Assembly: GCA_036264835.1 (NCBI GenBank)
Contig: DATAQE010000142.1
Span: 312-64,311 of the forward strand
Direction: 5' to 3'
From: Candidatus Elarobacter sp.
Lineage (GTDB): Bacteria; Vulcanimicrobiota; Vulcanimicrobiia; Vulcanimicrobiales; Vulcanimicrobiaceae
DNA length: 64,000 nucleotides
In this document: positions 1-64,000 of the stretch, piece by piece
Layout of the letters: every line of letters starts with the position of its first letter
Numbering within the stretch: position 1 is the first letter of the stretch
Translations under genes and position numbers: made by a program
Notes under the pieces: generated by a model
The model's database searches: none
Seen by the model: the letters and a program-made list of their open reading frames with translations, nothing else
Told to the model about the DNA's origin: nothing

Positions 1-633
1 GGCGAATGGGTCGCGCTCGCCGGCGTCGCGGGCGCCGGGAAATCGACGCTGATGAACGCGATCGCGGGCACGCTCGCGCTGCGCGGCGGATCGCTGCGCT
101 TCGGCGGGACCGAGCTCGCCGGCCGTGCCGCGCACGAGCGCGTCCGGCTCGGGATCGCGCTCGTCCCGCAGGGCCGCCGGCTGTTCGCCGGGATGAGCGT
201 CGAAGAGAACCTCGTCGCGGGCGGACACGTTCGTCCGTCCCGCGCCGCGCTCGCCGAGGCGGCGGAGCGCGCGTACGCGCTCTTCCCGCGGCTGCGCGAA
301 CGCCGGCGGCAAGCCGCCGGGACGCTGAGCGGCGGCGAGCAGCAGATGTGCGCGATCGCGCGCGCGCTGATGTCGGCGCCGCGGCTGCTGCTCATCGACG
401 AGCTCTCGCTCGGGCTCGCGCCGATCGTGCTCGACGACCTGCTCGAGGCGCTCGAACGGATCCGGCGCGACGGAACGGCGCTGCTCGTCGTCGAGCAGGA
501 CGTCGAGGCGGCGCTGCGCTATGCGGCGCGCGCGTACGTGATGCAGCTCGGGACGATCGTGCTCGCGGGCGCGTCGAGCGAGGTGCGCGCCGATCCGCGC
601 TTTCACGCCTCGTACATGGGGATCGCCGGATGA
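1..633 (+). CDS. livF: Branched-chain amino acid-type ABC transporter ATP-binding subunit (5' truncated by window)
   Basis: Frame 1 is open from base 1: Walker A GVAGAGKST, VPQGRRLF, signature LSGGEQQM, Walker B LLLIDE followed by SLGLAP, VEQ. Confidence 0.9.
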   Translation, partial: GEWVALAGVAGAGKSTLMNAIAGTLALRGGSLRFGGTELAGRAAHERVRLGIALVPQGRRLFAGMSVEENLVAGGHVRPSRAALAEAAERAYALFPRLRERRRQAAGTLSGGEQQMCAIARALMSAPRLLLIDELSLGLAPIVLDDLLEALERIRRDGTALLVVEQDVEAALRYAARAYVMQLGTIVLAGASSEVRADPRFHASYMGIAG

Positions 634-1376
634 GCGCTGCGCAGCTCGCCGCGCCGATCCTCGAGGTTCGCTCGGTGACGGTCGCGTACGCGAAGCTGCA
701 CGCGCTCGCGGGCGTCTCGCTGCAGGTCGGACACGGCGAGATCGTCGGCGTCATCGGCCCAAACGGCGCCGGGAAGTCGACGCTCGTCGACGTGATCGCC
801 GGCCGCACTGCGCCGGCGCGCGGCGAGGTGCTCCTCGACGGCGTCTCGACGCGCGGGCTCGCCGCGTTCCGCGTCGCGCGCCGCGGGATCGCGCGGACGT
901 TTCAGGTCGCGCACGCGTTTCGCGAGGCGAGCGTCCTCGACAGCGTCGTCGTTCCGGTGCTCGCCGAGACCGCGAGCTTGCGCGCCGCACGCGAGCACGC
1001 GCTCGAGATGCTGCGCCTCGTCGACCTCGCCGAGCAGGCGGATGCGCGCGCCGAGCATCTCGACGTCGCGCAGCGCAAGCGGCTGCAGCTCGCGCAGGCG
1101 CTCGCGCTGCGCCCGCGGCTGCTGCTGCTCGACGAGATCATGGCCGGGCTTCCGCCGGCCGAGATCGACGCGTTCGTCGCGCTGGTCCGCCGGATCAATG
1201 CTGACGGGACGACGATCCTCGTCGTCGAGCACGTGATGCGCGCGATCCAGGCGCTCGCCGGCCGCATCGTCGTGCTCCATCACGGCGAGAAGATCGCCGA
1301 CGACCCGCCGGCGCTCGTCTTCCGCGATCCGGCGGTGATGAAGGCGTACCTCGGCCCGCGCTTCGAGGCCTCGTGA
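630..1376 (+). CDS. livG: Branched-chain amino acid-type ABC transporter ATP-binding subunit
   Basis: ATG at 630 overlaps the livF stop (ATGA). Motifs GVIGPNGAGKST, GIARTFQ, LLLDEIMAGL, VEHVM and C-terminal AYLG. Confidence 0.9.
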   Translation: MSAAQLAAPILEVRSVTVAYAKLHALAGVSLQVGHGEIVGVIGPNGAGKSTLVDVIAGRTAPARGEVLLDGVSTRGLAAFRVARRGIARTFQVAHAFREASVLDSVVVPVLAETASLRAAREHALEMLRLVDLAEQADARAEHLDVAQRKRLQLAQALALRPRLLLLDEIMAGLPPAEIDAFVALVRRINADGTTILVVEHVMRAIQALAGRIVVLHHGEKIADDPPALVFRDPAVMKAYLGPRFEAS

Positions 1377-3235
1377 GCGAGACGCCGATCGTCCCGCCGC
1401 CGCCCGGCGCCGCGGCCTGGTATCCGATCGCGGACGCCGAGGCGTGGCGCAGTGCGGCGCGCCGCGACCCGCTCGCGTTCTGGGCGTCGTTCGTCGACGG
1501 CTTCGTGTGGCGGCGGCGCCCGCAGCGCGTCTTCGAGGGTTCGCTCGGCGATGCGCACTGGTTCGCCGACGGCGAGCTGAACGTCACCGAGTCGTGCCTC
1601 GACCGCCACGCCGCGGCGGCGCCGGATGCGATCGCGTACGAGTACGTCTGCGAGAACGGCGACCGGCGCACGATCTCGTACGGAGAGCTGCTGCGCGAGG
1701 TCTGCCGGCTCGCGAACGCGCTCCGGCGCGACGGGATCGGCCGCGGCGACCGCGTCGCGATCTACCTGCCGAACGTCCCGGAAGCGATCGTCGCGATGCT
1801 GGCCTGCGCGCGGATCGGCGCAATCCACTGCGTGATCTTCGCCGGTCTCGGGAGCGCCGCGCTCGCGGCGCGCCTGCACGACGTGGGCGCCGTCGCGCTG
1901 CTCGCGGCCGACCTGACGTTCCGCCGCGGCCGCACGATCGATCTGCTCGCGCCGGTGCGCGCGGCGCTCGCGGACCTTCCCGCGGTTCGCCGCGTGGTGC
2001 TGTGGCGACGCGGTGCGCGCCAAGCCCCCGTCCATCCCGGCGAGGTCGACTGGGATGCGTATCTGGACGGAGCGCAGACGCACGCGCCGCCGGAGATCGT
2101 CGGTTCGGAGACGCCGCTCTTCGTACTGCACACCAGCGGGACGACCGGCGCGCCGAAGGGGATCGTCCACGTCCACGGCGGCTTCCTGGTCGGCGGCGCG
2201 TCGATCTTCGCCGCGATGACCGGGCTGACGCCGGACGACGTGTTCTACTGCACGAGCGACGTCGGCTGGATGACCGGGCATCTGCAGCTGATCTACGGCG
2301 CGCTCGCCAACCGCTTTCATTCCGTGATGCGCGAGGGCGCGCCCGACCATCCCGGCGTGGAGGCGACGTACGAGCTGATCGAACGCCATCGCGTCACGCA
2401 GATCTACACGACGCCGACGTACGCGCGCATGCTGCTGCGCGGCGGCGCCGAGGCGCCGCGCCGCTACGATCTCTCCTCGCTGCGCGCGATCTACTCGGGC
2501 GGCGAGCCGCTCAACCCGCCGGTCTGGCGCTTTCTGTTCGAGGACGTCGGCCGCGGCCGCGTCGCGGTCTGCCAGCACTGGGGGCAGACGGAGACCGGCG
2601 CGCCGAGCCTCGGCTTCTTGCCCACGGAAGCGATCCGGCCCGACCGGACCGGACGGCCGATGGGGCCGCTCGCGTTCGACGTCGTCGACGAGCGCGGCGA
2701 GAGCCTCCCGGCCGGCGCCGACGGCGCCTTCGTGATGCGCGAGCCGTGGCCGCACATGTTCGTCGGGATCTGGAACGATCCGGGGCGCTACGCCGCGTGC
2801 TTCGAGCGGATCCCGGGCTGCTACGAGACCGGCGATGCCGGACGCCGCGACGCGGAGGGTTTCTTCACCGTCGCCGGGCGCGCCGACGACGTCCTCAACG
2901 TGGCGGGCCACCTGCTCGCCCCCGCCGCGATCGAGAGCGCGCTGCTCGCCCATCCGGCGGTCGCCGAGGCCGCCGCGATCGGCGTCCCGGACGAGCTCCG
3001 CGGCGAGAGCGTCACGGCGTTCGTGGTCCTGCGCGACGGGCACGCGCCGAGCGAGGAGCTGCGTGGCGCGCTGATCGCGACGGTGCGCGAGCGCGCCGGC
3101 CCGATCGCCGCGCCGCATCGGATCGCGTTCGTCGAGGCCGTCCCGAAGACGCGCAGCGGGAAGATCATGCGGCGTTTGCTCCGCGCGCGGGAGCTAAATC
3201 TTGATCCAGGCGATGTGACGACGCTCGAAGACTAG
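1373..3235 (+). CDS. Acetate-CoA ligase-like acyl-CoA synthetase (AMP-forming) with altered acyl pocket
   Basis: WFADGELN, HTSGTTGAPKG, WGQTETG, TGD, GRADD, PKTRSGKIMRRLL. GTGA overlap with livG. Confidence 0.88.
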   Translation: MSETPIVPPPPGAAAWYPIADAEAWRSAARRDPLAFWASFVDGFVWRRRPQRVFEGSLGDAHWFADGELNVTESCLDRHAAAAPDAIAYEYVCENGDRRTISYGELLREVCRLANALRRDGIGRGDRVAIYLPNVPEAIVAMLACARIGAIHCVIFAGLGSAALAARLHDVGAVALLAADLTFRRGRTIDLLAPVRAALADLPAVRRVVLWRRGARQAPVHPGEVDWDAYLDGAQTHAPPEIVGSETPLFVLHTSGTTGAPKGIVHVHGGFLVGGASIFAAMTGLTPDDVFYCTSDVGWMTGHLQLIYGALANRFHSVMREGAPDHPGVEATYELIERHRVTQIYTTPTYARMLLRGGAEAPRRYDLSSLRAIYSGGEPLNPPVWRFLFEDVGRGRVAVCQHWGQTETGAPSLGFLPTEAIRPDRTGRPMGPLAFDVVDERGESLPAGADGAFVMREPWPHMFVGIWNDPGRYAACFERIPGCYETGDAGRRDAEGFFTVAGRADDVLNVAGHLLAPAAIESALLAHPAVAEAAAIGVPDELRGESVTAFVVLRDGHAPSEELRGALIATVRERAGPIAAPHRIAFVEAVPKTRSGKIMRRLLRARELNLDPGDVTTLED

Positions 3236-3252
3236 CCCGGCGCTGCCGATAC
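3225..3252 (+). promoter_or_regulatory. Putative sigma28-like promoter of the Gly-rich surface protein gene
   Basis: TCGA-N16-GCCGATAC ending 10 nt before GTG 3262. The -35 match is weak. Confidence 0.4.
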
Positions 3253-3261
3253 ATAATCAAA

Positions 3262-5751
3262 GTGGGACCGGTCCTCGTACTGCGCCGCGTCTGTTCGCGT
3301 GGGACACAGCTGATCCGACGAACGGGTGCGGTCCTCGTCGCGTTCTCGCTCGCGGCGACCCTCGTGGTCGCCGTGCGCGAGCCTGCGCGCGCGGCCGCGC
3401 TGTGCGGGACGCCGGGCCGCGACGGGAGCGGGACGATCACCGGGGTGGTCAACACGTACTTCCCCGCCACGGCGAGCGCGGCGGCGACCGCGACCTCGAT
3501 CACGCTCGGCGCGCACGCGACCGGCGACGCCAACGTCGCGATCGCGACCGGCGACCTGCTGCTGGTGATCCAGATGCAAGGCGCGACGATCAACAGTTCC
3601 AACTCCTCCGCGTACGGCGACGGCAGCACGGGCGCCGGCTACACCTCCGCGACCGCGGGGACGTACGAGTACGTCGTGGCGAACGGCAACCTCGCGACGA
3701 CCGGCGGCACGCTGGCGATCAAAGGGACGAACTCCGGCGGTCTGAACCACGCCTACACCGCGTCCGGGAGCTCGCGCTTTCAGGTGATCCGCGTCCCGCA
3801 GTACAATGCGCCGACGATCGGCGCGGCGCTGACCGCGCTGTCGTGGAACGGGACCGCCGGCGGCGTGCTCGCGATCGACGCCGCGAACCTCGTCGCCGCG
3901 AGCGGTACGGTCAGCGTCGACGGCCGCGGCTTCCGCGGCGGCGGCGCGCGCCAGCTCGCCGGCGACGCGACCGCCGCCAACGGCGACTACATGAACTCCA
4001 ACGCGAAGAACGCGCACGGCCAGAAGGGCGAAGGGATCGCCGGGACGCCGACCTACGTGTACAGCTCGGTGAGCTCCGCGGAGTCCGGGAGCGGGACCGC
4101 CGACGGTTACCCCGGCGGCGACACGGGGCGCGGCGCGCCCGGCAACGCCGGCGGCGGCGGCGCCGACGCGGACGTCCCCGCGAACGACCAGAACACCGGC
4201 GGCGGCGGCGGCGGGAACGGCGGCGCGGGCGGTGTCGGCGGGAAGTCGTACTCCTCGGACCTCGCCTACGGCGGGCTCGGCGGGACGTTCACGCCGGCGC
4301 AAACGCAGCTCGTCATGGGCGGCGGCGGCGGCGCGGGCTCCCGCAACAACAGCAGCGGCGCGATGTCCTCGGGCGGGAGCGGCGGCGGAATCGTCATGAT
4401 GCGCGTCGCCGCCTTCACCGGCACGATGACGGTCTCGGCGAACGGCATGATGGGCGTGGATCCCGACAACGACGGCGGCGGCGGCGGCGGTGCGGGCGGC
4501 TCGGTGATCGTCACGGCGCCCGCGACGATCCAAGGCATCACGGTCAACGCGAACGGTGCGAACGGCACCGACGCGGACGTGCTCAACGCGGGAAAGAACG
4601 CGCACGGCCCGGGCGGCGGCGGCGGCGGCGGCGTCGAGGTGGACAGCGGCGGCATCTACACGCACAACGTGAACGGCGGCGCCGCGGGCGTCACCGACGG
4701 CAGCCCCACGCCGGACGCGCACTACGGCGCGGCGGCCGGGGCGACCGGACAGCTTTTCGGGATGAACTACCTGAACGTGCCGGGTGCGTCGTCCGGTGCG
4801 GAGTGCGTGTCGTCGACGGGGACGCTCTACATCGGTCCGGTCGGCGTCCCGCAGGCGACGGGAAGCTACGACGGCAACGCCGCGACGACGAACAACAACG
4901 ACTTCGTCGAGAAGTCGTTCACCCCGGCGGGCTTCAACGCGATCAACAGCTCGACGACGCCCGGCTCGCCGAACGGCAACACGTACACCGCCGCGGTGAC
5001 CGGCATCGCCCTGCGGCACGAAGTGAAGAACACGGCCGGGGGCAACGTGCAGGTCATCTACTACGCGCAAGCGCCGTCCGGCTGGACCGTCGCCGTCTAC
5101 AACGACAGCGGCGGCGCGCTGGGCACCCAGATCGCGGGAACGGCCAGCTCGAACACCTATCAGACGACCGCGACCGTGGCGATCGCCGGGGGCGCCAGCG
5201 CGTTCGTGTGGACGGTGTACGCAGCGCCGACCGGGCTGCAGGCCTTCAACCGCTTCGACGCCATCCTCGCCGCGATCGACGGCGGCAACGTCGCGAACAA
5301 CAACCAGGTCCACGACGAGCTCTACACCGGCTACGTCGTGCAGACGAAGTCGTACACGATCACCTCGACCGGCTGCTCCGGCAGCGTCCCCGCCGGCACG
5401 TGGTGCCCGGGCGGGATCTTGAGCTACACGATCGACGTGCGCAACATCGCGGTCGCGGCGAACGGGACGACCCCCGCGAGCGCGACGCTGACCGCGAACA
5501 CGCTCACCCTGACGGACGACGGCTCGAACACGAACTCGTGGGCGAAGGACGGCGGCTACATGAACACGCCGGGCTACTCCTCGAGCGGGACCGCGCCGAC
5601 GACCGTGACGTATTACTACAACGCGTCGAGCTCGACGGCGTTCCCGGCGAGCTACAACACGACGAACAAAGTCTTCAAGATCACGGCGAGCTGGACGGCG
5701 CTCGGCGCGGGCTCGAGCTCGCAGCTGATGTTCAGCGCCGTCCAGTTCTGA
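3262..5751 (+). CDS. Secreted glycine-rich surface protein with C-terminal DUF11-like Ig domain
   Basis: N-terminal signal peptide (..EPARAAA), many polyGly runs (GGGGGGNGGAGGVGG), C-terminal PGGILSYTIDVRN strand pattern. Start codon uncertain. Confidence 0.7.
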   Translation: MGPVLVLRRVCSRGTQLIRRTGAVLVAFSLAATLVVAVREPARAAALCGTPGRDGSGTITGVVNTYFPATASAAATATSITLGAHATGDANVAIATGDLLLVIQMQGATINSSNSSAYGDGSTGAGYTSATAGTYEYVVANGNLATTGGTLAIKGTNSGGLNHAYTASGSSRFQVIRVPQYNAPTIGAALTALSWNGTAGGVLAIDAANLVAASGTVSVDGRGFRGGGARQLAGDATAANGDYMNSNAKNAHGQKGEGIAGTPTYVYSSVSSAESGSGTADGYPGGDTGRGAPGNAGGGGADADVPANDQNTGGGGGGNGGAGGVGGKSYSSDLAYGGLGGTFTPAQTQLVMGGGGGAGSRNNSSGAMSSGGSGGGIVMMRVAAFTGTMTVSANGMMGVDPDNDGGGGGGAGGSVIVTAPATIQGITVNANGANGTDADVLNAGKNAHGPGGGGGGGVEVDSGGIYTHNVNGGAAGVTDGSPTPDAHYGAAAGATGQLFGMNYLNVPGASSGAECVSSTGTLYIGPVGVPQATGSYDGNAATTNNNDFVEKSFTPAGFNAINSSTTPGSPNGNTYTAAVTGIALRHEVKNTAGGNVQVIYYAQAPSGWTVAVYNDSGGALGTQIAGTASSNTYQTTATVAIAGGASAFVWTVYAAPTGLQAFNRFDAILAAIDGGNVANNNQVHDELYTGYVVQTKSYTITSTGCSGSVPAGTWCPGGILSYTIDVRNIAVAANGTTPASATLTANTLTLTDDGSNTNSWAKDGGYMNTPGYSSSGTAPTTVTYYYNASSSTAFPASYNTTNKVFKITASWTALGAGSSSQLMFSAVQF

Positions 5752-5758
5752 CCGCGGG

Positions 5759-6799
5759 TCAGTGCGGCGCGGTGGTGGTCGAGGGGCACTCGCCCATCAC
5801 ACCGGTCTTCTCGCGGAGATCGAGCGCGCTACCCGCGGCGATGATGCCGTGGATGATCGCGGTCTCGACCTTCACCTGCGAGCTCTGCGGCGCGAGCAGC
5901 GATCCCTCGAACTGAACGAGCGGATCGCCGGCCTGGTCGTCCTCGCTCTTGAGCGTGACCGAGCCCGCGGTCTTCGCGCCGCTCGCCGGGACGACGTTGA
6001 TCAGCACTTGGCGCTCGTCCATCCCGCCGCTCACCGTGAGGTTCGCGTTCTCGAGGGCGACCGTGCCCGTCACGTTGATGACGAAGCTCGCGCCGGCCGG
6101 CGCGTTCAGCACGACGTCCTGATCGGTCACGCGCAGGCTCGGCAGGTTCAGCACGTTCAGGCCGGCCTTGCCCTGGATCGCGATCGTGCCGAGGTGGTAC
6201 GGGAGCGCGCTCTTCGCGACGTTCGGCTTCGTGCCGGCGGTGAGCGCGTTGTTCGAGTCGCTCATCGTCGCCGGGAGCGAGGCGTAGTACCGGCTGCGCG
6301 CAATCGCGTCTTGCGCGCTGACGCCGAGGTCGATCGGGTCGTTCACGACGCCCTTCGTGACGCTCGAGCCGCCGGAGATCGAGACCTTGGTCCCGCTGTT
6401 CAGTACGGTGATCGAGCCGGAGACCGTGCTGCCGTTCTCGATCGACGCGCCGCCGAGCTCCGGCGAACTCCGCCCGATCGGGAACGCCGTCAGCGCGACG
6501 CTCCCGGTCACGAAGCCCGGGTCTTCGGCGCCCAGCGTGAGGCTCGGCGCGAGCACGCTGTACGCGCAGACGGTCTTCAGATCGATCGCGCCGGCGGGGG
6601 CCGGGGTCGCGGGCGGCGCCGGCGTCGGCGTGCCGGACGGGTTCCCGATCACTCCGGTCTGCGCGGCGCGGCCCTCGGAGGCCGGTGCGAGGGAGGCCGC
6701 GTGCGGTATCCCGCCGCCGCATCCCGCCGCCGTGACGAGCAAAAGCGCTCCGAGCCCCGAAAGGGCCGAGCGCTGATCTGAGAAGCGGTTCCGTTTCAT
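5759..6799 (-). CDS. Lipoprotein with choice-of-anchor A / ice-binding-like adhesive domain
   Basis: Lipobox AAGC, Pro/Thr linker, then LNVLNL..VVLNAPAGASFVINVTG..VLINV..GSLLAP..IHGIIAA. Confidence 0.65.
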   Translation of the reverse strand: MKRNRFSDQRSALSGLGALLLVTAAGCGGGIPHAASLAPASEGRAAQTGVIGNPSGTPTPAPPATPAPAGAIDLKTVCAYSVLAPSLTLGAEDPGFVTGSVALTAFPIGRSSPELGGASIENGSTVSGSITVLNSGTKVSISGGSSVTKGVVNDPIDLGVSAQDAIARSRYYASLPATMSDSNNALTAGTKPNVAKSALPYHLGTIAIQGKAGLNVLNLPSLRVTDQDVVLNAPAGASFVINVTGTVALENANLTVSGGMDERQVLINVVPASGAKTAGSVTLKSEDDQAGDPLVQFEGSLLAPQSSQVKVETAIIHGIIAAGSALDLREKTGVMGECPSTTTAPH

Positions 6800-6856
6800 C
6801 CGTGCTGTCTTCCTTGACGCCCACGCTGGCTGCAGGCCCGCGTCCGTGCGAGTCCT

Positions 6857-6870
6857 AGGACCTTCGTCCC
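6857..6870 (-). promoter_or_regulatory. Inverted-repeat operator-like site (R)GGAC-N4-GTCC(Y)
   Basis: AGGAC CTTC GTCCC, 58 nt upstream of the 6799 start. Similar sites at 23576 and 33663. Confidence 0.4.
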
Positions 6871-6901
6871 CACATCGGCGCCCGGTCTAACGGGGTCGGC
6901 C

Positions 6902-8005
6902 TCACGGGACTCCGACCGCGTACGTTACACTGCCGGAGTTCGTCGCCGGCGTGTACCCGAGCGTTCCGGCGAACGTCCACTTCACGTGCGTGACCGTCGC
7001 GTCGTATCCCGACGCGGCACCGCCGGCTCCGCTCACCGGCGTGTAGCCGAACGTCGTCCCGCCGTCGTTCGAGTAGGTGACCGTGCAGCCCGTCAGGCCG
7101 GACGAGGGCAGCGTGTACGCCGCCGATCCGATCTTCCACCAGGTCGCGGCCGGGATCGGCTGGTTCACGACCAGCTGCTGTGCCGGCTGGGTGCCGTTGT
7201 TCGTGTAGGCGACGGAGTAGCTGAGGTCCTCACCCGAGTACGCATCGGAGCACGTCGCCGAGGTGCACGCGAGCGAGAGCTGCACGAGCGGCACGACGCT
7301 CGGGGCCAGCGAGGCCGCGACGATCGACCACGGCTTGCTCGCGCCGAGCGTCCAGCTCATCGTCACCGATGCCGCGCCGGGCTGCGTGCTGCTCGCAGCG
7401 CGCGCGTTCGACGCGTCGCCCGATCCGCTGTGGGTGCTCCACTGCTCCGTCTGCGACGCCCCCGCGGTGAGCGAGATGGCGTCGCCGTTCGCCGTCACCG
7501 TGTCGACGACGAGCGCGCCGGTCACGCTCGCGATCGCGACCGTCGCCGCGGTCGAGTTGCCGCTCGCGGAGGCGCTCGTCGGAGCCGATTGGACGACCCC
7601 CGAGAACGAGACCGACCCCGCGGCGATCGCCTTCGACTGGCTCAGCGTGACCGTGATCGTCGCGCTCCCGCTCGCGGGTGCGAGCAGGTACCAGATCTCG
7701 GTTCGGTTCTGGTTCCCGGGCCCGTTCTGCGCGGCGAGGAACGTCAGCGCGGTGCCGCCGTACGTCACGCCGCTCACGGTCGTGTTCCCGTCGCGTATCG
7801 AGATGCCGACGACGAGGATGCGGCTTGGATTCGTGCCGACGGTATGTGACCACGACAGCGACGACGCTTGCGCGGGCGAGGCCGCCGAGGCGGCGGGTGA
7901 GTCGGCGACGACGGCGGCGTTCGCCGGGGACGCCAGCAGCGAAACGAGGACCACCGTGCAGAGCATGGTCCACAAGAAGACCGCCGGCTTCCATCGGAAG
8001 GTCAC
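6902..8005 (-). CDS. Secreted protein with C-terminal DUF11-like domain
   Basis: Signal peptide (..SPANAA), beta-rich N-terminal domain, GEDLSYSVAYTNNG..QPIPA..YSNDGGTTFGYTP..VTHVKWTF. Confidence 0.7.
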   Translation of the reverse strand: MTFRWKPAVFLWTMLCTVVLVSLLASPANAAVVADSPAASAASPAQASSLSWSHTVGTNPSRILVVGISIRDGNTTVSGVTYGGTALTFLAAQNGPGNQNRTEIWYLLAPASGSATITVTLSQSKAIAAGSVSFSGVVQSAPTSASASGNSTAATVAIASVTGALVVDTVTANGDAISLTAGASQTEQWSTHSGSGDASNARAASSTQPGAASVTMSWTLGASKPWSIVAASLAPSVVPLVQLSLACTSATCSDAYSGEDLSYSVAYTNNGTQPAQQLVVNQPIPAATWWKIGSAAYTLPSSGLTGCTVTYSNDGGTTFGYTPVSGAGGAASGYDATVTHVKWTFAGTLGYTPATNSGSVTYAVGVP

Positions 8006-8297
8006 ACGTGCAATCCTTTGCGACGCCGCGCCGGTCCGTCGACCGTTGCAAGCGAAAGGCTGACCCTTGCTGCTTGTCGTTCACCGTGTGACGCCGGCCC
8101 TAACGGGCGAATTCCGGAATTTTACCGATTCATCACGCTGCGGACGATCGGACTCGCTCGTTCAGCGGTTGTCCGAGCTGGCCCGGTCAGTCACGGCCGT
8201 TGCGCCGGCCCGGCTGCGGATCGCGTTAACCGTGAGAGGCGCCCGGGACGTGGGAAAGTGATCGAACCCGAGTAGGAAAGCGAAGGATCGCCGCCCA

Positions 8298-9947
8298 GTG
8301 AGACTTGTAAATCAGGACGAGATTGCCGAGCGCCTCGAGGCCTATGCCGAGCGCATCGGGCCATTCGGGTTCTCCGGCGCCTTTCTGGTGGGCCGCGGGG
8401 CCGATATCGTCTACGAGCGCGGCGTGGGCTATGCCGATCGCCGGACGGAGTCGCCGATCACCCCGGACACGATCTTCGATACCGGCTCGATCACCAAGCA
8501 GTTCACCGCGGCGACGATCCTTGCACTCCAAGAGGCCGGACGACTGCGCGTCACCGACACGCTGGCGACGTTCTTTCCGGAGGCTCCGGAGGACAAGCGC
8601 GCGATCACCGTTCACGAGCTGCTCTCGCACTCGGCCGGCTTGCGCTTCACCTTTGGCCACGACTACGATCCGCTGACCCGCGATGGGCTCATCGCAGCGA
8701 TCATGGCATCCAAGCTGGGAAGCGTTCCGGGCACGGCGTTCAATTACTCGAACGTCGGATACACGCTGCTCGCGGCGATCATCGAGCTCGTCGAAGGGCG
8801 CAGTTACGAGCAGGTGCTGCGCGAACGAATACTCCGGCCGGCCGGCTTGAACGAAACCGGATACGTGCTCCCCGATTGGGATCGCACGCGGATCGCACAC
8901 GGATACGACGGAAGCGCCGATTGGGGAACCTCGCTCGACCACTTGTGGGCGAGCGACGGCCCCTATTGGAACCTGCGCGGCAGCGGTGGGCTGCTCTCGT
9001 CGTTGCGCGATCTGCAGCGGTGGCACCGTGCACTGCGCGACGGATCGGTCCTCTCCGACGAGAGCCGCGTCGCCTTGTTCCGCCCGAACATCGCGATGAC
9101 GAACGAGGTCTCGTACGCGTACGGGTGGTCGATCTCGAAAACGCCGCGCGACACGACCGTGGCTTCGCACCATGGCACCAACGGCGTCTTCCTTGCCGAC
9201 TTTCGGCGCTACCTCGACGAAGACGTCGTGGTGCTGATGTTCACGAATCAAGCGACGCCGGGGTCGGCCATCGTTCACCCGCTGCAACAATTCGTTTTCG
9301 GTCCGGTCCCCGAACTGCCGCCACCGGTCGATGACCACTCCGATCACCTCGAGCGCTTCGCCGGTGACTACGGAAGCAGCATCATCATTCGGGTCGCTGC
9401 CGACCGCACCGGGCTGCTCGTTCAGCCACGCGATCAGCCGGCGTTTTCGGTGATCAGCGCCATACCGCCGAAGTACGCCGCAACCGCGGCGCAGCGGAAT
9501 GCGAAGCAGCATCAGGCGCTCGCGGATGCAGTCGTGGGTGACTACCGCCGGTGGATCGCGCTGCAACTCGAGGACACGCCCGACGTCCGAGCTCACGCGC
9601 ACGCCTTTTGGGACGGGGTTCGCGACACCGTCGGAACCATCACGGCAGTCAACGCGCTCGGAGAGGTCGCCAGCGGAAACGGTGTCGATTCGTATGCCTG
9701 CATCATCGGCAGCGAAGGCGCGTTGCTCGTGCGTATTGCCTGGTCGCATGACGAGTGCATCCAAGAAGTCGATGCGGCGCCGCAGCTCCCGGAGTTTCGC
9801 TTCGCCCGGGCCCTCGACGGAACGTTCATAAACTACGACCTGCGCAACCAAACCGTGGTGCGTCTCCGCTTCGGCGGCGACCTCACGATCGAAGGCCCGG
9901 CCGGAACGTTCCGCGTTGTGCACGCAATGCAGCGGCGCCCGATGTGA
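8298..9947 (+). CDS. Serine hydrolase, beta-lactamase/AmpC-like family, with C-terminal extension
   Basis: SxxK (GSITK), LLSHSAG, FNYSNVGY, HHG. No signal peptide. Confidence 0.85.
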   Translation: MRLVNQDEIAERLEAYAERIGPFGFSGAFLVGRGADIVYERGVGYADRRTESPITPDTIFDTGSITKQFTAATILALQEAGRLRVTDTLATFFPEAPEDKRAITVHELLSHSAGLRFTFGHDYDPLTRDGLIAAIMASKLGSVPGTAFNYSNVGYTLLAAIIELVEGRSYEQVLRERILRPAGLNETGYVLPDWDRTRIAHGYDGSADWGTSLDHLWASDGPYWNLRGSGGLLSSLRDLQRWHRALRDGSVLSDESRVALFRPNIAMTNEVSYAYGWSISKTPRDTTVASHHGTNGVFLADFRRYLDEDVVVLMFTNQATPGSAIVHPLQQFVFGPVPELPPPVDDHSDHLERFAGDYGSSIIIRVAADRTGLLVQPRDQPAFSVISAIPPKYAATAAQRNAKQHQALADAVVGDYRRWIALQLEDTPDVRAHAHAFWDGVRDTVGTITAVNALGEVASGNGVDSYACIIGSEGALLVRIAWSHDECIQEVDAAPQLPEFRFARALDGTFINYDLRNQTVVRLRFGGDLTIEGPAGTFRVVHAMQRRPM

Positions 9948-9975
9948 CCGCGTAAGAACCCTGACGTACGCGCGG

Positions 9976-10383
9976 CTAGCGGCGCAGCGCGATCGCCTCG
10001 ATCTCCACCCGTGCGCCGCGCGGGAGCGCGGCGACGGCGACCGTTGAGCGCGCGGGTTTCGGCGCGTCCTCGAACGACTCGCCGTAGACGGCGTTCACCG
10101 CGGCGAAATCGTTCATGTCGACCAGGAAGATCGTCGTCTTCACGACGTCGGCGAACGTCAGGCCCGCGGCCGCGAGCACCGCGGCGAGGTTCGCCATCAC
10201 CTGGCGCGTCTGCGGCTCGACGCCGCCCGTCACGAGCTCGCCGCTCGACGGATCGAGGCCGATCTGGCCCGAGGTGAAGACGTAGCTGCCCGCGGCGACG
10301 GCCTGCGAGTACGGGCCGATCGCGCCGGGGGCCGCGACGGTGTGGATCGTCTCGCGGCCGCTCAGCGTCTCGCGCGGGTTCAT
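9976..10383 (-). CDS. ridA: RidA family enamine/imine deaminase
   Basis: APGAIGPYSQAV, SGQIGLDP, VKTTIFL, PARSTVAVAALPRGARVEIEAIA. Confidence 0.93.
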   Translation of the reverse strand: MNPRETLSGRETIHTVAAPGAIGPYSQAVAAGSYVFTSGQIGLDPSSGELVTGGVEPQTRQVMANLAAVLAAAGLTFADVVKTTIFLVDMNDFAAVNAVYGESFEDAPKPARSTVAVAALPRGARVEIEAIALRR

Positions 10384-11423
10384 GCGTGCGTTCCGGCGAG
10401 CGTCTCCGCCGGCGGATCCATCGTCCCTTTGTAGCGCATCGTTTCCGGGCCGACGCCGAAGTTGGTTTTACGCAGCTCTGCGATCCGTGCCAGCTCGTCG
10501 GCGGTCAGGCGCGGCGTGTCGGGGGCGGCGGCGAACTCGCGCAGCTGCTCGCGGTCGTAGATGTTCGGCAGCACGGTCATCACGCGCGGCTCGGCGAGCA
10601 GCCACTGGATCGCGGCTTGTCCGAGCGTGCGTTCGGGCTGCTCGAGAAAGCGCAGCGTCTGGACTTTCTTGATCCCGTTGATCAGCCAAGAGCGCGGGCG
10701 GTGGCTGCGGTGATCGGTCGGCGGGAAGACGGTGTCCTGGGTGTACTTCCCTTCGAGCATCCCCGAGCTGTGCGGGACGCGGATGAAGTACGTCGTGTCG
10801 GTGCCGAACGTGTTCGCCGCGTCGACCATCTCGTCGCCGGGGAACTGCTCGAGCATGTTCCAGATCATCTGGACCATCGGCGCGTTGATGCGCGCGGCTT
10901 CGATCCCTTCCCACAGCCAGCCGATCGCGGGCCCGAGCGCGATCCCCCAGGTGCGGATCTTCCCTTCGTCGCGGAAGCCGTTCAGCAGCTCGGTCAGCGT
11001 GCCGTCCTTGACCTGCTCCATTCGCGCGTTGTGCATCTGCCACACGTCGATGTAGTCCGTCTGCAGGCGCTTCAGCGACTGCTCGAGCGCGTAGCGTACG
11101 AACTCGGGCGAGAAGTCCTGTTCGATCTCGTTCTGGCCTTTGCGCTCGCCCGCGTGATGATACCAGTCGTAGCCGAACTTCGTCGCGTACACGACTTGGT
11201 CGCGCTTCCCGGCGAACGCTTTGGCGAGCTGCTCCTCGCTGCGTCCGTTGCCGTAGGTGTCGGCCGCGTCGAACGTCGTGATGCCGAGGTCGAGCGCTTC
11301 GTGCAGCAGCGTGACGGCGTCGTCGTCGCTCTTCTCGCCCCACCATCCGGTGGCGGTCGTCCAGAGACCGAAGCCGACCTCGCTCACGGTCACGTCGGTG
11401 TTGGGCAGCGTGCGGTACTTCAT
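10380..11423 (-). CDS. Aldo/keto reductase
   Basis: VSEVGFG, GITTFDAADTYGNGRSEE, ATKFG, SLKRLQTDYID. Confidence 0.92.
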   Translation of the reverse strand: MKYRTLPNTDVTVSEVGFGLWTTATGWWGEKSDDDAVTLLHEALDLGITTFDAADTYGNGRSEEQLAKAFAGKRDQVVYATKFGYDWYHHAGERKGQNEIEQDFSPEFVRYALEQSLKRLQTDYIDVWQMHNARMEQVKDGTLTELLNGFRDEGKIRTWGIALGPAIGWLWEGIEAARINAPMVQMIWNMLEQFPGDEMVDAANTFGTDTTYFIRVPHSSGMLEGKYTQDTVFPPTDHRSHRPRSWLINGIKKVQTLRFLEQPERTLGQAAIQWLLAEPRVMTVLPNIYDREQLREFAAAPDTPRLTADELARIAELRKTNFGVGPETMRYKGTMDPPAETLAGTHA

Positions 11424-11482
11424 CGGGAGGCGAGGGTTCGGGACCGGGGAAGGTCGGCCCCGCCGACCAAATCGCGGGGATC

Positions 11483-12931
11483 GTGACCGACCCTGACTTC
11501 CGCGCCGCGTTCGACCGCGTCGCCGCGTGGATCGACGACTACTACAGCGACACCCGCCGCTACCCGGTGCTCTCGCGCGCCCGGCCCGGCGAGCTGGTCG
11601 CCGCGCTGCCGGCCGAGGCGCCGGCCGAAGGCGAACCGTTCGAGCGGATCTTCGCGGACTTCGAGCGGCTCATCGTCCCGGGGATCACGCATTGGAATCA
11701 TCCGCGCTTCTTCGCGTACTTCGCGATCAGCGCCGCGCGCGTCACGGTGCTCGCCGAAGCGCTCGCCGCCGCGCTCGACGTGAACGCGATGCTGTGGCGC
11801 ACCTCGCCCGCCGCGACCGAGCTCGAGGACGTCACGCTGGGCTGGCTGCGCCGGATGCTGGGTCTTCCCGACGCGTTTCACGGGATCGTGTACGACACCG
11901 CGTCGATCGGCGGGTTCACCGCGCTCGCCGCCGCGCGCGAGTCGCTCGGGCTCGACGTGCGCGCGCGCGGGATGGCGGGGCGCGACGACCTTCCGGTGCT
12001 GCGCGTGTACGTCACCGAGCACACGCACTCGCACATCGAGAAGGGCGCGATCGCGCTCGGGGTCGGCCGCGACAACGTCGTGAAGGTCCCGGTCGACGAC
12101 GCGTTCGCGATGCGTGCGGACGCGCTCGCGCTCGCGATCGACGACGACGTGGCGGCGGGGCGGCGGCCGATGTGCGCGGTCGCCACGGTCGGGACGACGT
12201 CGACGACCTCAACTGATCCGGTCGCGGCGATGCGCGCGGTGACGCGCGAGCGCAGCGTGTGGCTGCACGTCGACGCGGCGTACGGCGGCCCGGCGGCGAT
12301 CCTGCCCGAGTTCCGCTGGCTGCTCGATCCGGCGCACGAGGCCGACTCGATCGTCGTCAACCCGCACAAGTGGCTCTTCGTCCCGGTCGATCTCTCCGTG
12401 CTCTACGTGCGCGATCCGGAGCTGCTGCGGCGGACGTTCAGCCTCGTGGCCGACTATCTCGTGACGCCGGAGACCGACGTCCACAACTACATGGACTACG
12501 GCCTGCAGCTGGGCCGCCGCTTCCGCGCGCTGAAACTGTGGTTCGCGCTGCGCACGTTCGGCGTGAGCGGGATGCAGGAGCGGCTGCGCAACCACATCGC
12601 GCTCGCGCAGGAGCTCGCGAGCTTGATCGAGTCCGAACCGGGCTGGGAGATCGCCGCCCCGCACCCGCTCTCGGTCGTGTGCTTCCGCTACGATCCGGAC
12701 GGTGCGAACGGCGATTCGGCTTCTACCGACGCGCTCAACCTCGCGATCATGGACATCGTCAACGCGACCGGCGAAGCGTTCCTGTCCTCGACGCGCTTGC
12801 ACGGCCGCGTCGTCCTGCGCATCGCGATCGGCAACGAGCGCACGACCCGCGACGACGTCCGCCTCGTCTGGGATCTGCTCCGCCGCGAAGCCGTTCGTCT
12901 TACGAACGGGTCGCGCGCCGCGTTACGGTAG
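11483..12931 (+). CDS. Group II PLP-dependent (aromatic L-amino acid-type) decarboxylase
   Basis: PGITHWNHPRFFAYF, SPAATELE, WLHVDAAYGG, PLP lysine in NPHKWLFVP, LGRRFRALKLW. Confidence 0.93.
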   Translation: MTDPDFRAAFDRVAAWIDDYYSDTRRYPVLSRARPGELVAALPAEAPAEGEPFERIFADFERLIVPGITHWNHPRFFAYFAISAARVTVLAEALAAALDVNAMLWRTSPAATELEDVTLGWLRRMLGLPDAFHGIVYDTASIGGFTALAAARESLGLDVRARGMAGRDDLPVLRVYVTEHTHSHIEKGAIALGVGRDNVVKVPVDDAFAMRADALALAIDDDVAAGRRPMCAVATVGTTSTTSTDPVAAMRAVTRERSVWLHVDAAYGGPAAILPEFRWLLDPAHEADSIVVNPHKWLFVPVDLSVLYVRDPELLRRTFSLVADYLVTPETDVHNYMDYGLQLGRRFRALKLWFALRTFGVSGMQERLRNHIALAQELASLIESEPGWEIAAPHPLSVVCFRYDPDGANGDSASTDALNLAIMDIVNATGEAFLSSTRLHGRVVLRIAIGNERTTRDDVRLVWDLLRREAVRLTNGSRAALR

Positions 12932-12964
12932 GCGGTCGGCGCAACCCGGCAGAAGGGCGCGACG

Positions 12965-13237
12965 ATGACCTATGAAGAGCTCGACAAGCTCAGCTCCAAG
13001 GAGCTCCACGACCGCGCCTTCCGCCACGCCGAGCGCCACCTGAACGTGAAGTTCTTCTGGGATCTGCTGGAGATGATCCCCGCCGCCCGCGCTGCCGAAG
13101 GCGAGCTGAAAGAGTCGGAAGCCGAGACGCTCCACCCCAGCATGCAAGTCGAGTCTGCGGTCAACGAAGACCCCGGCCTAATGGACGCGCTCCGCCCCGT
13201 CTACATCGACTACCTCGTCCAGCACCCGGACGCCTAG
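12965..13237 (+). CDS. Hypothetical protein, 90 aa
   Basis: GAAGGG RBS, host-like codon usage, helical acidic sequence. Confidence 0.75.
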   Translation: MTYEELDKLSSKELHDRAFRHAERHLNVKFFWDLLEMIPAARAAEGELKESEAETLHPSMQVESAVNEDPGLMDALRPVYIDYLVQHPDA

Positions 13238-13298
13238 TCCCGGCCGACGGCGACTTCGACCCGCGGCCGACTCTCATGCAGGCGCCCTGAAAGGAGCA

Positions 13299-13338
13299 GC
13301 CGACCGGGACGGGCTCCGGCTCGTCCCGCGACGTCGGC
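13299..13338. other. GC-rich hairpin at left border of lower-GC islet
   Basis: CGGGACGGGC-TCCG-GCTCGTCCCG 10-bp stem (one G-U), extended by GCCGAC/GTCGGC. Confidence 0.45.
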
Positions 13339-13383
13339 AAACGGCGAAAACCGGGCAGCCGAGTTTACCGCCCTCCCTAGCGG

Positions 13384-13411
13384 TCAACAACAGGGTTATA
13401 TGAGCCGATAG
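13384..13411 (+). promoter_or_regulatory. Putative sigma28-like promoter of small ORF/peptidase operon
   Basis: TCAA-N16-GCCGATAG. The -10 octamer is identical to that upstream of the flagellin. Confidence 0.55.
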
Positions 13412-13479
13412 ACAAGATAAGCACGCGCGCTCGGTTGGCGGCCTTGCCTCCTTCGTAGTGTGCTTTCGAGGGTGGGAGA

Positions 13480-13656
13480 TTGAGCAGCAACGAGGAGCCG
13501 ATTTCGGAATCGGCGGTAACGAAGCATGAATTCGACCTCGAGTCGGCGTGGACCAACGTCATTCGCAAGGCTGATCGGGTCGAACTGGCGCTCGAAAAGC
13601 TCGAAAAGGCGCGGGAAATCACCGACAAACAACTGCGCGTGCAGATGCGGGTTTGA
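13480..13656 (+). CDS. Small helical protein, 58 aa (not in ORF track)
   Basis: TTG start after GAGGGTGGGA. Translates as MSSNEEPISESAVTKHEFDLESAWTNVIRKADRVELALEKLEKAREITDKQLRVQMRV. Stop lies 4 nt before the next TTG. Confidence 0.65.
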   Translation: MSSNEEPISESAVTKHEFDLESAWTNVIRKADRVELALEKLEKAREITDKQLRVQMRV

Positions 13657-13660
13657 CTGC

Positions 13661-15253
13661 TTGTCGAAAGGTTATCGGGTTTACCCGTTCACGTTCGACG
13701 ATTTCTGCCGCGCGCTGGCCCGCGAGCCAAATGCGTCCCCCCAGTGGAATAGGCCCCTCGCCGAGGACGTCGCGCGTCATCACCATGCACAAAAGCTCTT
13801 CGGGTATCTCGACAAGCAAATCCCTAAACCCAGAACGATCGTCGTCGAGACGATGTATGTCGACCGAGACTACCTTGGCGACTATACGACGTTCTATGCG
13901 ACGGTCTATGCGCGGTTCGATCGATTCTGCAAGCGAGTTCACTTTTTTACGGAGGAGTTCGAGGAGCGTACGTTCGAGGCGCAGATCATAGGTGAAGGAC
14001 GGTCCGCGGAAGACTTCGCTCGATCGTATGTCGGGTTCACCGTCGTCAGACCGCTTCCGGAGGCCATCATCGGCCGCACCGTTCTGCGCGCGTACCCGGA
14101 GAACGTACGAGACGGCGCGAGGCGCTACAACGCGGTTGTCGATACCCGCGTGAACTTGTACGGGATCGACCTGTCGATATGCGACAGCCTGCCGTTTCAG
14201 CAGCAAGACAGCGTGATCGCCGCGTGCGCCACGGTTTCACTGTGGTCTGCATTCGCGGCGACATCGAAGTTGTTCGGGACTGACGTTCCGCGCGCCGCGG
14301 AAATAACGCGCTCGGCCACCTCTGGAAAGTTCCAAGAGCGCGTTTTCCCGACAGCGGGGTTGACGCTCGAACAAATATGCACGGCTGTTCGTGCCAATCA
14401 GCTCGAACCCGAAGTATTCACTCTCGACGATCCTGCCGTCCCGATCTTGTCGTGGATCCGCGCCTACCTTGAGATGGGATTGCCGGCATTGATGCTCGTG
14501 AAACTGCCCGACGGGCGCGATCATTCAGTTACGATAGCGGGCTACCGGTGTTCAAATTCAGTGATACACGAGCGTGAGGGTGTTGGCGAACAGCATGAAG
14601 CGCCTTCTGCCGGGCGCCGAATCGTGACGCTCTATTGCCACGACGATAATATTTGCCCGTTCGCTCGCTATCAAATCGCGAAGCGCGACGACGGAACGAT
14701 TGTCTTCAACGTTGACGAATACGCGGCACTGGGTAATGGGGAAACCTCCACAGTGGAGATCGGGAATATCGTCGTTCCGATCTATCACAAGATACGATTA
14801 GGTTTTGCTTCGATTCAAGGGTGGGTGACGGTGCTGGACTCCTTGCTCCCCGAGATACTCAACCCTTCGGTAAGCGGCCGGCGAGAGTGGGACGTGCGCC
14901 TGCTGCGCAACGAGCAACTCAAGAACGAGGTGAGGAGCCTTCCCTTGGCGCGGAGCATCAAGCATGACCTCCTCGCTGAAGCACAGCCGCGCTTCATCTG
15001 GTGTGTGGTTCTACGTGCAGCTCCAGGCGTCGAACTGTTGCGGTTGCATCTCGACGCGACGGGCTTCGCACGGTCTATGCCGCTTCGACGAGCCGTGATC
15101 TATGACGAAAAGCTGCTCGACGGACTCTTGAAACTACTCCCCGCACTGTTCGGTCGTCCCGGTTTGGGAGAGACGGCACGTCGTCTGCACGACGTGATTT
15201 CCGAGCAAGCGCTAAGAAATACGCCGGATTCACAGCTCCCCGACGCCGGCTGA
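13661..15253 (+). CDS. Papain-fold (C39-like) cysteine peptidase domain protein
   Basis: PFQQQDSVIAACATVSLW (Gln/Cys), DHSVTIAGY (His), YCHDDN (Asp). TTG 13661 preferred over ATG 13526, which would overlap the 58-aa ORF. Confidence 0.65.
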   Translation: MSKGYRVYPFTFDDFCRALAREPNASPQWNRPLAEDVARHHHAQKLFGYLDKQIPKPRTIVVETMYVDRDYLGDYTTFYATVYARFDRFCKRVHFFTEEFEERTFEAQIIGEGRSAEDFARSYVGFTVVRPLPEAIIGRTVLRAYPENVRDGARRYNAVVDTRVNLYGIDLSICDSLPFQQQDSVIAACATVSLWSAFAATSKLFGTDVPRAAEITRSATSGKFQERVFPTAGLTLEQICTAVRANQLEPEVFTLDDPAVPILSWIRAYLEMGLPALMLVKLPDGRDHSVTIAGYRCSNSVIHEREGVGEQHEAPSAGRRIVTLYCHDDNICPFARYQIAKRDDGTIVFNVDEYAALGNGETSTVEIGNIVVPIYHKIRLGFASIQGWVTVLDSLLPEILNPSVSGRREWDVRLLRNEQLKNEVRSLPLARSIKHDLLAEAQPRFIWCVVLRAAPGVELLRLHLDATGFARSMPLRRAVIYDEKLLDGLLKLLPALFGRPGLGETARRLHDVISEQALRNTPDSQLPDAG

Positions 15254-15461
15254 CGAGCCGCGACGATTGACGTGTCCATAAAAAGACCGGTCCCCACTCC
15301 GCTCACCGAAAAGGCCCAGGACTTGCGGCGGTATACCAGACGTGATAAGCTAGGAACGTTATACCGTTTCCATGAAGTCGAGGTCCCAGAATTCGCCCAT
15401 TTGATCTCCTTCCGGCACGCTACGGTTTGCCGTCCCGGCAAAGACGCCACGGAATAGGATC

Positions 15462-15683
15462 ATGGATCAACAGCGAGGCGCAGTCGATGCGAACCCGACG
15501 GGAGCGCAACGCCGGCAGCGGCGGTCGATGATGCGAAAGAAGATGACATACGGGTCACTTCTCCAGGCGACGGTTGGTAGACTGAATCGCGAAGAGAAAA
15601 AGGATCCCCCGAAGACCGGTTCACCTGCCGGACTCGGCGCGCGAATCACCACGCTTCACGAGCTAGCGAACGGCAAGGACTGA
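15462..15683 (+). CDS. Possible small hypothetical protein, 73 aa
   Basis: AGGA before ATG; ends 1 nt from the convergent GAF gene. No recognisable motif. Confidence 0.3.
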   Translation: MDQQRGAVDANPTGAQRRQRRSMMRKKMTYGSLLQATVGRLNREEKKDPPKTGSPAGLGARITTLHELANGKD

Positions 15684-15684
15684 G

Positions 15685-17007
15685 CTAATCCGGCACGGCG
15701 TCCTCCGTGCTTCCGTCAGGTCCATCGTTCGGTGTGTCGTCATCGTCGCAGCCGTCGCCGCGCCCTTCGTCGTACGTTGCGTCGCTGATTTCTGCACTCG
15801 TCTCAGGACCGTCGCTCGGAGTCGCGCGGCTGGAGTCCGAGAGTGATGGTTCAGCAGTCACGTTCTCGATGAAGTGAGAAGACGGGACGATGTCGGCGCT
15901 TTCGGCCTTTGCGAGTGCGTTGCGCGTAATTGGAGAGCCCAATACGTGCGCGGCGACGAGTGCCAACGCGTTCGCGATCGCGACTTTCAACGGTTCGAAC
16001 TGGCGTTTCGCCTCACGATCGATGGACAGCACGCCGAGTTTCTCGTTGCCCCATACGAATGGAGCGAGAAGCACGCCGTTGAATTTTCGCGTTGCGCCTT
16101 CGATCTCCACCCAGCCTGGCTCTTTTTGGCCGTTTGCGACGTTTACCAGTTCCTGATCGCGAAATGCACGGCCCATCAATCCCTCTCCGAGGTGAAAGAC
16201 ATGCCGCTTGGTCGGCTCGTCCCCAATCTCGTTCGATTGTAACAGCAATAAGCCGCCCTTGGCCTCGTCATAGTTCCAGATCGAAAGTCGGACGGCTTCA
16301 TCCTTCGCGGCGATCGCATCGTGCGCTTCGGCGCTCCGCCGGCCGAGAAAGTCTTTTACGTAAAGGGCGGGATTCTGTTGCTGCGGTAACTGCTGGTAGA
16401 AAAGATTCAGGTGTGTGAGCCAGCGCTGCAGTAACTCCGCGATCTGGGTCGACGTCTCTTCGGCGAGTCCGGCCTCCATCTCCACCGTCGCTCCACCAAA
16501 ACCGAATTTGCGAAGTCTCGGAAGCAACGATCCCACGATGGCAAGCCCGAACCATGCCAGCGCCGCCGGATCGAATGAAGGCGTATATATACCGTTTTTC
16601 GGCTCGACCCAGAAGATGTGAAGGAGCCCGCCGACAACCCCGACTGCGATGAAAGCCCACTGAGGTATGAGCGCCGTTTTCTCGGTTCCTTGTTCGTATG
16701 CGGGCTTCCACATGATCGCGGCGATTAGTGCCGCAAAGAGCAGGATGCATTCGATCGCGGCAAAACGCAACCAGGCGAGCCGGTGGCGAGCCGCCATTGG
16801 GAGTACGCTGAACGATTCACGCTCAAACGGCGCATTGACGATGGGGGCCGCGGGAGACTTCTTCACTGCCGAAGAGCACGGAACACAGGGCGCCGACGAC
16901 GATGTCGTGGGCGGCATGTCGATGACGGTAGACGCCTGAAACTCGATCACTAGATTCATGGCCGTGAGGAGCACGACCCCGGCAGTGATCCATAACCAGC
17001 GGAGCAT
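15685..17007 (-). CDS. Membrane protein (about 4 TM) with C-terminal GAF domain and acidic tail
   Basis: Four hydrophobic segments, then RLSIW..GEGLMGRAF..VLLAPFVWGNEKLGVLSID..F (GAF pattern). Confidence 0.75.
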   Translation of the reverse strand: MLRWLWITAGVVLLTAMNLVIEFQASTVIDMPPTTSSSAPCVPCSSAVKKSPAAPIVNAPFERESFSVLPMAARHRLAWLRFAAIECILLFAALIAAIMWKPAYEQGTEKTALIPQWAFIAVGVVGGLLHIFWVEPKNGIYTPSFDPAALAWFGLAIVGSLLPRLRKFGFGGATVEMEAGLAEETSTQIAELLQRWLTHLNLFYQQLPQQQNPALYVKDFLGRRSAEAHDAIAAKDEAVRLSIWNYDEAKGGLLLLQSNEIGDEPTKRHVFHLGEGLMGRAFRDQELVNVANGQKEPGWVEIEGATRKFNGVLLAPFVWGNEKLGVLSIDREAKRQFEPLKVAIANALALVAAHVLGSPITRNALAKAESADIVPSSHFIENVTAEPSLSDSSRATPSDGPETSAEISDATYDEGRGDGCDDDDTPNDGPDGSTEDAVPD

Positions 17008-17242
17008 CGTAACTAATGCGGGTCGCGAGTACTTGTCACCTCCTCATCGAAAGTGGTCCATAGCCACTAGGGGAACGCTCCACAGCGACATTCTAGGTCG
17101 CTGGCCGCGACACGCGGACCTCAAGTTCCGGGTCCAAAAGAACCATCGCGATCCTGAGCATGATGATTCTTGCGCGCGAGTGACACGCTGTCGAAGATAC
17201 TCTATGTTTTATCGGTGGCGGTGGCTACGCCGACGGGTTGCG

Positions 17243-17464
17243 ATGGCGCGCGAATATCTGGACAGCACGAGCATCGAATGGTTCGAGTACGACGAGGACG
17301 AGAGGTGCATCGACCTCTCCTACGTCGACGGTGACGTCTACCGCTACCACGACGTCCCGCCCCACGTCTGCGGCGGTCTCCGCGCCGCGCCGTCGAAAGG
17401 CCACTACGTCAATACCGTGATCAAGCCGCAGTATCGCTACACGCGGTTGACCCGGCGGCGTTAA
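17243..17464 (+). CDS. KTSC domain protein
   Basis: STSIEWFEYD..GDVYRYHDVP..LRAAPSKGHYVNTVIKPQY. Confidence 0.85.
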   Translation: MAREYLDSTSIEWFEYDEDERCIDLSYVDGDVYRYHDVPPHVCGGLRAAPSKGHYVNTVIKPQYRYTRLTRRR

Positions 17465-17496
17465 GTCTTCACGGCCGTTCCGAGCGAACGCCGCCC

Positions 17497-18813
17497 TCAG
17501 AACGTGCGCAGGTACTCGTTGCGCTCCCAGGGGTGGACGGCGCGGCGGTAGCGTTCGTATTCGGCGAGCTTCGCGTCGCGGAAGGCGTGGTAGATGTGGT
17601 CGCCGAGCGCGCCGCGGATCACGACGTCCTCGTCGAGCGCCGCGATCGCCTGGCGCAGCGATTTGGGCAGCTGCCGGATGCCATGCTCGGTGCGGAAGCG
17701 GTCGCCGAGCTCGTAGGTCGAGCCGGTGAACGGATCGCCGGGAAGGCTCCGTGTGCGAATCCCGTCGGCGAGCGCTTCGACGAGGACGGCCATCGCGAGA
17801 TACGGGTTGCACGACGCGTCGGGGCTGCGCACCTCGAGCAGCGGCGGCTCGTCGCCGAACGCCGGCGGGACGCGGACGAGCGCGTTCGCGCTGCGGTGCG
17901 ACCACACCGTGTAGACCGGCGCGTCCCACGCGGCCACCAACCTCTTGTACGAGTTCACCGTCGGGTTGCAGACCGCGGTGAAACCCTGCGCGTGCTCGAG
18001 CAAGCCCGCGATCGCGTGCAGCCGTACCGCCTCGTCGATCTCGCCGAGCGCAAAGTAGATGTGCAGCCCGCTCCCGGCCGACTCTTCGAGCGGCTTCGGC
18101 ATGAACGTCGCGTGCAAGCCGTGGCGCTGCGCGACGCGCCGCACGACACCGCGCGTCGTCAGCAGACGGTCCGCCATCGAGAGCACGCCGGACGCGGTGA
18201 GGTCGAGCTCGTGCTGGCCCGCGCCGTGTTCGTGGTGCGCGCTGGAGATCGGGATCCCCATCGCTTCGAGCGCCGCGCTGGCCGCGAGCCGCGCCTCCTG
18301 GCCGCGGTCGCTCGCGGAGAAGTCGAAGTACGAGCCGGCGTCGGTCGTGCGCGTCGTCGGCGACCCGTCCCCCCCGAGCTCGAACAGGTAGAACTCCACC
18401 TCGAGCGCGGCCTGCACCGCCTGCAGCACGTCGCCCGCGTCCTCGAGCACGCGTTTCAAAGTCGTGCGCGAGCAGCCCTCGAACGGCGTCCCGTCCGGCA
18501 TCGTGATGTCGCACAGGATGCGCGCTTCGATCGCATCGCCCTCGAGCCACGGCAGCACGACGAACGTCGCGGGATCGGGCCGCAGCACCATGTCGATCTC
18601 TTCGCCGCGCACGAACCCGTCGATCGAGCCGCCGTCGAAGGTGACCTTGCCGTTGAACGCGTCCTCGAGCTCGCCGGCCGGGATCGAGACGCTCTTCTGG
18701 ATCCCGAGCACGTCGACGAACGCGAGCCGCACCCAACGCACGCCGCGCTCCTTGATCGTCGCCAGCACGTGCCGCCGCGCCGCCGCCGCGTCCTTCACCG
18801 TCGTCAACACCAT
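17497..18813 (-). CDS. Glutamine synthetase-like (GSI family) protein, divergent active site
   Basis: FVDVLG, FDGGSIDGF, EVEFYLF, HHEHGAGQHE, ATFMPKP, GSGLH, EVRSPDASCNPYLA. Confidence 0.88.
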   Translation of the reverse strand: MVLTTVKDAAAARRHVLATIKERGVRWVRLAFVDVLGIQKSVSIPAGELEDAFNGKVTFDGGSIDGFVRGEEIDMVLRPDPATFVVLPWLEGDAIEARILCDITMPDGTPFEGCSRTTLKRVLEDAGDVLQAVQAALEVEFYLFELGGDGSPTTRTTDAGSYFDFSASDRGQEARLAASAALEAMGIPISSAHHEHGAGQHELDLTASGVLSMADRLLTTRGVVRRVAQRHGLHATFMPKPLEESAGSGLHIYFALGEIDEAVRLHAIAGLLEHAQGFTAVCNPTVNSYKRLVAAWDAPVYTVWSHRSANALVRVPPAFGDEPPLLEVRSPDASCNPYLAMAVLVEALADGIRTRSLPGDPFTGSTYELGDRFRTEHGIRQLPKSLRQAIAALDEDVVIRGALGDHIYHAFRDAKLAEYERYRRAVHPWERNEYLRTF

Positions 18814-18822
18814 CGCGATAGC

Positions 18823-20058
18823 TTATGCGTCGAGCGCGTCGACCGCAAGCGCCGCGCGCACGGTGAGCTGGTCGTGCGGCGAGTCGAGGTCGAGCCGCCC
18901 GATCTCGCCGATCTGCCGCAAGCGGTAGAAGACGGTGTGGCGGTGCACGTTGAGCCGTCCGGCGGCTTCCTTGATGTTCTGTCCCACGTCGAAGAAGAGC
19001 TTCAATGTCCTCACGAGCTCGGTCTGGTGCTTCTCGTCGTACGCGCGCAGCGGCGCGAGGACGCGCGTCGCGAACGCGCGCCAGTCCTCGCGCGTCGCGC
19101 CGGTGCGGTGCAGCAGCGGGTAGACGCCCAGGTCGTCGTACGGGATCACGCGGCCGCCGCCGAACATCCGCCGCGCGATGATCATCGCCTCGCGCGACTC
19201 GTCGACGCTCTGCGCGACGTCGATCATCTCGGCGTGCCGCCCGACGCCGCCGACGATCTTCACGTCGAGCCCCGCGCGCTGCACGCCGCGCGGGATCAGC
19301 GTCGCCGCCGTGCGCGCGTTCGCCGCGTCCACCTCGAGCGGCGCCGGAACAAGGAAGAAGAAGCCGCCCCCGCGCTCGACCACGACCACGTCGCCGGTCC
19401 GCGTGCCGAGCGTATCCAGGCACACCCGCCGGATCTCGGCGTTCTTCTGCGCGGCGACCGTCTCGTCGAGCCCGTCGCCCTCGACCGCCACCGAGACGTA
19501 GCCCGGCGCGAGCGCGATCCCGCGCGCCTGGGCGTCTTCCTTCGCCTCGAGCGGGTCCTCGTACGCGCGCGCCAGCAGCCGGTCCCAGAAGCCGCGGCGC
19601 CGCCCGCGCCCGCCGCCCGCATCGCGCGAGAGCTCGACCGCGACCTGCGCCGCGGTCAGCCGGATCACCCCGCTGCGCTCCTCGTGCATCCGGGTCCCGG
19701 TCGGGAAGACCGCCAGCCAGCCCAAGCGCGCCTCGCCCGCCCGCACCGGGTACGCCCGCGCCCGCGCGTCGGCCGGCGGCGCGAGCGCGACCGGCTCTTC
19801 CCCGTCGGCGTCTTTCGGGAGCAGGTCCCGGACCGACGGCGGGATCGCGCGCTCACCGGTCCCCGCCACGGCGAGGTGCCGCCACTGCCCGTCCTCGATC
19901 AATACGGCGGCGTCGATCGCCGCGGCGAGGTGCGCGGCCAGCGCCTGCGCGCCCCCGCCGCTCGCCGCGACGCGCGCCAGCGACTCCGCGTACGCGAGGA
20001 GCGCTTCGGAACGATCCCGGCGCAGCGGCCGGGCGGGGATCACGCTGTCGTCCTGCAC
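18823..20058 (-). CDS. PucR/CdaR family transcriptional regulator
   Basis: C-terminal LVRTLKLFF..NIKEAAGRLNVHRHTVFYRLRQI HTH; YDDLGVYPLL. Start estimated at GTG 20058. Confidence 0.88.
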   Translation of the reverse strand: MQDDSVIPARPLRRDRSEALLAYAESLARVAASGGGAQALAAHLAAAIDAAVLIEDGQWRHLAVAGTGERAIPPSVRDLLPKDADGEEPVALAPPADARARAYPVRAGEARLGWLAVFPTGTRMHEERSGVIRLTAAQVAVELSRDAGGGRGRRRGFWDRLLARAYEDPLEAKEDAQARGIALAPGYVSVAVEGDGLDETVAAQKNAEIRRVCLDTLGTRTGDVVVVERGGGFFFLVPAPLEVDAANARTAATLIPRGVQRAGLDVKIVGGVGRHAEMIDVAQSVDESREAMIIARRMFGGGRVIPYDDLGVYPLLHRTGATREDWRAFATRVLAPLRAYDEKHQTELVRTLKLFFDVGQNIKEAAGRLNVHRHTVFYRLRQIGEIGRLDLDSPHDQLTVRAALAVDALDA

Positions 20059-20200
20059 CGGTAGGCCAAAACTTACGGTGCGGAGGTGGCCTTCCTGCGG
20101 CCCGCCGCATGCCCGCCGGGGCACCGCGCAGCGCCGGGTTCGCCAAATGGACAACCGGCCGGGGCCGGACCGTCCCGAAGGTGCAGCGAAGCGGCCGAGC

Positions 20201-20530
20201 GTGAATGTCCTGATCATCCACCTCTACGTCGCCTTCGCCGTGGCCGCGCTCACCGTCTTGGCGGTGTGGCGCCGGCCGGAGCGCCGGATCACGCTCTACG
20301 TCGTCACGCTGCAGATCCTGATCGGCGTCGTGCTGATGGTCCAGGGCCTCCGCGTCCCCTGGTACCACCCGGCGCTCGCGGTGATCGCCTGGGCCGGCTA
20401 CATGGCCGCGAACGCGCTCGCCCGGCGGCAGCCCGGCTCCCGGAACGCGCTGATCGTCGCCGGCGTCTCATCGCTCTTGATCCTGATCGCCTACTACGTC
20501 GGGATGGAGGCCGTGAAGCACCCGGTTTGA
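20201..20530 (+). CDS. Small 4-TM membrane protein
   Basis: GTG start, four hydrophobic segments. Confidence 0.75.
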   Translation: MNVLIIHLYVAFAVAALTVLAVWRRPERRITLYVVTLQILIGVVLMVQGLRVPWYHPALAVIAWAGYMAANALARRQPGSRNALIVAGVSSLLILIAYYVGMEAVKHPV

Positions 20531-20650
20531 CAATCCTTCGTAAACCGGGCACCAGCGTACCGCGCGGACGGTACCTCGTCTGCTAGGATACCGAGGGAGC
20601 AAGGACAGGAGAACCCGGCTAATGGAGCGGCGCGTCGCGTGCAGGATGCA

Positions 20651-22612
20651 ATGACCGCCTCGCGCTTTCAGACGCGAGCCGATGCCGCACATCCGCAAGC
20701 GCGCGGGCTCGACCGGCTGGCCGAAGCGGCGCGCAAGCCGCTCGCCGTGATCGCGGCCCCGGCCGGGAGCGGCAAGAGCGCGCTGCTGCGCGCGTTCGCC
20801 GCGCGTGAGGGCGCGGTCCTTATCGACCTCGCCGCCGGCGACGGCACCTTCCGCGGCGCGGTCCGGATGCTGTGCGACGCGCTGCGCGAGATCGCCCCGG
20901 GCGCGCGGCTCGCCTTCGCGAGCGCCTACGCGCGCGCCGCCGAACGCGGCGACCGCGCCACCTCGCTCGCGCGCTGGTTCGCGCGGTACGTCGACGATGC
21001 CGGCGTGACGATCGCGATCGACGCGCTCGACCGTCTCGGTGCGGAGACGCGCGCGTTCGCCGAGTTCGTGGAAGCGCTCGTGCGCGCCGCGCGCGACGCG
21101 CACGTCGTCATCGCCGCGCGCGACGACGCCGACCTTCCGGTGCCGCGCTGGTTCGCCGGCGAGCTGATCGCGATGCCGCTCGCCGCCGACGACGCGCGCG
21201 ACGCCGCCGGCGTCGCGACGAACGCGAAAACGAGTCCGACCGGCACCGCACCGGACCTCACCGTCGATGCCCTGCTCGAGCTCGGACGGGTTCGCGACGC
21301 TCTCGAGCTCGCGTCCCGCGCAGGTCCGATCGAGCGCGTGCGCGAGGTGCTGCGCGCGCACGGCTTGCAGCTCGAAGACCGCGGCGACGTGGACGTGGTC
21401 GAGGCGGCGCTCGACCTGCTCCCGCCCGACGACGATCCGGTGATCATGCTGCTCCGCGCCGTGCGCGAGGTCCGGCTCGGGCGCAGCGACACCTCGGAGG
21501 CCTGGTTTCGGCAGGCGCTGGCGCGCGCCGAGACACAGGCATTGAAGGCGGAAGCGGCATACCGCCTGGGCCGCGAGATCGTGCGGCGCGAGCGAAGCGA
21601 CGCGGTCGAGCTGCTCGAACCGTTCGCGAACGACGACGCGCTCGACGTCGCGCTGCGCTGCGCCATCTCGGCGGTGTTCGCCGAGGCGCTGCTCGTCGCC
21701 GGCCGCGAGGCCGAGTCGGTCGCCGCGATCGGCGCCGCGCTGCGCTACGCGGACCGGCTCGACGTTCCGGCCCGCGCGCATCTGCTCACCCGCGCGTCGT
21801 ACGTCGAGCTGTACGCGGGCGATCGCACGCGTGCGCGCGAATGCGCGCTCGCCGGCGCCGCGCTGGCCGAACAAGCGCAGCTCTACACCGTCGGTGCCGG
21901 CTCGTACAGCGTGCTCTACAACCTCGCCTACGAGGACGCCGGTCCTTCCGAGTCGCTGGTCTACCTCGAGCGCCTCGCGGAGTGCGCGGTCCGGACGGGG
22001 AACGTCGACTTCCATCTCTACGCGATCGTCGCCGCGTACGAGCTGCACGTCGAGCGCGGCGACGTCGCGGCGATCGAGCGGCTCGAGCACGACCTGCGCG
22101 AGTTCGATCTTCACTACGGCGCCGCGTCCGCGCTGCAAGGGCTGCTCCCCTCGCGCGCGCTGGTCGCCGCGTGGAGCGGCGCCTTCGCCTCCGCCTACGA
22201 CCTGCTCGCGCCGAGCGGGCCGCAACAGCAGAACTACGCCGACCGCGAAGCGTTGCGCTGGGCGGAGATCGCGCTCTACGCGGCCGCGGCGAACATGCGC
22301 GACGTCGCCGCGGCCGGCCTGCGGAGCTTCGCGGAGTCGTTCGCGCGCGACGAGCGCGCGACGCCGCACGCCGTGCGCGGTGCGATCCTGGCCTCGCTCG
22401 CCGCGCATCTCGCCGGCGTGACGCCGGAATGGCGCTGCGAGCATCCGGCCTCCGGCCGCCTCGGCGCGTTGAGCCGCGCCGTCGAGGCCGTCATCGCGCG
22501 GCTGCGCGGCGAGGCCGGCGCACAGCGGCTGCTCGACGCGTTCGACGATTTGCGGCGCCATGAGTTCGGCGGGCTCGCGAAGCTGTTCGCCGCGCTCCCG
22601 GAGGCCGTGTGA
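20651..22612 (+). CDS. MalT-like P-loop/TPR-like helical protein lacking C-terminal HTH
   Basis: LAVIAAPAGSGKS Walker A, degenerate Walker B (IAIDALD), helical Ala/Leu-rich repeats. Confidence 0.7.
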   Translation: MTASRFQTRADAAHPQARGLDRLAEAARKPLAVIAAPAGSGKSALLRAFAAREGAVLIDLAAGDGTFRGAVRMLCDALREIAPGARLAFASAYARAAERGDRATSLARWFARYVDDAGVTIAIDALDRLGAETRAFAEFVEALVRAARDAHVVIAARDDADLPVPRWFAGELIAMPLAADDARDAAGVATNAKTSPTGTAPDLTVDALLELGRVRDALELASRAGPIERVREVLRAHGLQLEDRGDVDVVEAALDLLPPDDDPVIMLLRAVREVRLGRSDTSEAWFRQALARAETQALKAEAAYRLGREIVRRERSDAVELLEPFANDDALDVALRCAISAVFAEALLVAGREAESVAAIGAALRYADRLDVPARAHLLTRASYVELYAGDRTRARECALAGAALAEQAQLYTVGAGSYSVLYNLAYEDAGPSESLVYLERLAECAVRTGNVDFHLYAIVAAYELHVERGDVAAIERLEHDLREFDLHYGAASALQGLLPSRALVAAWSGAFASAYDLLAPSGPQQQNYADREALRWAEIALYAAAANMRDVAAAGLRSFAESFARDERATPHAVRGAILASLAAHLAGVTPEWRCEHPASGRLGALSRAVEAVIARLRGEAGAQRLLDAFDDLRRHEFGGLAKLFAALPEAV

Positions 22613-23556
22613 GCGCGCACCTGCTCGACGAGGGTTTCACCCTGCACGGCGACGGGATCGCGGCGAGCATCGTCGCGCGCCTGCAGCACGGCGGCGATCC
22701 GGTCCCTTCGATGGTGACGCGCGCCGTCGCCGAGAGCTTCGTCGCGCGCGCCGCCGCGCTCCGTTCGGACGCCGACCGCGAGGCGTTGCTCGAGTGGATC
22801 GCCGAGATCTGCGCGACCTACGGCGACGTCGCCGGACTGCGCGCTCTGCTGGAGACGCTCCCCGCGGAGCTCGCGCGCAGCGCCCGTGAGCTCATCGGGC
22901 GCCCGGTGCGCGGTGCCGCCGTCGACGAGCTCGAACGCGACGTTCTCGAAACCGTAGCGCGCGCGTGGCGCCCGCTCGCGCGTCCCCGCGACGAGCGGCT
23001 GGACGAGGTCGACGCGCGGATCGACGCCCTAGTCGTCCGCCTCGAGCACCGCGATCCCCTCAGCTCCGAGCATTCGCGCGCGGTCGCCGGGTGGTGCTCG
23101 CGGCTCGCGCGGCGGCTGGGGCTCGATGCGGCCGAGGTCACCTTCGCGACGCGCTGCGGGCTGCTGCACGACGTCGGGAAGGCGCTGACCCCGCTCGAGA
23201 TTTTGAACGCCCCGCGCGGGCTCACCGACACCGAGTGGAAGATCATGCGCGCCCACGCGGCGGCCGGCGACAAGCTCGTTCGCGGGGTCCCGGAGCTGCG
23301 GCCGTTCGCGCCGGCGGTGCGGAGCCATCACGAGCGGCTCGACGGCCGCGGGTACCCCGACGGTCTCCCGGCGGCGGCGATCCCGCTGACCGCGCGGATC
23401 GTCGCGGTCGCCGACTGCTTCAACGCGATGATCGGGCGGCGGCCGTACCGCGTCCCGATGGCGCCGTCCCGCGCGCTCGAGGAGCTGACGCGCAACCGCG
23501 GCACCCAGTTCGATCCCGAGATCGTCGACGCGATGGTCGAGGTCGTCCAGGGCTGA
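22609..23556 (+). CDS. HD-GYP domain cyclic dinucleotide phosphodiesterase
   Basis: EHSRAV, LLHDVGK, HHERLDGRGYPDGL, VADCFNAM..RPYR, GTQFDP. Confidence 0.93.
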   Translation: MSAHLLDEGFTLHGDGIAASIVARLQHGGDPVPSMVTRAVAESFVARAAALRSDADREALLEWIAEICATYGDVAGLRALLETLPAELARSARELIGRPVRGAAVDELERDVLETVARAWRPLARPRDERLDEVDARIDALVVRLEHRDPLSSEHSRAVAGWCSRLARRLGLDAAEVTFATRCGLLHDVGKALTPLEILNAPRGLTDTEWKIMRAHAAAGDKLVRGVPELRPFAPAVRSHHERLDGRGYPDGLPAAAIPLTARIVAVADCFNAMIGRRPYRVPMAPSRALEELTRNRGTQFDPEIVDAMVEVVQG

Positions 23557-23575
23557 ACCTTTACGGTTCGAACGC

Positions 23576-23589
23576 GGGACCTTTGACCT
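23576..23589 (+). promoter_or_regulatory. Operator-like site GGGAC-N4-GACCT
   Basis: GGGAC CTTT GACCT, 78 nt upstream of the peptidase start. Confidence 0.35.
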
Positions 23590-23666
23590 AGGGCCGGGTA
23601 CAGAGGGTTGGGGCGGCCAGGAAGGCACGAGGGTCCATCGCGGACCCACGACACGGAGGTTCGGAA

Positions 23667-24938
23667 ATGCGGAGATCAGCGTTATCGCTCTTGCTCGTTG
23701 CGGCGTTCGCGCTCGCAGCTTGCGCCCAAAGCGGAGGCGTCTCCGCGATACCGGGCGGCGGTGGGGCTCGCCTGGGCCAGACCCTGCGCGCGATCCCGAT
23801 CGATCCCTCGCCGACGCCGACCCCGTCGTCGGGCGGCCTCCTCGGCGGTCTGATCGGCGGCTTGCTGGGCGGCGTCGTCGGGATCTTGGGCGACCTGACC
23901 TGTGGCCTCACCGGCGGGCTCACCTGCCACGTGCTCGCCGGGAGCGGGACCCAGGGCCAGCCGGCCGGGACGCCCGCGTACCAGCTTTCCGGGCTGCATC
24001 CCGCCGATCTGCAGAGCGCCTACGAGCTCCCGTCGTCCACGGCGGGCGCCGGTCAGACGGTCGCGGTCGTGATCGCGTACGACAACCCGAACCTCGAGGC
24101 CGACCTCGGCGTCTTCCGCAAGACGTTCGGGCTGCCGGCGTGCACCACGAGCAACGGCTGCTTCAAGAAGATCGCGCAGTCCGGCACGACCGCGAACCAA
24201 GGCTGGGGCCAGGAGGCGGCGATCGACGTGCAGATGGTCTCGGCGGTCTGCCCCAACTGCAAGATCCTCGTCTCCGAAGCATCCGCGGCGACCGACGTCG
24301 CGCTGCTCGCCGCCGCGAAGAGCGCGGTCGCCGACGGCGCGACGGTCGTGAGCAACAGCTACAGCATGCCCGAGGACACGAGTGAGAACGATGCGGCGTA
24401 CGACATCGGCGTCCCGTTCGTCTTCGGAGCCGGCGACACCGGAGCGGGTGCGCAATGGCCCTCGGCCTCCTCGCACGTGATCGCGGTCGGCGGCACCACC
24501 CTCACGCGCAGCTCGAACGCCCGCGGCTGGTCGGAGACCGTCTGGTCAGGCTCCGGCGGCGGCTGCAGCAAGTACGTCGCGAAGCCGGCGTGGCAACTCG
24601 ACGCCGGCTGCGCGAACCGCACCGCGAACGACATCGCCGCCTATGCCGATCCGAATCCCGGCGTCGCGGTCTACGACAGCTACCTCAGCAGCAAGCCCGG
24701 CTGGCGCACCTACGGCGGCACCAGCGTCGCGGCGCCGATCGTCGCCGGCTCGATCGCGCTCGCCGGCAACGGCACGAGCGTGCTGACCGACGCGTCGTAC
24801 ATCTACGCGCACTCCGGCTCGCTGAACGCGATCACCTCGGGTCACAACGGCTCGTGCACGACGTATCTCTGCAACGCCGTGAACGGCTACAGCGCACCGG
24901 CCGGCAACGGCTCGCCGCACGGAGTCGGGGCGCTTTAG
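23667..24938 (+). CDS. S53/S8 subtilisin-like peptidase lipoprotein
   Basis: Lipobox LAAC, EAAID, VSNSY, GAGDTG, GGTSVAAP. GGAGG RBS. Confidence 0.88.
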   Translation: MRRSALSLLLVAAFALAACAQSGGVSAIPGGGGARLGQTLRAIPIDPSPTPTPSSGGLLGGLIGGLLGGVVGILGDLTCGLTGGLTCHVLAGSGTQGQPAGTPAYQLSGLHPADLQSAYELPSSTAGAGQTVAVVIAYDNPNLEADLGVFRKTFGLPACTTSNGCFKKIAQSGTTANQGWGQEAAIDVQMVSAVCPNCKILVSEASAATDVALLAAAKSAVADGATVVSNSYSMPEDTSENDAAYDIGVPFVFGAGDTGAGAQWPSASSHVIAVGGTTLTRSSNARGWSETVWSGSGGGCSKYVAKPAWQLDAGCANRTANDIAAYADPNPGVAVYDSYLSSKPGWRTYGGTSVAAPIVAGSIALAGNGTSVLTDASYIYAHSGSLNAITSGHNGSCTTYLCNAVNGYSAPAGNGSPHGVGAL

Positions 24939-24941
24939 CGG

Positions 24942-26207
24942 TCAGCCGCCGGCGGCGAACTGCTGCCAGACGTAGACGAGGGCGAGGCCGCCGATCACGA
25001 CGGCCGTCGCCCAGCCTACGACGTTGCCGAAGCGCGTGTTGACGTAGCGCCCCATCACGCGACCGTTGTTCACGATGCGCAGCATCAGCACCAGCTCGAA
25101 CGGCAGCAGCACCCCCTGCACGACCTGCGCGTAGAAGATCAGCTTCAGCAGCGACTCCTTCGGCACCAGCAGCACCAGGCCGGCGCCGAGCACGATCGCG
25201 CCGGCGAAGAGCGCGTAGAAGACCGGCGCTTCGCGGAAACGCCGGTCGAGCGAGGCTTCGAGCCCGAACGCCTCGCAGACGATGTACGCGGTCGAGAGCG
25301 GGAGCACCGTCGCGGTGAAGATCCCCGCGTTCAGGATTCCGATCGCGAAGAGCGTCGAGGCGAAGTTCCCCGCCAGCGGCTTGAGCGCGAGCGCGAAGTC
25401 CTGCGCCTGCGCGGTGTCGATGTTCAGCGGCGGCTTCCCGGTGTGCAGCGCGGCCTGGTAGATCGTCGCGCCGTTCGCGATGATCATGAATCCTGCCAGC
25501 ACGATCGCGAGCACCGAGCCGACGACGACGTCGGCGCGGATCGCGGGGAGATCGCGCGCGCGCGAGCCCTTGTCGACGACCGCCGACTGCAGGAAGAACT
25601 GCATGTACGGTGAGATCGTCGTCCCGATCAGCCCGACGACCGTCACCAGGAACGCCGGGTTCTTCTCGAAGACCGGGACGAACGTGCCGCGCGCGACCGC
25701 GCCCCAGTCGGGATGTGCGGAGACCGCCGACCACACGTACGCGAGATAGACCAGCGAGAGCACGACGAAGACGCGCTCGACGATCTTGTTCGGCAGCCGC
25801 AGGACGAACAGGAACACGAGCGCCGTCGAGAGCGGCACCGCGATGTAGCGCGACAAGCCGAAGATCTCCGACGCCGCGCCGATCCCCGCGAACTCCGTCG
25901 CGGTGATCCCGGTGTTGACGAAGAAGAGCGCGAGCATCGCCAGGAACGTCGTGCGCAGACCGAAGTTCTCGCGGATCAGTCCCGCCAGCCCCTGGCCGGT
26001 GACCGCGCCCATCCGGCCCGCCATCTCCTGCACGACGATCAGCGAGACGGTCAGCGCGACGAGCGTCCAGAGCGTCGCGTAGCCGAAGCGCGCGCCGGCC
26101 GCGGAGTACGTCGCGATCCCGCCGACGTCGTTCCCGGCGGACGCCGTGACGAAGCCCGGCCCGAGCACGGCGAAGAAGGCGATCAGCACTCGCCAGTTGC
26201 GTCGCAC
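24942..26207 (-). CDS. NRAMP-related (NRMT-type) divalent metal/Mg2+ transporter
   Basis: LGPG..AGNDVGGIATYS, QEMAGRMGAVTGQG, GTTISPYM; about 11 TM. Confidence 0.88.
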   Translation of the reverse strand: MRRNWRVLIAFFAVLGPGFVTASAGNDVGGIATYSAAGARFGYATLWTLVALTVSLIVVQEMAGRMGAVTGQGLAGLIRENFGLRTTFLAMLALFFVNTGITATEFAGIGAASEIFGLSRYIAVPLSTALVFLFVLRLPNKIVERVFVVLSLVYLAYVWSAVSAHPDWGAVARGTFVPVFEKNPAFLVTVVGLIGTTISPYMQFFLQSAVVDKGSRARDLPAIRADVVVGSVLAIVLAGFMIIANGATIYQAALHTGKPPLNIDTAQAQDFALALKPLAGNFASTLFAIGILNAGIFTATVLPLSTAYIVCEAFGLEASLDRRFREAPVFYALFAGAIVLGAGLVLLVPKESLLKLIFYAQVVQGVLLPFELVLMLRIVNNGRVMGRYVNTRFGNVVGWATAVVIGGLALVYVWQQFAAGG

Positions 26208-26218
26208 GCGAAGCGCTC

Positions 26219-27526
26219 CTACGTCGCCGCTTCGGCGCGCCGCCGCTGCGCGCGTTTGGTGAAGCGCGGCAGCTGCTTCTTGAGCCGTTCCGGGATGATC
26301 GCGTCGATCGCGTCGTCGACCGTCACGATGCCGAGCATCTTCCCGGACTCGTCGGTGACCGGGACCGCCAGCATGTCGTAGCGCGCGATCGTCGCCGCGA
26401 CGTCTTCCGCGGGCATGTCGGGCCGCACCGAGATCAGATCGGTGTCCATGATGCTGTGGATCGTCGCGTCGGCCGCCGAGAGCAGCAGCGTGCGCAGCGA
26501 GAGGATCCCGAGGAGCTTCTCCGACTGGTCGGTGACGTACAAGTAGTAGATGAACTCCGTCTCGGGTGCGATCTGGCGGATCTTCGCGATCGTCGCCGCG
26601 ACCGTGCGGTGCGGGTAGATCCAGAAGTAGTCGGTCGTCATCAGACCGCCGGCGGTGTCCTCGTCGTACGCGACCAGCTCGCGCAAGTCTTCGGCGGTCT
26701 CCGCGTCCATCTCGCGGAGCAGCTCCTCTTGCCGCTCCTCCGGCAGATCGCCGAGCAAGTCCGCGGCGTCGTCGGAGTCCATCTCCTCGATGATGTCGGC
26801 GGCGCGCTCGGTGCCGAGATCGTCGATGATCGAGCGCTGCACGTCGGCGTCGAGGTGCTCGAGCGCGTCGGCCGCGCGCTCGTCGTCGAGCGAGCCGACG
26901 ACGCGCGCGGCGTCCTGCGCCGAGAGCTCGGCGATCACGTCGGCGAGCTCGGAGGGGTGCAACCGCGAGAGCCGGTTCTCGCTGACCGAGAGCCGGATCT
27001 GCGTCGGGTTCAGGTCGTGCAGCGGCGCGACGTTGTCCCAGGCGATCAGCGAGCGCGGGATCTTCTCGACCAGCCCGGGGACGATGCGGCCCGCGCCGAG
27101 CCGGCGCAGCAGCCCGCCCGCGCCGACGTCGGCGGCCACGACGCGCAGCGCGCCGCCGGTCCGCGCGACCTCGATGTCGTTGATGCGCACGACCTTGCGG
27201 CCGTCGACGTCGACGATCTGCTTGTCGAAGAGGTCCTCGACCAGGTAGAGCGCCTCGTCGTCGGGCGGGCGGACGATCTTCGGCGGCGCGCTCAGCACGA
27301 CGCCCTCCGGGTCGAGCGAGACGACCTCCGCGATCGGCGCCGCGAGCTCGCCGTGCCGCGTCTTCACGATCACCGCGTCGATCCGCGGGAACGTGTCCTC
27401 GGGGTGCTCGACGACGAAGTCGGCGATCTTCCCGACCGTCTCGCGCGCGCCGCCGCGCTCGACGAACGCGGGGCGGCCGATCAGCTCGGAGACGAAACCT
27501 TCGTGGAACGCCGCCGGCGCGGCCAT
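26219..27526 (-). CDS. MgtE intracellular N-domain + CBS pair protein (no membrane domain)
   Basis: DKQIVDVDGRKVVRIND, LHPSELAD, EEMDSDDAAD, YDEDTAGGLMT, GIVTVDDAID. GAAGGGGG RBS before ATG 27526. Confidence 0.88.
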   Translation of the reverse strand: MAAPAAFHEGFVSELIGRPAFVERGGARETVGKIADFVVEHPEDTFPRIDAVIVKTRHGELAAPIAEVVSLDPEGVVLSAPPKIVRPPDDEALYLVEDLFDKQIVDVDGRKVVRINDIEVARTGGALRVVAADVGAGGLLRRLGAGRIVPGLVEKIPRSLIAWDNVAPLHDLNPTQIRLSVSENRLSRLHPSELADVIAELSAQDAARVVGSLDDERAADALEHLDADVQRSIIDDLGTERAADIIEEMDSDDAADLLGDLPEERQEELLREMDAETAEDLRELVAYDEDTAGGLMTTDYFWIYPHRTVAATIAKIRQIAPETEFIYYLYVTDQSEKLLGILSLRTLLLSAADATIHSIMDTDLISVRPDMPAEDVAATIARYDMLAVPVTDESGKMLGIVTVDDAIDAIIPERLKKQLPRFTKRAQRRRAEAAT

Positions 27527-27609
27527 GGTCACCCCCCTTCGGCGTGGCATTCCAAGTGTACGAGGGGCGTCAAGGGAACGCTCCCGGGCGAACGGGAACC
27601 GTTCCGGCC

Positions 27610-28104
27610 ATGCCGATCCGCCTCGCCGCGTGCCTCGCCGCCGCGGCGTTGCTGTGCGCGTGCTCGGGCGGGAGGAGCGCGTCGGAGAGCACCGCCGCAT
27701 CGCCGCCGCCCGCCGTGGGATCCCCGCCTGCCGCCGCATCGTCACCGGCCGCGGCCGGCCCGGCGAACGACCTCGTCTCGCGCATCGGCAAGCCCGGCGC
27801 CGTCCCGCTCGATCCGGCGCAGCGCGCGCAGGTCGCCGCGGTCGCCGCGAAGACGCCGCCCGCGGTCCGCGCGCGGCTGCGCTACGCGCTCGCGAGCGGC
27901 GACGACGGGAAGATCCACCTCGTCGTCTACGACGGCGAAGCGCTCCCCGCCGGCGGCCGCGACCCGCGCAAGCCGCACGAGTACATCGTCTTCCGCGTCC
28001 TCAACTCGGCGCGGGACGAGCACTACGACCCGCAGCAGAACGCGCTGGTCGCCCCGCTCCCGCCGCCGCAGGCCCGCGAGACGACCGCGCCGATCGTGCC
28101 TTAG
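27610..28104 (+). CDS. Hypothetical lipoprotein
   Basis: Lipobox LCAC, Pro/Ala linker. Confidence 0.7.
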   Translation: MPIRLAACLAAAALLCACSGGRSASESTAASPPPAVGSPPAAASSPAAAGPANDLVSRIGKPGAVPLDPAQRAQVAAVAAKTPPAVRARLRYALASGDDGKIHLVVYDGEALPAGGRDPRKPHEYIVFRVLNSARDEHYDPQQNALVAPLPPPQARETTAPIVP

Positions 28105-29063
28105 GGGACGACGGTCGTGACGGTCCGCGCGCCGCGGTCGTCGCGGAGCACGATCGACCCGGTCGGGTTTGCGAAGCCGTAGACGGGGACGTTCAGCTCC
28201 GGCCCCGTCGAGGCGACCGTTGGGGAGCCCTCGCTCGGCCCGAACCCGATTCCGCCGCCGGTGCGGTGCGCGGCGATCGTCCGGCCCAGGCAGTCGAACG
28301 CGCCGAGCTGCGCCGAGCCGCGCGGCGGGACCGTCAGCGGCGCCGAGGTCGAGGCGAGTTGGATCTCGTTGATCCCGTATGGCACCGCGACGACGTCGGC
28401 CGGCCAGCTCCACGTGAAGAAGAGCAGCCAGCCGCGCGAGGCGGCGGTCGTGAGGACGGGCGTCAGCGTCGCGTTTCCGGTCTTGCCGCCGCTCTGGAAC
28501 CCGCCGTCGAAGCTCACGTTCCACCAGCGCGTCGCGAAGGCGACGATCGGCGTCGGCTTCGTCCCGAGATACGTCAGCGTGAAGCTGTACGGCGCGAGAC
28601 CGTAGAGCGGGATCGCGGGCGCGGCGAGGTCGGTCGGGTAGAGCGAGGAGTCACGGCAGAAGTTGAGCGCGGGCGCCATGCCGTTCGACCCGGGCGTGAA
28701 CGCGAGCCCGCCGCGCGCGACGCTGCGCGTCCCGTTGGGGCTCCCCCAGCGCCAGACGGAGCAGTCGGTCGCGTACGTCCCGTCGCCGCACGACACCATT
28801 GACGGCAGGACCAGCGTCCCCCAGTCACCGTCGTCGGTGTCGTTGTCGCCGTCGCCGCTCCAGCCTTGCGGCGCGCGGGCCCCGGCCGGTGCGACGTTCG
28901 CGAGGATCGCCCGCGCGGCCGTCGAGTCCTGCGGGTAGAGCCCGCCGGACTGCGGCTGCTTCGGCGGCGGAAAGGGCGGCGCGCTCGTCCCGGGCGACCC
29001 GCCGGAACACCCGGCGACGAGGAGCAGCGCGAAAGCCAGCGCGGTCGAACGGGCGAGCGTCAT
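28101..29063 (-). CDS. Hypothetical lipoprotein
   Basis: Lipobox VAGC; acidic DGDNDTDDGD motif (possible Ca-binding); Cys pairs. Confidence 0.7.
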   Translation of the reverse strand: MTLARSTALAFALLLVAGCSGGSPGTSAPPFPPPKQPQSGGLYPQDSTAARAILANVAPAGARAPQGWSGDGDNDTDDGDWGTLVLPSMVSCGDGTYATDCSVWRWGSPNGTRSVARGGLAFTPGSNGMAPALNFCRDSSLYPTDLAAPAIPLYGLAPYSFTLTYLGTKPTPIVAFATRWWNVSFDGGFQSGGKTGNATLTPVLTTAASRGWLLFFTWSWPADVVAVPYGINEIQLASTSAPLTVPPRGSAQLGAFDCLGRTIAAHRTGGGIGFGPSEGSPTVASTGPELNVPVYGFANPTGSIVLRDDRGARTVTTVVP

Positions 29064-29164
29064 GCGTGAGGAACCCTCCGGCGGACGAGTCACACCCCAC
29101 GGAGGTTCTTCGGCGAGCGCCGGCCCGCGCCGCTGCGGCGGGCGGTCAAGTTTCCGTTAACGCG

Positions 29165-30415
29165 TTAACGGACGATCGAGTCGGCGACCAGCGTCGCGTA
29201 GATCTTCGAGAGCTTCTCGGCGTCGGAGACGAGCATCGTCTGGAAGTGGTTCTGGATCTGGTCGCGGGTGAACGTCGTCACCGCCGCGCCGACGTTGAGG
29301 TCGCGGATCGCGCTCTCGGCGGCCTGCGTGTTGACGCTCGCGACGTTCCCGTCGTTCGCGGCCTCTTGGAGCGAGACGGTCTGCGCGCCGACCGACGCGC
29401 GCACGGCGCCCAGGGAAGAGATCGCGTAGTCGAGCCGGTACTCGGCGGCCTCGTTCTGCAGGTCGTTGCCGAGGATCACCTCGTTCACCCCGAGGTTCGT
29501 CGAGCTGAGCCCCGGGATGTCGACCGAGAGGATGTCGCCTTCGGCATCGCCGGTGTTCACCTGCAGCGCGCCGCCGTTCGCCTTCGTCTGTGCCGGGAGC
29601 GAGACGATCAGCGCGTTCTTCCCGACGTCGTTCGGCGAGAGGGCGCCCATGTTGAACGCGAGCACCTGCGGCCCCCAGCCGTTCTGCGAGTTCTGCAGGA
29701 ACGTGGGCTGGCCGGGCGCCGGCGGCATCAGCCCGGTCGGCGTGTTCGAGCCGTTCGGGACGTCGAGCGAGACGGTCTGATCCGGGCCGAACGAGGTCTC
29801 CTGGCTCCCGATCGTCACCGTGATGCTCACGTTGTCGCTGACCGGATCGTACGAGTCGACGGTGAGCAGGTTCGCGAACTGCGGCCCGCTGGCGGGGGTG
29901 TACGGCGCGTTCGGGTCGATCGTCGTGTCGATCAGCGAGCCGCCCCCGGCGAGATCGGCGTTGAAGATCAGCAGCCGCGAGGACTCGGCCGGGATGCTCG
30001 AGGCGCTGCCGTCGAGCAGCGCGCGGCCGTTGAACGAGGTCGTCGCCGCGATGTGGTCGATCTCGAGCCGCAGCTGGTCGAGCTCGGACTGCAGGTTCGC
30101 GCGGTCGTCGGTGCTCAGCAGGTCGCTGCGGCCTTGGATGACGAGCGCGCGCATGCGCTGGAGCAGCGCGGCGATCGAGGTCATCGCGCCTTCGGCGACC
30201 GAGAGCGCGTTGCCGGCGTTCTGGATCTCGTGGACGCCCTGGTCCATCCCTTGGACGCGCGTGGCGAGCGACTGCGAGATCGCGAGCCCGCTCGGGTCGT
30301 CCGCCGCCGAGTTGACGCGCAAACCCGACGCGAGCCGAGCGGTGTCGGTCGCGAGATCACGCTGCGTCTTCAAGTTCGCGCTCAGCGCGAGCCCGCTCAG
30401 ACTCAGAACGTCCAT
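29165..30415 (-). CDS. fliC: Flagellin
   Basis: RLASGLRVNSAADDPSGLAIS, AEGAM..LQRMRAL, TTSFNGRALLDGS, RASVGA, AESAIRD. Confidence 0.9.
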   Translation of the reverse strand: MDVLSLSGLALSANLKTQRDLATDTARLASGLRVNSAADDPSGLAISQSLATRVQGMDQGVHEIQNAGNALSVAEGAMTSIAALLQRMRALVIQGRSDLLSTDDRANLQSELDQLRLEIDHIAATTSFNGRALLDGSASSIPAESSRLLIFNADLAGGGSLIDTTIDPNAPYTPASGPQFANLLTVDSYDPVSDNVSITVTIGSQETSFGPDQTVSLDVPNGSNTPTGLMPPAPGQPTFLQNSQNGWGPQVLAFNMGALSPNDVGKNALIVSLPAQTKANGGALQVNTGDAEGDILSVDIPGLSSTNLGVNEVILGNDLQNEAAEYRLDYAISSLGAVRASVGAQTVSLQEAANDGNVASVNTQAAESAIRDLNVGAAVTTFTRDQIQNHFQTMLVSDAEKLSKIYATLVADSIVR

Positions 30416-30488
30416 GCTGGTGGTGCCGTCTTCCCTCCATGGAAGGTGCCCGTCCGTGGGCGCGGGTCTACTGCGACCCCTGATGACG

Positions 30489-30516
30489 CTATCGGCACCG
30501 AGGCGTCGCCGGCTTA
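30489..30516 (-). promoter_or_regulatory. Sigma28 (FliA/SigD) promoter of flagellin
   Basis: Minus strand TAAG-N16-GCCGATAG versus consensus TAAA-N15/16-GCCGATAA. Confidence 0.75.
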
Positions 30517-30553
30517 ACGATTCGCCGCCTTTACGGGAACTGAACGGGCGCGC

Positions 30554-30581
30554 TACAGGGCCGCCCCGGCGCGACCGATGG
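30554..30581 (+). promoter_or_regulatory. Putative sigma28-like promoter of usher-like gene
   Basis: TACA-N16-ACCGATGG ending 8 nt before GTG 30589. Confidence 0.4.
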
Positions 30582-30588
30582 TACGGGT

Positions 30589-33500
30589 GTGCGTCCCGTT
30601 GTGCGCCGCGTGATCGCGGCCGCGGGCGCCGCATCTCTGACCGCCTCGGCGTTCTGCCTCGCGTCGGATACGGCGCTCCGCGCGGCTCCGCTTCTCGCGG
30701 TCCGGCTTCACCTTCCGTTCACCGCGCCGCGGCTCGCGCTCGACTCGCCGCCGGCCTCGCCCTCGCCCGCGCCGGTCGCGGTCGCGGCGCCCGGCCCGTT
30801 GCCGGCCTCGCCGCGCCCCCGCCGCCGCTCGTGGCTCGGGCAGGGCCCGATCGTGCTCAAGGGCGACGGGACGTACCAGATCGCGCTGAACCGCGCGAAC
30901 CGCAACGGGCTCAGCGACGCGTCCGACAACTACTCGACCGCGCTCTCGCTGGTCGCCGAGCGCCGCACCGAGCAGAGCGCGCTCTCGTTCTCGAGCGCGT
31001 TCGGCTACGGCGCGGGCAGCTTCAACGCCGGCTCGCTGATCGTCGGCTACCGCACCCCGCGCTACGGGCTGACCTACGGCCAGGTGACCGGGCCCAGTGA
31101 GAGCCAGCTCCAGATCGGCGGCTTCGCGCGCGGCGTCAACCTCTCGGTCCCGGTCCGCGCCGGCGATCTCTCGCTGGTCGCCGCCACGACGCAGCAGACG
31201 AACCAGGAGACCTACCGCGTCTACGGCGCGCGGCGCAGCTGGAACGGCCTGGGCGGCTTCCTCTCCCTGGCGCAGTACTACTCGGCCTCCGAGAGCGGGC
31301 CCGGCCACCAAGCGATCACGGATTTCGGCTACCGGCGCTACGGCGCGAAGCTCTCGACCGACACCGAGCTCGCGATCTCGTCGAACCACGCGGTCGCCGG
31401 CGTGAGCGACGGCGCGCAGCTGGCCGGCGCGTTCCACGCCGACCTGCAAGGGAAGACGACGTTCGCGACGCTCGGCTTACAATACGATCCGCGCGGCTTC
31501 CAGACGCTGAACGGGAACCTGCAGGGCGGGCTCAACGGCGACCTCACGCTGCGCCGGCACTCCGAACGCTTCGGCGAGGCGGACCTCGACCTCGGCCACG
31601 CCGACGCCCGGATGGACGACGGCTCGCTGCAGCACGACAACCGCCTCACGCTCTCCGGCGGGCGGAGCTGGAACGCGTTCGGGTTCCAGTACGTCGCCGG
31701 GCTCGACGGCCTGCACGGCGCGGGGACGACCTCGCTCCAGCGGACCGGCGCGTTGACGCTCACGCAGTCGCTCAAAGGGATCGCGCTCTTCGAGACCTAT
31801 CAGACGACCTCGGTCTCGGGGAGCAGCGGCGACGCCGCGCAGCGGCAGCTCGCGGTCGGCGCGAGCCGGCAGCTGCTGGGCGGGATGGTCGCCTACCAGT
31901 TCGCGCACAGCAACTCCAGCGGCGGCCAGAGCAACGGCGACGGGCTCTCGCAGTCGCTCTCGTACCGCCGCACGATCGGGAAGAAGCTCGACGCGCAGCT
32001 GACCGAGACGGTGCAGCAGACCGCGAACAACGGGATCGCCTCGACGCTCGCCGACACCTCGCTCTCGCTGGTCCGGCGCCTCTCGCACGTCGTCGCGCTG
32101 CAGGTCACCGGCGACATGTTCCGCCAGTCGGGGCTCGGCGGCGGGACGGGGAGCGGCGTCCACGTCTCGCTGGTCGGGCCCTTCGGGTTCGGGCAGCCGG
32201 CGCAGACGACCGGGCGCGCGAACTAACGTCCCCGCGGTCATCCGCAGCGTCGTGACGTACTCGACCTCGGCGACGCCGTTCGCCTACAACGCGCCGACGC
32301 TGCGCGGCTACAACAACGCGCTGATCGTCCTCGACGGCCGGATCACGCAGCGCACCGACTCCTCCGGCGAGTTCGAGTTCCGCTTCGTCCCGCCGGGCGC
32401 GCACACGATCCGGATCGACGCCGCGACGATCCAGCCCGGGCTGATCAGCGACCGCGAGTACCAGACGGTGACCGTCCTGGGCGGGCAGACGACGACGATC
32501 CAGTTCAACGTGGGGAACTTCGCCGGGGTCGCCGGGACCGTCGTCGCGGCCGACGCGAACGGGAAGAAGCGCGGCCTGGGCGGGGTCGGGATCGCGATCG
32601 ACGGGATCCAGGCGGTGACCACGACACCCGACGGCCACTACGCGATCGGCCGGCTGAGCCCCGGCGCGCACACCGTGGAGATCGTCGAGTCCACGCTCCC
32701 GACCAGCGTCGCGTTCGTCGCCGACAAGAAGAAGACGGTCACGGTCACGCCGGGGACCTCGACGCCGCTGAACTTCGTCGCGACCCCGCTCGGCTCGATC
32801 GCCGGGAACGTCGTCGCGCCGTCCGACGGCGGCTTCGGCCAGCTCACCGGGCTCAAGAACGTCTACGTCGTCGCCGAGCCCGGCGAGCACGCGGTGATCA
32901 CCGACGACGACGGCTCCTTCTTGATGGACAACATGCCGCCGGGGACCTACACGCTCAGCGTCGACGCGGACACGATCCCCGACGGGCTCGGCGTCCTCTC
33001 CGGACCCGACGGCCCGGTCGCGCTCGAAGGTGGCGCGGCGCTCTCGGGGATCGTCTTCAAGCTCGGGGCGGCGGCGAAGAACGTCGTCTTCACCTTCAAC
33101 GACGGGAAGCGCCAGGCGATCCAGGTGACCACCGACCCGTCGGTGGTCCCGCCGGGCGGGCTGCTGCGGATCCAGGCCCGCAGCTCGGCGAAGGACGTCA
33201 AGGAGATGGTCGTCGAGAGCGACGTCTTCGGCGGCTTCCCGCTCCGGCTCGACCCGCGGCTCGGCGTGTGGACCGGGACCGTCGTCGTCCCCTCGCTGGT
33301 GAAGGGCGACTACGCGCTGAGCGTGAGCGCCCACCGCAAGGACGTCACCGACGCCTCGGCGCTGATCGCCGTCGACCCGCGGATCCCGCTCTTCGCCTAC
33401 CGCATCAGCCCGCGCGACGCCGAGCCCGGCCACACGATTCGCGTCACGCTCAAGAGCGTCGCGTCGGTCGAGGAAGGCGACGCGATCCTGTTCGAGGACG

Positions 33501-33634
33501 GCTATAAAGTGCTGCTCCCCAAGCCGACCGGACACGTCTTCGCGTTCGACATGCGGCTCTGGCACAAGGGGCTCCCGTACTCCGGTTCGATCCTTACCAA
33601 GCGAGGGCAGAGCTACCCGCTAAGTCTGCGTTAA
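30589..33634 (+). pseudogene. Usher-like outer-membrane beta-barrel protein with C-terminal Ig/prealbumin-like repeats; frameshift at about 32224
   Basis: ORF 30589-32226 has a signal peptide and amphipathic beta-strands. It continues in another frame (NVPAVIRSVVTYS.. to 33634) with repeated TD/TT.xG.F/Y...PG.HT/YT units. May be an assembly error. Confidence 0.65.
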
Positions 33635-33660
33635 GCGGGCAAGTTGGCCGCATCACACCC

Positions 33661-33688
33661 TAAGGACCAAAGTCCTAATTTCCGAAGA
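33661..33688 (+). promoter_or_regulatory. Putative sigma28-like promoter with embedded inverted repeat, upstream of major subunit
   Basis: TAAG-N16-TCCGAAGA; perfect AGGAC-CAAA-GTCCT at 33663-33676. Confidence 0.5.
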
Positions 33689-33750
33689 AGCAAGGGAGGG
33701 GCGTTCCGCCTCTTCTCTCAGCGTCCCTTACACATCGAAAGGATTCGAAC

Positions 33751-34524
33751 GTGAAAAGAGCAGTCGCTGCTCTCGTCATGCTGGGGATCGCGACCGCCTC
33801 GGCAGCGCCCAGCATGGCTGCCTCGACGGTCTACGGTTCCGCACAGCTCAAGTACACCGTCAATGCGACGGCGTCGATCTCGATCGCCGTGAACTACGAC
33901 GCGAACGGCGCGATCCAGCCGGCCGTCGCCTCGTCGATCCTCCCTTCGACCGCCGGCTCGTGCGCGAACGGCGTCGCGGAAGCGTCCAACGCGACGCTGA
34001 CCTTCGGCGGCATCACGCCCCCGACAGCCGCCGGCAGCTACACGACCTGCTACTACAAGAACGCGCTCTCCGTCGGCGTCAACTCGAACGACTCGGCCGG
34101 CGTGAACGTCGTGGAGTACGTCGACCAGATCCAGACCGGTACGGCGATCTGCGCGTACCGCCTCGACCTCACGCCGAAGGTGAAGCCCACCCAGTCCAGC
34201 GCGACGGCGATCACGGGGCAGAACACCTGCGCCGCGCCGACCGGCGGTGCGGCCGGGACGGCGCTCAGCGCGCTCGGCGCGGTGACGGCCGGCGCAGGCT
34301 ACGGTGCCCAGGGCAACCCCGGCGCGCCCGCGACGGTCGTCGTGGCCGGCACGCCGACGTCGACCGCGTACACCGCGGGCGGCTTCTCGATCTACAGCGT
34401 GGCGGGTTCGCCGCCGCCGGTCGGCTGGAACTTCATGGGTCAGGACGTGAGCCTGAGCGTGAGCCCGGCCGCGTCGTCCGGCGCGCAGACCAGCGTGATC
34501 ACGGTCGCGCTGATCCCGAGCTGA
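33751..34524 (+). CDS. Putative major fimbrial subunit (SCPU/WxL-like fold)
   Basis: GAAAGGA RBS, signal peptide, N-terminal YGSAQLKYTV, LTFGG, VNSNDSAG, 4 Cys, C-terminal SVITVALIPS. Confidence 0.65.
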   Translation: MKRAVAALVMLGIATASAAPSMAASTVYGSAQLKYTVNATASISIAVNYDANGAIQPAVASSILPSTAGSCANGVAEASNATLTFGGITPPTAAGSYTTCYYKNALSVGVNSNDSAGVNVVEYVDQIQTGTAICAYRLDLTPKVKPTQSSATAITGQNTCAAPTGGAAGTALSALGAVTAGAGYGAQGNPGAPATVVVAGTPTSTAYTAGGFSIYSVAGSPPPVGWNFMGQDVSLSVSPAASSGAQTSVITVALIPS

Positions 34525-34539
34525 TCGCGTAGCACTGCC

Positions 34540-34567
34540 TCAACCCGCCGTACGGAAACGCCGAGAA
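34540..34567 (+). promoter_or_regulatory. Putative sigma28-like promoter of chaperone gene
   Basis: TCAA-N16-GCCGAGAA ending 9 nt before ATG 34576. Confidence 0.45.
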
Positions 34568-34575
34568 TACAAGGG

Positions 34576-35361
34576 ATGCGTCCCTCCCGAATTCTCACCG
34601 TCGTCGCGGTCGCCGGAGCCCTCGGGCTCGCGCTGACCGTCCCGTCCTCGGCGGACATCTCGGTCGACGTCTCCCCCGCGAAGTACGAGCTGCAGACGCA
34701 GCCCGGCAAGCAGGAGACGTTCCCGATCACGGTTCGGAATACGAGCGGCGCCGCGGTGCACATCGTGGCGTCGCTCTCGGACTACGTGGTCGGGCCGAGC
34801 GGCAACTACGCCTTCGCAGCGCCCGGCAAGACGCCGTATTCGCTCGCGAAGGACGTCACGATCAACCCGCGCGAGTTCGACCTCGAGCCGGGAGCGTTCA
34901 CCCAGGTGCGCTTCTCGGTCGACGTCCCGTCGAGCGCGAGCGGTGAGTACAGCAACCTCGTGTTCTTCACGACGCGTCCGACCCGCCACGGCGGCGGACT
35001 CTCGATCGTGGAGCGGATCGCGTCGAAGATCTACGTGATGATCCCGGAGACGACGCGCATCGGCGGCGAGATCAACGACGTGAAGACGCAGTCGCTCGGC
35101 GACGGTCAGCACTACTTGGTCGACTTCCGCAACACCGGGAACGCGCACGTCTACCTCAGCGGGCGCGTCGAGATCAAGCAGGGCGGAACGGTCGTCGACC
35201 GCGTCGCCTTCCCGCAAGGGATGCTGGTCGAGCGCTCGGGGAAACGGCTGATCGACGCCGTCGGTAAGAAGCTCGCACCCGGCTCGTACTCCGTCGTCGC
35301 GATGGTCGACTACGGCGGCCCGAACCTCGTGGCGGGTCAAGCGAACATCACCGTGCGCTGA
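34576..35361 (+). CDS. Putative fimbrial chaperone (PapD-like / DUF916-like, two Ig domains)
   Basis: Signal peptide, VDVSPAKYEL, ITVRNTS, INPREFDLEPG..QVRF, second domain FRNTGNAHV. Confidence 0.75.
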   Translation: MRPSRILTVVAVAGALGLALTVPSSADISVDVSPAKYELQTQPGKQETFPITVRNTSGAAVHIVASLSDYVVGPSGNYAFAAPGKTPYSLAKDVTINPREFDLEPGAFTQVRFSVDVPSSASGEYSNLVFFTTRPTRHGGGLSIVERIASKIYVMIPETTRIGGEINDVKTQSLGDGQHYLVDFRNTGNAHVYLSGRVEIKQGGTVVDRVAFPQGMLVERSGKRLIDAVGKKLAPGSYSVVAMVDYGGPNLVAGQANITVR

Positions 35362-35402
35362 CCGCGCACGCCGCACGCAACGGAACGGATTCCGGAGACC
35401 GC

Positions 35403-38400
35403 ATGTTTTCACTCTCGCGAACGCTGGCGTTTCTCGCCATCGTCGTCGTCGCCGTCCTCGGCGCCGGCGGGTTCGCCGCTCTCGCGCAGTCGACGTCGCA
35501 GTCGGCTGGGCGCACGACCGGCGGTCCTCGCACCACCACCACGGCCCCGACGCCGCCCCCGCTCCCGTACGGCGACCAGTCGCGCACGGCGCAGGGCGCG
35601 AAGCGCTCGCTGAGCACCGACGCCGGGAACGGCGATCTGCTCGCCGCGCTGGCGCGGCTCACCGCCGGGACGAGCTCGTCCTCGCCGATGCTGCGCTATC
35701 TCGGGCCGCGGCCTCCGATCCCGAAGCTCACCGATCTGCTGCACCACAGGGCGCGCTGGAAGATGTCGGCGAGCGGCGGGAGCATCGTGCTCACCGGCAC
35801 GTCGAACCAGCCGTATCTCGACGACCAGACGGTCTCGTACGGCAGCATGGTCTTCTGGCTCTGCCAGAACCTCACGCCGAACACGTTGTACCGCTACGTG
35901 CTGTTCTCGCCCGACGGCTACGGTTACATCCCGCAGCCGAAGACGTACGTCACCAGCGCTCAGTACCCGACCGCGAACACGACGAACTTCACGACCGACG
36001 CGACGGGTCGCTGCGACCACACCGGCGGCGGCACGCTGTACCCGTTCTGGGCGCAGGTCTACCTGCAGACGCCGCTCCAGGGCTCGGTCAGCTCGGGCGG
36101 CACGACCAGCGATCCGACCGGGACGTTCAACGGCGTCGCGAACCCGCGCAGCGGGACCGACTCGCCGTACTCGGGCGTGTGGGCGATCGCGGCGCAGAAC
36201 GCGACGACGAACGCGTTCGAGGCGGTCGCGTACACCGTCATGGTGGGTACGCTGAACTTCAACACGTACTCCGATGCGGGGTACTCGGCGAAGTCGGCCG
36301 ACTTCACGTCGGGCTCGACCGTCTACGTCTCCGCATCCGGGTTGAACCCCTCGCACTTCTATGCGTTCGGGTTCGTCAACACGTCGGGCAACGGTCTGCC
36401 GTGCGTCTACTCGTTTCCGACCGGCGCGCAGAACAGCTCGAACGCGACCTGCTTCCTCGCCGGCGCGACCGGGATCTTGCCGACGAACGGCACGCTCACC
36501 GGGCAGTTTCCGACGCCGGCGAGCGGGCCCAACGCGGCCGGGACGTACAGCGTCCAGCTCTTCGACGCGACGACGAACGACTTGATCTCGACGCAGCAGA
36601 TCTCGCTGAACCCCTCGAGCGTCGCCTGGAACGCGCTGCAGCCCTACAACGGCGCGTCGACCGGGACGAACCTGAACGACACCTTCGCGACGGACGGCTT
36701 GATCAACATCGCGTCGGGCGCGCCGTCCACCGACCAGTCGGTGCAGGGGCTGAGCTTCTCCGGCAGCGGGACGGTTAACGGTCACGTCTACAAGCTGACG
36801 ATCAGCAACGGCAACGGCGTCGTCCTGAGCGGGACGACCTCCGACACGGGGACGAACACCTACGGCGCCGCGCCGCAGTTCTTCAACGCGCCGGCGAGCT
36901 TCACCGCGACGGGGACGACGTGGGCGCAGAACAACGTCCCGTTCCCGCTGAACGCGACGAACTTCACCGCGTTCGGCGCGACCCAGACGCCGTTCGCGCC
37001 GAACGTCTACACGGCACAGCTCTACGACGTGACCGCCGCCTCCGTCGTCGGCTCGAAGTCGTTCCGCATCGTCTCGTACGCGGGCCAGTTCCAGTGGACG
37101 AGCCCCGCCGGCGGCTACGTCAACGCGCTCGCCGCGAGCGCGGCGACGCCCGTCACCGCGACGCTGACCAACACCGCCGGGACGCTGTTCGGCTCGTGGA
37201 ACGGCGACCCGGTCGTCGCGGTGAAGATCAGCGGCGACAGCGGCGGCGTCGTGACGATCAACCGCCAGGGCTGCCCGGGCGCGTGCGTCGCGACGACGAC
37301 CGACTCCAGCGGTCAGACCTGGAACATCGGCGCGGTCACGGGGAACACGATCACGCTCACGCCCGCGGTCGCGGGCCAGTCGCTGGCGCTCGGCGCGACG
37401 CTCCCGATCCCGATCACCGTCTCCGCGGCGACGAACGCGTGCACGACGGCCTGCATCCTGCGCACGCAGATCACGCCGCTGCACGGGATCGCGATGAGCC
37501 AGATCAACAACACGATGACGAACCTGGCGACGAACGGGCTCAACGTCCTCGGCAGCACGACGAGCGGCACCAACACGCAGCCGACGTACTCGATCGCGGT
37601 CGGGCGCTACAACGGCACCCAGCTGGGGACGAACCCGCCGCGCTACACGGAGATGATGTACGTCTCGGGGACGAACGGCGCGCCGAGCACCGGGACGTAC
37701 ACGATGACGCTCACGGTGAACAACACCGGCGGGCCGGCCGCGATCACCGCGATCGAGTTCGTGATGCCGCCGACCGTCGACCCCAACCGCCAGACGCCCG
37801 CCGTGACCTCCGCGATCGTGAACGGGACGGCGCAGACCTGGACCGTCCGCAACCAGAACGGCTCGAACGGCGCGGCCGCCGACGCGGCGCTCGGCCCGAA
37901 CGCGTTCGCGCTCGCGACGACGAGCGCCGGCATCCCGGTCGGGAAGAGCGCGACCTTCACGATCACCATCCCGATGCTGCTCGCCTCGTTCCCGTTCCAA
38001 GAGATCAACGCGATCGCGAACTACAAGGGGACGCCGTTCACCATCGGCGCGACGAACACGCTGACGAACGCGGTCGCCGGGACGAACAACATCGACTCGA
38101 CCGAGCTCGCCGTCTTCTCGCTGAACCCTTCGTTCATGAACGCGTCGATCACGCCGTCGGTCGTCCCCGCGCTGGCGGGGACCACGGCGACCTTCAAGCT
38201 GGTCAACACGTCGACCGGTCTCGACGCGAACCCGGACTACATCAGCCAGCTGCTGATCACCGTGCCGACCGGCGCGATCCCGAACTCGGTCACCGTCAGC
38301 TCGCCGAACCAGAGCGGCGTCACCTGGAACGCGAACGCGACCGGGACCGCCGGCCAGTGGCTGATCGACCTGTGCGCGGTCGGCACCGCGCCTTCGCCGC

Positions 38401-39677
38401 CGCAGACCTCGACGCCGTGCGCGGGGACGACCGACAAGAATGCGCTCCCGCCGGGCGCGGAGCTCGACGTGACGTTCCACTACACGACCGCGCCGACCGT
38501 CGGGACGTACCCGATCAACTGGACCGTCGTCGGCGCGAACGGCGGCGCGGTGATCGCGGCGAGCGGTGTCCCGCCGGCCTCGAACGCGCAGATCCCCGAC
38601 CTCGTCGTCGCGAACACGACCGCGCAGACGAGCTTCACCTACGCGGGCGGCTACATGGCGGTGCCGGCCTACCCGCCGACGATCACGGCGGTGACGCCCG
38701 GGAGCCAGCCGGTGGTCGGCTCCTGGGCCAACTACGCCGAAGGCAACGGGTTCGTCTTCGAGCTGCACAACAACGGCTCGACGACGATCACCGACGTCAG
38801 CATCGCGATCCCGTGGGCGAACACCTCGGGCCAGCTCTTCGACACCGCGTACCCCTGGTGGGTCGATCAGAACTACGTCTACGTCTACGGCGCGGGCTCG
38901 AGCGGGGCGAAGTGCAGCGGCACCGGCATCAACTCGCTCACCGAAGCCGTGAACGGCTCGCCGGGGACGTCCGGACTGCTTCGGCTCTCCGGCTGCAATG
39001 TCGGCGTCGGCCAGAACCTCGACGTGGCGTTCTACGCGCGCAACCCGTACGACGTCGGCTCGACGTTCCGCTTCGACGCCAGCGTCGCGACCGGGAACGC
39101 GACCCCGCCCGACCCGCGCACCGCGGGGAACGCGAACACGCTCCCGCTCTACACGCTCTCGAACACCGTCCGCATCATCGCCGACGCGCGGCTCGCGATC
39201 CAGATCCCGACCGGCGGGGCGTACTCGCCGGCGCTGACCACCGCGGTACCGGCGCTGAACTGCCCGGGCTGCACGTACAGCTCCGCCGGCGCGCTCCCGC
39301 TGATCAACCTGAACCAGCTCACCGGGACGGCGAACTACGTCGACGCGCTCGCGATCTCGGCGTACACCGACTCCGCGAACGGCTGGAATCTCTCGGTCTC
39401 GGCCGACGTGAACCCGTCGACCTCGAACGGCTCGCTCAGCACGTGGGTCACGCCGCAGTCGGCGGCCGCGGGCGGGACGTACACGAGGTCCGTCACGTCG
39501 GCGACGCTGGTGCCGACGAGCGGCGCGCTGACGCTCTCGAGCTGGACCGGGACGAGCCCGGTGCCGAAGAAGCCCGTCGACAACCTGATGGGCTACACCG
39601 TCACCGTCAACCCGTTGTCCGTGAACAACAACGCGACGACGACGGTCACCCTCACCTACACGCTGATCGCGAATTGA
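35403..39677 (+). CDS. Large secreted adhesin, 1424 aa, with C-terminal pilin/WxL-like domain
   Basis: Signal peptide, T/S/N/G-rich beta domains with Cys pairs, C-terminal YTDSANGWNLSVS..VTLTYTLIAN. Confidence 0.72.
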   Translation: MFSLSRTLAFLAIVVVAVLGAGGFAALAQSTSQSAGRTTGGPRTTTTAPTPPPLPYGDQSRTAQGAKRSLSTDAGNGDLLAALARLTAGTSSSSPMLRYLGPRPPIPKLTDLLHHRARWKMSASGGSIVLTGTSNQPYLDDQTVSYGSMVFWLCQNLTPNTLYRYVLFSPDGYGYIPQPKTYVTSAQYPTANTTNFTTDATGRCDHTGGGTLYPFWAQVYLQTPLQGSVSSGGTTSDPTGTFNGVANPRSGTDSPYSGVWAIAAQNATTNAFEAVAYTVMVGTLNFNTYSDAGYSAKSADFTSGSTVYVSASGLNPSHFYAFGFVNTSGNGLPCVYSFPTGAQNSSNATCFLAGATGILPTNGTLTGQFPTPASGPNAAGTYSVQLFDATTNDLISTQQISLNPSSVAWNALQPYNGASTGTNLNDTFATDGLINIASGAPSTDQSVQGLSFSGSGTVNGHVYKLTISNGNGVVLSGTTSDTGTNTYGAAPQFFNAPASFTATGTTWAQNNVPFPLNATNFTAFGATQTPFAPNVYTAQLYDVTAASVVGSKSFRIVSYAGQFQWTSPAGGYVNALAASAATPVTATLTNTAGTLFGSWNGDPVVAVKISGDSGGVVTINRQGCPGACVATTTDSSGQTWNIGAVTGNTITLTPAVAGQSLALGATLPIPITVSAATNACTTACILRTQITPLHGIAMSQINNTMTNLATNGLNVLGSTTSGTNTQPTYSIAVGRYNGTQLGTNPPRYTEMMYVSGTNGAPSTGTYTMTLTVNNTGGPAAITAIEFVMPPTVDPNRQTPAVTSAIVNGTAQTWTVRNQNGSNGAAADAALGPNAFALATTSAGIPVGKSATFTITIPMLLASFPFQEINAIANYKGTPFTIGATNTLTNAVAGTNNIDSTELAVFSLNPSFMNASITPSVVPALAGTTATFKLVNTSTGLDANPDYISQLLITVPTGAIPNSVTVSSPNQSGVTWNANATGTAGQWLIDLCAVGTAPSPPQTSTPCAGTTDKNALPPGAELDVTFHYTTAPTVGTYPINWTVVGANGGAVIAASGVPPASNAQIPDLVVANTTAQTSFTYAGGYMAVPAYPPTITAVTPGSQPVVGSWANYAEGNGFVFELHNNGSTTITDVSIAIPWANTSGQLFDTAYPWWVDQNYVYVYGAGSSGAKCSGTGINSLTEAVNGSPGTSGLLRLSGCNVGVGQNLDVAFYARNPYDVGSTFRFDASVATGNATPPDPRTAGNANTLPLYTLSNTVRIIADARLAIQIPTGGAYSPALTTAVPALNCPGCTYSSAGALPLINLNQLTGTANYVDALAISAYTDSANGWNLSVSADVNPSTSNGSLSTWVTPQSAAAGGTYTRSVTSATLVPTSGALTLSSWTGTSPVPKKPVDNLMGYTVTVNPLSVNNNATTTVTLTYTLIAN

Positions 39678-39688
39678 CGGGCCGAGAC

Positions 39689-40357
39689 GTGAAGCGTGCT
39701 CTCACGGCCGCCGCGGCGGCGCTCCTCCTGACGACGGCGGTCCCGCAGATCGCGCGGTCGGCGCCCGCGCAAGGCTCGGCGCAGCTCAATTACAAAGTGC
39801 TGCCGACCGTCAAGGCGCAGGTCACGCCGAACTATCTCAGCGGCTACGGCCCGCAGGGCGGTCTGGGCAGCGGCGTGACGCCCGCGGCGGGCCCGAACGC
39901 CTCGCTGCAAGGCGGGACGGTCGACTTCGGCAACGTCGTGGTCGGTTACACGTATCTGTACAAGTACGCGGCGCAGGTCGCGGTGCAGACGAACGACTCG
40001 GCCGGCTTCGTCGTGTACGGCGAGGGCGCGACCGATCTGAACGGGAGCAATCCGGTCCCGGCGCCGTCGACGTGGCCGATCTTCTCGACGCTCTACTGGC
40101 TGCCGTCGAGCTCGGCGAACTCGCCGTTCTCGGCCGCGACCTCGTTCAACAAGACCAACGGCAGCCCGATCGCCGGCGGCGCGAACGGGATCGACTACTC
40201 GGGGACCGGCGGCGTGCCGTCCGCGATGTCGGTCGTCTGGTCGAATCCGACCTCGGGGAACGTGACCCAAGGCTACGACTACCAGCTGCGCCTCTCGGGC
40301 GCGGTCCCGCCGAGCCAGTTCAACGTCTACATCGTCTACACGGTGATCGGAAATTGA
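39689..40357 (+). CDS. Putative minor fimbrial subunit, paralog of 33751 protein
   Basis: GTG start, signal peptide, QGSAQLNYKV, VDFGN, VQTNDSAG, C-terminal VYIVYTVIGN. Confidence 0.68.
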   Translation: MKRALTAAAAALLLTTAVPQIARSAPAQGSAQLNYKVLPTVKAQVTPNYLSGYGPQGGLGSGVTPAAGPNASLQGGTVDFGNVVVGYTYLYKYAAQVAVQTNDSAGFVVYGEGATDLNGSNPVPAPSTWPIFSTLYWLPSSSANSPFSAATSFNKTNGSPIAGGANGIDYSGTGGVPSAMSVVWSNPTSGNVTQGYDYQLRLSGAVPPSQFNVYIVYTVIGN

Positions 40358-41091
40358 GACGCCCGAACCTTCTCGCGCTGCTCGCGCTCGCGGTCCTCGC
40401 CACGCTGACGGTCGTCTCGCAAGCCGACGCGCTCACCGGGCTCAAGACGTACAAGCTCGTCACGATCGACGTCGTCGTCACGCCGAGCCCGATCGCGTAC
40501 GCGCCGCCGAAGAAATCGCAGTATCCGAGCCTCGCCGCGCCGCGCGTGCAGATCGCGGCGTCGAGCACGGCGGCGTGGGACGTCGCGCCCGGGGGCGGCG
40601 ACGCGGCACTCCCGCTGATGATCGCGCAGATCAGCGCGCAGGCGACGCCCGTCCCGGTGCAGTTCGTCGCGAAAGCCGATCCGAACGCGCAGTACCTGCA
40701 CGTGATCCCGCACGAGCCGCCCGGCGGTTTCGCCGGCGCGTACGGGACGACGGTCTTCCCGTGCGCGTTCGAGATCTACACCTACTACACGAACAGCTAC
40801 CGGCTTCAGGACTGGGGCTACGGGACGAACAAGACCGCCGGTGCGGCCTCCGGCACGTTCCCGATCGAGAACTATCCGACGACGAGCAATCTCTCGTGGG
40901 CGGTCCCCGACTTCGGCCCGACGGTCACGCCGTACTGGAACCAAGGGCCGGCCGGTGAGACGACGTGGCTCGGCGCGGTGAAGCAGGCGCAGCAGCACTG
41001 CATCGACCTGACGCTGACGGTGCCGAACGCGCAGGCGTCGGGCTCGTTCACCGCGGTCGTCGAGTATGCGCTGTACGTAACGCTGCCCTAG
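40354..41091 (+). CDS. Putative minor fimbrial subunit/secreted protein
   Basis: TTG overlapping the previous stop (TTGA), signal peptide, 2 Cys, C-terminal LTLTVPNAQASGSFTAVVEYALY. Confidence 0.62.
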   Translation: MRRPNLLALLALAVLATLTVVSQADALTGLKTYKLVTIDVVVTPSPIAYAPPKKSQYPSLAAPRVQIAASSTAAWDVAPGGGDAALPLMIAQISAQATPVPVQFVAKADPNAQYLHVIPHEPPGGFAGAYGTTVFPCAFEIYTYYTNSYRLQDWGYGTNKTAGAASGTFPIENYPTTSNLSWAVPDFGPTVTPYWNQGPAGETTWLGAVKQAQQHCIDLTLTVPNAQASGSFTAVVEYALYVTLP

Positions 41092-41092
41092 T

Positions 41093-41113
41093 GGGTCCGC
41101 CTTCGGCGGACCC
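41093..41113. terminator. Hairpin between convergent genes (probable terminator)
   Basis: GGGTCCGC-CTTCG-GCGGACCC directly after the operon stop. No strong U-tract. Confidence 0.6.
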
Positions 41114-41119
41114 GTCGCT

Positions 41120-41593
41120 TTAGTCGTCGCGCCGTACGGCGGCGAGGACGAGCGCGACGGCGATCAGCATGACGGCGCAGCCGTAGACGAGCGTCGACTG
41201 CTGGTGCAGCCCGTGATAGCGTGCGCTCGTGACGTCGGTCGTCGCGGCCATCGCGGGCACGATCGCGCGCTGCTGATAGATGCTGAGCCCGAGCGCGAGT
41301 GCGATCAGCGCCGCGCGCAGGAAGTCCCAGGTGCGCTCACCCGCGAAGGCCGAGCGGACGAGGACGACGACGATCGCGAGCCCGCCGAGGACGTAGCCCC
41401 ACACGCTGAGGACGCCGATCGAGCGCGCGACGAGCTCGGCGAAGCGCGCGACGTCGAGCGGCGCGACGAGGCGGAACGCGAGCGGCGCGAAGACGAACGC
41501 GAAGCCGACGAGCGCGCCGAGCCAGGCGCCGAGCGCGGGGATCTCGATCGCCGCGAGGACGCGGTCGCGCCGCCCGGAAGGGATGTTTCTCAT
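41120..41593 (-). CDS. DUF4149 (TMEM205-like) membrane protein
   Basis: GAWLG..FAFVFAPLAF, IVPAM, YHGLHQQS; 4 TM. Confidence 0.78.
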   Translation of the reverse strand: MRNIPSGRRDRVLAAIEIPALGAWLGALVGFAFVFAPLAFRLVAPLDVARFAELVARSIGVLSVWGYVLGGLAIVVVLVRSAFAGERTWDFLRAALIALALGLSIYQQRAIVPAMAATTDVTSARYHGLHQQSTLVYGCAVMLIAVALVLAAVRRDD

Positions 41594-41621
41594 CGCCGAG
41601 CCCATTCCGAGGAGGACGAGG

Positions 41622-42383
41622 TTGGACCCGCTCGCTTTCATCACGGCGCTCGCGCGCGACGCGGGCGCGCTCCTGTGCGAGCGGATCGACCGGCCGCGCG
41701 ACGTCGCGGAGAAACGGCCGCACGACCTGGTGACCGATGCGGACCGCGCGAGCGAGGCGCTGATCGTGCGCCGCGTGCGCGAGGCGTTCCCCAGCGCGGC
41801 GATCCTCGGCGAGGAGAGCGGCGCGCACGCGGGCTCCGGTGACGAGCGGTTCATCGTCGACCCGCTCGACGGGACGACGAACTACGCGCACCGCTACCCG
41901 CTGTTCTGCGTCTCGATCGCGTACGAGCGCGCGGGTGTCGTCGAGGCCGGCGCGATCTACGCGCCGGTGCTGGGCGAGCTGTTCACCGCGCGGCGCGGCG
42001 GCGGCGCGTTCCGCAACGGTGCGGCGATGCGCGTCTCACCGGTCGAGCGCGTGGCGGACGCGATGGTCTGCACGGGTTTCAACCCGGCGCGCTACGCGCG
42101 CAACGGCCCGTACTTCGCGCACCTCTCGAACCACGCGCAGGCGCTGCGCCGCGACGGCAGCGCGGCGATCGACCTGGCCTTCGTCGCGGCGGGGATCTAC
42201 GACGGCTTCTGGGAGTGGGACTTGAGCGCGTGGGACGTCGCCGCGGGCGCGCTGATGATCCGCGAAGCCGGCGGGCTCACGACCGCGATCGACGGCGCCC
42301 CGCTCGACATCGCCGCCGGCTCGATCCTCGCGACGAACGCCGCGATCCACCCCGAGATGCAACGCCTCCTCGCCGAAGTTTAA
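41622..42383 (+). CDS. suhB: Inositol monophosphatase family protein
   Basis: DLVTDAD, ILGEES, IVDPLDGTTNY, RRDGSAAIDL, WDVAAG. GAGGAGG RBS before TTG. Confidence 0.9.
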   Translation: MDPLAFITALARDAGALLCERIDRPRDVAEKRPHDLVTDADRASEALIVRRVREAFPSAAILGEESGAHAGSGDERFIVDPLDGTTNYAHRYPLFCVSIAYERAGVVEAGAIYAPVLGELFTARRGGGAFRNGAAMRVSPVERVADAMVCTGFNPARYARNGPYFAHLSNHAQALRRDGSAAIDLAFVAAGIYDGFWEWDLSAWDVAAGALMIREAGGLTTAIDGAPLDIAAGSILATNAAIHPEMQRLLAEV

Positions 42384-42541
42384 CGCTGCGGCTGCTCCTC
42401 CCGAGGCAGTTCGGGAACGTCGGATCGCAGCGAGCGCCCGGCGCTCTTCTCCGCTGCGGCGATCACCTCGGGACTGAAACGGATCTCTCGCGGCGGGATG
42501 TCCTTTCCCGGCGGATCCTTCTTCGGGTGCTTCGGATTCAT
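42380..42541 (-). CDS. Small hypothetical protein, 53 aa
   Basis: AGGAG RBS; ATGA overlap with the upstream GNAT stop. Confidence 0.55.
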   Translation of the reverse strand: MNPKHPKKDPPGKDIPPREIRFSPEVIAAAEKSAGRSLRSDVPELPREEQPQR

Positions 42542-43173
42542 CGAATCTCCTCGGCTTGAAATATACCACGGGCGACGAGTTGCTCCAACGACTCGCGGTC
42601 TCGGAGGTCGAGGACCATTTCGAGCGCGCCGTTCGGATGCCACAACGCGGCCTGCTCGGCCGCGCGAGCACCCAACGGTTCACCCGACCGCGAGCGAACG
42701 ACGATGAGTTCCCATTCCCGCTGCGGGACGAACGGAATCGGACACCCGGTTCGGGCTCGGTGAAGTCTGTCCAGGCGCTCGGCAACGTCCTTGCGGTCGT
42801 CGGCACGAACGTAGCGGAACCCGAACTGCGGCCAGACGAAAACACCGTAGTCTTGCGCGAACAGCTCGACGCGATAGCAGCCTAATCGCCGGTACCCGCG
42901 CAGAACCTTGCGATAATGGCTGTATGCGATTCCGCGCCGGCGGAACGCCGGCTCGACTGCGAATGCGTCGTGTACCGCGGTCCAGGCGAATCGATGGCGG
43001 ACCAAGTGCCGCGTGAATGCGCCCGCTTTCCGGCGGTCGCGCGTCTCGATCGAGCCGTTGATCCAGTAATGATCTCGGTCCATCTTGACGACGACCGGGT
43101 CGCAGACGAAGCCGGGGTGATCGAGGGTGAAGATGCGTCGGAGCGTCGGCACGTCCCAGCCTTGCTTGGCCAT
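42538..43173 (-). CDS. GNAT-fold acetyltransferase-like protein
   Basis: Acetyl-CoA motif A AVEPAFRRRGIA; motif B-like ELFAQDYGVFVWPQFGF. Confidence 0.65.
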   Translation of the reverse strand: MAKQGWDVPTLRRIFTLDHPGFVCDPVVVKMDRDHYWINGSIETRDRRKAGAFTRHLVRHRFAWTAVHDAFAVEPAFRRRGIAYSHYRKVLRGYRRLGCYRVELFAQDYGVFVWPQFGFRYVRADDRKDVAERLDRLHRARTGCPIPFVPQREWELIVVRSRSGEPLGARAAEQAALWHPNGALEMVLDLRDRESLEQLVARGIFQAEEIR

Positions 43174-43260
43174 GCCTCGATCAAATCAGACTCGCGTTGC
43201 CTCCTCGTTGCCGCGATGTGGCCGAAAGGGAATCGGGCGGGGTGTGCGCGAGATGGGTGG

Positions 43261-43626
43261 ATGGAGTCGGACGAGGAGATGGTCGTCGTGTCGCGGGCGG
43301 CGCTCGAGCAGCTGCAGCGGCAGATCGACGGGCTCCCCGAGATCTTCGCGAAGAGCACGCAGGAGATCGGGCGCGCGCTCGCCGGGCGTCTGTCGAGCGC
43401 GCTCGACTCGCTCGCGGCGCAGCTGACGGAGACGACCGAGGACGCGCTGCGCGCGATCCGCGATGCGATTCCCGTCGTCGTCGCGCGGCACGCGCCGGAG
43501 ATCGCGCCCGAAGCGCTCGAGGCGATCACCGAAGAGATCTACCAGCGCGCGGCGGAGCGTTTCGCGACGCTGCACGCGGCCCAGCGCATCCTGAGCGAAC
43601 GCCTGCAAGAGCCGCCGGCGACCTGA
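43261..43626 (+). CDS. Hypothetical helical protein
   Basis: Host-like codon usage from ATG 43261; coiled-coil-like. Confidence 0.65.
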   Translation: MESDEEMVVVSRAALEQLQRQIDGLPEIFAKSTQEIGRALAGRLSSALDSLAAQLTETTEDALRAIRDAIPVVVARHAPEIAPEALEAITEEIYQRAAERFATLHAAQRILSERLQEPPAT

Positions 43627-43658
43627 GCCGTCCCGCTCGATCCGGGAACAACCGAAGC

Positions 43659-44562
43659 GTGCAGCTCGGGATGTTCGCGGACCGGCGGCAGCCGAAGAAG
43701 AAGCGGGACGACGTCCCCGGGATCCGCGTCGGGACGTGCGGGTTCAGCTATCGCGACTGGATCGGGCCGTTCTACCCGCCGGGGACGAAACCGCGCGAGA
43801 TGCTCGAGCACTACGCGCGCGAGTTCTCCGCGGTCGAGATCGACAGCACGTACTACCGCGTGCCCTCGCGCGCGTCGTTCGAGTCGATGGCGGAGCGGAC
43901 GCCGCCCGGGTTCCTGTTCTCGGTGAAGCTGCCCGGCGCGGCGACGCATCTGCCCGCCGACGTGACCGCGATCCCGCCCGAGATCGGCGATTTCCGGCGC
44001 GCGCTCGAGCCGCTCGCGGAGAGCGGGAAGCTCGCCTGCGGGCTCATGCAGTTCCCGAACAGCTTCAAGCCCTCGCCGAACGCGGAGAAGCGGCTGCGCG
44101 CGCTGCGCCGCGCCCTTTCCGAGATGGATCTCGTCGCGGAGTTCCGCCACCGCGACTGGCAGGCGAACGCGACGCTGGAGCTGCTCGCGGAGCTCGGGAT
44201 CGGCTGGAGCAACGTCGACATGCCGCACTTCTCGAAGCTGCTGCGCGAGTCGGCCGACGCGACGAGCGAAGTCGCGTACGTGCGCTTCCACGGCCGCAAC
44301 GTGAAGCAGTGGTGGCGCCCGGAGACGCCGGACCTGCGCTACGACTATCTGTACTCGGCCGAGGAGCTGGAGCCGTGGGTCGACCGCGTCGGCGACCTGC
44401 GCGCCTCGCCCGGCGTGCGCGAGACGCTGGCGTTCTTCAACAACCACCGCAGCGGCCAGGCGGTGCGGAACGCGGAGATGTTCCGGGCGATGCTGGAAGC
44501 GCGGCTCGCGGGTCGCCGCGGCCGCGCTTCCATACCGCCGAAGGACGGTTCGAGCCCGAAGG

Positions 44563-44573
<11 letters not shown>
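43659..44573 (+). CDS. DUF72 (YecE-like) protein
   Basis: IRVGTCGFSYRDWIGPFYP, VEIDSTYYR, AEFRH, YVRFHGRN, YDYLYS, FFNNH. Confidence 0.9.
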
Positions 44574-45405
<832 letters not shown>

Positions 45406-45503
45406 GTCGTTCGTGGCTCCTGTCTGGCTGAGTGACTGACAAGTGCCGTCTTTCCCAGGATGATGCCAGGTACGCGTGCTCGCTCAGCGCAGCTTCGACA
45501 ACC

Positions 45504-46652
45504 TCAGACCAGGCCGTCCATCGCAGCCAGAAAGCGCTCGATCTCTTCGTCGGTGGTGTAGAAGTGCGCGCTGACGCGCAAGCCGCAGCCCGGCCGGTAG
45601 TCGACGTAGATGCGGCGGGCGATCAGCTCGTGCAGCACGCGCTCGGCGTTCGGAACGTCGATCCCGACCCAGCCCGTGCGCCGCGCGGCCTCGTGCGGCG
45701 TGTTCACGCGCCAACCGCGTTCGAGCGCCTCCTCGGTGAGGCGCGTCGTCAGCCGCACATTGTGTTCCCGAATTGCCGGGACGCCGATCTCGCGGATCAG
45801 ATCGTGCCCCGCCTTCGCTACCAGATAGCCTGGGATCGTCGGCGTCCCGGTCGCCCAGCGCAGCATCCCGTGCGCGAGATCGATCGGCGGCGGCTCGAAC
45901 GCGAACGGCTCCCGGTGCGCGAACCAGCCGGTCACCATCGGCCGGAACCGCTCCGCGAGCGCGGGCCGCACGTACATCCAGCCGCAGCCCGGCCCGCCGC
46001 ACAGCCACTTGTGCGAGCCGCCGACGACGACGTCGAGATCGAGCGCGACGACGTCGTACGGATACGTCCCGGTCGTCTGGTACGCGTCGAGGACGACGAG
46101 CGCGCCGACCTCGCGCGCACGCGCGACGATCGCCGGCACGTCGATCACGACGGCGCTCTGGTAGTACGCGTGCGAGAGGAGGACGACGGCGGTGCGCTCG
46201 GTGATCGCAGAGCAGATGCGGTCGGTCGGGATCGTGCGGCCGTCGTCGGTCGGGACGCGCACGGTCTTCGCGCCGGCGCGCTCCCACTCGGTCCAGACGT
46301 ATGCGAGCGAGGGGAACTGCAGCGCTTCGTACACGACCTCGTTCCGGTCCGTGCCTTGAAAGCTCAGTGATGACGCGAGCGCGGATTGCAGCACGCTGAC
46401 GTTCGGCGCGAGCGTGACGGAGCCGGGGGGCGCGCCGACGATCGCGCCGATGCCGTCCGCGATCGCGCGCGCTTCGTCGAGCCACGCGGGCCACGCGCCT
46501 TCGGGACCGCCGTCGGCCCACTGCTCGTGATAGCGCACGAGCGCGTCGCGCGCGGCGAGCGGCGGCGGGCCCATCGAGTGCGAGACGAGCCACGTGTTCT
46601 GGGCGAGTCCCGCGAACCGGTCGCGCGCTCGCGCCTGCGTCGTAGCGATCAC
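45504..46652 (-). CDS. kynU: Kynureninase (class V PLP enzyme)
   Basis: SHSMG, QFPS, LDAYQ, GGSHKWLCGGPG, GWFAH..PF. Coupled to kynA by a GTGA overlap. Confidence 0.85.
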   Translation of the reverse strand: MIATTQARARDRFAGLAQNTWLVSHSMGPPPLAARDALVRYHEQWADGGPEGAWPAWLDEARAIADGIGAIVGAPPGSVTLAPNVSVLQSALASSLSFQGTDRNEVVYEALQFPSLAYVWTEWERAGAKTVRVPTDDGRTIPTDRICSAITERTAVVLLSHAYYQSAVVIDVPAIVARAREVGALVVLDAYQTTGTYPYDVVALDLDVVVGGSHKWLCGGPGCGWMYVRPALAERFRPMVTGWFAHREPFAFEPPPIDLAHGMLRWATGTPTIPGYLVAKAGHDLIREIGVPAIREHNVRLTTRLTEEALERGWRVNTPHEAARRTGWVGIDVPNAERVLHELIARRIYVDYRPGCGLRVSAHFYTTDEEIERFLAAMDGLV

Positions 46653-47431
46653 GCGGGCGAGCTTCCGCCGAGCACCGTGCGGACCTCCCACAGCTCGGGG
46701 AAGAAGCGCTTTTGCAGCGTGCTCTGCAAGTACGGGACGCCGAGCGAACCGCCGGTCCCCGGCTTCATCCCGATCATCCGCTCGACCATGATGACGTGCC
46801 GCCCGCGCCACAGCCGCACGCGCTCGTCGAACTCGATCAGATCCTCGAGCAGGAGGTAGAGCGCGTAGTGCGACGCCTCGTTCTCGTAGATCGCGCGGAA
46901 GGTCTCGACCAGCGCGTCGTGCGAGGTGACGTCGAAGCCCTGCCGCGCGAGATAGGCTTTGAGCGCGTCGTAGAGCGTCGGCTCGCGCAAACGCCGGTCC
47001 AGGTTCGCGCGCTCCGGCGGCGTGAGGTCGAGATGCTGCAGGGCGGCTTCCGGCATCTTGGCGCCGCAGCGGAACTCGATCTCGCGGAACTGCGCGGACT
47101 GGAATCCGCTGGCGGGGTTGAGCCCTTCGCGGAACGCGTTGAAATCCTGCGGCGTCATCGTTTCGAGCACGTCGACCTGCATCTCGAGGATGCGCTGAAT
47201 CGCGTGGATGCGTCGGAACGCCTTGGCGACCTTGAGCAGATCGTCCGTGTCGAGGAAGCGCACCGCGGCGTCGAGCTCGTGCAGCGTCTGCTTGAACCAG
47301 AGCTCGTACACCTGATGGATCAGGATGAAGAGCAGCTCGTCGTGATGCGCGGGATCGCTGAGCGGCCGCTGGAGCGAGAGCAGCTCGGGGACTCGCAGGT
47401 ACGAGCCGTAGGTCAGAGGCGTCGTCGTCAC
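46649..47431 (-). CDS. kynA: Tryptophan 2,3-dioxygenase
   Basis: YGSYL..LLSLQ, HDELLFILIHQVYELWFK, ASGFQSAQFR, VERMIG.KPGTGGS.G..YL, FFPELW. Confidence 0.95.
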   Translation of the reverse strand: MTTTPLTYGSYLRVPELLSLQRPLSDPAHHDELLFILIHQVYELWFKQTLHELDAAVRFLDTDDLLKVAKAFRRIHAIQRILEMQVDVLETMTPQDFNAFREGLNPASGFQSAQFREIEFRCGAKMPEAALQHLDLTPPERANLDRRLREPTLYDALKAYLARQGFDVTSHDALVETFRAIYENEASHYALYLLLEDLIEFDERVRLWRGRHVIMVERMIGMKPGTGGSLGVPYLQSTLQKRFFPELWEVRTVLGGSSPA

Positions 47432-47460
47432 CCGGACCCCTTCCGCGCCGCGGCGCGCCG

Positions 47461-49104
47461 CTACTTCGCGCGGAACCTCCACGCCCAGACGTTCCAGAGA
47501 TGCTGGCCGGTGACCGACGGAACGACGCCCTCCAGATCGTCGCGATAGGCGACCGCCTCCCGGTTGAAGCCGAGGAAGATCACCTCGCTCTGCTCGACCA
47601 CCCGGCGCGTGATCGCGCGGTCGCCGGCGGCCTCGCGCGCCGGGTCGGTCGTGTCGAGCTCCTCGCGCGCGGCGCGCTCGATCACCGGGTCGCAGATGTT
47701 CCCGAAGTTGTCGCCGCCCGGCGGGCGCGTGTCGCAGCGGAAGAGGTACGAGTGGTCGGCGACCGTGTTCGGCTGCCAGCCGAAATACGTGAGGTCGAAA
47801 CGGCCGCTGGGATAGATCCCGCCCTGCGCCTTCGGCTGGTAGAGCAGATTGTAGCCGTACTCTTTGAGGTCGGTGCGGACGCCGATCTTCGCGAGCTGCT
47901 GCTGCGCGAGCAGGCTGAACCGCCCGGTGGTCCGCGACTCGGTCGTCGCGATGAACTGAAGCGCGAGCGGCCGGCCATTCTTCCGGCGCACGCCGTCGGG
48001 CCCGAGACGCCAGCCGGCAGCGTCGAGCAGACGCGCGGCGGCGGCGGGATCGTAGCGCGGCTGCACGATCGTCGGGTCGTACGCGAACTGTCCCGGCAGC
48101 CGGTCGGTCTCGCCGGGTACCCAAAGTTCGCCGTCGAGATCCTGCATGATGCGGTGGCGGTCGATCCCCATCGTGAGCGCGCGCCGCACGCGGACGTCGT
48201 CGAGCGGCGGGTGCGCGAGGTTGAGCAGCACGTAGTCGAACTCGTAGTGCAGCTGCATCACGATGCGCGCATCGCCGCGCTTGCGGATCGTGTCGAGGAA
48301 CGTGCGCCCGGCCTGGACGCGCGCCGGGACGAAGTCGATGCCGCCGGAGTTCCACACCGTCGCAATGGTGTTCGAGTCGGGGATGATCGCGATCTCGATT
48401 CGCGGGATCTTCGGCGCGCCGCGGTAATAGTGCGGATCCGCGGCGAGGACGATCCGCGAGCCGCGCTGCCAGGAGACGAGCTTGTAGGGGCCGAGCCCGA
48501 TCGGCGCGGCGTTGTACGGATCGCGGTTGATGTCGTGCTTGCCGGCGAGGAGATGCGCGGGGAGGATCGGGTACGGGTCGTTCGCCGCCATCGTGAAGCA
48601 CGACGGAACGAACGGCGAGAACGGCCGCGTCAGCCGCACCTGCACGGTGTACGGGTCGAGCGCGCGCACCGCGGCGACGTGGTCGAACCCGGTGTGGTCG
48701 GGGACCGAGTTGTTCGGGTTCATCGCGGCGTCGAACGAGAAGACGACGTCGCGCGCGTCGAACGGCGCGCCGTCGTGCCAGCGCAGCCCGCGCCGCAGAT
48801 GATACGTGACGGTGCGCCCGTCGCGCGAGATCCCGCCGTTCGCGGCGGTCGGCACGACGGTCGCGAGATCGGGGACCATCTTCCCTTCGCCGTCGGCCCG
48901 GAAGAGAAACCCGTGGATCAGCGGTGCGAAATAGACGATCTGCGCGTTGTCGAAGACGAGCGGGTCGAATCCCGGCGGATCGGTCGCGCTGTCCAGATGG
49001 AGCACGTCGGTGGCGCGGCCGGCCCCGGTGCCCACTCCGGAGACGTGCGTGCACGCCGTGAGGACCACGAGCAGCACCGCGGCGAGCGCGCGAATGGAGT
49101 TCAT
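47461..49104 (-). CDS. Peptide/nickel ABC transporter substrate-binding lipoprotein (family 5)
   Basis: Lipobox LTAC, PDLA..SRDGRTVTYHLR..WHDG, GLGPYKL, DVRVRRAL. Confidence 0.9.
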   Translation of the reverse strand: MNSIRALAAVLLVVLTACTHVSGVGTGAGRATDVLHLDSATDPPGFDPLVFDNAQIVYFAPLIHGFLFRADGEGKMVPDLATVVPTAANGGISRDGRTVTYHLRRGLRWHDGAPFDARDVVFSFDAAMNPNNSVPDHTGFDHVAAVRALDPYTVQVRLTRPFSPFVPSCFTMAANDPYPILPAHLLAGKHDINRDPYNAAPIGLGPYKLVSWQRGSRIVLAADPHYYRGAPKIPRIEIAIIPDSNTIATVWNSGGIDFVPARVQAGRTFLDTIRKRGDARIVMQLHYEFDYVLLNLAHPPLDDVRVRRALTMGIDRHRIMQDLDGELWVPGETDRLPGQFAYDPTIVQPRYDPAAAARLLDAAGWRLGPDGVRRKNGRPLALQFIATTESRTTGRFSLLAQQQLAKIGVRTDLKEYGYNLLYQPKAQGGIYPSGRFDLTYFGWQPNTVADHSYLFRCDTRPPGGDNFGNICDPVIERAAREELDTTDPAREAAGDRAITRRVVEQSEVIFLGFNREAVAYRDDLEGVVPSVTGQHLWNVWAWRFRAK

Positions 49105-49150
49105 CGAGCGCGGGGTTCGGTCCCCGCGCCGCGGTCCCTTACCGGGCGGC

Positions 49151-49477
49151 TCAGATCTCGACGCGCGCGTCCGACCGGCTGACGTCGAGCCGCTGCCAGG
49201 CGGTGTAGCGCCCGTCGTTCGAGCCCGGCGCGACTTCGCGGCGCCACCACGCCGGAGCGCCGGTGGTGTCGACCTCCCATGTCTCGCCCTTGGCGATCTT
49301 CTGGGTGCCGTAGAGGACCGCGCCGTCGAGCGTCTGGCCGACGCGCACTTCGACGGTGACGCCGCCCGCGTACGAGACGTTGCGGAAACGGACCAGTCCT
49401 TCGGCCTGCGCGCGCCGCGGCGCGAGCGACGCGGCCGTCGCGGCGATGAGTCCGGAAAGAGCTTGCCTGCGAGTCAT
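49151..49477 (-). CDS. Small secreted protein with possible Tat signal
   Basis: MTRRQAL..AQA signal; GGGGAGGG RBS. Confidence 0.65.
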   Translation of the reverse strand: MTRRQALSGLIAATAASLAPRRAQAEGLVRFRNVSYAGGVTVEVRVGQTLDGAVLYGTQKIAKGETWEVDTTGAPAWWRREVAPGSNDGRYTAWQRLDVSRSDARVEI

Positions 49478-49592
49478 CGGCACCCTCCCCCGGCATGAGC
49501 CGGTACCCACTAAGGATGCGCGGCGTGCTGAGAAAACTCTGAGACCGGCGGAAGAGTGAACCGGGCCGGCCTGGAACAAGAGGTCCGCGCAC

Positions 49593-49628
49593 GGAGAGAT
49601 GGCGGAGCGGTTGAACGCGGCGGTCTTG
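49593..49628 (+). repeat. Exact 36-nt copy of 5' half of tRNA-Ser (att-like direct repeat)
   Basis: GGAGAGATGGCGGAGCGGTTGAACGCGGCGGTCTTG is identical to 51070-51105 and breaks off inside the anticodon. Confidence 0.92.
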
Positions 49629-49780
49629 CAATCTGTGTGAGTTCTCTCTACCGCGCCGTATCGTTACGTCATGTGTCGGCTGGACTAAGAGGCCGTAGCG
49701 GGTCGCGGCGTGCCGCCCGGTACCGCCGAAAACCACCCTGTACGGCTACCGCAGGGCAACTAGCCGACGTCTGAGCGATC

Positions 49781-49987
49781 TCACGCGTCCGCCGAAACTA
49801 GCGCTTCGCACCCGCACATGTGGGGCGGGTCGTCCCGCGTCCCCATGATCCAGTACGCGCACCGCGGCGTGTGAAGGCGCCGCGCGTGACCGCAGCAGGC
49901 CTGACGCGAGCACTCGAAGCACCGCAAGCCGTCGCGGAGCTTCGGCCGCTTGCGGCATTCCACGCACAGCAGGTCGTCTCGGCTCAT
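49781..49987 (-). CDS. Possible small Cys-rich (zinc-binding) protein
   Basis: CVEC..CFEC..CCGH..H..C..HMCGC in 68 aa. Confidence 0.4.
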   Translation of the reverse strand: MSRDDLLCVECRKRPKLRDGLRCFECSRQACCGHARRLHTPRCAYWIMGTRDDPPHMCGCEALVSADA

Positions 49988-50141
49988 GTCGGAGTGTTGC
50001 TTCGATCGCCGCGCCCGAACCTGGCACGCCGAAGCTCCTACGAGACGTGTCGACCGCTCATACTGCGCCGCGGTGCGCACCATCCCGGGTCCTGGGCCGC
50101 GCCGAACTGTGCAGCTCTCGTTCAGCGCGGTACAGCGGGGT

Positions 50142-50612
50142 TTAGCGCGGCGCGGCGCTATCGTACGTCAGCGGAATGGCGCAGGTCGGCGGCCCGCACC
50201 GCAGCCGGAACCGTGCGAAGCGGAACGTCACGCGGATCGTGGACGGCGCTTGATGCGCGTAACGGATCACCACCGCCCGGTCGAGCTCGTAGCGCTCGCC
50301 GTCTGGAGCATCGTCGATGATCACTCTCGGAAAGCGGCCCAGCTTTCCCACGGAGCGCGAGAAGGCGGACGCGGCCCGCGGCTCGTCCAGCATCACCGTG
50401 AGCTCGCGAAGCTCGGGCGACCACGGAACAGATGCGTTTCCTAAGATGCCGGCGACATGCAGGCTGCCCGTCGCCGAGGACCACAGCTCGGCGGGCCGGA
50501 CGGCCGGCGCGCTTGACGCCGACCCAGCCGCGCTCGCGGCGGCCCACCCCGGCGCGCTCATTGCGGCAAGGACAAGGGCGACGCGCACGACACGCAGCCG
50601 GTTTCGGCGCAT
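50142..50612 (-). CDS. Secreted hypothetical protein
   Basis: Signal peptide followed by a beta-rich domain. Confidence 0.55.
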   Translation of the reverse strand: MRRNRLRVVRVALVLAAMSAPGWAAASAAGSASSAPAVRPAELWSSATGSLHVAGILGNASVPWSPELRELTVMLDEPRAASAFSRSVGKLGRFPRVIIDDAPDGERYELDRAVVIRYAHQAPSTIRVTFRFARFRLRCGPPTCAIPLTYDSAAPR

Positions 50613-51069
50613 GGACCAACTCTCGCCATCGCCGGCACATATCTCCTCCGGCGCCCGCGCCCCCGCGGGGGCGTGATCGCGGCCTGAACACGAAACGGGA
50701 AGAGATCACGGCCGCGCCCTCGTAGCTGCAGCGCGCCCCCTTGTCGAACGCCGTGAGCGGAGAGCTTTTTTCACCATCGCCGCAGCGATCGACGCGTGAC
50801 GCGACCGCCGCCTTTCAAGGCCTACCGGTTCAAGCACAGCGGACTCACACCTCGGCGCCGCTAGCGTCGCCCGGCGCCATCTGAGGCAGAGCCGCAGCTC
50901 GTCGCGAGACACGCGCCAGGGTCACGGCTTGCGACCCGCCAACGACTCCCGGCGCGACGTGTTTTCGCGGCCCACGGCTACCGAATGGCAACCGCGGGCT
51001 CCCAACGCGCGCGGCACGGTAGCCGCGCGAGCGTCGAAAACGGCGCCACGACGCGGTTTTCCGGTACAT

Positions 51070-51159
51070 GGAGAGATGGCGGAGCGGTTGAACGCGGCGG
51101 TCTTGAAAACCGCAGGCCCTTCGCGGGGCTCGTGGGTTCGAATCCCACTCTCTCCTCCA
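51070..51159 (+). tRNA. tRNA-Ser (anticodon UGA)
   Basis: Acceptor GGAGAGA/TCTCTCC, anticodon arm GCGGT-CTTGAAA-ACCGC, long variable arm, GGTTCGAATCC, encoded CCA. Confidence 0.97.
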
Positions 51160-51184
51160 CATCGCCCGTCCGAAGAGAGGCCCG

Positions 51185-51934
51185 GTGCTCGACCATATCT
51201 CCGTCGCAGTCTCGGATTTGCAGCGTTCCATCGCGTTTTATGACGCGGTGTTCCGGCCGCTGCGCATCAGCCGGTTATGGACTGCCACAGACGCGGCGGG
51301 CTATGGATCGGAAGGCTCGGACGAGCCGTTCGCGATCAAGCGGAGCGACGGCGGTGAGCCGGTCGCGCACAACTCGCGGACGCACGTCGCGTTTCGCGCG
51401 TCGAGCCGCGACGCTGCCGCGTCGTTTCATGCACACGCTCTCGAGTTCGGTGGAACTTCGGATGGTGCACCAGGTCTTCATCCCGAATACGGTCCCGGCT
51501 ACTTCGCGGCGTTCGTTCGCGACCCGGACGGCCACAAGCTCGAAGCAGTCGTCCACGAGACGGCCCCCCGCCCGGTGTACGCGTTCGACCACGTACAGTT
51601 GGCGATGCCCGCCGGCCAAGAGTCCCTCGCCCGCCGATTCTACGCCGAGGTGCTCGGATTCGAAGAGATCCCGAAGCCGGAGGAGCTTGCCGCACGAGGC
51701 GGAGCGTGGTTCCGCAGCGGTCCGGTGAACATTCACGTGGGAGTCGACCGGGGCTTCATGCCGGCGAAGAAGGCGCACCCGGCGTTGCGTGCGGCGAACT
51801 ATGAGCGCCTTCTCGAGCGTCTGCGCGAGTGCGGCGTTACGGTCACGCCCGATCCGTTGCCGTTCGCGGGAGCGGCGCACTGCTACATCGAGGATCCGTT
51901 CGGCAACCGGGTCGAACTGATCGCCGTTCAGTGA
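51185..51934 (+). CDS. Fusion of two VOC/glyoxalase domains
   Basis: LDHISV..FYD..HVAF..YFAAFVRDPDGHKLE, then FDHVQLA..HPAL..DPFGNRVELI. Confidence 0.88.
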   Translation: MLDHISVAVSDLQRSIAFYDAVFRPLRISRLWTATDAAGYGSEGSDEPFAIKRSDGGEPVAHNSRTHVAFRASSRDAAASFHAHALEFGGTSDGAPGLHPEYGPGYFAAFVRDPDGHKLEAVVHETAPRPVYAFDHVQLAMPAGQESLARRFYAEVLGFEEIPKPEELAARGGAWFRSGPVNIHVGVDRGFMPAKKAHPALRAANYERLLERLRECGVTVTPDPLPFAGAAHCYIEDPFGNRVELIAVQ

Positions 51935-51946
51935 GAGCACGGGACG

Positions 51947-52486
51947 ATGCGGGTGATCCACGTCATGGGAGCGGCGGGTTGCGGCAAGACCACCCTGGGA
52001 AAGGCGTTGGCGCAGTGTACCGGGTACCGGCACGTCGACACGGACGACATCTACTGGCTTCCCTCGACGCCACCGTTTGAGAAGAAGCGAGACGTCGATG
52101 ATCGTATTCGGCGGTTGGCGGAGGTGCTCCAAGAGCCGCACGGGATGATTCTAACCGGATCGATCACCGGCTGGGGTGACGACCTGCTGCAGTACCTCGA
52201 TGGGGTCGTTTTCATGACGGCGCCGACCGCCGTTCGAGTCGAGCGTCTTGCCGCCCGCGAGCTCGAGCGATATGGTTACGAGATGTATGCCGATCCTGCG
52301 CTACGCGAAGGCAGTGAAGCGTTCCTCAGGTGGGCCGCTGCTTACGACGAGGGAACCGAACGGGGACGCAGCCGGTCACGTGACGAGGCGTGGCTCGATC
52401 GCATCACGATACCCGTCTTGCGGCTTGACGGACGCTTGAGCGTCGAACGACAGGTCCGGACCGTGCTCGACTGGTGCAAGCCGTAG
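51947..52486 (+). CDS. Adenylate kinase-like P-loop protein
   Basis: GAAGCGKTTLG, DTDDIYW. Confidence 0.85.
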   Translation: MRVIHVMGAAGCGKTTLGKALAQCTGYRHVDTDDIYWLPSTPPFEKKRDVDDRIRRLAEVLQEPHGMILTGSITGWGDDLLQYLDGVVFMTAPTAVRVERLAARELERYGYEMYADPALREGSEAFLRWAAAYDEGTERGRSRSRDEAWLDRITIPVLRLDGRLSVERQVRTVLDWCKP

Positions 52487-52490
52487 TCCG

Positions 52491-53444
52491 GTGAAGATTG
52501 TCGTTGCGGGCGGAACCGGGCAGCTCGGGACGCTCGTCGCTCGCGCGCATCAGGCGGCGGGTGATGAGGTCGTCGTGCTGAGCCGTGCGGTGCGCGAGGC
52601 GCCGTGGCGCGTCGTTGCGTGGGATGCGAAGAGACTCGGGTCGTGGGCCGCCGAGGTCGACGGCGCGGACGTCGTGATCAATCTGGCCGGGCGAAGCGTG
52701 AACTGCAGGTACACACCGGAGAACCGGCGCGCGATCATCGACTCACGCGTCGATTCCACACGGGTCGTCGGTGCGGCGATCGCCGCGGCGGTGAGGCCGC
52801 CGAAGGTCTGGATTCAGATGAGCACCGCGACGATCTACGCGCATCGGTATGATGCGGCGAACGACGAGCTCACCGGGATCATCGGCGGCGGCGAGCCCGG
52901 CGTGCCGGAGACGTGGCGGTTCAGCATCGACGTCGTGAAGGCGTGGGAGCGCGCGGTCGATGAGGCGGAGACGCCGGGGACACGCAAGGTGAAGCTGCGT
53001 TCGGCGATCGTCATGGCGCCGGGCGCGGGCGGGCCGTTCGATATTCTGCTTCGGCTCGTGCGGTTCGGGCTCGGCGGGCACGTGGGCGACGGGCGGCAGT
53101 ACGTCTCGTGGGTGCACGGCGACGATTTCGTGCGGGCGGTCGATCAGGTGATTCGTGACGAGTCGCTCGAGGACGCGGTGAACGTCGCGGCGCCGAATCC
53201 GCTGCCCAACGCGGAGTTCATGCGCGAGCTTCGCGCGGCGTGGGGGATGCCGGTCGGGCTTCCCGCACCCGGTCCGCTGCTGGAGGTCGGCGCGCGCGTG
53301 ATGGGCACGGAGACGGAGCTCGCGCTCAAGAGCCGGCGCGTCGTCTGCGCGAAGCTCGCCGGGACGGGGTTCGCGTTCGCGTTTCCGAGCTGGGACGCCG
53401 CCGCGCGCGATCTGTGCGCGCGTGTCCGGCGCGGCGAGGAGTGA
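52491..53444 (+). CDS. TIGR01777 (YfcH-like) NAD(P)-dependent epimerase family protein
   Basis: GGTGQLG, VINLAGRSV, SRVDST, WE, GRQYVSWVH, KSRRV. Confidence 0.88.
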   Translation: MKIVVAGGTGQLGTLVARAHQAAGDEVVVLSRAVREAPWRVVAWDAKRLGSWAAEVDGADVVINLAGRSVNCRYTPENRRAIIDSRVDSTRVVGAAIAAAVRPPKVWIQMSTATIYAHRYDAANDELTGIIGGGEPGVPETWRFSIDVVKAWERAVDEAETPGTRKVKLRSAIVMAPGAGGPFDILLRLVRFGLGGHVGDGRQYVSWVHGDDFVRAVDQVIRDESLEDAVNVAAPNPLPNAEFMRELRAAWGMPVGLPAPGPLLEVGARVMGTETELALKSRRVVCAKLAGTGFAFAFPSWDAAARDLCARVRRGEE

Positions 53445-53447
53445 GCG

Positions 53448-53990
53448 CTACTTCGCCGCGGCGGCCGGGATCAGCGGCATGACTTCGAGCGTCGGCGCGA
53501 CGGGGAGCTGCACGTTGAGCAGCAGCGGCGCGACGTCGCCCGGCGGGATGATCGCGAGCGTCGGCGCGGTCATGTACGTCGTCGTGCCGTCACCGGTGGC
53601 GACGCGCAGGCGGAACACCGCGGCTTGGCCCGGGCCGATCGTGAACTCGCGCGGCTTCTCGGTGGAGAACGTCTCCGCGACGATGCGCGGATGTTTCAGC
53701 TCATCGAGCAGCCGTACCGCCGGATAGCCGTCGATCGCGCACCCGGTCGTGCCGGTGTTCGTTAGTCCGATGCGCAGCTCGCGGTGCAGCATCGCCCCTT
53801 CGTCGGAGATGACGGCCGCGCGCAACTGCGACGCCGCGCAAGGCCGCAGGATGGCCAAGGCGTGCGGGCCGCCCGCGATCGGCGGCGCGCTCGCCGGTGC
53901 CGGCGAAGCCGCCGCGGCCGGGAGTGCGGCGAACCCGGCGCCGAGAGCGGCGAGTGCCGCGGCGAGAGCGGCGAGCGGACGATATCCCAT
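53448..53990 (-). CDS. DUF4232 family secreted protein
   Basis: Signal peptide, PCAASQL..GAM..LTNTGTTGCAIDGYPAV. Confidence 0.8.
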   Translation of the reverse strand: MGYRPLAALAAALAALGAGFAALPAAAASPAPASAPPIAGGPHALAILRPCAASQLRAAVISDEGAMLHRELRIGLTNTGTTGCAIDGYPAVRLLDELKHPRIVAETFSTEKPREFTIGPGQAAVFRLRVATGDGTTTYMTAPTLAIIPPGDVAPLLLNVQLPVAPTLEVMPLIPAAAAK

Positions 53991-54038
53991 GTTCGCGGAA
54001 CGCGGCGGAACCGGCGAACGTCGCGCGAACTTCGCGGG

Positions 54039-54600
54039 ATGCCTGCCGCCTCTCGTCTCGCGCTGCTCGACGAATTGCGCGCTTACGCGCCCGCCGACGA
54101 GTGCGAGCGCGCGATGCGCGACCGGCTCGCCGCGTTCGTCGAGGAGCACGCGGATGCGTTCGAGCGGGTGCTGTCCGTCGGGCACGTGACGGCGTCGGCC
54201 TGGATCGTCGACTCGTCGCGCACGCGGGCGCTGCTGACGCACCACCGCAAGCTCGGCAGATGGCTGCAGCTCGGCGGGCACGCCGACGGCGATGCGGACG
54301 TGCGCGCCGTCGCCCTGCGGGAAAGCGCATGAAGAGTCGGGCCTCACTTCGCTGCGATTCGCGGAAGACGCTATCTACGACGTGGACGTTCACCGAATCC
54401 CCGCGCGGCGCGGCGAGCCCGAGCACGATCACTACGACGTCCGCTTCGCGCTCGAAGCCGATCCGGAAGAACCGCTCGTCCTCAGCGAGGAGTCGCACGA
54501 GCTCGCCTGGATTCCGATCGCTCGGCTCGCAGCATACGGCGCCGACGAATCGGTCATGCGCCTCGCACGGAAGACCAGCCGTCTGCCTCAGCGCCTTTAG
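54039..54600 (+). pseudogene. NUDIX hydrolase with +1 frameshift at about 54322
   Basis: GHVTASAW..HHRKLGRWLQLGGHADGD..ALRE | AHEESGL..HYDVRF. An extra A in GAAA splits the Nudix box. Confidence 0.85.
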
Positions 54601-55943
54601 TGTGCGGCGAATAGCGCCAGCGCCGCGTCGAGCTGCGCATCGCGGCCCGGCTCGCCCGGATGCGCGTCCGGGCGCTGCTGCACGACGACGTCCGGTGTGA
54701 TCCCGACCTTGTCGATGTCGCGCCCGGCCGGGGTGAGATAGCGCGCCGTGGTCATCTTGATCGCGCCGCCGTCCGGGAGCGCGAACGTTTCCTGCACCAG
54801 GCCTTTCCCGAACGTGCGCGTGCCGACGAGCGTTCCGGCCTTGTCGTCCTGGATCGCGCCGGCGACGATCTCGGCTGCCGACGCGGTGTCGCCGTCGACA
54901 AGCACCGCGAGCGGCGCGCCGAGCGGCGCGATCCCGGGTTTCGCGGTGAACGCGGCCGGCGGACCGGTGCGCTCCTGCGTCGTCACGATCGTCCCGCGGA
55001 CGAAGTGCGAGCCGATCGCGATCGCGGCGTCGCGGTAGCCGCCGCCGTCCGCGCGCAGGTCGACGACGTACGCGCGCGCGTTCGCGGCGCGTAGCTTTGC
55101 GAGCACCGCGTCGAGCTGCTGCGGCGACTGCGCGCCGAACGCGCGGATGCGCACGTATCCGATCCCGTCCGCGAGCACGCGTCCCGTGACGTCCGGCGCG
55201 ACCGCGACCTTCCGCACGATCGCCACCGGCGTCTGCGCGACGTCGCCGCGCGTGAACGCGAGCCGCACCGTGCTCCCCGGCGCGCCGCGCAGCGCGCTCG
55301 CGACGTCGGCCGGCGAAGTCGCCGGCGGCGGGCGGCCGTCGATCGCCGTGATCGTGTCGCCCGGCTGCAAGCCGGCCGCCTCCGCCGGGCTGTCGGGGAA
55401 GACGTCGACGACGCGCACCGCGTGCGTCTGCGGATCGACGTCGAGCTCCGCGCCGATCCCCGCCGCGGCGCGCCCGTCGAGGAACCCGACGAACTTCTTG
55501 AACTGCGCCGGCGGAAACAGCACGGTGTACGGGTCGTGCAGCGTCGCCAGCTCGCCGGCGATCGTCTTCGAGACGAGATCGGCGGTGCGCAGGCGCGCGC
55601 CGTAGCGCGCGACGACCAGCGCGACGTCGCGGTCGATCTCGCTCTCCGCGCGGTAGCGGTCCGCGCCCGCAGGCAGCGGCGGAAACCGCGGCGCCGCGAT
55701 CCCGCGCGAGGCGAGATACGACGCGATCCCGCTGCGCGCGCCGTTCAGCAGCAGCGCCGGGTCGACCGGCTTGTAGTAGCGCGCGAGCACCGTGGTGTAG
55801 CAGATCTCCAGCGCGATCACGTCGAGCGCGCCGAGCGAGGCCGGAGCGCGCGCCGGCGCGACCGTGCGCGGCGCGGGAGCCGCGGCGGCCGGAGAAGCGA
55901 GAGCGGCGAGCGCGAGGACGAGCGCGAGCAGCCGGCGGGACAC
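54597..55943 (-). CDS. S41 family C-terminal processing protease with PDZ domain
   Basis: AAGGAGG RBS, signal peptide, DPYT, GIG, DLRADGGG, TASAAEI, TFGKGLVQ. Confidence 0.9.
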   Translation of the reverse strand: MSRRLLALVLALAALASPAAAAPAPRTVAPARAPASLGALDVIALEICYTTVLARYYKPVDPALLLNGARSGIASYLASRGIAAPRFPPLPAGADRYRAESEIDRDVALVVARYGARLRTADLVSKTIAGELATLHDPYTVLFPPAQFKKFVGFLDGRAAAGIGAELDVDPQTHAVRVVDVFPDSPAEAAGLQPGDTITAIDGRPPPATSPADVASALRGAPGSTVRLAFTRGDVAQTPVAIVRKVAVAPDVTGRVLADGIGYVRIRAFGAQSPQQLDAVLAKLRAANARAYVVDLRADGGGYRDAAIAIGSHFVRGTIVTTQERTGPPAAFTAKPGIAPLGAPLAVLVDGDTASAAEIVAGAIQDDKAGTLVGTRTFGKGLVQETFALPDGGAIKMTTARYLTPAGRDIDKVGITPDVVVQQRPDAHPGEPGRDAQLDAALALFAAH

Positions 55944-55976
55944 GCCTCCTTCGTTCCCGGCGGGTATCATCTCGGC

Positions 55977-56261
55977 ATGCCGACCACGAAACGCTGGTCC
56001 CATCACGTCACCGAGACGAGCGACGCGCTCGACATCGAGCGGGGCACGTTCGCGCAGGACGACCCGAAGAAGATCGCTCGCGACCTCAAGCGAGACGCCG
56101 AGCGCTCACACCGCCGCAAGTCCTCACCCTACCGCTCCGCGATGTCGATGCTGACGTTCTTCATCAACCGCGCCGGAAAGAATCTGCCGAAGAAGCGAAA
56201 GAAGACGCTGGAGCAGGCGAAGGTGGAGCTTCGCCGAGCCTTCGGCGTCGAGGATCTGTGA
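55977..56261 (+). CDS. DUF3175 family protein
   Basis: WSHHVTETSDALD, RRKSSPYRSAMSMLTFFINRAGKNL. Confidence 0.88.
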   Translation: MPTTKRWSHHVTETSDALDIERGTFAQDDPKKIARDLKRDAERSHRRKSSPYRSAMSMLTFFINRAGKNLPKKRKKTLEQAKVELRRAFGVEDL

Positions 56262-57645
56262 GACGAATCGCCGCGCCGATCGTCGCCGCCAGCCCCAGCC
56301 ACGTCGGCAGCTTGATCACGTACGTGCGCGGTGAATCGCGGTTGATCTGCGGGGCCACTTCGATCCACACGGTGCTGGCGAGCGCGCCGGGCGCCGCTCT
56401 GGGCAGCACCGGTCTGGCGAGCGCGGGCGGGAGCGAGTTCTGAAGCGGCCACAGCACGATCCAGCACGCCGCGACCGCGGCGGCGATATGCGCGTACGAT
56501 GCGCCGGCGTACCGCAGGAGAACGGCGATGACGAGCAACGCCGCGGCCGTCACCGGCTTCTCCGCGGCGACGTGCGGCCACGGAACCGCTAACAGCACGA
56601 GGCCGGCAACGGCGAGCCGCGTCGCGACGGCGTCGGTGCGCGAATACCGAGCGAGCAAGAACGCGGCGGGAACCGCGAGCCCGATCTGCGTGATGTGGAT
56701 GTAGCTTCCGGCCACGACGGCGCACGCCGGCGGGAGGACGGCGAGTGCCGCCGGCGTCGATACACGCGCGACCGCGCGTGAGAGCACGAGCGAGAGCACG
56801 AACGCCAGCAGCGTCGAGACCGAGCCTGCGAGCAGCGCGTACTGCACCGGCACGCCGAGCCACGCGAGCGCGGCGGTGAGACTGTACTGCGCATCGTCGT
56901 GGGCTTCAGCGAGCGCCTGAAGCCGGAGCTCCGCGGGGAACGTCGTCAACCATCGCGTTCCGCCCTCGGCGAAAGCCGCCAGCGCGAGCGCCGCGGCCGA
57001 GACGAGCACCGCGACCCGCGTTCGCGGCGCGAACAGCGCTACCGACGCGACGACGAAGACGCCGATGTGCGGTTCGAGCATCGTCAGCGCCGCGAAGACT
57101 CCCGCGGCGACGTGTTTCCCGCGCACGAGCGCGAACGCCGTGGCGGCGATGAACGCCAGCTCGAACGGAACGAGTTGGCCGAGCGCGAGCGACGGAAGCC
57201 CGACCGAAACGACGATCGCGGCCGCGACGGCCGGCGGCGGCAGGTCGAGCGCGCGTGAAAGCAGCACGGCGGCGGCGACGAGCGCGACGACCGCCGCGAT
57301 CTCGTAGCTCCATGCCGCGGTCGTGAACGGAAGGAGCGCGAGCGCTGCGAACGGCGCGACGACGTACGGGGGCAGGGCGAACGGATAGACGATATTCGGT
57401 GATCCGGCGATCGAAGGATCGGCGTACGCGTGTTCGCACGAACGGAGGGGCTCGACCAGATACGGATCCCCGCCCGCGAGGACCACGCGACCGACGCAGT
57501 ACAGCACGCGGAAGTCCACCATCCCGGTCGCGAAGCGCAGATACGACGAGCGCGCGAGCTCGGCGAGCGCGAAGACCACTGCGGCGCCGAGCAAACAGAG
57601 CCGCACCACGCGTGCGCGGTCCAGCCTCGAGAAGCGAGAGATCAT
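56164..57645 (-). CDS. GT87-like (GT-C) membrane glycosyltransferase
   Basis: DFRVLYC.G..G.DPY, PPY..PFAALALLP, LALGQ, EPHIG; multi-TM. Confidence 0.75.
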   Translation of the reverse strand: MISRFSRLDRARVVRLCLLGAAVVFALAELARSSYLRFATGMVDFRVLYCVGRVVLAGGDPYLVEPLRSCEHAYADPSIAGSPNIVYPFALPPYVVAPFAALALLPFTTAAWSYEIAAVVALVAAAVLLSRALDLPPPAVAAAIVVSVGLPSLALGQLVPFELAFIAATAFALVRGKHVAAGVFAALTMLEPHIGVFVVASVALFAPRTRVAVLVSAAALALAAFAEGGTRWLTTFPAELRLQALAEAHDDAQYSLTAALAWLGVPVQYALLAGSVSTLLAFVLSLVLSRAVARVSTPAALAVLPPACAVVAGSYIHITQIGLAVPAAFLLARYSRTDAVATRLAVAGLVLLAVPWPHVAAEKPVTAAALLVIAVLLRYAGASYAHIAAAVAACWIVLWPLQNSLPPALARPVLPRAAPGALASTVWIEVAPQINRDSPRTYVIKLPTWLGLAATIGAAIRLTDPRRRRLGEAPPSPAPASSFASSADSFRRG

Positions 57646-57655
57646 CGTACTCTCG

Positions 57656-58567
57656 TCACCGCGGCGCCGCGGCCCGGCTGAGGCGATCGCGCACCGCCGC
57701 GTTCGCTTCCGTGTCGGGCGGAAGCGTCGCGACGATCGTCTCGTAGCCGTTCGCGTCGAGCGCGCGCAGCGTCGCGTACAGCGTCCGCGCCGCCGTCGCC
57801 GGATCGTCGGGGAGGGTGAGCACCGCGACACGCTCTCCGCGGGCGGCCCGGCGCCGCGCTTCGTCCTCGCGCGCCGCCGCGTCGGCCAGGACCAGCCGCG
57901 CGCGCGGCGCGTAGTGCGAGCGCAGCGTCCCGGGCGCGCGCACGGCGCCGCCCACGCGCGTCACGACCGCGGTTCCGAGCGCTTCGCCGAGCTGCGCCGG
58001 CGTGATGGCGCCGGCGCGCAGCACCGCCGGCACCTCGCCGGTGAGATCGACGATCGTCGACTCGACGCCGACCCGCGCCGGCCCGCCGTCGACGATCAGA
58101 TCGACCTCGGCGCCGAGATCGGCGCGCACATGCTCGGCGGTCGTCGGCGAGACGCGCCCGAAGCGGTTCGCCGACGGCGCCGCCAGCGCGCCGCCGAACG
58201 CCGCGAGGATCGCGCGCGCGACCGGATGCTCGGGCACGCGCACCGCGACCGTCTCCTGTCCGCCGGTCACCGAAAGCGGGGTGCGCGGCCCGCGCGCGAC
58301 GATGGCGGTGAGCGGTCCCGGCCAGAACGCGTCCGCGAGCGCGCGCAGCCGCGGCGTGATCTCGGCGACGTACCCTTCGAGCCCGCCGGCGTCGTGCGCG
58401 TGCACGATCAGCGGATGATCCGCCGGCCGGCCTTTGATCGCGTACACGCGCGCGATCGCCTCCGCGTTCCCGACGTCCGCCGCGAGCCCGTACACGGTCT
58501 CCGTCGGAATCGCCACCACGCCGCCCTCGCGCAGCACCCGCGCCGCATGAGAGACTACATCATCCAC
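57656..58567 (-). CDS. sua5: L-threonylcarbamoyladenylate synthase (Sua5)
   Basis: PTETVYGLAA, KGRPADHPLIVH, FWPGPLT, AAPSANRFG, APG...HYAP. Confidence 0.95.
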   Translation of the reverse strand: MDDVVSHAARVLREGGVVAIPTETVYGLAADVGNAEAIARVYAIKGRPADHPLIVHAHDAGGLEGYVAEITPRLRALADAFWPGPLTAIVARGPRTPLSVTGGQETVAVRVPEHPVARAILAAFGGALAAPSANRFGRVSPTTAEHVRADLGAEVDLIVDGGPARVGVESTIVDLTGEVPAVLRAGAITPAQLGEALGTAVVTRVGGAVRAPGTLRSHYAPRARLVLADAAAREDEARRRAARGERVAVLTLPDDPATAARTLYATLRALDANGYETIVATLPPDTEANAAVRDRLSRAAAPR

Positions 58568-59861
58568 GCGTCGAGCCGTCGGGCTCGATCGACGCGAACC
58601 CCGCGAACGGGCGCAGCGCTTCGGGGATCGTCAACCCGCCGTCGGCGCGCTGGTAGTTCTCGACGATCGCCACCAGTGTCCGGCCGATCGCGCCGCCCGA
58701 GCCGTTCAGCGTGTGCACCAGCTCGGGTTTCGCGCCGGGCTCGCGGCGGAAGCGGATCTGCGTGCGGCGCGCCTGGAAGTCGGTGCAGTTCGAGCACGAG
58801 CTGATCTCGCGGTACGCGTTCGCGCCCGGCAGCCACACCTCGACGTCGTACGTCTTCGCCGCGTTGAACCCGGTGTCGCCGGCGCACAGCAGCATCACGC
58901 GGTGCGGGATGCCGAGCTCTTCGTACAACCCCGTCGCGTTGCGCGTGAGCGTCTCGAGGTCGTCGAACGAGCTCTCGGGGAGCGTCAGCCACACCAGCTC
59001 GACCTTCTCGAACTGGTGCATCCGGATCAATCCGCGCGTGTCCTTCCCCGCCGCGCCCGCCTCTTTCCGAAAGCACGGCGTGTGCGCGGTGTAGCGCAGC
59101 GGAAGCAGATCACCGGCGAGCATCTCGTCGCGGTGCAGCGCGGTGAGCGGCACCTCCGCGGTCGGAATCAGGTACAGCTCGTCGCCCGGGCCGTCGCCCT
59201 CGAACGCGTACATCTGGTCCGCAAACTTCGAGAGCTGCCCGGTCGACCACATCGTCGCGCGGTTCACCAGCACCGGGGGATTGATCTCGACGTAGCCGTG
59301 GCGCGCCGCGCGGTCGAGGAAGAACTGCGCGAGCGCGCGCGAGAGCCGCGCGCCCGGTCCGCGCAGCACCGCGAACCGCGAGCCCGCCAGCTTCGTCCCG
59401 CGCTCGAAGTCGAAGATCCCCAGCGCTTCGCCGATCTCCCAGTGCGGTTTCGGCGCGAAGTCGAACCGCGGGATCTCGCCCCACGCGCGCACCTGCACGT
59501 TCGCGTGCTCGTCGTCGCCGTCGGGGACCGAGCCGTCGAGGAGGTTCGGGATCTCGGAGAGCTCGGCGTCGATCCGCTGCTCGTACGTGGGCACCGCCTC
59601 GCCTTCGGAGGCGATCCGCGCGTCGAGCTCGGCGATCTTCGGGCGCAGCTCGGCGGCCGCGGCCTTCTTGTCGGCGGCCTTCGCGATCTGCGCGGTCAGC
59701 GCGTTCTTCTCGGCCTTCAGCGACTCGGCGCTCGTGATCGCGGTTCGGCGCTCGCGGTCGAGCTCCAGGATGCGGTCGACGAACTCCGCGCCGCCTCCAC
59801 GGCGCCGGGCCGCGACGCGGACATGATCGGGCTCGCGCCGCAGCAGATCCAGGTTCAGCAC
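58560..59861 (-). CDS. serS: Serine--tRNA ligase
   Basis: LIPTAEVPL, CFRKEAGAAGKDTRGLIRMHQFEKVE, REISSCSNC.DFQARR, HTLNGSG. Confidence 0.97.
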   Translation of the reverse strand: MLNLDLLRREPDHVRVAARRRGGGAEFVDRILELDRERRTAITSAESLKAEKNALTAQIAKAADKKAAAAELRPKIAELDARIASEGEAVPTYEQRIDAELSEIPNLLDGSVPDGDDEHANVQVRAWGEIPRFDFAPKPHWEIGEALGIFDFERGTKLAGSRFAVLRGPGARLSRALAQFFLDRAARHGYVEINPPVLVNRATMWSTGQLSKFADQMYAFEGDGPGDELYLIPTAEVPLTALHRDEMLAGDLLPLRYTAHTPCFRKEAGAAGKDTRGLIRMHQFEKVELVWLTLPESSFDDLETLTRNATGLYEELGIPHRVMLLCAGDTGFNAAKTYDVEVWLPGANAYREISSCSNCTDFQARRTQIRFRREPGAKPELVHTLNGSGGAIGRTLVAIVENYQRADGGLTIPEALRPFAGFASIEPDGSTRG

Positions 59862-59914
59862 GGCCCGCCTCGTTCGCGATGGCACAGGGGGCCTCCGTGT
59901 CGAACCGGGCGGAG

Positions 59915-61150
59915 ATGCGTGCGTTGCGCCCCGGTGCGACCTTCGAGACCGAACGGCTCCTCGCGCCCGGCGAGGCGGTCGCGGCGTTCCTGGACGCCGT
60001 CCCGCTCGGCCCGCTCGGGACCGAGCGCGTCGCGCTCGAGGCCGCCTTCGGCCGTATCCTGGCGCGCGACGCGGTCGCGGACACCGCCTATCCCGCCGAC
60101 CACCGCTCGACGATGGACGGCTTCGCGGTCCGCTCGGCCGACGGCGCCGTGCCGCGCCGGATCACCGCGACGATCCGCATGGGCCATGCTCCGCCGGGCC
60201 CGCTCGCCGCGGGCGAGGCGATGCGGATTCCGACCGGCGGCGTCCTCCCCGCCGGCGCCGACGCGGTGATCCCGGTCGAGGACGCCGAGGAGCGCGAGGG
60301 CGAGCTGATCCCCGACGCCGCCCCGGCGGCGGGCGACTCGTTCACCCCGCGCGGCGACGACATGGCGCCGGGCGATCTCGTCCTCCCCGCCGGCCGGCGC
60401 ATCGGCGCGGCGGAGCTCTCGGTCCTCGCTACGCTGGGCCAGGCCGAAATCGAGGTCTTCCGGCGGCCGCGGGTCGCGGTCGTCTCGACCGGCGACGAGC
60501 TGGTCGACGCGGCGCAGCGCCCCGGGACGGGACAGGTCCGCGACTCGAACCGCTGGGCGATCGCGGGCGGCCTGACGGCGCTCGGCTGCGAGGTCGTCCA
60601 CCTGCCCCGCGCGGTCGACGAGGTCGACGCGATCCGGGGGCAGATCGCCGAGGGCCTGCGGCGGGCCGACGCGGTCGTCCTCACCGGCGGCTCGTCGGTC
60701 GGCGCCCGCGACCACGTCCCGGCCGCGATCGACGGCCTCGGCGCGCCGGGCGTCGTCGTCCACGGCCTGCGGGTGAAGCCCGGGAAGCCGACCGTCTTCG
60801 CCGCGGTCGGCTCGCAGCTCGTCGTCGGGCTCCCCGGGAATCCGACCAGCGCGCTGACGATCCTGGACGCGATCGCCTCCGAGCTCTTCCGCGCCCTGAC
60901 CGGCGAGCGCGGCGCCCGCCGCCCGGCGCAGCCCGCGGTCGCGCGCGAGCGCTTCGCCGGCCGGCCCGGCTGGACGTGGTACGTGCCGGCGGCCCTCGAC
61001 GAAACCGGGGGCGCGCGCCCGCTGACGCTCCGCTCCTCGCACACCAGCCTGCTCGCGCGCGCCGACGGCTACGTCGTCGTCGGCCCGGACCGCGTCCCGA
61101 TCGAAGCCGGCGAGCCCGTCACCGTCCTCCGCTACGGAGGCACGGCATGA
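59915..61150 (+). CDS. moeA: Molybdopterin molybdotransferase
   Basis: STMDGFAV, RIPTGG..P.GADAV, STGDEL, DSN, GGSSVG..D, KPGKP, LPGNP. Confidence 0.93.
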   Translation: MRALRPGATFETERLLAPGEAVAAFLDAVPLGPLGTERVALEAAFGRILARDAVADTAYPADHRSTMDGFAVRSADGAVPRRITATIRMGHAPPGPLAAGEAMRIPTGGVLPAGADAVIPVEDAEEREGELIPDAAPAAGDSFTPRGDDMAPGDLVLPAGRRIGAAELSVLATLGQAEIEVFRRPRVAVVSTGDELVDAAQRPGTGQVRDSNRWAIAGGLTALGCEVVHLPRAVDEVDAIRGQIAEGLRRADAVVLTGGSSVGARDHVPAAIDGLGAPGVVVHGLRVKPGKPTVFAAVGSQLVVGLPGNPTSALTILDAIASELFRALTGERGARRPAQPAVARERFAGRPGWTWYVPAALDETGGARPLTLRSSHTSLLARADGYVVVGPDRVPIEAGEPVTVLRYGGTA

Positions 61151-61560
61151 GTTTCCACGGCGTGCTCCGGCCGGTCGCGCTCGTGCTCGCACTCAGCGCG
61201 CCGCTCGGTGGCTGCACGAGCTCGGATCGGCAGAAGGCCGCGGAGGCGTTGACCACGCCGGCCGCCGGCGAGGTGCTGCAAGACGCGCTCATCCTGGCCG
61301 GGGTCAAAGCCGGGCTCGTCGCGCACGACCCGGACGCGGCGACCTCGGTCGGCGTCTCGGTCAGCCGCGGGGTCGTGACGCTGCGCGGTGTCGTGCCGGA
61401 CGCCAAGACGCGCCAGAGCCTGATCGAAGTCGCGCAGGGGACGTCTCACGTCCGCCGCGTCGACGCGGCCGGGCTGCGCGTCGGCTCGCGCCGTCGCAGG
61501 CTCCGCGAGACGAGCGCCGTCCGCAACGCCGCCGACCGCAGCAGGGTCGCAGGACCGTGA
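61147..61560 (+). CDS. BON domain lipoprotein
   Basis: Lipobox LGGC; D..I...VKAGL..V.V..GVVTLRG. Confidence 0.75.
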   Translation: MSFHGVLRPVALVLALSAPLGGCTSSDRQKAAEALTTPAAGEVLQDALILAGVKAGLVAHDPDAATSVGVSVSRGVVTLRGVVPDAKTRQSLIEVAQGTSHVRRVDAAGLRVGSRRRRLRETSAVRNAADRSRVAGP

Positions 61561-62684
61561 CCTCGGAGCGCCCCGTCCCGCAGCCGACCGCGCTGGTCGC
61601 CGGGATCCCGCCGTCGACCCCGTTCGTCGCGCCGGAAGAGCTGGCGCGCCGGATCGGCTACGAGCGGCTCCTACGGCTCGGCGCGAACGAGAGCGCCTTC
61701 GGCCCCTCGCCGCGCGCGATCGGCGCGATGCGCGAGGCGGTCGCGCTGACCTCGTGGTACGGCGACCCCGAGTCGCTCGAGCTGCGCGCCGCGCTCGCCG
61801 CTCGCCACCGCTGCGCCGTCGAAGAGATCGTCGTCGCCAGCGGGATCGACGACCTGATGGGCCTGATTGTGCGCGCCTTCTGCGCCCCCGGCGACGCCTG
61901 CGTCGCGACGCGCGGCACCTACCCGACGCTGTTCTACCACCTGGCCGGCTTCGGCGCGCGCGCCGAGTTCGCCGAGCCGAACGAGACCGGCGGGATCGTC
62001 CCCGAGAGCATCGTCGCGGCGGTGAAGCGCTCCGGCGCGAAGCTGGTCTACGTCGCGAACCCCGACAACCCGTCCGGCTCGTTCGTCGACCGCGCGGTCC
62101 TCGCCGAGCTGCGCGCGGCGCTCCCCGACGACGTCCTGCTCTTCCTCGACGAGGCGTACGCCGACTTCGTTTCGCGCGAGGCGCTCCCGCCCGACGCGAT
62201 CGACCCGCGTACGATCCGCACCCGGACCTTCTCGAAGGCCTACGGGATGGCCGGCGCGCGGATCGGCTACGCGCTCTGCTCGCCCGAGCTCGTCGCGACG
62301 TTCCAGAAGCTGCGCCTGCACTTCGGCGTGAACCGCACCGCGCAGATCGGCGCCCTCGCCGCGCTCGGCGACGACGCGTTCCTGCGCGGGGTGATCGCCG
62401 AGGTCGAGCGCGGCCGCGAGGACTACCGCGCGCTCGCGGCGCGCCACGGGCTCCGCTCGCTCCCGTCGTCGACGAACTTCGTCTGCATCGAGATCGGGAC
62501 GAAGCCCCAGGCCGACGCGATGGTCGCCGCGCTGCTCGAGCTCGGCGTCTTCGTCCGCAAGCCGTGGGCGCCGCCGATCGACGGCTTTATCCGTGTGACG
62601 GTCGGCACGGCCGCCGAGCGAGCGGACTTCGCCGACCGGTTCGCCGAGGCGCTGGACCGCGTCCGGGAGAAAGCGGCCCCGTGA
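61557..62684 (+). CDS. Histidinol-phosphate aminotransferase-like (class I/II PLP) enzyme
   Basis: LGANES.FGPS, NPDNPSG, LDEAY, RTFSKAYGMAGARIGY, IRVTVG. Confidence 0.88.
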   Translation: MTSERPVPQPTALVAGIPPSTPFVAPEELARRIGYERLLRLGANESAFGPSPRAIGAMREAVALTSWYGDPESLELRAALAARHRCAVEEIVVASGIDDLMGLIVRAFCAPGDACVATRGTYPTLFYHLAGFGARAEFAEPNETGGIVPESIVAAVKRSGAKLVYVANPDNPSGSFVDRAVLAELRAALPDDVLLFLDEAYADFVSREALPPDAIDPRTIRTRTFSKAYGMAGARIGYALCSPELVATFQKLRLHFGVNRTAQIGALAALGDDAFLRGVIAEVERGREDYRALAARHGLRSLPSSTNFVCIEIGTKPQADAMVAALLELGVFVRKPWAPPIDGFIRVTVGTAAERADFADRFAEALDRVREKAAP

Positions 62685-63406
62685 GATTTGCCGTCGTCTC
62701 CGACGTTCATTCGAACATCGAAGCGCTCGACGCGGTCTTCGCGCAGCTGCGCGAGGACGACAAGCTGCTGTGCCTGGGCGACATCGTCGGCTACGGCCCG
62801 AACCCGAACGAGTGCGTCGAGAAGATCCGCGCCCGCGCGACCGCGACGGTCCTCGGGAATCACGACGTCGCGGCGATCGACAACTTCGGCCTGGCGTACT
62901 TCAACCCGGCGGCGCGCGAGGCGATGAAGTGGACGCAAGGCGTGCTCACCGCGGAGAACCTCGCCTGGCTCGACAGCCTCGGCTACGAGTTCCGCATGCC
63001 GGAGTTTCTGCTCGTGCACGGCGCGCCGGTGAACTACTTCGAGTACGTGCTCGACAAGGCCGCGGCGGCGCGCGCATTCGCCGCCACCGACGCGCCGATC
63101 ATCTTCATCGGCCACACCCACATCGCGGAGGTCTACATCCTCAAACCCGACGGCGCGATCGAGCACGCGCACCTGCAGCAGGGCGGCGAGGTGAAGCTGC
63201 TCCCCGGGCTGCGCTATCTGATCAACGTCGGGAGCGTCGGGCAGCCGCGCGATCTCAACCCGCGCGCGTCGTTCGGCTTCTACGACTCGGAGATGCAGAC
63301 GGTGACGATCACGCGCGTCGAGTACCCGATCGCGCAGGTGCAGGAGAAGATCGTCTCGGCGCATCTCCCCGACGCGCTCGCGCGCCGGCTCCTGGTCGGC
63401 CGCTGA
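62681..63406 (+). CDS. Calcineurin-like metallophosphoesterase
   Basis: SDVHSN, LGDIVGYG, GNHD, HG, GHTH, NVGSVGQPRD. Confidence 0.92.
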   Translation: MRFAVVSDVHSNIEALDAVFAQLREDDKLLCLGDIVGYGPNPNECVEKIRARATATVLGNHDVAAIDNFGLAYFNPAAREAMKWTQGVLTAENLAWLDSLGYEFRMPEFLLVHGAPVNYFEYVLDKAAAARAFAATDAPIIFIGHTHIAEVYILKPDGAIEHAHLQQGGEVKLLPGLRYLINVGSVGQPRDLNPRASFGFYDSEMQTVTITRVEYPIAQVQEKIVSAHLPDALARRLLVGR

Positions 63407-64000
63407 TGCGCGCGGTCGCCGCGTTTCTCGCGGTCCTGCTGCTTGCCGCCTCGCCTGCGCCGCGCAGCGCGCCTGCCGCGCGCAACGACTACGCGAACAC
63501 GGCCTTCACCGCGCCGCTCTCGCAAGGGCTGAAGGCGTTCTACTCGCGCGACTTCGCGACCGCGCGCAAGTCGTTCGAGGACGCGCTCGCGGTGATCCCC
63601 GACAACACGCTCGCGCTCTCGTTCCTGAACGCGACCGCGGCGCAGACGCCGGGGACGCTCGACGGCCTCGTCGACGCCGAGGAAGAGCAGCTCGCGAAGA
63701 ACCCCAAGAGCCCGCTCGCGCACGTCAAGCTCGGGTTCTCGTACCTCTTCGCCTCGCTGACCGGGCGCGACCGCAACGTCGACGCGCGCGAGGAGCTGAA
63801 CGCCGCGGTCCAGCTCGACCAGGACTCGCAGTCCGCGCACACGGGACTCGGGATCATGCGCGAGGGCGACCGCAGCGCGAACCGCGCGAAGGCCGAGTTC
63901 CTCGCCGCGCTCAGGACCGACCCGCAGAACGTGCTCGCGCGCGAGTACCTCGCGCGCATCTACCAGATCGACCTCAAAGACCCGCACCGCGCGCTCACGA
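63406..64000 (+). CDS. Secreted TPR-repeat protein (3' truncated by window)
   Basis: ATG overlaps the previous stop (TGATG). Signal peptide MRAVAAFLAVLLLAAS; TPR-like units (A...F..AL...P, AH..LG). Confidence 0.8.
   Translation, partial: MRAVAAFLAVLLLAASPAPRSAPAARNDYANTAFTAPLSQGLKAFYSRDFATARKSFEDALAVIPDNTLALSFLNATAAQTPGTLDGLVDAEEEQLAKNPKSPLAHVKLGFSYLFASLTGRDRNVDAREELNAAVQLDQDSQSAHTGLGIMREGDRSANRAKAEFLAALRTDPQNVLAREYLARIYQIDLKDPHRALT

Follow-up and report, generated by a model that had tools for sequence, protein, structure and literature searches.

The window analysed here, 64,000 nt of a soil Eremiobacterota genome (a MAG), holds a conserved, unannotated operon at 30589-41113. As originally predicted, it comprises six genes for secreted proteins in a single orientation and closes with a hairpin; we confirmed the ORFs on the plus strand at the coordinates of that prediction. 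The features are as follows.

30589-32226, plus strand: 5' part of the usher-like gene (p1), an ORF that ends at a premature TAA
32222-32228, plus strand: frameshift site, 2 nt fewer than intact relatives
32229-33634 (listed ORF 32252-33634), plus strand: 3' part of the usher-like gene (p2), assigned by PF13620 match and model
33661-33688, plus strand: sigma-28-like promoter candidate TAAG-N16-TCCGAAGA upstream of p3, from a pattern search
33694-33717, plus strand: G+C-rich stem-loop in the p3 leader, GGGGCG...CGCC kept in six species
33751-34524, plus strand: subunit p3, 257 aa, ORF and paralogue of p6
34576-35361, plus strand: chaperone p4, 261 aa, assigned by AF2 model, Foldseek and family profile
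35403-39677, plus strand: giant secreted protein p5, 1424 aa, ORF and motif inspection
39689-40357, plus strand: subunit p6, 222 aa, 27-orthologue alignment and paralogue of p3
40354-41091, plus strand: subunit p7, 245 aa, with a TTG start that overlaps the p6 stop
41093-41113, plus strand: terminal hairpin GGGTCCGCC-TTCG-GGCGGACCC, 10-bp G+C stem, -22.5 kcal/mol, z -2.28

All operon proteins start with a hydrophobic leader, and no transmembrane (TM) segment was found after the leader in any of them. The host is a diderm, as had been proposed, since its genome encodes BamA and LpxC; an LPS outer membrane (OM) has been reported for a cultured member of the phylum (PMC9758169).

The sigma-28-like pattern is found at only two sites, before p3 and before flagellin (30489-30516, minus strand). 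Chance would give 0.03 sites, but the pattern was picked post hoc. The genome encodes a FliA-type sigma factor, and six species share the CTAAG and CGA cores of the promoter candidate, with divergent sequence on either side. The p3 leader (33690-33750) folds at -19.2 kcal/mol, and between its stem-loop and position 33751 lies the strong ribosome-binding site of the original prediction, an AAAGGA that is invariant in six species. At the other end, the terminal hairpin separates the operon from a convergent DUF4149 gene; a simple terminator scan misses it because it lacks a long T run.

A synteny search, suggested along with the original prediction, found that these genes do co-occur in other genomes. 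The chaperone gene is present in 22 of the 24 genus genomes searched and in 4 of 5 from the sister family, subunit p6 in 18 of the order's 34 genera, and operon synteny is conserved among relatives. Paralogous loci carry the same gene set in shuffled order. A module of small ORFs, then chaperone, then a CarboxypepD_reg protein of ~750 aa recurs on unrelated contigs, and relatives with a chaperone shape are also seen in Deinococcota, Planctomycetota, Bacteroidota and Gemmatimonadota.

The protein first described as chaperone-like with two Ig domains, p4, has a signal peptide and two beta-sandwich domains in the shape of a pilus chaperone (AF2 pLDDT 89.5). Foldseek ranks WxLIP first among solved structures (9i1y/9i25, E 3e-13), then CfaA (3e-10) and CsuC (9e-10), with further chaperone-usher (CU) chaperones including YadV, Caf1M and FimC behind them. 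The p4 family profile reaches EfmWxLIP1, a WxL-interacting protein of Enterococcus, over both domains at E 6e-11, and EcpB at E 0.003, so the likeness to WxL/DUF916 clusters noticed earlier holds for the chaperone. The window's own p4 falls below the PF06030 cut-off (17.4 vs 27.3 bits); 36 of 84 p4-family representatives match this model and 5 of 84 match PapD_N. Many p4 orthologues are labelled "P pilus assembly chaperone PapD" in JGI annotation. With its high-confidence predicted fold, and with no TM segment found that could serve as a membrane anchor, p4 is modelled as a periplasmic chaperone of the WxLIP (DUF916/DUF3324) type, soluble rather than membrane-anchored.

The model of the p4-p3 complex has an ipSAE of 0.67, against 0.00 for the best control. 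Among solved complexes 58 of 80 attain that mark, and among mismatched pairs 2 of 110 do, counts that apply only roughly here because custom alignments were used. Runs shared at least 73% of contacts, with partner pLDDT of at least 75. The lowest-error pairs join p4 142-149 with p3 249-255, and residue numbers ascend in both partners, which means that the paired strands run parallel. Residues 27-37 of p4 touch residues 38-47 of p3, and residues 24-37 of p3, its N-terminal GSAQLxYxV strand, lie free outside the modelled interface. This predicted geometry is that of canonical donor-strand complementation, in keeping with the original prediction. Solved chaperone-subunit complexes already learned by the model, among them 9i25 (WxLIP with a long WxL protein), may lie behind this score.

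Subunit p3 has a signal peptide, an N-terminal strand (YGSAQLKYTV), four conserved Cys and a C-terminal strand (SVITVALIPS). Its family has no Pfam match, and all records in which it was found are labelled Eremiobacterota. An alignment of 27 orthologues gives p6 a similar layout, with a signal peptide, a GSAQLNYKV strand, a ..TNDSAGFVVY.. core and a C-terminal VYIVYTVIGN. The N-terminal strand of both, G-S-[AV]-x-[LA]-x-[YW], is kept across divergent orthologues and is similar to the donor-strand pattern published for WxL, small-x-G/A-x-V/I-x-F. The two subunits aligned by eye in the original prediction are indeed paralogues (hhalign probability 97.8%, E 7.5e-13). Subunit p7 resembles p6 in the two final strands only (hhalign 81%, E 1.2e-5). 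Unlike p3 and p6, p7 has the N-terminal strand LKTYKLVTIDVVV, without their donor motif; it carries one conserved Cys pair and ends in ..AVVEYALYVTLP, and in relatives its gene always lies immediately 3' of p6. The similar C-terminal hydrophobic strands quoted for the four structural proteins are present.

The WxL link that stands for the chaperone does not extend to the subunits at the level of the Pfam WxL model (PF13731), which has no match anywhere in the genome. Sequence methods linked none of p3, p6, p7 and the p5 tail to WxL or PDB pilins, nor, above threshold, to Pam pilins. The nearest named Atlas cluster to p6 is WxL (score 0.94). Against NCBIfam CPR_Pam_pilin_C, p6 gives a weak match (E 0.0019, 18 vs 55 bits), and 5 of the 27 family members match.

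Protein p5 is rich in Thr, Ala, Gly, Ser and Asn and has seven Cys pairs in sequence order. The GWNL noticed in its tail is at residue 1327, in a C-terminal domain with a GW.L motif whose W and L do not vary among 10 orthologues; the protein ends in TLTYTLIAN. Searches of p5 found no Pfam match, no PDB sequence match, no recognisable adhesin domain and no donor-strand motif, and no significant alignment joins its tail to p3 or p6. In the family-bearing Atlas cluster nearest to it (score 0.89), 20% of members have a WxL domain, which we take as a lead only. The "adhesin" label of the original prediction is putative.

The first gene had been described as encoding a beta-barrel protein with C-terminal Ig-like repeats. 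Both parts are present in our model, but in this MAG the gene is split by a frameshift. In the 5' part, p1, which has no Pfam match, a signal peptide is followed by ~60 aa of Pro/Ala-rich linker and then by a large OM beta-barrel; p2 holds three CarboxypepD_reg-type domains (three PF13620 stretches, E 4e-20) plus another two beta-sandwich domains. Relatives encode a single ORF of ~1000 aa (980-1086 aa), and each of the 69 longer homologues is a fused protein (955-1036 aa). The window reads ..GRAN-TAA at 32224-32226 before coding resumes in the +1 frame, where relatives read ..GRANPNLPA.. / ..GRSNPNVPAVIRG.. in a single frame; the relative in run X3 has two extra bases, CG, after 32224. A Logan contig of run X1, an independent assembly of what is likely the source run, equals the window exactly over 31700-32352, frameshift included. 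Given this 2-nt deletion, the MAG's copy of the usher-like gene may be non-functional.

The barrel was modelled on a full-length orthologue, P0123, which is 72% identical to the window protein. The model has 26 strands at residues 92-538 (pLDDT 70-88; overall pTM 0.45) and five beta-sandwich domains C-terminal to the barrel, which the even strand number would place in the periplasm, like the C-terminal domains of ushers. It contains neither a plug nor an usher N-terminal domain. The top 10 Foldseek matches in the PDB are all FimD/PapC ushers (E 9e-17 to 5e-13). VIA-align supports an OM barrel fold, with porins (Z 15-17) tying with FimD (Z 14.9). There is no Usher Pfam signal in the protein, and a search of the PDB with its profile returned no usher. 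We call it usher-like from the modelled fold alone.

Taken together, the operon is likely to encode a donor-strand surface-fibre system, with a chaperone-pilin core of the WxL/Elr type and an OM exit pore. Such a fibre type is not described in the literature that we found. Sec would carry all products across the inner membrane, judging from the leaders. In the periplasm, soluble p4 would cap each subunit: as in the complex model, its domain-junction strand (~142-149) would insert in parallel with the final strand of the subunit, and its first strand would pack on the subunit's first core strand. The free N-terminal strand of p3 and p6 (GSAQLxYxV) could later displace the chaperone strand in the preceding subunit by donor-strand exchange, a step suggested by the motif and how well it is kept, and by comparison with ElrD and CU pilins. 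Going only by its fold and gene linkage, the ~1000-aa barrel would act as usher, its five periplasmic beta-sandwich domains receiving chaperone-subunit complexes and its 26-strand pore releasing the fibre. Having a C-terminal GW.L domain and no donor strand, p5 would enter first and is probably the tip protein. With a sigma-28-like promoter of its own and the best ribosome-binding site, p3 would form the shaft as the probable major pilin, and p6 and p7 may be adaptor or terminator subunits.

We consider it unlikely that the locus instead encodes a static outer-surface display complex, with the giant and WxL-like proteins either leaving through the barrel or anchored to it, p4 only as a folding scaffold and no donor-strand polymerisation. 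Such a complex would fit the absence of the donor motif from p7 and p5, the complex model covers chaperone-subunit binding only, and WxL clusters were long read under an older "platform" model (bioRxiv 10.64898/2026.10.17.759780). However, the conserved amphipathic free strand of p3 and p6 would have no obvious role in it, each locus in relatives has three to five small paralogous subunits, and the homologous Gram-positive system has been demonstrated to be a pilus. An unrelated envelope module is considerably harder to credit. This could be a porin-like channel for uptake or export that bears carbohydrate-binding-like domains, together with substrate-binding or S-layer-like secreted proteins, p4 being a generic Ig tandem. 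The equal VIA-align scores of porins and ushers, the lack of a recognisable adhesin domain in p5 and weak CarboxypepD_reg, fn3_5 and NPCBM_assoc-type matches, typical of glycan-active proteins, would suit it. It is opposed by the specificity and canonical geometry of the complex model (controls 0.00) and by the full-length profile homology of p4 to a chaperone whose complex with a subunit has been solved. Small paralogous subunits also strictly accompany chaperone and barrel across phyla, and the operon has no glycoside hydrolase or transporter genes.

The least probable reading is direct descent from archaic (Csu/SCPU) or alternate (CS1/CFA-I) CU systems as a true, very divergent member. WxLIP outranks every CU chaperone by fold and by profile (E 6e-11 vs 0.003 for EcpB), even though p4 matches CfaA and CsuC best among CU chaperones, PapD_N touches a few of its relatives, JGI labels many of them PapD, and FimD and PapC head the barrel's Foldseek list. 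The window proteins have no PapD_N, PapD_C, Usher or SCPU Pfam match at E up to 1, and the usher-like model has no plug or N-terminal domain. We therefore do not place the operon in the Csu/SCPU or CS1 families, to which the original prediction had likened it.

The fibre system that we favour can be compared with three known ones. Pam pili of Ca. Mycosynbacter amalyticus, reported to be exclusive to CPR bacteria (PMC13278184), are likewise donor-strand fibres from outside Proteobacteria, made of Ig-like pilins and served by PapD/FimC-like chaperones; p6 and four orthologues weakly match the NCBIfam Pam pilin C-domain over the ..VDFG..YLYKYAA..TND..GF.. core, far under the cut-off. However, Pam chaperones are TM-anchored, Pam pilins are two-domain with a linker donor strand, and the system has no outer membrane or usher. 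With CU pili (FimC/FimD, PapD/PapC, CfaA/CfaC, CsuC/CsuD, Caf1M/Caf1A) the operon shares a soluble two-domain periplasmic chaperone, a big OM barrel with C-terminal periplasmic beta-sandwich domains, the predicted donor-strand complementation geometry and an operon logic of several paralogous subunits plus a large tip protein. It differs in lacking PF00345, PF02753, PF00577 and PF05229, in a barrel modelled with 26 strands rather than 24, without plug or N-terminal chaperone-docking domain and with five C-terminal domains rather than two, and in a chaperone nearer to WxLIP than to any CU chaperone.

The Elr/WxL pilus of Enterococcus faecalis and the WxL-WxLIP (Csc) clusters are reported from Bacillota only (bioRxiv 10.64898/2026.10.17.759780; PDB 9i1y, 9i25). 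The present host is a diderm, p4 lacks the C-terminal TM helix that 96.7% of WxL chaperones have (bioRxiv 10.64898/2026.10.17.759780), its operon includes an OM barrel protein where Elr has no usher, no LPxTG or sortase anchor subunit is present, and the subunits fall below the Pfam WxL model. Shared with Elr/WxL are the two-domain DUF916/DUF3324-type chaperone, nearest to p4 by fold and profile; the donor-strand position of that chaperone, parallel to the subunit's C-terminal strand (ElrE 139-153 vs a predicted ~142-149 in p4); small pilins with a free amphipathic N-terminal strand and a terminal aromatic residue; and a large protein with a C-terminal pilin-like module, a GW.L motif and no donor strand. 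Because p4 is WxLIP-related yet soluble and paired with an OM pore, the operon appears to link WxL pili with Gram-negative chaperone-usher pili, and the divergent donor-strand pilus of the original prediction draws support from the fold and profile of p4, the complex model, the usher-topped barrel matches and the host's BamA and LpxC.

Seven plus-strand ORFs (p1–p7), flanked by a divergent flagellin gene on one side and a convergent DUF4149 gene on the other, lie on contig C159, the window's contig in a MAG of 4.1 Mb that is 84% complete and has a G+C content of about 70%. Judged by the sources of proteins with 85–98% identity, the MAG belongs to Candidatus Elarobacter (Eremiobacterota). The features used below are as follows.

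29165-30415, minus strand: flagellin gene (Flagellin_N, E 1e-32)
30489-30516, minus strand: candidate sigma-28-like promoter upstream of the flagellin gene, TAAG-N16-GCCGATAG
30589-32226, plus strand: p1, usher-like barrel protein, first part (ORF call)
32222-32228, plus strand: 2-nt deletion splitting the usher-like gene (contig comparison with relatives)
32252-33634, plus strand: p2, usher-like barrel protein, second part (ORF call)
33694-33717, plus strand: G+C-rich stem-loop in the p3 leader, GGGAGGGGCG-TTCC-GCCTCTTCTC, kept in six species with diverging flanks
33751-34524, plus strand: p3, small subunit and probable major pilin (ORF call)
34576-35361, plus strand: p4, chaperone-like protein (ORF call)
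35403-39677, plus strand: p5, giant secreted protein and probable tip (ORF call)
39689-40357, plus strand: p6, small subunit (ORF call)
40354-41091, plus strand: p7, small subunit (ORF call)
41093-41113, plus strand: terminal hairpin with a 10-bp G+C stem, closing the cluster

All of these ORFs except p2 begin with a hydrophobic leader, and a hydrophobicity check found no transmembrane (TM) segment past the leader in any of the seven. The noted run of six secreted-protein genes ending in a hairpin was confirmed, with the two barrel ORFs counted as one gene. Simple scans for sigma-70 promoters and terminators gave nothing above chance. No secreted subunit carries an LPxTG-type motif; the sole LP.[TSA]G match is LPYSG, within p2. 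The host genome encodes BamA (87.7 bits) and LpxC (284 bits), and an outer membrane with LPS is known from the phylum's sole cultured member (PMC9758169). Genes for a STAND/AAA NTPase, an HD-GYP-type HD_5 protein and a subtilase-like protein lie upstream at 20531-24935, where we saw no link to the pilus cluster.

The chaperone-like protein p4 had no significant Pfam match. Its best was WxLIP_PGBD/DUF916 (PF06030; E 0.0047, 17.4 bits against a cut-off of 27.3 bits), and PapD_N and PapD_C (PF00345/PF02753) did not match at E up to 1. A model built from 27 homologues (pLDDT 89.5) consists of two β-sandwiches. Foldseek against the PDB bore out the proposed chaperone-like fold, ranking the Enterococcus faecium WxL-interacting protein (WxLIP) first (9i1y/9i25, E 3e-13), followed by CfaA (3e-10), CsuC (9e-10), YadV, Caf1M, CupB2, FimC and others. 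A profile of 84 p4-family representatives matched EfmWxLIP1 across both domains (E 6e-11) and reached the chaperone-usher (CU) chaperone EcpB only at E 0.003; 36 of the 84 top representatives touched PF06030 and 5 touched PapD_N. Assignment of p4 to the WxLIP type (PF06030 + PF11797) holds at the superfamily level only, because the window copy falls under the Pfam cut-off.

Past its signal peptide, p4 has no hydrophobic segment (maximum 19-residue Kyte-Doolittle mean 0.92). A candidate anchor segment was found in just 4 of the 149 best p4-family representatives, none of them at the C-terminus. Searched against 1.84 billion proteins, the close-homologue profile retrieved 12,546 clusters (50% identity), 4,498 of them at E <= 1e-10. 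Structural relatives (TM 0.78–0.87) occur among clusters of Deinococcota, Planctomycetota, Bacteroidota and Gemmatimonadota. About one third of the best family representatives are 470–620 aa long with two matched stretches (P0303, P0306, P0308-P0312 and others) and appear to be two chaperones joined in tandem within a single polypeptide. At L012, another locus, two separate chaperone genes alternate with two subunit genes.

We modelled mature p4 together with mature p3, each with its own alignment. The pair reached an ipSAE of 0.67; the best control scored 0.00. Among solved complexes 58 of 80 attain that mark, as do 2 of 110 pairs that are mismatched (rough counts here, given the use of our own alignments). 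Runs shared at least 73% of contacts, with partner pLDDT of at least 75. The tightest contacts join p4 142-149 to p3 249-255, and both segments ascend together, so the strands are parallel. The first strand of p4 (27-37) rests on p3 38-47, and p3 24-37 lies outside the interface. As modelled, this geometry is that of donor-strand complementation in the CU and Elr systems. Since such complexes have already been solved, the score may instead reflect the model's memory of them, and we read the predicted complex as showing likeness rather than binding.

The p3 family was seen in Eremiobacterota-labelled records only. None of p3, p6 and p7 had a Pfam match, SCPU (PF05229) included, and PDB profile searches with the p3 family, the p6 family and p5 returned nothing useful. 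p3 and p6 are paralogous (hhalign 97.8%, E 7.5e-13), and the kinship of p7 to p6 is confined to the last two strands. Directly after the leader, both p3 and p6 carry G-S-A-Q-L-x-Y-x-V, of which distant orthologues keep G-S-V-K-L-x-W; this N-terminal strand resembles the published WxL donor-strand consensus small-x-G/A-x-V/I-x-F. The motif is absent from p5. The NCBIfam Pam pilin C-domain NF058581 matched p6 at 18.3 bits (cut-off 55, E 0.0019) and, weakly, 5 of 27 p6 orthologues; it did not match p3, p5 or p7. In the language-model comparison, p6 lies closest to clusters without annotation from Melainabacteria, Saccharimonadota and Acidobacteriota (0.96–0.97).

The C-terminal domain of p5 has an invariant GW.L and the strand ..TLTYTLIAN; the WxL domain PF13731, searched at E up to 10, gave nothing genome-wide, nor in p3, p5, p6, p7 or their orthologues. 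The tail did not align significantly with p3 or p6 by hhalign (probability 0.5–2.6%), and the best local register, also not significant, placed GWNLSV over ..SAGFVVY.. and ..SAGVNV... Among Atlas clusters with a named family, those closest to p6 (0.94) and to the p5 tail (0.89, with WxL in 20% of cluster members) carry WxL. We treat the GW.L motif and these neighbours as leads only to a WxL domain in the subunits. The 14 cysteines of p5 form seven sequential close pairs (154/204, 334/350, 624/628, 680/684, 991/1006, 1171/1198 and 1287/1290), and its composition is 14.5% Thr and just 0.6% Glu; on these features, the sequence suggests a disulfide-stapled, possibly glycosylated stalk with many small domains.

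Comparison of reading frames indicates that p1 and p2 are a single gene. The frame is unbroken in four relatives (..GRANPNLPA..), all 69 of 69 longer homologues are single proteins of 955–1036 aa, and the window reads ..GRAN-TAA at the break before continuing in the +1 frame. A related strain from another run has CG inserted after 32224. Window positions 31700-32352 recur unchanged when the probable source run is assembled independently (depth about 8), and so the break is not one assembler's artefact, with the qualification that both assemblies may share the same reads; runs X2–X4 contain short or divergent parts of the locus only. The deletion may mark a genuine pseudogene or a variant within the population, and the window copy may be inactive. 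The four-contig genome holding locus L009 (G007:C2:39500-55500) shows many apparent frameshifts across its p1, p3 and p5 orthologues, a pattern that fits long-read assembly indel errors better than decay.

We modelled the pore on P0123, a full-length orthologue that is 72% identical to p1 (pLDDT 73.8, pTM 0.45). The model comprises a leader, about 60 disordered residues, 26 β-strands (92-538) and five β-sandwich domains. The top 10 Foldseek PDB matches of the barrel protein were FimD/PapC ushers (E 9e-17 to 5e-13). VIA-align agreed with the expected membrane β-barrel, confirming an outer-membrane barrel with Z scores of 14.9 for FimD (444 residues aligned), 14.1 for PapC and 15–17 for porins, scores that do not separate ushers from porins. 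The model has no plug insertion and no folded domain at its disordered N-terminus, and neither Pfam nor a PDB profile search gave a PF00577 signal. Because porins score equally well and the plug, N-terminal domain and PF00577 signal are absent, 'usher-like' is, on this model, an architectural and contextual label rather than family membership. When the usher-like family was aligned by hhalign with the 787-aa neighbour of a distant chaperone, CarboxypepD_reg domains alone aligned and the barrel lay outside.

The pattern TAAG-N16-NCCGAWRR occurs in the 64 kb only before the flagellin gene and before p3, with 0.03 occurrences expected by chance for a pattern chosen post hoc. Its cores before p3 are conserved in six species, and the genome has a FliA-type sigma factor gene. 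The p3-leader stem-loop follows the promoter-like site and precedes the AAAGGA ribosome-binding site, which is invariant; candidate roles for it are stability, attenuation or protein binding. A flagellin gene also sits next to the usher-like gene, in divergent orientation, at four other loci representing two families (L009, L010, L013 and L014).

Co-occurrence extends well beyond this genome, as the original prediction required: paralogous loci keep the parts and shuffle the gene order. Of the genomes searched, the chaperone is present in 22 of 24 from the genus, 4 of 5 from the sister family and 1 of 11 from a third, and p6 occurs in 18 of the order's 34 genera. Three further contigs, one of a Deferrimicrobium MAG and two of metagenomes, carry, consecutively, 3–5 small ORFs lacking annotation, a homologue of the chaperone and a CarboxypepD_reg/SdrD_B protein of about 750 aa.

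We infer that the locus probably encodes a donor-strand pilus whose periplasmic chaperone is of WxL type and whose pore is usher-like, each functional step being predicted or inferred. The central idea of a divergent donor-strand pilus in a diderm, linking CU with WxL/DUF916 systems, gains support from the fold and profile of p4, the p4:p3 model and the presence of BamA and LpxC. A broader reading, to which we give somewhat less than even chances, is that this is a widespread third donor-strand pilus lineage so far absent from published work. Its WxLIP-type chaperone would act free in the periplasm and pass WxL/Pam-like subunits to an usher analogue with 26 strands and no plug, the Eremiobacterota fibre would be co-regulated with flagellin via sigma-28, and WxL, Pam and CU pili would be branches of one ancient chaperone-guided assembly principle. 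A diderm system in which a soluble WxLIP-type chaperone is coupled to an outer-membrane barrel would connect the WxL/Elr, Pam and CU systems, pose the question of whether ushers had more than one origin, and bring a very large number of unannotated operons within reach of annotation. Eremiobacterota are an abundant, almost uncultured soil phylum, for which this would be a first candidate adhesion fibre, one that may have a link to the motility regulon.

In textbooks, donor-strand pili are machines of Proteobacteria. Work from 2026 added Bacillota (WxL/Elr) and CPR (Pam), each system being described as lineage-restricted and usher-less (bioRxiv 10.64898/2026.10.17.759780; PMC13278184). Full-text literature searches found no paper describing a diderm, usher-equipped version. 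WxL clusters, reported as confined to Bacillota, produce a donor-strand pilus without an usher, by means of a DUF916/DUF3324 chaperone that is TM-anchored, and 96.7% of WxL chaperones have a C-terminal TM anchor (bioRxiv 10.64898/2026.10.17.759780). By fold and profile, p4 shares this two-domain chaperone type but lacks the TM helix. WxL pilins and tip protein carry PF13731, for which the subunits here have no match, and WxL systems have a sortase-dependent LPxTG anchor subunit and no outer-membrane component, whereas the operon here has a barrel gene and no LPxTG-type motif in its secreted subunits. Pam pili, reported as exclusive to CPR and usher-less (2026 preprint, PMC13278184), use two-domain pilins with a linker donor strand, whereas the candidate donor strand of p3 and p6 is N-terminal. 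Their chaperones are TM-anchored in cells with no outer membrane, unlike p4, which has no TM segment in a host with BamA and LpxC.

For the proposed match to archaic and alternate CU pili, family profiles gave no PapD_N, PapD_C, Usher or SCPU signal. CU chaperones belong to PF00345/PF02753, which p4 does not match, and archaic pili are built of SCPU subunits (PF05229), which p3, p6 and p7 do not match. The CU usher (PF00577) has a 24-strand barrel, a plug, an N-terminal domain and two C-terminal domains, whereas the barrel protein here is modelled with 26 strands, no plug, a disordered N-terminus and five C-terminal domains. What the locus has in common with CU pili is a similar chaperone fold and a predicted donor-strand geometry with a free N-terminal extension.
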